This document shows, in pieces, positions 1 to 29,586 of a DNA stretch of 29,586 nt. The position numbers and the translations under genes are program-made. The notes under the pieces are model-generated. The model was not told the origin of the DNA, did not search any database, and saw only the letters and a list, made by a program, of their open reading frames with translations. The DNA lies in assembly GCA_013151645.1 (NCBI GenBank), contig JAADHU010000003.1, positions 1 to 29,586 on the forward strand. Direction: 5' to 3'. The stretch's first letter is position 1. The number at the start of each line of letters is the position of its first letter. The stretch comes from Gammaproteobacteria bacterium. GTDB taxonomy: Bacteria > Pseudomonadota > Gammaproteobacteria > Steroidobacterales > Woeseiaceae.

Positions 1-47
1 GGGTTTTCTATTGGCACTCTCGCAGGAGCGTCTCCCGAGGCGCGACC
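1..47. repeat. Partial copy (right half) of the 84-bp palindromic intergenic repeat family seen in tandem at 23121-23500
   Basis: ttctattggcactctcgcaggagcgtctcccgaggcgcgacc aligns at roughly 80% with the unit segment ttgtcccattgccactcctgcaggagcgtgacctgacgcgcgacc. It lies just 3' of the DUF302 gene. Confidence 0.5.
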
Positions 48-92
48 CGCAATAATCAATCGAAGCGAAGAACCCAAACCCTGACAATTGTT

Positions 93-491
93 TTAAAGGT
101 TCGCGAGAACCCGCTCAAGCTTGTCTTTGACCTGCGTCGCCAGCGGATCCACACGGGGGTCGTTGACCAGTCCGAGCACTGCACCGGGATCCATAAAACT
201 AACGTGAACCTGTCCGCTGTCGTCTTCACGAACCAGCGCATTACACGGCAGCAGCAAGCCGATCTCAGGCACTGCAGTAATTGCCTGATCCGCCAACACC
301 GGATTGCAGGCACCTAGAATTCGATACGGCGGTATGTCCTTGTCGAGTTTCTTTTTCAGGGCCGCCGCAACGTCAATATCCGACAGCACGCCGAACCCTT
401 CTTTCTGCAGCTCATCCGTAACCTTCTGCAACGTATCGCCGAAATTACCGTTAACCGGTTTGCCAAAACCAAAGTTTGTATTCATTTTCAA
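93..491 (-). CDS. DUF302 domain protein
   Basis: 132-aa ORF. The translation has the typical DUF302 layout, with a conserved central stretch including SDIDVAAALKKKLDKDIPPYRILGACNP. Coding periodicity is clean. Confidence 0.65.
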   Translation of the reverse strand: MKMNTNFGFGKPVNGNFGDTLQKVTDELQKEGFGVLSDIDVAAALKKKLDKDIPPYRILGACNPVLADQAITAVPEIGLLLPCNALVREDDSGQVHVSFMDPGAVLGLVNDPRVDPLATQVKDKLERVLANL

Positions 492-537
492 ATCTCCGAG
501 TTCAACTCATGAAAAAATTTTATTCAAAATTTCTCAA

Positions 538-1071
538 CTAATCTATCCAGGTGCTTCGCCACCAAAGTCCAACCAGCGTGCTATAACCCAGATCACGGCG
601 CGCAATTCGATGCTTACTATCCAGCATATAGTACGTTGGAAAAGCATAGACGTTCCAATCTTCGGATATCGTGCTATCGCCGAGCAATACAGGAACCGTA
701 ATGTCATGGCGATCGACATAGTCCTGCACTTCAGCCCTCGTCTGCCAGTCCAGAGCGACCATCAATATGTCCAGCTCGCTCTCGTTGCGGAGTTTCCGAA
801 GTTGTTCGATGTTGCCGGAGCTCGCCGCACAAACACCGCACCAGGGAGCGAAGAAATAAACCAGTGTTGCCGGTGCGGAGCGCTTGGCCAAATCAACACT
901 TTCGCCACTCAGCGATGTCGCATCCAGCCCTGGTGCGGCCTGCTCCCCGGTCGGCAAGAGGCCGTGTGTCTGGTAGGCGTAAAACAGGAACAACAGCGCT
1001 AGCATCGCGGCTGCTTCCGCCGCATACCCGGCAGCTTTTTTGACTTTTTTCTTCAAGAAGCAATCCTGCAA
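538..1071 (-). CDS. TlpA/redoxin-family thiol:disulfide oxidoreductase, membrane anchored
   Basis: N-terminal hydrophobic helix (MLALLFLFYAY) followed by a thioredoxin fold with a WCGVC active-site motif. The start codon is uncertain; 1071 or an internal Met near 1005. Confidence 0.75.
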   Translation of the reverse strand: MQDCFLKKKVKKAAGYAAEAAAMLALLFLFYAYQTHGLLPTGEQAAPGLDATSLSGESVDLAKRSAPATLVYFFAPWCGVCAASSGNIEQLRKLRNESELDILMVALDWQTRAEVQDYVDRHDITVPVLLGDSTISEDWNVYAFPTYYMLDSKHRIARRDLGYSTLVGLWWRSTWID

Positions 1072-1213
1072 CCAAGTTCGGGGCGAACATCAAGACGATG
1101 CAAATGATACTCACGTCACCCACATTCGCAATCGCCATCAATATATGGGGACAATTTAAGTCGTTACCAGTGTGTTTCCACTATCGGCGGTATTGCTTGC
1201 ATCGATACATTAC

Positions 1214-1229
1214 GTGCATTACGATGCAC
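1214..1229. promoter_or_regulatory. Inverted repeat GTGCAT-tacg-ATGCAC abutting the ArsR-family gene start; candidate autoregulatory operator
   Basis: Palindrome gtgcattacgatgcac lies immediately upstream of the ATG at 1232. The same half-sites recur at 1575-1588. Confidence 0.35.
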
Positions 1230-1231
1230 GA

Positions 1232-1555
1232 ATGAACAAGGAACGGGCCGTCACTAAAGCCCTCGCAGGTTTGGACACTGACTTCGTCAAAGCGTTCAGC
1301 GAACCCGCCCGCGTGGATATACTGAAGCACCTGATCGTGCTCGGTCCCTGTGACGTCAAAACACTGGCCGGGAAAATGCCGCAGGATCGCTCGGTCATCT
1401 CTCGGCATCTGTCCGTCCTGCACAAGGCAGGGTTTCTCAACTATCGGAAAGACGGCCGCCACGCGGTGTATTGGCTCAATGGGGACGAAACGCTGAAGAT
1501 GTCCGAGCGACTTGTCGCCACTGTCCGCGAATGCCTGAAACTTGGCTGTTGCTAG
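1232..1555 (+). CDS. ArsR/SmtB-family winged-helix transcriptional regulator
   Basis: Translation shows HTH_20-like region FSEPARVDILKHLIVLGPCDVKTLAGKMPQDRSVISRHLSVLHKAGFL. Start moved to the internal ATG (MNKERAV), since the longer ORF begins in a hydrophobic non-conserved stretch. Confidence 0.7.
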   Translation: MNKERAVTKALAGLDTDFVKAFSEPARVDILKHLIVLGPCDVKTLAGKMPQDRSVISRHLSVLHKAGFLNYRKDGRHAVYWLNGDETLKMSERLVATVRECLKLGCC

Positions 1556-1574
1556 ATATTTTTTGCATTATTTC

Positions 1575-1588
1575 GTGCATATATGCAC
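1575..1588. promoter_or_regulatory. Perfect palindrome GTGCATATATGCAC upstream of the fatty-acid-hydroxylase-family gene; candidate operator for the adjacent ArsR regulator
   Basis: 14-bp perfect palindrome, about 37 nt upstream of the 1625 start. It shares its half-site with 1214-1229. Confidence 0.35.
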
Positions 1589-1624
1589 ATGTTTGCTTAC
1601 TGTAATCATCGCTAGAGGGTATTC

Positions 1625-2449
1625 ATGACACATTACGACTCGGTTCTGGTTGTCGGTCTGTTCGCCGTACTCCTGCTGGCCGAACATCTGGCCGGCGTCA
1701 ACCGCCGGCAGCCAAGGCCGAAGAGCGAATGGTCAATCGAGATGATCAGCCTGATGCAACTGGGTTTAATCAAGCCGGTTGTGTTGATCCTGGGATTCTC
1801 TCTCGCCAGAATCGCTTTTCCTGAAAGCCAGGACAGTCTGGCGGAACTGCCCTTCTGGCTTGGCTTCCTGCTGGTTTTTCTGCCTGACGATTTCGCCCAT
1901 TACTGGATCCACCGAACGGCTCACAAGCACCCGCGCCTCTGGGGCCTGCATCGAACCCACCACACACCAAACGTGTACCAGGTATCCATCGCCTTTCGCG
2001 AGAACTGGCTATGGTTCTGGGTCATGCCCGGGTTTTGGTGGATGGGGATCATGGTCTATTTCGGTTTGCTCGAGCAGGTCCTGCTTTCAGCCGCAATTAT
2101 TGGCGTTCACAATATAATCCTGCACACAGGTTTCAGTGCCGACCGCGCACTTTACCGCAACAAATATTTGCAACGGCCTTTGCGATACTTCGAGTACCTC
2201 GTCAATACACCCAGCTTGCATCGCGGGCACCACGGTCTCGGCACGAACGGCGTGCCCGCCGGAAACTTCGCACAGACCTTGTTTATTTGGGATGTCGTTT
2301 TCGGCACAGCCGTATTTCAGGACGACCGGATTCCTGAGCGATATGGAACGGTATCTCGCGACTCGATGCGACAACCCTGGTACTACCAGCTTTGGTGGCC
2401 GCTGGTGAAGCAACGAAAAGTTCCTGGCATTGCAGTAACCGAACCGTAA
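1625..2449 (+). CDS. Fatty acid hydroxylase superfamily (sterol desaturase-like) integral membrane di-iron enzyme
   Basis: Histidine boxes HYWIHRTAH, HRTHH and HRGHH sit in a polytopic membrane protein, typical of PF04116. Confidence 0.75.
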   Translation: MTHYDSVLVVGLFAVLLLAEHLAGVNRRQPRPKSEWSIEMISLMQLGLIKPVVLILGFSLARIAFPESQDSLAELPFWLGFLLVFLPDDFAHYWIHRTAHKHPRLWGLHRTHHTPNVYQVSIAFRENWLWFWVMPGFWWMGIMVYFGLLEQVLLSAAIIGVHNIILHTGFSADRALYRNKYLQRPLRYFEYLVNTPSLHRGHHGLGTNGVPAGNFAQTLFIWDVVFGTAVFQDDRIPERYGTVSRDSMRQPWYYQLWWPLVKQRKVPGIAVTEP

Positions 2450-2469
2450 CGGTCCGACCGAACGCCGAC

Positions 2470-3693
2470 TCAGGTAATAGCGCCAATGTCTGCCAAGCCG
2501 CTTTTCAATTGCCCCCACCGTTGTTCCATGCTGCCGGTAATGCCGACGGACATTCGAACCAGGCCTGCGCCAATATCGGCGAGTGCCATATCCTCATCGG
2601 TCATTTCACTTGAAGTGCTGCTGCCAGGATTCGACATCAGCGTATCGAAATAGCCAAGGCTCACCGCCATGAAACCGAAACCGTACTTGTTCTGCAAGAG
2701 ATCCATTAGATCGCCGGCCTTTTCTTCGCTGCCGAGATCGAGTGTTAGAATCCCGCCGAAACCATACTCGGCACAATGCAGCTGCTTCATCAACTCATGA
2801 TCGGGATGGCTGGCTAAACCCGGATAGGCCACGGATATTCCCAAAGCCTGCAATTGATCCGCAAGATACTGCGCACGCCGGGCGTGCTCGACCATGCGCA
2901 GCGCAAGATGCGGAATCCGCAGACTGATTTTCGAGGCGATGGTGGGATCCATGGTCGGACCCAGAATCATCAACGGTCCCAGGTGCAGGTCCATCAGGCC
3001 CTGAACAAACTCTTCAGTGCCGCAAACGGCGCCGGCGATGATGTCGGATGCGCCGTTGATGAACTTCGTCATACTGTGCACGACGACGTCGGCACCAAGC
3101 TCCACAGGATTGAGAATCAGCGGACTGAACGTGTTGTCGATGACCAGCGTGATGCCGCGACGATGTGCCAATTCGGCAAGGGCGGGAATATCGGCGAGTC
3201 GCAAGGTCGGATTTGCAATACTTTCCGCATAAACGATTTTCGTCTTTTCGGTCATCGCCGCGTCGACCGCCGCCAGATCAGTGATATCGACGAAGCGCGT
3301 ATGAATATTTGCCTTCACCGGCAGAAAATCGTGCAGTAAGGCGTAGGTGCCACCGTACACCGTATGCGAGGCAACAAGGTGGTCACCGGCATCGCACAAT
3401 TGCAGAATCGCCGCGGAGATCGCCGCCATTCCACTCGCCGTGCAATAGGCGGCCTCCGTTCCTTCAATCGCCGCGAGCTGGCGTCCAAGATTGTACACCG
3501 TAGGATTAAAGTGCCGACCATAAAGGTAGCAACCTTCCGGTGCCGCCTTTCTGCCCTGGAAAAGCTCAGGCATGGTGCCAGGTTTCATCACGGTGAAGGT
3601 TGTGCTGGCCTCAACCGACATATTGACACCACCGTGTTCGCCAAATTCATGGCGGGTATCGGCCAGACGTTCGACAGGGTTTCGAGCAGCCAT
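2470..3693 (-). CDS. Cys/Met-metabolism PLP-dependent enzyme (methionine gamma-lyase / cystathionine gamma-lyase-like)
   Basis: 407 aa. PLP-lysine motif SMTKFINGASD. Family-typical blocks include YGRHFNPT, DNTFSPLILNPVELGADVVVHS and GLVRMSVGIT. Confidence 0.8.
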   Translation of the reverse strand: MAARNPVERLADTRHEFGEHGGVNMSVEASTTFTVMKPGTMPELFQGRKAAPEGCYLYGRHFNPTVYNLGRQLAAIEGTEAAYCTASGMAAISAAILQLCDAGDHLVASHTVYGGTYALLHDFLPVKANIHTRFVDITDLAAVDAAMTEKTKIVYAESIANPTLRLADIPALAELAHRRGITLVIDNTFSPLILNPVELGADVVVHSMTKFINGASDIIAGAVCGTEEFVQGLMDLHLGPLMILGPTMDPTIASKISLRIPHLALRMVEHARRAQYLADQLQALGISVAYPGLASHPDHELMKQLHCAEYGFGGILTLDLGSEEKAGDLMDLLQNKYGFGFMAVSLGYFDTLMSNPGSSTSSEMTDEDMALADIGAGLVRMSVGITGSMEQRWGQLKSGLADIGAIT

Positions 3694-3826
3694 TTTGACA
3701 ATCTCCTGCTTCAGGGTAAATTCAATGACTCGACAATGATCGCACTAATTCGTATAGTCGATTCCCTTCCCGAAGGTTTTTCGGTTTTCTTTATCTTTCC
3801 TTAACTTTTCTTCGGTTTTTTTCGAT

Positions 3827-4315
3827 ATGCAGAATCTTGACCGAATTGACTTCGACATCCTGCGCGAACTGCGCGCAGACGCCCGCCTTTCTAACAAGGA
3901 ACTCGCAACTCGCGTTGGTCTGGCACCATCGACCTGCCTGGTGCGAGTGCGGGGATTGCAGGCCGACGGCACCCTGACCGGCTTCCACGCAGCGGTCAAT
4001 CCGGGGTCGATTGGTGTTGGCTTGCAGGCAATGATTTCCGTACGGTTACGGCGGCATTCGCGATCTGCCCTGGAGTCGTTTCGAGCCCATACACTCTCGC
4101 TGCCCGAGGTCCGGCAGCTTTATCATATTGCCGGAGCGAATGATTTTCTCGTCCACGTCTGGGTCAGGAGCCCCGATCATTTGCGAGACCTCGCGATGAC
4201 ATCTTTCACGACGCGCGACGAGGTCGCGCATATTGAAACAGGGCTTATTTTCGAACACGCGAGAAGTACCGAGTTACCCGATTTCCTCGATTTCGAAAAA
4301 GACGACGAGAAGTGA
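3827..4315 (+). CDS. Lrp/AsnC-family transcriptional regulator, divergent from the PLP enzyme gene
   Basis: N-terminal HTH (DRIDFDILRELRADARLSNKELATRVGLAPSTCLVRVRGL) plus a RAM/AsnC_trans C-terminal domain. The arrangement is mdeR-mdeA-like. Confidence 0.85.
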   Translation: MQNLDRIDFDILRELRADARLSNKELATRVGLAPSTCLVRVRGLQADGTLTGFHAAVNPGSIGVGLQAMISVRLRRHSRSALESFRAHTLSLPEVRQLYHIAGANDFLVHVWVRSPDHLRDLAMTSFTTRDEVAHIETGLIFEHARSTELPDFLDFEKDDEK

Positions 4316-4405
4316 TAACGTAAGTGCCGAGTATGCGTGCCGGTCGTGACGATAGCGCCACGACCTCAAAGGACAGTCCAGGCAGCGATTCAGGAGAATA
4401 ATAAA

Positions 4406-5842
4406 ATGAATGAAGTACTCAACATGACCTCCAGTTACGGCCTGAGCACCGGCGGCTGGATCGGCGTAGTTGTGGCTACGGTTGTTCTGTTCGCGATCTT
4501 TCTGGCCAAGGCGTTCCGCCGGGTCGTTGAACCGAACGAGGTGCATATCGTCCAGTCCCGAAAGACAACAACGATGTATGGCAAGAAGCTCGAAGAAGGC
4601 GAGACCGGCGTTTCGCCCGGCAACAGTTATTACGAGTGGCCACACTGGTGGCCGGTCATCGGTGTCCAGCGAATTATTCTCCCCCTGTCCGTTTTCGATC
4701 AAAAACTCACCAACTATGAAGCTTATGACATCGGCAAGGTGCCATTCGTCGTCGATGTCGTCGCATTTTTCCGCATTAACGATCCGACAATCGCTGCAAA
4801 ACGTATCCAGGATTTACACGAACTGAGGGCACAGTTGGAATCCATTCTGCAGGGTGCGGTGCGTACCATTTTGGCGAAGCATGAAATTGAAGACATCATG
4901 ATGGAACGCAGCACGTTCGGAAAAATGTTCACGGACGAGGTAGCGGACCAGCTCAAGGCCTGGGGCGTATCCAATGTCAAGAACATCGAACTGATGGATA
5001 TTCGCGACGGCATGAATTCTCAGACCGTTTCAAACATCATGGCAAAGAAGGAATCCGTGATCGACCGGGAATCTCGCGTGGTCGTAGCCGAAAACACGAA
5101 GCTCGCTGAGACCGCTGAAATTGAAGCCAAACAGGTGATCGATGTTCGTGCGCAGGAAGCCGAAGAACTGGTGGGTCTGAGAACCGCGCAGAAAGATCAG
5201 GCGGTGGGTATTGCCGATGAGAAGGCGCTCCAGGAAATCAAGACGCAGGCGAAGGAAACAGCCGAGCGCGACATGGCGGTCGAGTTGGTCAAGAACGTGC
5301 GTGCCGCCGAGATCAATCGTTCCGTGCAAGTGGTCAAGGCGGACGAGGATAAGCAGACCATAGTCATTCGGGCCGAGGGCCAGCGCCAGCAGGAAGTCAT
5401 TGACGCCGAAGCAACCAAACAGAAGACCATCATCGTTGCTGAAGGTGACCTGCAGGATTCCCTCAAGGAAGCTGAAGGCATTCTCGCGATCGGCACGTCG
5501 AGCGCGGAAGCCAAGCGACTGGAAGAGATGGCGACGGTTTCCCCGCAGATTGCATTGGCCGATGAAATCGGCAGCAACGACGGTTATCAGGAATACCTCA
5601 TCAAGATCCGGGACGTTGAAAAAGACGAAGCAGTGGGTATTGAACAGGCGAAGGCGCTACAGGATGCCGGCATCAAGGTCATTGTTAACTCAGGCAATGT
5701 CGAAAGCGGCATGAACAGTTTACTCGACGTGTTGACCACCAAAGGCGGCACCAATATCGCCGGCATGGTGGAAGCGATTCGTCAGACGGACGAAGGTTCG
5801 GCGCTGTTGAATCGCGTTGGGCTGGGTGACAGCAAAACGTAG
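4406..5842 (+). CDS. Flotillin-like SPFH/band-7 domain protein (YqiK-type)
   Basis: N-terminal TM helix, an SPFH domain, then a long Ala/Glu/Lys-rich coiled-coil region and a flotillin C-terminus. Start set at 4406, which follows an AGGAG RBS. Confidence 0.8.
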   Translation: MNEVLNMTSSYGLSTGGWIGVVVATVVLFAIFLAKAFRRVVEPNEVHIVQSRKTTTMYGKKLEEGETGVSPGNSYYEWPHWWPVIGVQRIILPLSVFDQKLTNYEAYDIGKVPFVVDVVAFFRINDPTIAAKRIQDLHELRAQLESILQGAVRTILAKHEIEDIMMERSTFGKMFTDEVADQLKAWGVSNVKNIELMDIRDGMNSQTVSNIMAKKESVIDRESRVVVAENTKLAETAEIEAKQVIDVRAQEAEELVGLRTAQKDQAVGIADEKALQEIKTQAKETAERDMAVELVKNVRAAEINRSVQVVKADEDKQTIVIRAEGQRQQEVIDAEATKQKTIIVAEGDLQDSLKEAEGILAIGTSSAEAKRLEEMATVSPQIALADEIGSNDGYQEYLIKIRDVEKDEAVGIEQAKALQDAGIKVIVNSGNVESGMNSLLDVLTTKGGTNIAGMVEAIRQTDEGSALLNRVGLGDSKT

Positions 5843-6032
5843 ACGGCAGAGATGTATGTTCATGGAGTGCCCGCCGAAACTTCAATGGGCCTGCGACCGA
5901 AGCGGGGTTGACCGGGCGAAAATCGGTCGCGACACCAGTCAACAGCAAACATCATGACGGCCATAACACAGCGATGAGAAAAACAGTGTTTACGCCGAGC
6001 GTGGCCGAGTACGCTGTAGCGGAATATTCGTT

Positions 6033-6197
6033 TAGGGAACCTCTGATCAATTCCGGGCGAAGCAGATTGCTTGTCAAAATATTCCGATTCAAGGCGCGGA
6101 TCGCACGTAATAGCGAGCTATTGCGAAGATTCGCAACGCCGAAGCTGGATATTTTGACACCTAAGATGCGAGTTCAGAATTGATCAGAGGTTCCTTA
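6033..6197. mobile_element. MITE-like element: 19-bp terminal inverted repeats (GGGAACCTCTGATCAATTC / GAATTGATCAGAGGTTCCT) flanked by TA on each side
   Basis: Left TIR is 6035-6053; right TIR is 6177-6195, whose reverse complement matches 18 of 19. TA dinucleotides at 6033-34 and 6196-97 fit a Tc1/IS630-type target duplication. There is an internal hairpin TTGCGAA-gat-TTCGCAA and no coding capacity. The right half recurs at 26891-26968. Confidence 0.45.
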
Positions 6198-6300
6198 GGT
6201 AGAACTACTTATATACGTCACTGACGGATCGCAAGAAACTGCTCGCTGTGAATTACGCCTGAATTATTCACAATCGACTTCCAAGAGCTAATGTCCGTTT

Positions 6301-8796
6301 ATGCCGTTTGTAATTCCGTCCGTATTGCGAAATACGTTTTCGTCGCGCAACAACCGGTGTCGCGATGCGTCCGGAATGCGAGCCGCGCCCGAGCTGGTGG
6401 TATTGGATGTCGTCGAAGGCGTTACACCGAGTCCCAAACCGCCCGTACGTATCTTCCTGGGTACTGAACCGGCTCACTATCGAGCCGAACGGATTTTTGT
6501 CTGGTCGATAGAACGCGTGCGTGATCCCGCCAGGGTTTATGAAATCCACCTCATGAAAGAACTCGCTGGTTTCGATCGGCGCCGGTGGCTTACAGGATTT
6601 ACCAACTACCGTTTTGCCATTCCGCATTTCGCACAGGGTAGCGGCCGCGCGATATGGAATGATGTCGATCAGGCTTACCTCGCCGATCCGGCTGAATTGT
6701 TCGATACGGACATGGGTGAATGCGGCCTCCTCACCGTGCCGCCGCTTTCTTCAAGTGCATTGCTGGATACGGCGGTGATGTTGATCGATTGCGAGCGAAT
6801 GGCATCGATCTGGACCGGCGATGAAGCCAAGCATGGGCGCAAGAACAATTTACTGGCAAAGGTACAGGCCAGACCCGGCTTACGTGGCGATCTGCCCGGC
6901 GAATGGAACGCACGCGACGAGGAGTATGTACCGGGCCGCTCGAAACTGCTGCACTGGACCATTCTGCATACGCAACCCTGGCATCCGCTTCCACAAGCTT
7001 TCGTCTACCAGCGCAATCCAGTCGGTCACGTTTGGTACGACATGGAGCGTTCCGCCAATCTTGCCGGATATCACGTCTTCACCGCCGACAAACCCAGCGC
7101 CCAGTTCAAAAGCCTGCTCACGCGGATTCAAGCCGGCGTGACGGACGGAAAGAACGACAGACGACTGGGTGATCACCCGCCTGCACCAACGACCAAAATC
7201 GAAGGCCTGGACAGCCTGATCGAGAAAACCGCATCGAAGAGCCTTCTCGATTATTGCTTCGCCGATGTCGCGGTCGAACACTCCGCACTGAACGAATTGC
7301 TAACCGAACAAGATGGCATCGCTGTAACGCGATACGACCCTGCCGATCCATCTTACAACGCAAGGCCCACGGCCGGTTTCGATGGCGTCGTTTGTGCAGA
7401 TGCATTGAACTACATTCCGGATGAAGACATACCGTGGGTAATCAACGATCTGTTCGAATGCGCGAAGCAGTTCGTCTATGTGGCCATCGAGCATTCGTCC
7501 CGCGGCAAGATGCTGGCTGACGGAACCTCGTTGTGCTCTCGGCAGCGCGAACCGGCCTGGTGGAAGGCCGCGTTCGAGAGCGCGGCCGAACGCCATCCGC
7601 AGATACAGTGGAAACTCGTTTTCAACCAACCCGCCGACGCGGGAGCCCCGGCTCTGCGTGAGATCGGCTGGAGTGGCGATCAATTGCCCAGAGTGTGGGT
7701 GCTTAACGACAATGTCAGCGTGGACACATCTCAGTCCACCGCCCTGGCCGAAGCGCTCGGCTGGCCATTCGAAGTTGTCGATTCGCCGTTTGACTCCCGC
7801 CGCGAACGACCGGACCTGGTCATCGCCGCAAACCAGCACACCGGTTCCTGGGCGCGCCGGCTTTGTCGGCAAAGTGGCGGACGTACGCGTTGCGTACGAA
7901 TAGACGGCACGGGAGGGGCCGTTGCCAAAGACTTTGACGCAGTAGTCAGTCCGGCCTATTTCCACCTTCCGCCGCATCCGCATCGCATTGAAAGCGTGAC
8001 GCAACTGACTCGAATTACCCCGGAACGACTGGCCAGAGCACGTGACCGATGCCCACGGCTGTTCGGGCTCGCACCCCATCCACGGATTGTTGTCTTGCTC
8101 GGTGCCAGCGAGAGCAGCGGTCCTCCGGACACGATCACGAGCCGTAGACTGGGCGAAGAAATTCGTACGTTCGCGACCCTGGCGGGCGGATCTGTTTTTG
8201 CACTGATCAGCCGTCGTATCACACCGGGGCTCGCCGGGGCACTTGTAGCGGGCCTGGGTGAATCTCCCCATGTGCATACCTGGTCGCCAGACCATCGCGA
8301 CGACGATACCTATCTTGCCTATCTGGAACTGGCCGACACCATCATCGTTACGGGAGATGATGAATTCCTGATGGCCGATGCCGCGGCCACCGGAAAGTCC
8401 GTTTACGTCTACCCTCTGGCCGAGCGCCCGGCAAACCTCTCAAGCCGTTTCCGGGAAACCGTGTTTGCCCGTTCCCAGGCTCGTCCGTTAAACAAACGCG
8501 GCACAGTCAGACCCCAACAAGGTCTGGAGTACTTTTGTGCACGGCTTATCGAACGTGGCATCGTCCTGCCGCCTCACGATCTGAACGCATTGCGCCAGTC
8601 CCTTGTACGGCTCGGCGTTATTCATCAATTCGGTACGTCGATGACGGCGACAAGCCCGCACGCCGGCTTGCGAGTAGCGCACGATGCGGCTCGTCAAGTT
8701 CAGCGATTACTCGGTCTCGGGGAGCATGCCCGACTACCGCAAAACGACCTTGTCCACACAACAGACTGGACACAACACGTGGCGGCACATCCGTAA
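6301..8796 (+). CDS. Large tri-domain protein: N-terminal GT8-type glycosyltransferase, central methyltransferase-like region, C-terminal ELM1 (PF06258, mitochondrial-fission ELM1-like) domain
   Basis: GT8 signatures are TNYRFAIPHF, AIWNDVDQAYLADPAELFD (DxD) and LHWTILHTQPWHP. The middle region has FDGVVCADALNYIPDEDIPWVINDLFECAKQFVYVAIEH, which resembles methyltransferase motifs II-III without a clear GxGxG. ELM1-like blocks are ALAEALGWPFEVV, PDLVIAANQHTGSWARRL, DFDAVVSPAYFHL, ALISRRITPGL and ADTIIVTGDDEFLMADAAATGKSVYV. The start is uncertain between 6301 and 6376. Confidence 0.7.
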   Translation: MPFVIPSVLRNTFSSRNNRCRDASGMRAAPELVVLDVVEGVTPSPKPPVRIFLGTEPAHYRAERIFVWSIERVRDPARVYEIHLMKELAGFDRRRWLTGFTNYRFAIPHFAQGSGRAIWNDVDQAYLADPAELFDTDMGECGLLTVPPLSSSALLDTAVMLIDCERMASIWTGDEAKHGRKNNLLAKVQARPGLRGDLPGEWNARDEEYVPGRSKLLHWTILHTQPWHPLPQAFVYQRNPVGHVWYDMERSANLAGYHVFTADKPSAQFKSLLTRIQAGVTDGKNDRRLGDHPPAPTTKIEGLDSLIEKTASKSLLDYCFADVAVEHSALNELLTEQDGIAVTRYDPADPSYNARPTAGFDGVVCADALNYIPDEDIPWVINDLFECAKQFVYVAIEHSSRGKMLADGTSLCSRQREPAWWKAAFESAAERHPQIQWKLVFNQPADAGAPALREIGWSGDQLPRVWVLNDNVSVDTSQSTALAEALGWPFEVVDSPFDSRRERPDLVIAANQHTGSWARRLCRQSGGRTRCVRIDGTGGAVAKDFDAVVSPAYFHLPPHPHRIESVTQLTRITPERLARARDRCPRLFGLAPHPRIVVLLGASESSGPPDTITSRRLGEEIRTFATLAGGSVFALISRRITPGLAGALVAGLGESPHVHTWSPDHRDDDTYLAYLELADTIIVTGDDEFLMADAAATGKSVYVYPLAERPANLSSRFRETVFARSQARPLNKRGTVRPQQGLEYFCARLIERGIVLPPHDLNALRQSLVRLGVIHQFGTSMTATSPHAGLRVAHDAARQVQRLLGLGEHARLPQNDLVHTTDWTQHVAAHP

Positions 8797-8823
8797 CCGT
8801 ACAGCCCGACAAGGGGAGATGAC

Positions 8824-9552
8824 GTGCAATACCTGAATATGGATCGGCTGGACAGTCTGGACGGCAAAGCGTTTCAAACCCAGGACCCTTTCCCATGGAT
8901 CAACCCGAAGGGTGCTCTTTCCGAAACGGGTTACCGTCAACTGCTCAGCACGTTGCCGGACGTCTCTCTGTTCGACAAAAGTTTTGGTTACCAGCGCAAG
9001 CACGGTCAGCAGGCGCATGATCGCTATGTGCTTGAGTACATGGACGGACTGCCCGTCAGCGATCCCTGGACGGCGTTCATTGCCGAGTTACGAGGGCCTG
9101 AATATCACGATTTCGTCTGCCGAATGCTGGGCATTCGCGACTTCGACCTGAATTGCCACTGGCACTATGCGCCGAGCGGCTGTTCTGTTTCACCGCATCT
9201 CGACTCTGCGCGAAAATACGGCTCACAAATATTTTATTTCAATACGACAGAGGATTGGCAAGCCGACTGGGGCGGACAAACCGTCGTACTGAGCGACAGG
9301 AATCGCAAGATTCGTGTGCCAAATCCGGAATTCGAAGACCTCGAATGTGTCGCGACCTCACAGACTATCGGTAACTACAGCCTGTTGTTTGCTCAAGGGC
9401 CGCATTCCTGGCACGGCGTGCGCGCACTAAACTGCCCTGAAAATCGCCTCCGCAAGATTTTTATTGTGGTAATCAACCGTTTGACTCCACTGCTGCGACT
9501 GCGCCGCGCGGTCGGAGATCTGCCGCGCGGTCTGTCATCGGCCGCCGCATAG
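8824..9552 (+). CDS. 2OG-Fe(II) oxygenase superfamily protein (prolyl-4-hydroxylase-like)
   Basis: H-x-D...H facial triad candidates are SPHLDS and HSWHGV. GTG start at 8824 follows a strong AAGGGGAG SD; an alternative ATG is at 8839. Confidence 0.6.
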   Translation: MQYLNMDRLDSLDGKAFQTQDPFPWINPKGALSETGYRQLLSTLPDVSLFDKSFGYQRKHGQQAHDRYVLEYMDGLPVSDPWTAFIAELRGPEYHDFVCRMLGIRDFDLNCHWHYAPSGCSVSPHLDSARKYGSQIFYFNTTEDWQADWGGQTVVLSDRNRKIRVPNPEFEDLECVATSQTIGNYSLLFAQGPHSWHGVRALNCPENRLRKIFIVVINRLTPLLRLRRAVGDLPRGLSSAAA

Positions 9553-9578
9553 GCACAAAGAAACCAGGACAATCCAAT

Positions 9579-10190
9579 ATGCACGTCAAGACAGTTCGGC
9601 TTTTCGACAACGACGCTCTGGAGTCGCTTACGCGCGTTCACCCAATCGTCCCATTGCTCTTCTGGTCACCCGTGATCTTCTACTTGCTGTGGCAGTCTGT
9701 GTCCGCACACGAACTGTCGATCGCACAGATTTCCATGCTGGTAGTTCCAGGCATACTCACCTGGTCCATTACAGAGTATTGGGTGCATCGAATTCCGTTT
9801 CACTATCCTGCCAAAAGCGCCTTCGGCAAGCGGGTGGTCTTCTTATATCACGGCGTCCATCATGCGGCACCCAACGACAAAACCCGATTGGTGATGCCAC
9901 CGGCCGGCGGCGTGCTGGTGATGGTCGTGTTGTGGTTTTTGTTTGCACAAGTTATACCGGCGCCATGGCTGCAGCCCTTTTTCGCATTTTTTATTCTTGG
10001 CTACCTGATTTACGACTATTTGCACTACGCGACCCATCATTTCAGGATGAAAAGTCCAATGATGGCCGCCCTGACCCGCCATCACCTTAAACACCATTTC
10101 GCCTCGGACAAAACCAATTTCGGTGTCAGCTCGCCGTTGTGGGACTGGGTGTTTGGCACTTTGCATCGCATCGAGAAGCGATCGCCATAG
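9579..10190 (+). CDS. Small fatty-acid-hydroxylase-family membrane enzyme (FA2H/CrtZ-like di-iron hydroxylase)
   Basis: Four His boxes: HRIPFH, HGVHH, HYATHH and HHLKHH. The C-terminal WDWVFGT motif is also present. Its histidine boxes and C-terminal WD-FGT motif resemble those of 1625-2449. Confidence 0.75.
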   Translation: MHVKTVRLFDNDALESLTRVHPIVPLLFWSPVIFYLLWQSVSAHELSIAQISMLVVPGILTWSITEYWVHRIPFHYPAKSAFGKRVVFLYHGVHHAAPNDKTRLVMPPAGGVLVMVVLWFLFAQVIPAPWLQPFFAFFILGYLIYDYLHYATHHFRMKSPMMAALTRHHLKHHFASDKTNFGVSSPLWDWVFGTLHRIEKRSP

Positions 10191-10276
10191 TGGCAAGAAG
10201 ATTATTGGTAGAAACAAGAGATAGACGGCCCGTTCAGACTGCAGGTTCGCCAAACATCAAGCACGGTTGGATTCGC

Positions 10277-10783
10277 CTAACGTGATTTTCCCAGGATGCC
10301 GTCAACGAAACGCTGAAAATCCGTGTTATAGATAAATCGCTCACTCTCCCATGCCCAGTTCATCAGATTTCGCCGCCGGGCCAGTTCTGGATTCAGCTGT
10401 GCGTCTGTCGCCGCTACGGCGTATGTAGAGATTTCCTGAATGACCGATTCATAGATGGCGGGGTCTAGTGTCCCGTTAAGATGCTGTCGATGAGCATTGG
10501 ACCAAATGTGAAACAGTGCCCTCCAGGATCCCAGCATTTGTATTTGCGCCTCTTGCGGTGCGGCCGCCGGGTCGTCAGCGTAGGTTGCGAATGCTCGGGC
10601 CAATTCAGGACTCGAGGCGAACATCAGATTGAGTTCCAGAAAACCGACCGCGACGTCCGCATTGGTAGCGGCCCTTGTCGCGATCGCATTTTGCCGTAAC
10701 TCTCCCCCTACAAAGATCAGGGAGCCGATAACACCGACAATTCCGATCGCTTCAGCGACGCTCCGGGCGGACCAGTTTTTCAT
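10277..10783 (-). CDS. Hypothetical membrane-anchored protein, no recognisable domain
   Basis: 168-aa ORF with an N-terminal TM helix (IGIVGVIGSLIFVGG) and a helical soluble part. GGAG lies 3 nt before the ATG. Confidence 0.5.
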   Translation of the reverse strand: MKNWSARSVAEAIGIVGVIGSLIFVGGELRQNAIATRAATNADVAVGFLELNLMFASSPELARAFATYADDPAAAPQEAQIQMLGSWRALFHIWSNAHRQHLNGTLDPAIYESVIQEISTYAVAATDAQLNPELARRRNLMNWAWESERFIYNTDFQRFVDGILGKSR

Positions 10784-11075
10784 AAGGCTCCAGACGGCAT
10801 TTTGTCAGACCGACCTATCCGATGGTGATTCGAACGCAATCGAGAAGAATAACACCTCTTTTCGGTCCTTTATATTGAATGCCGATAAGCGGGCTTCTGA
10901 ACACCCATTGGCTCTCCACGAACGTGGGCTGGCGAATGGATGACCCCACTCATTGGGTGTCCCTGTTCTAGTATCCCTATTCTAGTAGCGACACCGAATC
11001 TCACGACGAAATAATCGGTCGTATGTTAAGTTTCCACTAATGGCTTTTGCCACTATTCCAGGGCGGATAAACACT

Positions 11076-11504
11076 ATGTCAGACGTAAACGAAACAAGCG
11101 GAAGCTGCTTATGCGGTGCGATTCGTATTTTGCCGCAGCACGTCAAGCAAAGTTTGGGTGCCTGTCATTGCACTACTTGCAGAAAATGGGGCGGCGGTCC
11201 TTATCTATCAGTCGATTGTGGCACCAATGTTTCTTTTGAAGGCGAGGAAAATATTTCTGTGTTCGGATCTTCGGAATGGGCTGAGCGAGGCTTCTGCAAG
11301 CAATGTGGTACTCATTTGTTCTTTCGAATAAAAGGAAGCGGCCAATATTTCATCCCCGGGGCACTGTTCGGCGACCAGCTACCGCTCGAGTTCGAGCGCC
11401 AGGTGTTTATCGATGAGAAACCGCTGTACTACACGTTTGCGAACAAGACCAGAGAAATGACCGGTGCCGAACTGCTCGCGAGATATGCTTCCGACCAAGA
11501 GTAG
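11076..11504 (+). CDS. GFA family protein (glutathione-dependent formaldehyde-activating / CENP-V-like zinc domain)
   Basis: Cysteine pattern CLCGAIR ... CHCTTCRKWGGG ... CKQCGTHLF is typical of PF04828. Start moved to MSDVNE. Confidence 0.75.
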   Translation: MSDVNETSGSCLCGAIRILPQHVKQSLGACHCTTCRKWGGGPYLSVDCGTNVSFEGEENISVFGSSEWAERGFCKQCGTHLFFRIKGSGQYFIPGALFGDQLPLEFERQVFIDEKPLYYTFANKTREMTGAELLARYASDQE

Positions 11505-11607
11505 ACGTTCGACGCCATAGTTCACTGCCAAGCTTATGAGACTTCCGGACACTCATAGAAAAAGCACGAGATGAAAGGTTAGTTTGTCAGCCCCTCGTCG
11601 ACAGGGA

Positions 11608-12165
11608 TCAATCGATTCGATAAAACGCAATCAGCCCACCGATGTCTTTGGCGTCATCGGCGATCGATTGATCGGAGTTCGGTACTGAATCAAGCCACTC
11701 TTTAAGCGTTGCTCGCAGCTCTGCAATCTTTTCCGGACCAGCCCTGCCTCGAAATCGCATGACGATCGCCTGTTCACCGTCGTCATCAGGGGCGTTTGCC
11801 AAAACGCTTAGAATTTCCGCCTCGCTGACCCGTAGCATCTCTCGCGCCGCGTCCGCGCCCGCCTCTCCGGCTTCGTCGGAAAACAAGGAATGGTCTGCCT
11901 CGAATCGATGAGCGACCGCCCGAAAAGTTCGTTCTACCGTACCGCGTTTCTGCTTCTCCTCAACCACCACCAGCAAGCCCGAGTCACGCAGGGCATCCAC
12001 ATGCCTGTACAGTTTCGTGACACCTTCGCCAAGCTCGGCAGCCACTTGTTTGGCCGTCTTGGGCGACTCGGCAAATGCTTGCAGAAGCTGCAGTTTCAGT
12101 GGATCGGCCAGCAAGCGCACTTGGGCGAGATCTTTGATTTTGTAGGTATCTTTCACGAGAATCAC
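11608..12165 (-). CDS. ArsR-like winged-helix transcriptional regulator with C-terminal extension
   Basis: LLADPLKLQLLQAFAESPKTAKQVAAELGEGVTKLYRHVDALRDSGLL is an HTH_20-type fold. It is divergent from the CPBP protease gene. Confidence 0.65.
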   Translation of the reverse strand: MILVKDTYKIKDLAQVRLLADPLKLQLLQAFAESPKTAKQVAAELGEGVTKLYRHVDALRDSGLLVVVEEKQKRGTVERTFRAVAHRFEADHSLFSDEAGEAGADAAREMLRVSEAEILSVLANAPDDDGEQAIVMRFRGRAGPEKIAELRATLKEWLDSVPNSDQSIADDAKDIGGLIAFYRID

Positions 12166-12188
12166 GCACTTTTCGATTTAAGGGTTGA

Positions 12189-12233
12189 TTATTCACGTAG
12201 AGGTGAATAATAATGTTCACGACTTAGTGAATA
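12189..12233. promoter_or_regulatory. Two inverted repeats TTATTCAC-N6-GTGAATAA and TGTTCAC-N6-GTGAATA in the regulator/CPBP divergent intergenic region; candidate operators
   Basis: 12189-12210 is ttattcacgtagaggtgaataa and 12214-12233 is tgttcacgacttagtgaata. They lie between the divergent starts at 12165 and 12252. Confidence 0.35.
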
Positions 12234-12251
12234 TTCAGGGTAGCGAAACCA

Positions 12252-12974
12252 ATGGAGCCTGTCGACCACATTTTCATACTGCTGCTGTTCGTCGTGCAGC
12301 CCATTTATGGCGTTTTCGAAGCTCGAAGCTACAAGGCTCGAGCGAATGCGGGCCAACCGCTCAATCGAGTCCGTTTTTACCGACAGACAGCGTTGCTGGA
12401 GTGGGTATTTCTCGCGGCACTGGTCACGGTCTGGTTCACTTTCGACCGACCGATTGTGGACCTCGGTTTTGCAGCAGCCGGCGGGCCGGGATTCTGGGGC
12501 GGGGCCGCTCTGCTCATCTTGCTCAGCGGAATTCTTCTTAACACCTGGCGAATCGCGAAGCGCACGAACGACACTGATAAGGCCGAACAAGCGGAATCGC
12601 TCGGGGAGATATTGCAATTCCTTCCGCACACGACCCGTGAACTGCACAATTTCGTCGGCGTATCGATAACAGCCGGTATTGTCGAGGAGATCGTCTATCG
12701 AGGTTTCGTGCTCTGGTACCTCGCCCAAGTCATGCCGCTTTGGGTTGCCGTTGCCGTGTCATCCGTTGCATTCGGTCTCGCGCACAGTTACCAGGGTGCG
12801 ACTGGTGCCCTGCGGACGGGTCTGATCGGACTTGCCTTCGGCATCTTTTACGTTGTCACGGGTTCGATCTGGCTGCCGATCGTCGCGCACGTGCTGCTCG
12901 ATGTGCTGCAGGGCGCAGCAATACATGAACTCCTGCGCAAGGATGATGACGGCTTGGAATCGCCGCCAGCGTAA
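12252..12974 (+). CDS. CPBP-family intramembrane metalloprotease (CAAX protease / Abi, PF02517)
   Basis: Polytopic membrane protein carrying EEIVYRGFVLWYL, FGLAHSYQ and HVLLDV motifs. Confidence 0.8.
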   Translation: MEPVDHIFILLLFVVQPIYGVFEARSYKARANAGQPLNRVRFYRQTALLEWVFLAALVTVWFTFDRPIVDLGFAAAGGPGFWGGAALLILLSGILLNTWRIAKRTNDTDKAEQAESLGEILQFLPHTTRELHNFVGVSITAGIVEEIVYRGFVLWYLAQVMPLWVAVAVSSVAFGLAHSYQGATGALRTGLIGLAFGIFYVVTGSIWLPIVAHVLLDVLQGAAIHELLRKDDDGLESPPA

Positions 12975-13212
12975 CGTGCCGGGTGTGAGTTTCTGTTCAC
13001 GCAGCATGCACTCGATTCCTGCACAGTTCTCGAAATTTCCTGAGTGCCCCTGATCATTTTCTGCCCCGATACTCTTGCAAGTAATTTCAGTGCAGTAATT
13101 TCAGGACACCCATCGGTCGTTACACATTCTTGCTCCGATCCCGCTTTTCAGCCCAGGATTCCTTGAGTCCCTGCGGGGACTTCAAATTGGAAAGGTAACG
13201 GCCCGCGAATTC

Positions 13213-13452
13213 TTAGTCTATCGACTGGATTGCAATGAGTTTGTTGCTCTCATCAAAAGTAATTTCGAAGTTGCCAAAAATACCGTCGCGAGTAACGAAC
13301 TTCCGGATTGCACTGGCGGGAAAACGAATGGTTTTGTTGTCTTCAGAGCATGCAACCACATCTTGCGCGCTGCCTTGATAATAGGCCAGGTACTCTTCAG
13401 CAGATATGGCCAGTCGAAAGCGAATACTGCTTGATCGATTCCTGGTATTCAT
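13213..13452 (-). CDS. Small conserved hypothetical protein (DUF2835-like)
   Basis: 79 aa with clean codon periodicity. The pattern IRFRLAISAEEYLAYYQGSAQDVV ... FPASAIRKFVTRDGIFGNFEITFDESNKLIAIQ resembles small gammaproteobacterial DUF2835 proteins. Confidence 0.45.
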   Translation of the reverse strand: MNTRNRSSSIRFRLAISAEEYLAYYQGSAQDVVACSEDNKTIRFPASAIRKFVTRDGIFGNFEITFDESNKLIAIQSID

Positions 13453-13494
13453 TTTGCGTAAATAGAGCCTGAGGCAAGCATGATTGGGATTCTA

Positions 13495-13749
13495 TCAACA
13501 AATCAAACTGCAGCCACTCCCGCCAGTCCAATGCCTGGCTGTCCGTCCGCTTGGGTCACCAGCAAGCTGCCAACATCGTATCGCGCTGACTTCTGCTTTC
13601 GAACGCTTACCCGCGCAGCCTCTGAATACGTCACCGACAAAGTTCGGCCAGAAGGGGCCATTCGTCCTGGAGAAACGTTTGCGTATTCTAGCGAAAGCGG
13701 AGACCGTGCCGGCGAGTACGAGAGAGATCACGGATTTCTTGACTCTCAT
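13495..13749 (-). CDS. Candidate small secreted Cys-containing basic peptide (speculative)
   Basis: 84-aa ORF with a signal-peptide-like N-terminus MRVKKSVISLVLAGTVSAFA and GGGGA 7 nt before the ATG. It sits directly upstream of, and co-oriented with, the 13213-13452 gene. Competing ORFs on the opposite strand and an Arg/Gly-rich mature part argue against it. Confidence 0.25.
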   Translation of the reverse strand: MRVKKSVISLVLAGTVSAFARIRKRFSRTNGPFWPNFVGDVFRGCAGKRSKAEVSAIRCWQLAGDPSGRTARHWTGGSGCSLIC

Positions 13750-14225
13750 GTGAATTCCCCATGTATTTCTATCGTCGCCCTCGACGACGAGGGCGAGGGA
13801 TCGCCAGAGGATCGATAGCTCTACTGGCCCTGGCGCTTGGATGAAGTCCTTTCTGCATATTTGCGTTACTCAGCGGCCGTGAATACCCTGCAGCGGTAAG
13901 CGCCACCAAAGCGGGCCTGCTGCACCGAAGTCGAGCAAGACAGGCACCATTCGATTAGCCCAATGATCCAGCAGCCGATCTTTTACCTGGTGAAATATCT
14001 TAAGTGAAGGGACTTGAATAATCCGTGCCTCGACATAGTCCAAGGCCTTTAGAAACTGCTCCTCATAAGTATTGGCGGCTTCGAGTTCTTAATTGTCCGG
14101 GCAGTCAGCTTCTTTTGGGGGCATCTCTGGGCGCATCTAATCGCAATTTCATAGTAGAGGCCGCCGATTTATGCCGGCTGTCATTAAGTCTACCCAGACA
14201 TCTTCCGACGAGCTTCTCTATAACG

Positions 14226-14268
14226 CGCTGTTTTTAAAGCGAAAAAAAGAGCCGTTCCGGATCTCTCC
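14226..14268 (-). terminator. Rho-independent terminator downstream of tRNA-Met (minus strand)
   Basis: Hairpin GCCGTCCGGAGAGATCCGGAACGGC, read on the minus strand, is followed by a T-tract (the plus strand shows aaaaaaa before the hairpin). Confidence 0.6.
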
Positions 14269-14290
14269 GGACGGCCCTGGATGTTGATTT

Positions 14291-14367
14291 GGTGGTGAAG
14301 GGTGGATTTGAACCACCGACCTACGGGTTATGAGTCCGTCGCTCTAACCAACTGAGCTACATCACCG
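14291..14367 (-). tRNA. tRNA-Met (anticodon CAU), elongator type
   Basis: Minus-strand sequence GGTGATGTAGCTCAGTTGGTTAGAGCGACGGACTCATAACCCGTAGGTCGGTGGTTCAAATCCACCCTTCACCACCA. D-arm is identical to E. coli elongator tRNA-Met. The anticodon loop is CTCATAA. G1-C72 pairs, so this is not an initiator. tRNA-Ile2 (LAU) cannot be fully excluded. Confidence 0.85.
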
Positions 14368-14480
14368 TTTTGTTTCTCGCGGCGCCCTCGCGCTGATCGC
14401 AAGGGCCGGGAATTGTCCGTTGGCTCAGCCGCCGTGTCAAGACAGCGGAAGTACCTGGCCTTCGAACGCCGTATCCGTTA

Positions 14481-15572
14481 TCAGACATTAAAGCGAAAAT
14501 GCATGATATCGCCTTCTTTGACGATGTACTCCTTGCCTTCAAGCCGCAATTTGCCCGCTTCCTTGGCGCCTTGCTCGCCATTGCACGCCAGGAAATCGTC
14601 AATCGCCATGACTTCAGCACGAATGAACCCCTTCTCGAAATCCGTGTGAATCTCGCCGGCCGCCTGCGGTCCGGTTGCACCAACCTTGGTTGTCCAGGCT
14701 CGAACTTCCTTCACGCCCGCCGTGAAATAAGTCTGTAATCTGAGCAATGAATAACCGCAACGAATGACCCGATTGAGGCCCGGTTCTTGCAGGCCCAGGT
14801 CCTGTAGAAAATCCTGCTTGTCCGCTTCGTCAAGGAGCGCAATTTCCGCTTCGATGGCAGCACATACGGGAACGACTTCCGCGCCCTCTTTCTCAGCGAG
14901 TGCGCGAACGGCATCCAGATTCGGATTATCTTCAAAACCGCCTTCATCGACGTTGGCGATATACATGACCGGTTTTGCGGTCAACAATTGCAGATCCCGA
15001 AGAAAGAGCGTCTCATTCTCGTCCAGCGCCAACGTTCGTACCGGCCGCCCCTCGTCGAGATGCTCTTTCGTCTTCCTGAATGCGTCCCGAATCGCGATGG
15101 CTGTTTTGTCATTGGCCTTCGCATTGCGTTCCGCTTTGTAGAGCTGCTTTTCCACCGATTCCAGGTCGGCGAGCGCCAGTTCTGTATTAATCGTATCAAT
15201 GTCGTCAAGCGGATCGATGGTGCCTGCGACGTGCACAACGTCATCGTCTTCGAAACATCGAACAACGTGTGCGATGGCATTGGTTTCCCGAATATTGGCC
15301 AGGAACTGATTACCCAACCCCTCGCCTTTCGATGCGCCGGCTACCAGGCCGGCTATATCGACGAACTCCATGGTGGTCGGAATAATTTTTTCCGGCTTCA
15401 CAATCGCCGCGATTTCATTCAGGCGTGGATCGGGAACCGGCACAATGCCAACATTGGGTTCAATCGTACAAAACGGATAGTTCTCCGCCGGTATCTCGGC
15501 GGCCGTCAGCGCGTTGAAGAGCGTCGACTTACCGACGTTCGGCAGCCCGACGATGCCACATTTAATCGCCAT
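14481..15572 (-). CDS. ychF: Ribosome-binding ATPase YchF (Obg-family GTPase)
   Basis: [24 protein letters not shown]-loop. 363 aa with full-length YchF architecture including the TGS C-terminus. Confidence 0.95.
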
Positions 15573-15589
15573 CTATCGTCTATTCCCTG

Positions 15590-16174
15590 TCACTGGTCTG
15601 GTTTGGTGTGCAGTGTTTTCATGGCCTCATCCAGCCCGCGCTCGACAAGAACGGGGATAGTGTCGACCGCCTCATCGACGCTTCGCTGCAAGATCGCGTC
15701 TACATCGCTCGCTGCACGCTTCAGCACATAGCCTGTCACCTGGTCTTTCTGACCGGGATGTCCAACGCCGATGCGCAACCGCATGAATTCCTTTCCGCAA
15801 TGCCGTATGACATCGCGCAATCCATTGTGACCACCGTGACCACCGCTTCTCTTAAGGCGGACAGTGCCCGGTGGCAGGTCGATCTCGTCGTGCGCAATCA
15901 GCAATTGTTCGACCGGCAATCGATAGTAGTCCAGCATCGCTCGTACCGGCCCACCACTCAGATTCATGTAACTTTGCGGCTTAAGCAGCCAGACCTCGTT
16001 TGCGCCGATTGTCACCTTGCCGACGTCTGCATCGAACCGTTTCTCGTACTTAAGTTGTCCGTTCCAGCGACGTGCAATTTCATCGACGATCCAGAAACCG
16101 GCATTGTGCAGTGTCCGCGCATAGCGCTCTTCGGGATTGCCGAGGCCGGCTACAATTGAAACGTGAGTACTCAT
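15590..16174 (-). CDS. pth: Peptidyl-tRNA hydrolase
   Basis: Carries the conserved Pth N-terminal block VSIVAGLGNPEERYARTLHNAGFWIVDEIARR. Start set at MSTH (16174). Confidence 0.9.
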   Translation of the reverse strand: MSTHVSIVAGLGNPEERYARTLHNAGFWIVDEIARRWNGQLKYEKRFDADVGKVTIGANEVWLLKPQSYMNLSGGPVRAMLDYYRLPVEQLLIAHDEIDLPPGTVRLKRSGGHGGHNGLRDVIRHCGKEFMRLRIGVGHPGQKDQVTGYVLKRAASDVDAILQRSVDEAVDTIPVLVERGLDEAMKTLHTKPDQ

Positions 16175-16267
16175 CTGAACAAACGGTCTACCCGTATTTA
16201 CGAAAGCGTTGCAGCGACAATTATCGCGCAATGCCTGCCAAGAAGGGGGTTTGCCGAATTGATACGA

Positions 16268-16300
16268 AAAGGCCGCCGTACGGCGGCCTTCCCCTTTTTA
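16268..16300 (-). terminator. Palindromic hairpin GGCCGCCG-TACG-CGGCGGCC flanked by an A-run and a T-run; a bidirectional-looking terminator between ctc and pth
   Basis: Perfect 8-bp GC stem at 16271-16288. T-rich runs sit on both sides (aaaa upstream, cccttttta downstream on the plus strand). Confidence 0.55.
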
Positions 16301-16313
16301 CCGATTCAGGCAA

Positions 16314-17006
16314 TTAGTCTCCGCTGGACTCGCCGTCGGCTTCGCCAGCAGCGCCGCCCTCGGCCGCCGCTTCGTCGGCACCTTCTGTCTCTGCACCTTC
16401 GGCAACCTCTTCCTCAACCGCCGCCACCTTGATGACATGGATCGATACGACCGCCTGATCGTGCTCCGGTCCCAATGCGAGTTCCGGTATTTCAACACCT
16501 TCCGGCAAGGTAATGTCCGACAAATGCAGCATCTCGTCCAGACCCAGCGCCGAAATATCGATTTCGAAGTACTCAGGCAGATCTTTAGGCAGACAACTGA
16601 TTTCCACGTCGGTTTTCAGATGCGAAACGCTACCGCCACCCTCACGCACACCCACCGCTTCTTCCCCGTTGAGCAGGTGAATCGGTACGTTCATCTTGAT
16701 CTTCTCGTCTTCGACGATGCGCTGAAAATCCATGTGCAGGATGATTTTCCTGGCCGGGTGACGCTGAATGTCTTTGACAATAGCGGCCTGGCTCTTGTCG
16801 CCAACCTTGATGTTCAGGATGCTCGAATAGAACGACTCGTTCTCGAGTTGCTTGATGACCTTGTTATGGGCAAAGGCCAATTGGCGCGGCGGACGGCCGG
16901 CACCGTAGATGATTGCGGGAACTTTACCTTCACGACGCAGACGGCGGCTCGCACCCTTGCCCTGGCCTTCACGTATTTCCGCAATCAGATCGAATTTTTC
17001 ACTCAC
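16314..17006 (-). CDS. rplY: 50S ribosomal protein L25 / general stress protein Ctc, with an acidic Ala/Glu/Gly-rich C-terminal tail
   Basis: GTG start after a GGAGA SD. The Ctc-form L25 body includes GASRRLRREGKVPAIIYGAG. The last ~40 residues are low-complexity acidic (VAEGAETEGADEAAAEGGAAGEADGESSGD). Confidence 0.85.
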   Translation of the reverse strand: MSEKFDLIAEIREGQGKGASRRLRREGKVPAIIYGAGRPPRQLAFAHNKVIKQLENESFYSSILNIKVGDKSQAAIVKDIQRHPARKIILHMDFQRIVEDEKIKMNVPIHLLNGEEAVGVREGGGSVSHLKTDVEISCLPKDLPEYFEIDISALGLDEMLHLSDITLPEGVEIPELALGPEHDQAVVSIHVIKVAAVEEEVAEGAETEGADEAAAEGGAAGEADGESSGD

Positions 17007-17118
17007 TGGAGTTCTCCATATCTGATTGATTACTATTGATTTTTTACCCGTCCGGTTCGCGACCAATCCGCACAGGGGCGCGCATCATAGCGTAAAGAGA
17101 CAGTGAAGAAAACAGCAA

Positions 17119-18072
17119 TCAGTCGACGTACAGCGAACTCACCGACTCCTCGGCACAGATACGGCGCATCGTTTCAGCAAGCAGTTCCGCGGTCGATAAT
17201 TGGCGGATCTTACTGCAGGCCTGAGCTTCTTCATTCAACGGAATAGTGTCCGTCACCACAACCTCGTCAAGCTCGGACGCCGAGATTCGGGATACGGCGG
17301 GGCCGGACAGAACCGGATGGGTGATGTAGGCATGCACGGTCGCGGCACCCATTTTCTTGAGTGCGCCTGCCGCGTGGCACATGGTGCCAGCGGTATCCAC
17401 CATGTCGTCGATCATCACGCAGTTCTTGCCATCGACCTCGCCAATGATGTTCATGACTTCGGATTGATTCGCCTTGGAACGTCGTTTGTCGATGATGACC
17501 AGATCGGCGTCATCGAGACGCTTGGCCAATGCGCGCGCGCGCACAACGCCGCCCACATCGGGCGACACCACCACCATATCCGCAAATTTCTGTTTCCAGG
17601 CATCGCCCAGTAAAACCGGTGATGCGTAAACATTGTCCACCACGATATCGAAGAAACCCTGAATTTGATCCGCGTGCAAATCAACCGTCAGGACGCGATC
17701 GACACCGGCGACACCAATCAGTTTCGCCACCAGTTTCGCGGTGATTGGCACGCGAGAAGCACGTGGCCGGCGATCCTGCCGTGCAAAACCGAAGTACGGG
17801 ATGACCGCCGTAATGCGCGACGCCGAAGCGCGGCGGCATGCGTCGACCATCACCAGCAGCTCCATCAGGTTTTCAGACGTTGGCGGGCACGTCGATTGCA
17901 CGATAAAGGCCTCGCGACCACGAATGTTCTCGAGAATCTCGACGTTGATCTCGCCGTCGCTGAATCGGCCAACCTGGGCTTTTGCCAGGGGTACATGAAG
18001 AACCCGGGCGATATCCTTGGCCAGTTTGGGGTGCGCATTCCCCGAAAATAACGCCATCGCTGCCGGATCCAC
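17119..18072 (-). CDS. prs: Ribose-phosphate pyrophosphokinase
   Basis: PRPP synthetase motifs, including [27 protein letters not shown] (the PRPP-binding loop). GTG start at 18072 follows an AAGGGAGG SD; an alternative ATG is at 18057. Confidence 0.95.
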
Positions 18073-18133
18073 TGCGGTGCCTCCCTTATTGCTTTGTTAC
18101 GGAGTTCGTATCCCGGGCATGATTGATGAGGAA

Positions 18134-18208
18134 CTGGCTGGGGTGGCAGGGATCGAACCTGCGAATGACGGGATCAAAACCCGCTGCCTTACCACTTGGC
18201 TACACCCC
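18134..18208 (-). tRNA. tRNA-Gln (anticodon UUG)
   Basis: Minus-strand sequence TGGGGTGTAGCCAAGTGGTAAGGCAGCGGGTTTTGATCCCGTCATTCGCAGGTTCGATCCCTGCCACCCCAGCCA, close to E. coli tRNA-Gln1. The anticodon loop is TTTTGAT. Confidence 0.9.
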
Positions 18209-18326
18209 AATCGTCTGCTCCGCGTCACCAATGGCGAGAAAATGAGCTCCTGTGTCGCGCGCAATTGTGCGGTTCGACAACGGACGTGTCAATCGGATTT
18301 CAATTCGGACGGGAACCCGGTCCGGG

Positions 18327-18968
18327 CTAGAAAAACGTCCAGCGATCGATCACCAGGCGTACTTTTGCATCACCATTGACTGCAGTTATGCGTCGCGGCA
18401 TCAACTGCCCGCCGCCCTCTCGATATTGGCTGATACTAACCCGCCAGTTTCCTTGCTCGAGACGAACAAGCTGGCCGCTGTCACCGAATTCGGTCACCGC
18501 GGGACCCGCCGGGTCGGGAATGCCGAGGGCCCAGTATCGCAGGCTGGTCACCGGGATTGTCCAGCCATACATCCTGCGAAGATCTTCTTCCGGTCGGGTG
18601 AGCTCGACCTCCCGACCCTCCCTGTCAACGACAGTCACATGCCCGCTATCGCCGTTGATCTTGACCACACCTGCGCCCAGCGGGCCACTGAGCGTCGCCG
18701 AAAAACCGTTCCTGACCTGGTTCCAGCGCAGTTTTCCGTTGAAGCCCTCGGTGCCTGCGCTCACGCCAATGCGGCCTGTAAATGCCCATTCATCGGTGTT
18801 TGAGAGAATGTCCCGCCGTGTGTCCCAGTCGGTCAACGGTGGCAATACCGCGCCGCTGTTTACAGCGCAGGACGAGAGCAGAATTATCCCAAGCGCAATC
18901 GTTGCGAAGCGCGTCAACAACGCATCGCACACTGACTCAATCGGGATTTGACGAAAATTCTCGTTCAC
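18327..18968 (-). CDS. lolB: Outer-membrane lipoprotein LolB
   Basis: Lipobox LLSSC, then LolB-like blocks WAFTGRIGVS and LRYWALGIP. The start is uncertain: the ATG at 18968 overlaps the upstream TPR gene by 32 nt, and an alternative TTG/GTG start lies near 18900. Confidence 0.8.
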   Translation of the reverse strand: MNENFRQIPIESVCDALLTRFATIALGIILLSSCAVNSGAVLPPLTDWDTRRDILSNTDEWAFTGRIGVSAGTEGFNGKLRWNQVRNGFSATLSGPLGAGVVKINGDSGHVTVVDREGREVELTRPEEDLRRMYGWTIPVTSLRYWALGIPDPAGPAVTEFGDSGQLVRLEQGNWRVSISQYREGGGQLMPRRITAVNGDAKVRLVIDRWTFF

Positions 18969-20643
18969 GAAGATTCTTCAGGAGCAGATTGTCGGGACTA
19001 TCAACCTCGGCAGCCGCCAATACTTGCCGCGCTTCATCCATGCGTTCAAGCTTTATCAGCGTCTCGACAATGTGTGCCGCGACCTCTCCGTCGCGAAGCA
19101 AACTGTATGCGCGCTGCAGCTCCGACAACGCACGCTCGTATTTGCCCTGTTTGTACAGGACCCAGCCGTAGCTATCGATGATCGCCGGGCTGTCGGGTTC
19201 AATTTTCAGCGCTTTTCGAATCAACCGCGAAGCCTCTGAATAGCGCGTCGTCCGGTCCGCCAGCGTATAACCGAGTGCGTTTAACGTTGCAGCGCTACCG
19301 GGAAAGAGTTTGATTGCTTTGCGATAGTCGGCCACGGCGTCGTCGATTCGATCCATTCTGACCAGCAACTCTGCTCTTCCCAGCAATACGTTTTCCTGCT
19401 CCGGCCGATACGAGACGACTCGATCGTATATCAGCAACGCTTCCGGGTAGCGTTTCAGCGATGCCAGCAATTGTGCCTGAGCCTGGATCATCGCAACCAT
19501 ATGATTGGGATGCATCTCGCCGAATTCTCGCAAATGCTCCAGCGCAGCATCCACATCTCCCTGAGCGGCGATAAGGCTGCTTGCCCGCCGTTGCGATACC
19601 ACCGCATTCGGCCCACTGGAAATCTGCGAATAAAACTCGATCGCACGCCTCGTCTGCTGACGCTGATCCGCGATACGCGCGAGGTAATAGAGTGCGTCCA
19701 TCGTAAAACGGCCACTGCTTAGCAGGTCCTGGAAATCGTCTGTCGCGGCATCCAGAAAACCCAGCCGAAAATTGATGATCGCCATCAGGCGCAGTGCGTC
19801 TGAACGTGCCGGCTGCTCCAGCAAGATCTGATTGACCTGGCTCAGAGCGTCATCGTCACGCCCGGCGGAGAGGTACATGATCGCAAGTTCAAGACGCGCT
19901 GCCGGATCCGGGTCCGCGTCGTCACCGACTAACCGCGCAACGTAGGCAATGGCCGCGTCCGCATCGCCAGCAAGCAATAGCGAGCGAGCGTACACAAGGC
20001 GCGGTTTCAACCACTCCGGATCGATTTCGATCGCCCTCTTCGCTTCGCTGCCCGCTCGGTCAGCTTCCTCGGCCTGCAGCGCCATAACCGCAACCGCGTA
20101 GTGAGCCTGGGCTGAGTTCCGGTACGGTCTGGCCAGATCTCGCATGAGTTTAAGGGCATCATCCGCATCTTCCTGCGCGAGGAAAGGGATGAACGTCATG
20201 AGTTTCTTGTCTGCCTCGCCACCGCCTCTGTTTAACAATGTGCGGAAACTGCGTTTGGCGTCGCGCAGCTTGCCAAGCCTGAGCTCAAGTTGCGCGACAT
20301 AGAGAAGCGCCTCATCGCTGTCTTCGTCCAACTCGACCCAGCGCCTGGCGGATGCGAGCGCATCCTCGGAAAAACCATAGCTGTAGGCCACCCGGGTCGC
20401 CTGCATCGCTGTTTTCGCCTCAGAGCTGTATTGGGCGGCAAGGCGAAATTCGGCCGCCGCACGATCAAATTCGTGTTGCTTGAGGGCCAGTTCGCCTGCC
20501 TCGATGTGGGCGCGGACACGCTCATTCTCCAGCCCCTGGGCCGCAATGGGCGTGTACAGAAAACAGGCCATCAGTATCGCAGGCAACAGGCGGGCACCGT
20601 AATCACGTCCAATACGGGCAGTAAAAGGCAGCTTATGAGTCAT
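18937..20643 (-). CDS. Tetratricopeptide-repeat protein with signal peptide (PA4667-like, upstream of lolB)
   Basis: Repeated TPR-like helical pairs run throughout. N-terminal signal-like LLPAILMACFLYTPIAAQG. Start set at the internal MTHKLPF. Conserved position between hemA and lolB. Confidence 0.8.
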   Translation of the reverse strand: MTHKLPFTARIGRDYGARLLPAILMACFLYTPIAAQGLENERVRAHIEAGELALKQHEFDRAAAEFRLAAQYSSEAKTAMQATRVAYSYGFSEDALASARRWVELDEDSDEALLYVAQLELRLGKLRDAKRSFRTLLNRGGGEADKKLMTFIPFLAQEDADDALKLMRDLARPYRNSAQAHYAVAVMALQAEEADRAGSEAKRAIEIDPEWLKPRLVYARSLLLAGDADAAIAYVARLVGDDADPDPAARLELAIMYLSAGRDDDALSQVNQILLEQPARSDALRLMAIINFRLGFLDAATDDFQDLLSSGRFTMDALYYLARIADQRQQTRRAIEFYSQISSGPNAVVSQRRASSLIAAQGDVDAALEHLREFGEMHPNHMVAMIQAQAQLLASLKRYPEALLIYDRVVSYRPEQENVLLGRAELLVRMDRIDDAVADYRKAIKLFPGSAATLNALGYTLADRTTRYSEASRLIRKALKIEPDSPAIIDSYGWVLYKQGKYERALSELQRAYSLLRDGEVAAHIVETLIKLERMDEARQVLAAAEVDSPDNLLLKNLREREFSSNPD

Positions 20644-20747
20644 ACTTGTAAGGAATTTTCTTCGTCGAGGCGAACACAGACAGGGAACTGGATCATCAGT
20701 TCGCTTATGATACGCACTCTTTTCGATCCGTACACCCGAATAACCTG

Positions 20748-22007
20748 ATGTCACTCAAAATTTTAGGCCTGAACCATAGCACGGCACCTGTCGAAATACG
20801 CGAGCAGGTGGTCTATGCCGGCGATGACATTCCGCGTGCGCTGGCGGCGCTCGTGACGCTTGATGATGTGCGCGAGGCGGTCGTGCTTTCCACTTGCAAT
20901 CGGACCGAATTTTACATTGCCGCTGGCAACAACGGTACCGACGAACTGGCTGACTGGCTCAAGTCGGACCAGGACCTGGGTTCCACCGCCGAAGCAGCGC
21001 TATTTACGCTGGAGGGTGACGACGCTATTCAACATCTGTTTCGAGTGGCGTGTGGACTGGAATCGATGGTGCTTGGCGAACCACAGGTTCTCGGTCAGCT
21101 AAAAGACGCTTTCCGTCACGCGGAAAAACAAGGTACCGTCGGTCCTGCCCTGACACGCCTGTTTCATCATACGTTTTCAGTGGCCAAGAAGGTCCGTACG
21201 GACACCGAGATCGGTGCCAGCCCGGTTTCGGTCGCCTATGCCGCCGTCAATCTCGCTAACCAGTTTTTCGCCGGCTTCAGTCAGCATACGGCATTGCTAA
21301 TTGGCGCTGGCATGACCATGCAGCTGGTCGCGAAGCATCTTGTCGGAAAAGGCATTGGGCGCCTGTTCGTCGCCAACCGTGACATTGGCCGAGCACAGGA
21401 ACTCGCCAACGAATTCGGCGGTTACGCCCTGCCCCTGTCGGAAATCGACGGTACGCTGGAAGACGCAGACATCCTCATCAGCTCCACGGCCAGCCCCAAC
21501 TACATCGTCACGCGGGAGCAAATGGTCAAGGCGATCAAGGCAAGGAAACGCAAGCCGGTATTTGCGGTCGATATCGCCGTACCCCGGGATCTGGACCCCG
21601 AAATCAATGAACTGAACGATGTGTACCTTTACACGATCGACGATCTCGACAAGGTCATCCTCGAAGGTCAGGGCAATCGCGAAGCAGCGGTAGTGGACGC
21701 GAAAAGGATTCTGCAGGATGAAACCGAACGCTACCTGGAAATCGAACGAAGCAAGGACGTCGCACCCGTCATTACGGCGATTCGTGACTACGGCGATGCG
21801 CTAAGGGATGAAGTCCTGCAAAAGGGCCTGCGGCGACTGCGCAAGGGCTCTGACAGTGAAGAAGTACTGGAATACGTGACGGCGGCTTTGCTGAAAAAAC
21901 TGCTGCACCAACCCAGTGTTCGCCTTCGCGAAGCGGGCGAAGACGCCGACAAAGCGTTTATCGCCATGGCTCGCGAACTATTTAATCTCAAAGACGAGCG
22001 AGAATAA
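20748..22007 (+). CDS. hemA: Glutamyl-tRNA reductase
   Basis: Starts [19 protein letters not shown] and includes the active-site region [11 protein letters not shown] and the NADPH-binding segment [13 protein letters not shown]. Confidence 0.95.
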
Positions 22008-22011
22008 TCGC

Positions 22012-23094
22012 GTGAAAGACTCCGTACGCAACAAACTGGAAAACACGCGTGACCGGCATGAGGAAGTGGCTGGCCTGATGGCGGACCCCGGCGTGATCGC
22101 CGACCAGAATCAGTTTCGCGAGCTTTCGCGGGAATACGCACGCCTTGACCCGATTGTCGCCCGATTCGGCCGATTCGAAGCATTAAGCGCGGATCTCGTC
22201 GCGGCCGGAGAAATGGCAAACGATGCCGATGCCGACGTCCGCCAAATGGGCGAAGAGGAACTTGCGTCCCTCAGCGAAGAACGAGACGCGATCCTGGTCG
22301 AGCTGCAGAAATCGCTGATTCCTCCGGACCCGCACGATGACAGCAACGTCTTCCTCGAGGTCCGCGCGGGCACGGGAGGCGACGAAGCAGCCATCTTCGC
22401 AGGCGACTTGTTCCGTATGTACGCCAAATACGCAGAAACGCGAAAATGGTCGCTGGAAATCATCAGTGCGCGCGAAGGCGATCACGGCGGCTACAAGGAA
22501 ATCATCTGCCGCATTTCCGGTGACGGAATTTTCGCACGGCTAAAATTCGAATCGGGCGCGCACCGCGTACAGCGCGTGCCGACAACCGAGTCCCAGGGAC
22601 GCATACACACATCGGCCTGCACGGTTGCCGTTTTACCCGAACCGGACGCAGTAGAGGAAACCGACATCAATCCCGCCGATTTACGCGTGGATACTTACCG
22701 GGCCTCGGGTGCGGGCGGGCAGCACGTTAACAAGACGGATTCCGCCGTGCGCCTGACGCACCTGCCAAGCGGTATCGTGGTCGAGTGCCAGGACGAACGT
22801 TCACAGCACAAGAACAAAGCCCGCGCCCTGTCTTTACTGCAAGCGAAGTTGCTGGACGCCGAATTATCGGCGCGTGCCAGCGAACAGGCCGAGCGTCGCA
22901 AACTGCAGGTGGGGACCGGCGATCGCTCGGAGCGCATCCGAACGTACAACTATCCGCAAGGACGGGTCACCGATCACCGCATCAACCTCACTCTGTATAA
23001 GCTCGCTGAAATACTGGAAGGCGACCTCGACCAGGTCATCGAGCCGCTGTTCAATGAATACCAGGCCGACCAGCTGGCGGCGCTGGGCGAGTAA
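22012..23094 (+). CDS. prfA: Peptide chain release factor 1
   Basis: GTG start 5 nt after the hemA stop. GGQ motif ([18 protein letters not shown]) and PxT-domain region are present. Confidence 0.95.
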
Positions 23095-23120
23095 GCCGTC
23101 TTACCCGCGCAAGCGGGTCC

Positions 23121-23500
23121 CGACGCACGACCGGGCTCAAGAGGATCGCGTCTCAGGTGACGCTCCTACAGTTTGTCCCATTGCCACTCCTGCAGGAGCG
23201 TGACCTGACGCGCGACCAAGCTCAAGAGGTCGCCTCTCAGGTGACGCTCCTACAGTTTGTCCCATTGCCACTCCTGCAGGAGCGTGACCTGACACACGAC
23301 CGGGCTCAAGAGGATAGCCTCTCAGGTGACGCTCCTACAATTATTCTACTGGCACTCCTGTAGGAGCGTGACCTGACGCGCGACCAGGCTCAAGAGGTCG
23401 CCTCTCAGGTGACGCCCCTACAGTTTGTCCCATTGCCACTCCTGTAGGAGCGTGACCTGACGCGCGACCAGGCTCAAGAGGATCGCCTCTCAGGTGACGC
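23121..23500. repeat. Tandem array of about 4.5 copies of an 84-86-bp palindromic repeat unit, each containing a roughly 19-bp-stem hairpin
   Basis: Units begin at 23121, 23207, 23291, 23375 and 23459. Each has TCAGGTGACGCTCCTACAG - 18-22-nt loop - CTG(C/T)AGGAGCGTGACCTGA plus a small AGAGG-tcg-CCTCT hairpin. Units are over 90% identical with no unique spacers. The array lies between the convergent prfA and CBS gene ends. Confidence 0.85.
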
Positions 23501-23521
23501 TTACGATCGTTACCGGCTTGC

Positions 23522-24886
23522 TTACATCTGCTTGCGCAGGTAATTGAGTACGTCGGAGCGGGTAATCAATCCCAGAAACTGCTCACCGTCCATTACGGCG
23601 GCGTACGGCTGCACGTGCAACATCGCCACGAGGTTATTAACACTCGTGTTCTTGTCGAGCTGAATGAACGCGGTTTGCATACCTTCACTGACACAGGAAT
23701 TCATCAGTTCGGGTTTGCCAAAAACGAGACGAATAATGGCGTCTTCCGTCAGCACACCGACCAGCTTGCCGTCTTCCATGACTGGTAGCTGTGAAAAACC
23801 GGCGTTTCTCAGACGATTGTGTGCCGTCGTCAGCGCATCCCTCGGGCTGACGGTAATGGTGGCCCTTTGTCCGTGCAATCGTCCTATCAGGTCACGTAAA
23901 TCGCCGTATTGCTCGCGCTCGATAAACCCCTGATCTTCCAGCCAGAAGTCGTTGTACAGTTTCGACAGGTATTTGTTGCCCGTGTCGCAGACAAAACTGA
24001 CGACGCGCCGGGCTTCCGTCTGCTCACGACAATACTTAAGCGCCGCACAGATCAAAGTGCCGCTGGACGAACCCGCCAGCAAACCCTCTTTTTTCAACAA
24101 TTCACGGGCTGTGCCGAACGACTCCGCATCGGAAATGCTGTAAGCCTTTTTAACCTGGCTAAAATCGGCGATAGACGGTATAAAATCTTCACCAATTCCC
24201 TCGACCAGCCAACTGCCGTTTTTTTCGTGCAATTCACCTTCGTTGATGTAATCCGCGAGGATTGATCCCACCGGGTCCGCAAGAATCAAATCGACATCGG
24301 GTGCGTTTTTCGCCAGGAATTTGCTCAGGCCGGAAACCGTCCCGCTCGAACCCACGCCGAGCACGATAGCGTCAAGATCGCCGTCCATCTGCTGCAGAAT
24401 CTCCGGTCCCGTGGTCAATTCATGTGCCAAAGGGTTGTCCGGGTTGCCGAACTGATTGATGAAGTACGCCCCTTTCTCTTCGGCAATACTTAGGCCCAGA
24501 TCCTGGTAGTACTCGGGATGTCCTTTCGCTACATCGGAGCGGGTCAAGACGACCTCGGCACCCATCGCCCGCAGATTGAAAATCTTTTCCTGGCTCATCT
24601 TGTCGGGAAGAACAAGAATCAGGTTGTACCCTTTTTGCGCCGCCACCAACGCGAGGCCCAGTCCGGTATTTCCGGCGGTCGCCTCAACGATCGTATCGCC
24701 GCGTTTGATATCCCCCCGTTTTTCCGCCTGCTCAATCATGGATACGCCGATTCGGTCCTTGATTGAGCCAGCCGGGTTGAGGAGTTCGAGTTTGAGAAAC
24801 AGGCGGCACGGTCCGGTGTCGATATGGGTCACTTCGAGCATCGGGGTCTGACCGACCATATCGAGAATATTCGAGAATACGTTCAT
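23522..24886 (-). CDS. Cystathionine beta-synthase (PLP-dependent, cysteine-synthase fold plus C-terminal CBS-domain pair)
   Basis: PLP-lysine region LELLNPAGSIKDRIG and glycine loop GSSSGT. The C-terminal roughly 120 aa form tandem CBS/Bateman motifs. Start set at MNVFSNIL. Confidence 0.85.
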   Translation of the reverse strand: MNVFSNILDMVGQTPMLEVTHIDTGPCRLFLKLELLNPAGSIKDRIGVSMIEQAEKRGDIKRGDTIVEATAGNTGLGLALVAAQKGYNLILVLPDKMSQEKIFNLRAMGAEVVLTRSDVAKGHPEYYQDLGLSIAEEKGAYFINQFGNPDNPLAHELTTGPEILQQMDGDLDAIVLGVGSSGTVSGLSKFLAKNAPDVDLILADPVGSILADYINEGELHEKNGSWLVEGIGEDFIPSIADFSQVKKAYSISDAESFGTARELLKKEGLLAGSSSGTLICAALKYCREQTEARRVVSFVCDTGNKYLSKLYNDFWLEDQGFIEREQYGDLRDLIGRLHGQRATITVSPRDALTTAHNRLRNAGFSQLPVMEDGKLVGVLTEDAIIRLVFGKPELMNSCVSEGMQTAFIQLDKNTSVNNLVAMLHVQPYAAVMDGEQFLGLITRSDVLNYLRKQM

Positions 24887-24958
24887 TGAAGGTACTGCTT
24901 CTTTTCGAAGGGGCTGCAATACTACGCGAACGACACAGTCTACGGCCAGAAAACCGCT

Positions 24959-25819
24959 ATGGCGATTAACATAGAATCCGCATTGGTAAGTGCGACCCGG
25001 GCGTTACAGGGCGTGAGCGACTCGCCGCGTCTCGATGCCGAGTTGTTGTTGATGTTCGTGCTGGAAGTACCGAGAAGCCACCTGTTTGCGCACCCGGACA
25101 GGGAACTGGACAGGAGGGATGATGCCCGACTACGGTCATTGCTTGAACGCCGGCTCAAACACGAACCGGTCGCGTATCTGACCGGCGAAAAAGAATTCTG
25201 GTCGTTGTCGCTGCAGGTCACCCCGGCGACGCTCGTTCCTCGCCCTGAAACCGAACGGCTGGTGGAAGCGGCGCTGACGCTCATTCAGCCGAATGCGAAC
25301 GTAGCTGTTCTTGACCTGGGCACCGGCAGCGGCGCCATCGCGATTGCCATTTCGAGCGAGCGTCCGCAATGCCACATCGTAGCCACGGATCGTAGTGCGT
25401 CGGCATTGAGCGTTGCGACCGCTAACGCCGTACGGCACGAACTGACCAACATATCGTTTCAACAAGGCGACTGGCTGGAAGCGGTGGCCGGCGAAACCTT
25501 CGATATTATCGTTTCCAACCCCCCTTACATTGCCAGCGACGACACGGCACTCGCACAACTGCCCTGCGAACCACGAAGCGCGCTAGCCTCCGGCAAACAC
25601 GGCCTGGACGCCATTCGCCGTATCGCTGCTGACTCAGGCCGTCACCTCGTCAGCGGCGGCACCCTGCTCCTCGAACATGGCGCCGACCAGCAAGAATCGG
25701 TCGCACGAATTCTGGCGGGGCAGAATTGGCGGAATATTCAATGCCTGTCCGATCTGTGCGGCCTGCCGCGCGTAACGCGTGCTATGTGGCAATCGCCCGG
25801 AGAATCAGAGGTTCCCTAA
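24959..25819 (+). CDS. prmC: Release factor glutamine N5-methyltransferase PrmC (HemK)
   Basis: NPPY motif (IVSNPPYIA), SAM-binding VLDLGTGSGAIAIA, and a HemK N-terminal domain. Confidence 0.9.
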   Translation: MAINIESALVSATRALQGVSDSPRLDAELLLMFVLEVPRSHLFAHPDRELDRRDDARLRSLLERRLKHEPVAYLTGEKEFWSLSLQVTPATLVPRPETERLVEAALTLIQPNANVAVLDLGTGSGAIAIAISSERPQCHIVATDRSASALSVATANAVRHELTNISFQQGDWLEAVAGETFDIIVSNPPYIASDDTALAQLPCEPRSALASGKHGLDAIRRIAADSGRHLVSGGTLLLEHGADQQESVARILAGQNWRNIQCLSDLCGLPRVTRAMWQSPGESEVP

Positions 25820-26775
25820 CGCACCAACTCGGTTTGCGGATGGAAAGTGAACCAGGCAAACCAGAACACACGGGTTGGGGCAAAGCGTTCGGCTGAAGCG
25901 CCATCGACGAGCGTGACCGCCCCGTCCTCAGCCACGATGACGGTCAACTCGCGACCGTTCAGCGTGTGACTGACCTTGCTCGATCGCTGCAACAGTGCTT
26001 CGGTAAAGGCGATGGTCTCCTGACCAAGATCAAAGCCGAACACGACTTCCTTCGGTCGAATGACGTCGTTCGTTCGGCTGACGGGAAACATCAGGCGCTC
26101 GTCCTGCCGATACTTTGCGTAGTAGTCCTGCGTGTAATCTCGGCCGGCACCCTGATCGGCTGACAGGACCAGCGTTTCCGGATGGGCTGCTTTCCAGCGC
26201 CCCCAACGTGTCACAGTAATCGGTACCAGCTCCAGCTTCTCGCCGGTCAGCGGGCCGACAATACCTTCCGCGGCGATCTGGTCCCACAGCGTTTCCGTCG
26301 TCCGGTCATAAAAAACCAGCGCGCTGTTGTACAACAAACCCGATACACCGAACTCCGTGACCTGGCCGTTGATCTTGCGCAGCACACCAACAGCGGAACC
26401 GCAGAGTGGACAATACGTCACCGCGATGGGCGTGCCGCCGACGACATCATTGACGATTTCGTGCTGATCCAGAATCCTCGAAGGATAGGCGCGATACTCG
26501 CCCTGCCAGGATAACGCCAGCACAATGTCATTGTCAGTCAGATGGCTTGCTGCGGACGCGCTGACGAATCTCGGTTTATCGATCGACGGAATGCAGTCTC
26601 GCGCCGAACAACCCTGCCGCAACTGATCCAGTGCAACCGATTTCCGGGTCGAATCATCGAAACCGAAGGTATCGGCGAGAATATCGGTCGCCCGACTGTT
26701 CTGCGCCAATACCAGGCCTGCCAGCAAAAGGAAGCAAACCGGAAACAGCCGGCGCGAATAAAACGGAGCGGACAT
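25816..26775 (-). CDS. Secreted DUF3179-like protein
   Basis: Signal peptide (LFPVCFLLLAGLVLA). Blocks TYCPLCGS and VFWFAWFTFHP resemble the DUF3179 family. Overlaps the prmC stop by 4 nt, in convergent orientation. Confidence 0.55.
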   Translation of the reverse strand: MSAPFYSRRLFPVCFLLLAGLVLAQNSRATDILADTFGFDDSTRKSVALDQLRQGCSARDCIPSIDKPRFVSASAASHLTDNDIVLALSWQGEYRAYPSRILDQHEIVNDVVGGTPIAVTYCPLCGSAVGVLRKINGQVTEFGVSGLLYNSALVFYDRTTETLWDQIAAEGIVGPLTGEKLELVPITVTRWGRWKAAHPETLVLSADQGAGRDYTQDYYAKYRQDERLMFPVSRTNDVIRPKEVVFGFDLGQETIAFTEALLQRSSKVSHTLNGRELTVIVAEDGAVTLVDGASAERFAPTRVFWFAWFTFHPQTELVR

Positions 26776-26890
26776 TGAGTTACTCCTGCAAATTTACTGA
26801 AAAGAATTCCGCCGATCAATCGCGCAACTGTTGATCGGCTCTTAGCAGGAGACCCTGACGATCAGTCGATTATTTCACCGGGTCCGGCTG

Positions 26891-26968
26891 TTGCGAAGAT
26901 TCGCAACGCCGAAGCTGGATATTTTCAAAGGCAGGATGCGAGTTCAGAATTAATCAGAGGTTCCCTAG
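26891..26968. repeat. Partial (right-half) copy of the MITE-like element of 6033-6197, ending in a TIR plus TA that overlaps the stop codon of the 26965-28125 gene
   Basis: 78 nt align at about 88% to 6121-6198, including the internal hairpin TTGCGAA-gat-TTCGCAA and the TIR GAATTAATCAGAGGTTCCC followed by TA. Confidence 0.45.
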
Positions 26969-28125
26969 CTCAACCATTCGACGACGCTCATACCGACGAA
27001 ACTGCCGATGGCGTAACCAAAGGAACCGGCAAGAATGCCTGGAACCGTCAGGTGGCCCCAGCCCTTGGCCGATGCGATTGCCGGCGCCATGGCCGGTCCG
27101 CCGATACAGACGGCTGAACCCATGAGTATCTCGCCCAGGTCCAGCTTGAACAGGCGACCGAGCGGCAGCAGAAGCAGCAGATGTACGCTGACAATGATCA
27201 ATGCAACCACAAACAGGATCGGCGCGATCTCGACCAGTTTCCAGACATCGGCACTGGCGCCAATCGTTGCCAGGAAAATGAACATCAGGACATTGCCGGC
27301 TTCGGTGAATGCCGACATTCTTGCCACCAGTCGTGGTGCCAGCGTGGCCACCATGAGCGCAAGAAAGGTAATGATCAGAATCCCGTATTGCGGCCTCTCG
27401 AACCAGTTCGCAATGAGGTGTCCGGCCGCGGCCAGCGCGAACGCGAGCGACAGCGCGGCGGTCAGACCGGCGATATCGAGGTTCGCGACCTGGTGAACGG
27501 GTTTGTCCGGGGCGTTTGCAGGCGAATCAATCACCGGCTCCCGCCGACCGGGAAACCATCGGGCGAATGCTGCAATGCCGGGCAGCGTAATAATCAGGAT
27601 CAAATGCAGATTCGTGATGACATTGTCCGCCGCAAACATCGCCGCAAGATAGGTCTTGTCCGCAAACTGCGTCGCTTCGGCCACGGCGGCAAAATTCAGC
27701 GAGCCGCCGATATAGGTACCTGTGAATATGCCCGCCAGGGCCGGTTCCGTCGGCCCCAGATCAACAAGAGACATGGCGATAAAAACACCGGCGACGACCG
27801 TTGCGCTGCCGATGACAAAAGCGACCAAAGTCGCACCGGCCTCGCGAAATACACGCCGCAGGTCTGCCTGAAACAGCAACAGGGGTATGGCGATCGGCAC
27901 CAGGTACTCCCAGACAACATCGTAGACCGGCGCAGCCGAAGGAATAATGCGCAGATTGGATAGTACGACGGCCAGCGTAATCAGCAACATCACACCTGAA
28001 TACTTGCGACCAAAAGGGAAGCGCTCACACCAGAAACCGAATGCTGCGATACCGATAAGTACGGCCCAGAGCGCGAAGTCCTGATGCGGACCAATGAGCG
28101 GCAAGAACTCGGCGCCGGCTTGCAT
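26965..28125 (-). CDS. Polytopic membrane protein, DUF819-like
   Basis: About 11 predicted TM helices with two-fold internal symmetry (transporter-like). Start set at MQAGAEF, which follows a CAGGAG RBS. Confidence 0.6.
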
Positions 28126-28266
28126 ATCACGCTCCTGGAGACGGGTAGTGGCTGCAAGGTACACCAGTTGCGCGGCGAAAAGAAATGCGGCGCGATGACA
28201 TGCCGGGGACACCGTACCGCGATCTGTGATACACAGACATCCCGTTTAAACAATTACCGAGTTTCT

Positions 28267-28752
28267 ATGATTACTATCGTGACCAATCACGGCGATATCG
28301 TCGTTGAACTTTTCGAGGAAACCGCCCCGATCTCCTGTGCGAACTTCAAACAGTACCTAGAGGAAGGCCATTTCACCGAAACCATATTTCATCGTGTCAT
28401 TCCGAATTTCATGATTCAGGGCGGTGGCATGACGGCCGACATGCAAAGCAAATCGACGCGCGAGCCCATCAAGAATGAAGCCGACAATGGTGAGCAAAAC
28501 CTGCGTGGCACGCTTGCCATGGCACGCACCGGCGTCGTCGACAGTGCAACGTCGCAGTTCTTCATCAATCTCCGCGATAATGACTTCCTGAACCACAGTA
28601 ATCGCGATTTTGGTTATGCTGTATTTGCCAAAGTCACTGATGGCATGGACGTGGTCGACACCATCGGCGCCGTGGCCACGGGCACGAGCGGCGGGCAACA
28701 GGACGTACCAACGGACCCCGTCGTCATCCAGGAAATTCGTATCTCGGAGTAG
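28267..28752 (+). CDS. ppiB: Cyclophilin-type peptidyl-prolyl cis-trans isomerase
   Basis: [24 protein letters not shown] ... [14 protein letters not shown] ... GTLAMARTG are cyclophilin signature blocks. 161 aa from the internal ATG. Confidence 0.9.
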
Positions 28753-28757
28753 ACCCG

Positions 28758-29513
28758 ATGCCCGAACCGGAACTTTCTGCAGGCAGGGCCGCACGCCATC
28801 TGGCGCTGCCGCAGATCGGTGCTGAGGGCCAGGAACGCATTGCGGCGTCCACGGCGCTATTGATCGGTGTGGGCGGGATTGGTTGCGCGGCCGCAAGCTA
28901 CCTCGCGAGCAGCGGCGTAGGGCGATTGCTTTTGTGCGATTTCGATACCGTCGATGCCACCAATCTCGGCCGCCAGATTTTGTACGGGCCGGCGGATGTT
29001 GGCGAGCTAAAGGCACAATGCGCCGTATCGCGGCTCAGCAAGGTTAATCCCGAAATCGAGCTGACGCCGATCGTGGATCGATTGAACGGTGCAGCGCTGG
29101 CTAAGGCCGTTGCCGAAGCTGATATCGTCCTGGACGGCTGCGATAACTTCGCGACCCGCTTCAACGTCAGCGACGCCTGCGTCGCAAACAGGCGCCGACT
29201 GGTTTCGGGTTCGGCGATTCGCTTCGAAGCGCAACTTGCCACCTTCGGTCCCGACTATGAAACGTCTCCCTGTTACCGATGTCTTTATACGGAAGCCGAC
29301 GAGTCGCTGGAAAACTGCACGGGCAACGGCGTATTGGCACCTGTTCCTGGTGTCGTCGGTACGATGATGGCGGTTGAGGCGTTGAAGTTCCTGGGCGGCA
29401 TAGAGAATCCACCCGGCAGGTTGACCTTGTACGAAGGGCTGTCGGGTGACTGGCGTCAGGTCACAATCAGGAAACGTGCTGATTGTTGCGGGTGTTGCTC
29501 CGGGAGTGGATAA
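28758..29513 (+). CDS. moeB: Molybdopterin-synthase adenylyltransferase (ThiF/MoeB E1-like)
   Basis: Glycine-rich nucleotide loop LLIGVGGIGCAAASYLASSGVG, a ThiF fold, and C-terminal CxxC...CxxC zinc motifs (CYRC, CCGCC). Pseudomonas synteny places moeB next to prmC. Confidence 0.85.
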   Translation: MPEPELSAGRAARHLALPQIGAEGQERIAASTALLIGVGGIGCAAASYLASSGVGRLLLCDFDTVDATNLGRQILYGPADVGELKAQCAVSRLSKVNPEIELTPIVDRLNGAALAKAVAEADIVLDGCDNFATRFNVSDACVANRRRLVSGSAIRFEAQLATFGPDYETSPCYRCLYTEADESLENCTGNGVLAPVPGVVGTMMAVEALKFLGGIENPPGRLTLYEGLSGDWRQVTIRKRADCCGCCSGSG

Positions 29514-29544
29514 CCTATTCGCTGAACGCGAATCGGGTCGCGCC

Positions 29545-29586
29545 TCGGGAGATGCTCCTACAGTCTTTCTATCGGCACCCCTCCTG
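29545..29586. repeat. Partial copy (left half plus loop) of the 84-bp palindromic repeat family, at the 3' end of moeB
   Basis: cgcctcgggagatgctcctacagtctttctatcggcacccctcctg aligns with the unit segment cgcctctcaggtgacgctcctacagtttgtcccattgccactcctg. Confidence 0.5.

Follow-up and report, generated by a model that had tools for sequence, protein, structure and literature searches.

What is the near-palindromic sequence that lies between a flotillin-like gene and a glycosyltransferase-like gene in this gammaproteobacterial contig, and which machinery placed it there? The stretch of DNA analysed (29,586 nucleotides in all, hereafter the window) comes from a MAG whose relatives are labelled Woeseiaceae. 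It is ordinary core chromosome, carrying prs, pth, ychF, the L25 gene, lolB, hemA, prfA and prmC, and neither domain searches of its genes nor tblastn found a transposase or recombinase gene within it. The sequence in question occupies part of a 458-bp spacer, with the flotillin-like Band_7 gene upstream (4406-5842) and an ELM1-type glycosyltransferase gene downstream (6301-8796), and it ends 106 bp before the latter. A sequence-only reading had described it as a 165-bp MITE of the IS630 or Tc1/mariner type, sitting upstream of a “tri-domain” glycosyltransferase gene for which it might provide a promoter. A glycosyltransferase-like gene is indeed found there, but its 831-aa product gives a single Pfam match, Mito_fiss_Elm1 (PF06258, residues 477-733), the remaining two thirds of the protein matching no Pfam family at E ≤ 0.001. 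Look-ups of the exact glycosyltransferase and DUF3179 protein sequences returned nothing on record.

We first define the element itself. A repeat finder places its two arms at 6033-6053 and 6177-6197 (21 nt each, 95% complementary) and detects a second, inner pair of arms at 6072-6090 and 6141-6159. Direct reading of the sequence and a table of flanks show a 4-bp direct repeat, TTAG, at both edges (6032-6035 and 6195-6198), the locus reading ...ATATTCGT-TTAG-GGAACCTCTGATCAATTC...GAATTGATCAGAGGTTCC-TTAG-GTAGAAC.... Between these two copies of TTAG lies an element of 159 bp (6036-6194, + strand) devoid of coding capacity, the terminal inverted repeats (TIRs) of which are perfect: GGAACCTCTGATCAATTC at 6036-6053 on the + strand and its reverse complement at 6177-6194 on the - strand match at 18/18 positions. 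Thus, the inverted repeat was correctly located by the sequence-only reading but its extent was not, and the 19-bp arms with 18 matches that it reported are present but include a base that belongs to TTAG; when the same bases are parsed with a 4-bp repeat, the single mismatch vanishes. The right TIR is supported by both the repeat finder and a scan with the 18-mer GGAACCTCTGATCAATTC, which at up to 3 mismatches occurs 3 times in the window against 0.07 expected from shuffles. Given this enrichment, the complementarity of the arms and the z-score of the hairpin described below, the inverted repeat is real and not a chance observation. The inner hairpin stem extends from 6072 to 6159 (+ strand), as indicated by the repeat finder, the minimum-free-energy fold and compensatory changes in 14 copies, and is capped by a small perfect hairpin, AATAGC-GA-GCTATT (6109-6122), which had been noticed from the sequence. 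The same reading had dismissed the ORF that runs across the element (5908-6183) as spurious, and rightly so: it has no Pfam match, and the inverted allele of a close relative (see below) has no spanning ORF of 110 codons or more. This ORF should not be annotated as a gene.

The four bases at each edge bear directly on the family of the element. The sequence-only reading took the TA on both flanks as the target-site duplication; on this view, an IS630/Tc1-mariner transposase mobilised a MITE that has one mismatch in its 19-bp TIRs and is flanked by duplicated TA. TA does adjoin both arms, and a central TA is found at most insertion sites of related elements. To look at many insertions at once, a 15-nt TIR pattern, GGAACCTCTGATYAA, was scanned against species-representative genomes (a 596-Gb collection), yielding at least 120 stretches. 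Among the matches listed, GGAACCTCTGATYAA is usually preceded by TTAA, TTAG, CTAA or CTAG, and its inverted partner is often 100-335 bp or about 1150-1240 bp away. Flanks were then counted over 65 paired elements among these matches, with shuffling of partners (2000 shuffles) as the null. Perfect 4-bp direct flanks are seen in 34 of the 65, against 8.7 expected and a shuffle maximum of 18. The perfect duplications are TTAA (11), TTAG (10), CTAA (5) and CTAG (3), with CTTA, TATA, TTTG, CAAG and TTCA found once each, and their consensus is YTAR, which accounts for the frequent central TA. Only non-palindromic flanks can separate a 4-bp from a TA duplication, and these are direct repeats in 19 cases versus inverted repeats in 3. 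Moreover, the central TA is missing from CTTA, TTTG, CAAG and TTCA, the last three of which contain no TA at all. A YTAR motif with a 4-bp duplication is what has been reported for the target of IS5 (PMC5009759). Because the duplications are 4 bp long and of the YTAR type reported for IS5, in some cases without TA, we reject the TA reading: TA is there on both sides, but what was duplicated is TTAG. Within the MITE subfamily of the window element, the 10 copies comprise 3 with a perfect 4-bp duplication, 5 with a 3/4 match, 1 with inverted flanks (CCAG/CTGG) and 1 with none.

Flanks of the CCAG/CTGG kind recur elsewhere. The arrangement CCAG|GGAACC...GGTTCC|CTGG was observed in L031 (1753-2276) and L129 (2210-2368), and also in L080, L085 and L045. 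These flanks are inverted repeats, with CCWGG at both ends, and are unexplained by a model of 4-bp duplication.

Full-length elements bearing the same terminus identify the transposase family. Long elements with GGAACCTCTGATYAA ends are present in L021, L022, L103 and L113, and in degraded form in L091 and L065. They measure 1154-1241 bp, are flanked by 4-bp duplications (CTTA in L021, TATA in L022, TTTG in L103 and TTAG in L065; the TTAG entered for L091 in the flank table is CTAA in the orientation of the element) and contain one ORF of about 315-330 aa. The ORFs of L021 and L113, the two scored by profile, reach 343 and 314 bits against the NCBIfam model NF033581 (IS5 family transposase), for which the cut-off is 140, and also match Pfam DDE_Tnp_1 and DUF772. 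The ORF of L022 is 99.7% identical to that of L021, and that of L103 is tied to the L021 protein by tblastn alone, at 76% identity. Among the matches listed, all readable full-length partners therefore encode IS5-family DDE transposases, and none is IS630-like. The cognate IS630/Tc1 element with matching TIRs that the sequence-only reading anticipated was not encountered among the at least 120 loci listed, where it is IS5-family elements that carry this TIR. The closest annotated relatives in plasmid records are likewise IS5-family and IS1021-type transposases, in elements ending in GGAAACGCTGAT and GGATGCTCTGAT; a 4-bp duplication, CTAT, is clear for the IS1021-like element, and the other plasmid relative has flanks compatible with one of 4 bp.

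Taken together, these data leave mobilisation by an IS630/Tc1-mariner transposase extremely unlikely. What speaks for it is the TA next to both arms, the central TA at most sites and the element-free allele of a related strain described below, which fits both parses. What speaks against it is that a TIR extended by the outer base has a mismatch, which the 4-bp parse removes, that the non-palindromic flanks of the paired elements are mostly direct 4-bp repeats, some without TA, and that no IS630 partner appears among the matches listed. The length of the flanking repeats, 4 bp and not a TA dinucleotide, points in the same direction, and the TIR shared with IS5-family DDE elements, together with the 4-bp duplication at YTAR, marks the window element as an IS5-group derivative.

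We therefore consider it very probable that the element is a 159-bp non-autonomous MITE, its 18-bp TIRs being the ends of a widespread clade of IS5-group elements, and that it was mobilised by an IS5-group transposase with duplication of TTAG. It combines the features expected of a MITE: a length of 159 bp (MITEs measure about 50-1000 bp) without a transposase gene, TIRs and a target-site duplication. An IS5-group DDE transposase acting in trans, encoded elsewhere in the genome or by a past resident, would have bound both ends and put the element into a TTAG (YTAR) target in the spacer between the Band_7 and glycosyltransferase genes; staggered cleavage followed by repair would then have duplicated TTAG. 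We infer this trans-mobilisation for the present lineage. The full-length elements with the TIR of the MITE belong to other phyla and have about the first 15-16 bp in common with it (up to 15-18), and tblastn with the L021 transposase gave no match in the window or in loci L121-L135. For annotation, the feature is best labelled as a MITE of the IS5 type, rather than the IS630 type, with TTAG as its target duplication.

More broadly, GGAACCTCTGATYAA is the terminal signature of a widespread IS5-group clade that has given rise to short MITEs with differing interiors in Gammaproteobacteria, Betaproteobacteria, Acidobacteriota, Binatia, Bacillota and others. Full-length elements with this IS5-type terminus were seen in Latescibacterota and Cyanobacteria; in Acidobacteriota, Betaproteobacteria, Binatia and Bacillota it bounds MITEs whose interiors are unrelated. 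Elements of 151-153 bp, mostly from Gammaproteobacteria, make up a MITE subfamily of their own (L012, L042, L083, L115, L120 and L046, with ends only in L002, L058 and L088). Its TIR is followed directly by its own complement (GGAACCTCTGATTAAGTCAGAGGTTCC), forming a terminal mini-hairpin.

A MITE is expected to be dispersed in multiple copies, and further copies were indeed found, as the sequence-only reading had proposed checking. Within the window, a half copy corresponding to the right arm lies at 26887-26964 (+ strand); it is 89.7% identical, and the similarity ends at the apex of the hairpin. Full element and half copy are the copies seen in the element's own genome, on one contig. The TIR of the half copy adjoins the TAG stop codon of a DUF819 gene, the target CTAG (26965-26968) containing this stop codon, and in a related species (L139, DUF3179 protein 87% identical) the sequence stays homologous past the DUF819 stop precisely as far as the outer edge of the TIR. 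One contig of a Woeseiaceae MAG (L055) starts inside a 90% identical copy, and when metagenome contigs were scanned for a 23-mer specific to the subfamily, eight of them (L128-L135) were retrieved, with nine full-length copies (150-159 bp, 78-91% identity) and one lone end. L055 and L128-L135 together thus provide ten further full or nearly full copies at 78-91% identity, on Woeseiaceae-like contigs. More distant full-length relatives, at about 69-75% identity, are found in four MAGs (L038, L096, L066 and L024), of which three are labelled Proteobacteria or Gammaproteobacteria and one Thiotrichales. A blastn search of the element against a plasmid collection gave no match. One short metagenome contig, L132, holds two copies of the MITE subfamily (173-331 and 416-574) in equal orientation, 84 bp apart.

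Two assemblies break within the element, L121 at its end and L055 at its start, as repeats typically cause assembly breaks; the element thus accounts for contig breaks in related assemblies.

Since YTAR contains TAA or TAG, these elements often sit directly past stop codons without disrupting a gene. The coincidence of target and stop codon directs insertions to positions just beyond genes, which are left unbroken. Besides the half copy after the TAG of DUF819, we observed copies 1 bp (L135) and 11 bp (L055) away from an ORF end. An isolated TIR end of 12 nt, ATCAGAGGTTCC, followed by CTAA, is present at 25804-25819 (+ strand) and matches the left end of the element plus its flank at 16/16 positions. 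It codes for the last PrmC codons and the stop, and its CTAA also contains the stop codon of the DUF3179 gene, which is convergent with prmC (4-bp overlap). At the matching position L139 reads TTAGCGGGTCCCTGAC, a 9/12 match to the TIR. This end is either the remnant of an old insertion that is now coding or a coincidence.

We then asked whether the insertion site itself varies among close relatives. An allele without the element is found in L138, a contig from run ERR2639424 whose flotillin is 99% identical in protein and whose flanks are about 95% identical. It reads ...GAATTACTTCC-TTAG-GTAGAACTACC... (in a longer reading, ...AGTACGCTGTCCCCGAATTACTTCC-TTAG-GTAGAACTACC...), that is, a single TTAG followed by the right flank of the window. 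The empty site looked for in a related strain therefore exists, and presence and absence of the element are polymorphic at an orthologous position. The site is imperfect: identity falls to about 77% over the 30 nt to its left, and farther left L138 has an additional stretch of about 90 nt. This difference may have been caused by a deletion beside the MITE in the lineage of the window. The extra nucleotides (within 1672-1791 of L138) fold well and match no other sequence compared. Loci L123-L127, with flotillins 93% and 87% identical, had been considered as further empty sites and were dropped, their downstream regions not being syntenic.

A third allele is provided by L122 (GCA_024276555.1), in which the surrounding DNA is about 98-99% identical and the downstream sequence 98.7% identical to the window. 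Here, an element at the equal site, with the same TTAG flanks and TIRs (7631-7789, against 6036-6194 in the window), has its interior reverse-complemented: the two elements are 96.9% identical when one is taken as the reverse complement and 69.8% in equal orientation. Differences between the two copies number 5 in 159 positions, and those between their immediate flanks 5 in 299 (Fisher p = 0.33); other copies of the family differ by 9-22%. Because the two copies differ no more than their flanks do, and far less than other copies, inversion in place is a simpler account than two insertions, and we infer that the orientation difference arose by inversion between the TIRs. IS5-type elements are known for insertion hot spots, and independent re-insertion into one and the same tetranucleotide was considered; it is less likely in view of the 5/159 differences. 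An assembly artefact is also an unlikely source of the inverted allele, the longest exact word common to the element and its own reverse complement being 18 nt, which should be shorter than the k-mers usually used by assemblers. Absent, forward and inverted, the three alleles at one site in close strains form a natural example of MITE turnover and in-place inversion.

The palindromic nature of the element extends to its predicted fold. On the + strand, it folds as one long hairpin of -86 kcal/mol (z = -11.2; 0 of 200 shuffles are as stable), and the fold on the other strand has -68.7 kcal/mol. An alignment of 14 copies, about 65-97% identical, gives a consensus fold of 52 pairs in which 94.6% of cells are paired. 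Both sides have changed in 24 of the 52 pairs; shuffles give 8.1 ± 2.1 such pairs, and sliding the partners by 1-3 columns gives 5-12. The foldback is thus kept up well beyond the TIRs through compensatory changes, which may reflect a requirement of transposition, RNA stability or homogenisation between the arms. In one orientation, G-U pairs are more frequent than A-C mismatches (69 against 17), a count biased by the prediction of the structure on that strand and owing most of its excess to four inherited positions; it is a hint, to be taken as a lead only, that one RNA strand is favoured.

Such a fold raises the question of whether the element is a structured RNA, be it a hairpin that stabilises or processes mRNA or a small RNA, which is no longer mobile and owes its conservation to its fold. 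The compensatory changes support this strongly as far as the fold is concerned, and the G-U count, with its strand bias, leans the same way. Against it, Rfam gives no match in 5850-6320 even at E = 1, the T tract of a terminator is not found, either orientation occurs at one locus, and TIRs, duplications and presence/absence polymorphism indicate a transposon origin. As a replacement for the MITE reading, we regard the structured RNA as very unlikely; an RNA role could exist alongside a MITE, not instead of one. At gathering thresholds, the only Rfam matches in the window are two tRNA genes on the minus strand (14293-14366 and 18138-18209).

Does the element, in either orientation, control the gene downstream? 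The proposal that the glycosyltransferase gene receives a promoter from it finds no support: neither a sigma-70-like promoter nor an intrinsic terminator was found in 5700-6500, and near-identical strains carry both orientations at the site. Each arm contains an outward TTGACA about 40 bp from its end, with no acceptable -10 hexamer after it. As the element is a near-palindrome, both orientations present nearly equal bases, TTGACA included, to the downstream gene. Any effect on neighbouring genes is probably small. The same observations bear on an inverton, a 123-bp segment between inverted repeats that would be flipped by a recombinase and control the glycosyltransferase gene 106 bp downstream. 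Opposite interior orientations at one site, in two strains with 98-99% identical flanks, are what such a switch would produce, and the RNAs of the two strands differ in stability (-86 vs -68.7 kcal/mol). Nevertheless, this explanation is highly improbable. Both orientations occur at one locus, but no recombinase or invertase gene was found in the window and no orientation-dependent signal either: TTGACA stands at equal distance from the gene either way, and 5700-6500 lacks a recognisable promoter-like site. Furthermore, the repeat is dispersed, has IS5 ends and is flanked by target duplications, and in-place inversion has been reported for the Correia elements, which are MITEs (Elbeyioglu 2017, as cited in PMC10969869).

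A variant that dispenses with a recombinase can be envisaged, in which the MITE would itself be a self-contained invertible cassette, flipping when its 18-bp TIRs recombine or the template is switched between them, and thereby altering read-through or transcript stability between the flotillin-like and glycosyltransferase genes. The reason for supposing such an alteration is the difference in folding energy between the RNAs of the two strands. We hold this to be improbable; if true, it would constitute recombinase-independent phase variation in an uncultured marine lineage.

How does this IS5-derived MITE compare with known systems? As in the IS5 group of the IS5 family (IS5 of E. coli and IS1021 of Ralstonia), its ends start with GG, its duplication is a 4-bp YTAR as for IS5 (PMC5009759), and the full-length elements with its terminus measure 1.15-1.24 kb and contain one ORF of about 315-330 aa for a DDE transposase that matches NF033581. 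Related ends, GGAAACGCTGAT and GGATGCTCTGAT, are found in the IS1021-like and Rhodanobacter elements. Unlike an IS5-group IS, the window element is 159 bp long without transposase and has the terminal 15-18 bp alone in common with the full-length elements. MITEs linked to IS5 elements have been described, namely BrickBuilt, MITE293 and MITE700 of Porphyromonas gingivalis and ATR of Neisseria, the latter linked to ISNme1 (PMC4596501). Like the window element, these are short and non-coding, are assigned to an IS5-family partner by TIR match and contain no transposase remnant (PMC4596501). Unlike it, they have an unrelated TIR (GAGACCTTTGCA) and duplications that vary in length, in contrast to the consistent 4-bp YTAR and nearly complete foldback of the family studied here. 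The element is therefore a new member of an already described class, IS5-related MITEs, and its TIR string is absent from the searchable literature, a search for which returned only unrelated primer sequences.

The Correia elements (CREE) of Neisseria are similar in being about 100-160 bp long and intergenic, with long TIRs and a hairpin-forming transcript. They have a TA duplication, promoters and an IHF site; in the window element, by contrast, no promoter was found, and no sequence similarity between the two is known. The difference between the window and L122 is most simply read as an in-place inversion, such as has been reported for Correia elements. ERIC/IRU and related enterobacterial repeats are imperfect palindromes of about 127-160 bp that lie in intergenic or 3' untranslated regions in either orientation and form long RNA hairpins. 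By this description, the window element is like them as a palindromic intergenic sequence with a long hairpin that occurs in either orientation; it is not expected to be related to them in sequence, and it differs in that its family is clearly connected to a family of transposases and has a target duplication of defined form.

A second repeat family, unrelated to the MITE, was observed in the window. It consists of a tandem array at 23122-23501 (period 84, 4.5 copies, 88% matches), between prfA and a PALP/CBS-domain gene, the unit of which contains two motifs of about 28 nt (CTGTAGGAGCGTCACC...) in opposite orientation and resembles REP/BIME clusters. Single copies, in inverted orientation, lie at both ends of the window (24-49 and 29534-29569), and the contig therefore probably breaks at a REP/BIME-like repeat.

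Follow-up and report, generated by a model that had tools for sequence, protein, structure and literature searches.

A probable BIME-like cluster of GTAG-type REPINs between the convergent prfA and CBS genes of an uncultured marine gammaproteobacterium

The array between prfA and the CBS gene

The convergent ends of prfA and a CBS gene on contig JAADHU010000003.1 (assembly GCA_013151645.1), of which a stretch of 29,586 nt was analysed and is called the window below, are separated by a tandem array of hairpin-forming units, which raises the question of what kind of element has been repeated there and by what means. In the first-pass annotation, the array was described as about 4.5 copies of an 84-bp repeat and was likened to REP/BIME-type or Correia-like extragenic palindromes. 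Tandem Repeats Finder likewise detects a single array at this place (23122-23501; period 84 bp, 4.5 copies, 88% matches, score 620), and domain matches agree with the two flanks, namely prfA (PCRF and RF-1 domains; stop codon 23092-23094), which lies on the 5' side, and a minus-strand PALP+CBS (cystathionine-beta-synthase-like) gene (stop 23522-23524), which converges with prfA onto the array. According to our analysis, the array is very probably a BIME-like cluster of REPINs built from GTAG-1-type REPs, carried by an uncultured marine gammaproteobacterium related to Woeseiaceae-type MAGs. This reading draws on the structure of the REPs, their dispersal, their association with a RAYT gene, and the presence/absence and copy-number polymorphism of the array, all of which were observed directly.

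The intergenic spacer measures 427 bp (23095-23521), about 400 bp of which is occupied by the array, with a degenerate REP remnant starting 17 nt past the prfA stop and a last, incomplete iREP ending 20 nt short of the stop codon of the CBS gene (Table 1). When up to two mismatches are allowed, a stem motif of 19 nt, TCAGGTGACGCTCCTACAG, is found at eight places in the array, its strand alternating, compared with no match in shuffled windows, and both strands of the spacer fold far more stably than shuffles (z -8.4 and -8.75). The full units are 82-94% identical to each other, rather than all above 90% as was thought at first, and a higher-order periodicity of two units (168-169 bp) is also seen within the array. 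The loop of unit 3 does differ from the others, as had been remarked; however, it is the consensus-like loop of the family, while the loops of the remaining units represent a locus-specific derived variant, indicating that the array is not a simple recent duplication of a single unit. A GC hairpin noticed earlier beside prfA is present, although one base downstream of the position first given (23102-23117), and because its 3' half belongs to the REP remnant, the remnant marks the true start of the array. As for the small AGAGG-tcg-CCTCT hairpin, which had been ascribed to each unit, it is found in some units of this locus and is missing from arrays elsewhere. Neither an intrinsic terminator nor a promoter was found on either strand of the spacer by consensus scan, no IHF consensus match was seen in the spacer by eye, and a search of the whole window against Rfam at gathering thresholds returned two tRNAs only, with no match at or near the array.

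Table 1. Coordinates of the parts of the array and of the repeat copies at the window edges
Feature	Position	Strand	Remarks
Right half of isolated REPIN cut by window start	1-49	+	loop plus REP at 22-47 (GCAGGAGCGTCTCCCGAGGCGCGACC)
Hairpin ACCCGC-GCAA-GCGGGT	23103-23118		formed by 5' part of REP remnant with prfA-proximal sequence
Degenerate REP remnant, AGCGGGTCCCGACGCACGACC	23112-23132	+	without GTAG head; aligns with 3' part of other REPs plus linker
Whole tandem array	23122-23501	.	(iREP, 21-22-nt loop, REP, 10-nt linker) repeated
Linker 0, gggctcaaga	23133-23142	+	directly after REP remnant
iREP 1	23143-23169	-	minus-strand reading GTAGGAGCGTCACCTGAGACGCGATCC; C..G subtype; T-A pair in stem
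REP 1, GCAGGAGCGTGACCTGACGCGCGACC	23192-23217	+	G..C subtype; head decayed to GCAG
Linker aagctcaaga	23218-23227	+	recurs at 23133-23142, 23302-23311, 23386-23395 and 23470-23479
iREP 2	23228-23253	-	C..G subtype; tail variant GAGAGGCGACC
REP 2, GCAGGAGCGTGACCTGACACACGACC	23276-23301	+	
iREP 3	23312-23338	-	followed by consensus-like loop aattattctactggcactcct at 23339-23359
REP 3, GTAGGAGCGTGACCTGACGCGCGACC	23360-23385	+	canonical
iREP 4	23396-23421	-	
REP 4, GTAGGAGCGTGACCTGACGCGCGACC	23444-23469	+	canonical
Truncated iREP 5	23480-23501	-	without CTAC end
Left half of isolated REPIN cut by window end	29534-29586	-	iREP at 29536-29561 plus loop

The related copies that had been noticed at both edges of the window are halves of isolated REPINs, which are cut by the window ends, and the one at the right edge is complete in the near-identical contig L060 (16644-16718). 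A 12-nt indel (aatcgggtcgcg) between window 29520-29540 and L060 16630-16650, by which the outer end of the left arm of this isolated REPIN is removed in the near-identical contig, is a case of small-scale decay of REP ends between strains.

Some further features of the window were observed besides the array. In gammaproteobacteria, prfA and prmC are usually adjacent; here the gene order is prfA, CBS gene and prmC, with the CBS-like PALP+CBS gene (23522-24919, minus strand) inserted between the other two in opposite orientation. A second family, MITE-like and unrelated to the array, is present at 6035-6195, with partial copies at 26887-26968 and 25803-25831 and further copies in L007, L014, L023, L092 and L099; this family, about 165 bp in length, possesses terminal inverted repeats of about 19 bp (TAGGGAACCTCTGATCAATTC / GAATTGATCAGAGGTTCCTTA), and its DNA folds at -41.8 kcal/mol (z -7.3). 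Also unrelated to the array, the segment 13216-13520 shares 94% DNA identity with L018 5523-5827, from a MAG that is much more divergent otherwise; Rfam gives no match for it, and a small conserved minus-strand ORF (about 13214-13450) can be read from it.

REP structure and dispersal of the family

The 19-bp hairpin that had been taken as the basic unit exists, but each such hairpin is composed of a pair of 26-nt REPs in inverted orientation, together a REPIN, the arms of which differ in subtype. Among 171 arms from the window and related loci, the layout is GTAG, GA, GCGTS, a 6-nt loop, SGCGC and GAC. The units of the array combine the stems GCGTC...GGCGC (C..G) and GCGTG...CGCGC (G..C), the former in the left arms and the latter in the right arms, with the GTAG ends facing a spacer of 21-22 nt and a 10-nt linker, RGCTCARGAG, joining successive units. 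In 121 of the 171 arms the fifth, innermost stem pair is C-G, in 41 it is G-C, and just two arms have it broken, while the neighbouring pair is T-G, G-C or T-A, and the GAC tail is found in 151 of the 171. GTAGGAG belonged to the search filters, and its invariance is therefore partly by construction; REP heads degenerate to GCAG are also present in the window.

Covariation identifies the small stem of each arm as the conserved feature. Among the 68 distinct arms, 95% of cells are paired, compared with 83.8% in column shuffles (none of 500 reaches 95%), and changes on both sides of the stem are found in 30 cells versus 11.1 expected, these counts being of sequences and not of independent events. 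Registers slid along the arm pair in just 17-73%. In the hairpins of the window, the mismatches between the two arms fall exactly on the covarying pair, which means that the small stem is kept at the expense of the long one; since small stems covary where the long hairpin mismatches, the small stem-loop is what is conserved, and the long hairpin is a doublet of REPs. When folded as DNA, a single REP reproduces the predicted stem with a weak fold (-3 to -4 kcal/mol, no better than shuffles), and fold energies of REPINs range from -20.8 to -35.3 kcal/mol (z -5 to -10).

In an exact-pattern scan of one genome per species, the repeat was found in at least 59 stretches, nearly all in the related MAG JADFNG01, in which it lies on at least 42 contigs, so that the family, as had been expected, is probably genome-wide. 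It is also carried by one Woeseiaceae MAG among the matches listed, and a metagenome scan recovered at least 120 stretches with the repeat. The DNA retrieved in this way (about 1 Mb) holds 271 non-redundant clusters, comprising 86 singlets, 135 doublets and 50 clusters of at least three REPs. It also contains 138 distinct REPINs, with a modal length of 73 bp (90 of 138) and a minor class of 62-63 bp. In isolated tail-to-tail doublets, the spacer is mostly 21 nt long (72 of 105), and isolated REPINs are mostly C..G homodimers (78 of 105). With inverted REPs, a short fixed spacer, a hairpin and more doublets than singlets, these elements are REPINs. A full-text literature search found no paper on REPs in Woeseia.

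The gene context was scored by a crude longest-ORF rule in 59 loci of the related MAG (matches listed) together with the window. Of the 57 clusters that could be scored there, 41 are located between convergent 3' ends and two between divergent genes, and few clusters fall within long ORFs according to these crude gene calls.

Arrays made of the C..G/G..C heterodimer and the RGCTCARGAG linker, with a period of 82-84 bp, are present at no fewer than 14 other loci in several assemblies and also in L060, which excludes the early concern that the unit might be unique to the prfA-CBS locus. The array linker aagctcaaga of the window is a member of this linker, which is common to arrays at other loci and genomes. 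The largest array, L004 of the related MAG, consists of 14 REPs in seven REPINs. Two alternating subtypes, conserved linkers and a copy number that is variable among relatives make these arrays BIME-2-like clusters. Arrays of another kind, with a 47-bp period and a half-unit (REP plus loop) repeated nearly always on the same strand, were observed in L043 (5483-5884) and L057 (9-175), where they contain up to nine REPs and reach the contig ends; half-unit arrays on one strand are not producible from a palindromic unit by simple duplication.

The RAYT gene and copy number at the locus

Motif and tblastn searches detected no RAYT gene in the window, L060 and the 59 MAG loci (about 476 kb in total), and a weak lead in L025 proved to be a HAD-family acid phosphatase. 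Among metagenome contigs, tblastn with E. coli TnpA-REP as the query (its sequence verified as identical to PDB 4er8) matched two, each encoding a 164-aa ORF, which matches the NCBIfam model NF047646 "REP-associated tyrosine transposase" at 137-139 bits (cutoff 80) as well as Pfam Y1_Tnp. This protein carries PDHFHW (HUH) and YxxxNP motifs and is about 50% identical to homologues that include annotated RAYTs of Pseudomonas. The RAYT gene has REPINs of the array's family on both sides in L082, L075, L181 and L190. The last of these is a 3.7-kb contig of GCA_024276555.1, another contig of which is 98.2-98.7% identical to window 12702-29586, and its RAYT copy (P0002) is 77% identical and scores 132 bits on NF047646 (cutoff 80). 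The search for a RAYT elsewhere, as suggested in the first-pass annotation, has therefore yielded a REPIN-flanked gene, one copy of which belongs to a MAG of the same species. In L190, the RAYT is flanked by family REPs, and the array linker gggctcaagag follows one of them. The REPs that flank the RAYT are of the TCTCCYGAG subtype, neither of the two subtypes in the array. The RAYT is tied to the window's genome via the MAG binning of the 3.7-kb contig and the shared REPs, and we assume that it may act on the REPs of the array.

The repeat thus combines a palindromic unit of 26 nt, a GTAG head, two unpaired bases (GA), a 3-bp tail, dispersal, extragenic placement and a RAYT, and is a GTAG-1 REP; the initial likening to REP/BIME-type extragenic palindromes holds, given the GTAG-tagged covarying arms, their dispersal and strongly extragenic placement, and a RAYT flanked by the repeats. 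The site of the RAYT gene is conserved, between a sigma-54 response regulator and a DUF6152 gene. As a separate observation, the RAYT is inverted with respect to both neighbours in GCA_024276555.1 (L190 1474-1968, compared with L181 6001-6495 and L082 655-1149), and an inverted gene between flanking inverted REPINs suggests inversion via recombination between those REPINs.

The array itself varies among relatives. The 4.5 units in the 427-bp spacer of the window stand against 2.5 units in a 259-bp spacer in the near-identical contig of GCA_024276555.1, a difference of exactly 168 bp, that is, one two-unit step. In a sister population, represented by 11 contigs, the prfA-CBS spacer is 53 bp long and REP-free; the contig L063, the sole one measured, encodes prfA and CBS proteins with 91% and 94% identity to those of the window. 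Since these spacers do without any unit, the array is dispensable for the prfA-CBS locus. The 53-bp spacer (L063 9147-9199; L193-L202, e.g. L193 3584-3636) contains CAGGAGTGGCA, which matches the reverse complement of the array loop/stem junction over 11 nt and could be either the relic of a deleted REPIN or a chance match. One Logan contig stops 63 nt beyond the prfA stop codon, and both window ends lie within REPIN loops, breaks that come from the repeats in short-read assembly, and the difference in copy number between assemblies could partly reflect short-read collapse.

By analogy with E. coli TnpA-REP, from which binding and cleavage of single-stranded REPs by RAYTs are deduced (PMC3333891, PMC8266576), a single-copy RAYT, as an HUH/Y1 enzyme, would spread the REP family. 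It would bind the small REP stem-loop together with the GTAG head on single-stranded DNA, cut and rejoin it, with cleavage presumably at CT sites, which are present in the array linker and in CTAC. The array may then grow and shrink in 84- or 168-bp steps via RAYT-mediated recombination between neighbouring units, and slippage or unequal crossing-over between units might act as an alternative or additional route. A putative effect on the host would arise because each convergent transcript would carry long stable hairpins at its 3' end; in other systems, REPs in such places reportedly stop 3' exonucleases and lessen read-through. The array might also terminate prfA and CBS transcription, as proposed in the first-pass annotation; the consensus scan shows no canonical intrinsic terminator in the spacer, and close relatives have a 53-bp spacer with no array in it.

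Other explanations and known systems

It is very unlikely that the array consists of a Correia-like or other MITE, that is, an element with terminal inverted repeats that is not autonomous, relies on a DDE transposase for its movement and was repeatedly inserted or duplicated here. Elements of 61-74 bp dispersed in intergenic DNA do resemble inverted-repeat MITEs, and the separate, truly MITE-like 165-bp family coexists with them in the window. However, no fixed-length target-site duplication was found around the 138 elements, the flanks of which show only a slight excess of 1-2-nt identity over shuffled flanks, and every arm has its own covarying stem-loop and GTAG head. Moreover, the repeats flank a RAYT and not a DDE transposase, and REP singlets and same-strand half-unit arrays exist, which are not expected from an element that depends on its terminal inverted repeats. 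Correia elements of Neisseria are about 100-155 bp long, with terminal inverted repeats, a TA target duplication and an IHF site, and are not known to carry a RAYT. Like other MITEs of this kind, they share with the present repeat a small size, dispersal, intergenic position and hairpin formation, and they can affect transcript ends; unlike them, the present repeat lacks target duplication, its arms are REP stem-loops and it is accompanied by a RAYT. With no sign of a DDE-type element either, the Correia-like part of the first-pass annotation was given up. A locus-specific minisatellite or assembly artefact, in which a local tandem duplication would be unrelated to any genome-wide family, can hardly be credited: two assemblies of the same species do differ in copy number and short-read contigs break at the array, yet the 84-bp unit and its linker also form arrays at many other loci and in other genomes, isolated copies lie at both window ends, and the units, with the distinct loop of unit 3, are divergent enough to be uniquely assemblable. 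The chance that we are dealing with a CRISPR-like or other RNA-gene array, which palindromic repeats at regular spacing might call to mind, is practically nil, since unique spacers are absent, as was recognized at first; the segments between the arms are both repeats in their own right and the arms alternate in orientation, while no Rfam match lies near the array and cas genes are absent among the neighbours scanned.

A selective role of the array deserves separate consideration. It is possible, though on balance doubtful, that the array represents a host module maintained by selection rather than merely selfish DNA, namely a BIME-2-like unit at convergent ends that would act as a barrier to transcription from both sides, stabilise mRNA 3' ends or bind gyrase or nucleoid proteins. 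The strong enrichment of clusters between convergent 3' ends is consistent with such a role, as are the conservation of the linker and heterodimer across loci and genomes, the spacer without a canonical terminator in the consensus scan and the very stable folds of both of its strands; for the BIMEs of E. coli, roles in termination, stabilisation and topological insulation and as gyrase/IHF sites have been reported (PMC3333891). On the other hand, the array is missing from the orthologous spacer of the sister population and its copy number varies within the species, and a purge of insertions elsewhere would lead equally well to the excess at convergent ends. We regard as rather improbable the further proposal that the heterodimeric REPIN and RGCTCARGAG constitute a distinct self-amplifying BIME-2-like module of an uncultured sediment lineage, which the RAYT would install and resize via CT sites in the linker and iREP and which would be kept preferentially between convergent genes as a bidirectional barrier to transcription or supercoiling. 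If this were true, ongoing RAYT-driven recombination would have left its footprints in the array subtype, in the 47-bp half-unit arrays on one strand and in the inversion of the RAYT between flanking REPINs.

As a BIME-like cluster of REPINs, the array belongs to a known type of element, by which the knowledge of REPs is left unchanged and no long-standing question is opened. Its contribution is a clean REP/REPIN-RAYT system from a gammaproteobacterial lineage of marine sediment that has not been cultured. In this system, a heterodimer subtype forms arrays, and one locus shows a natural series of 0, 2.5 and 4.5 units, usable for studying how BIME-like arrays arise and resize. The repeat family also explains the assembly breaks at these sites in these organisms.

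The local subtype GTAGGAGCGGG...CCCGCGAC presumably has the same head and stem as a REP of P. putida. GTAG-1 REPs have been described in Pseudomonas, Thioalkalivibrio K90mix, Xanthomonas and Thauera (Di Nocera et al. 2013, PMC3733652); they carry extra GW bases and a tail of 3 bp, and often occur as tail-to-tail dimers and in tandem clusters. Similar to these, the present REPs possess a GTAG head, an unpaired GA, a short stem rich in GC, in which compensatory variants and G-T pairs are found, and a tail of 3 bp, form tail-to-tail dimers and tandem clusters frequently, and are associated with RAYT genes. Unlike these, they have a 6-nt loop (ACCTGA, TCCTGA or TCCCGA), their tail is GAC instead of GAA, they belong to a gammaproteobacterium from sediment that is uncultured, and the dimer spacer and array linker are lineage-specific.

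REPINs and tandem REPIN clusters are also known from Pseudomonas fluorescens SBW25 (Bertels & Rainey 2011, PMC3116915). In both systems, an inverted REP pair with a short spacer forms a hairpin and is the predominant unit (here 135 doublets versus 86 singlets), ordered clusters consist of a tandemly repeated REPIN with flanking sequence, and REPIN clusters adjoin a RAYT gene. However, the clusters of SBW25 repeat local flanking sequence, whereas here two-subtype heterodimers and one linker recur across loci, and the arrays of SBW25 reach four REPINs, compared with seven in a single array of the related MAG.

Finally, E. coli BIME-2, composed of y and z2 REPs with S and s/l/r linkers (PMC3333891), offers a close parallel in architecture. 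The REPs of E. coli belong to the GTAG-3 type, in which GTAG is followed directly by a long bulged stem, and are unrelated to ours in sequence, and gyrase binding has been shown for E. coli BIME-2. Nevertheless, both are made of alternating inverted REPs of two subtypes separated by two alternating short linkers, both keep the units within a locus well conserved while the copy number per locus varies between strains (PMC3333891), and both have a CT in the linker as well as within CTAC of the iREP, the positions at which TnpA-REP cleaves in E. coli.
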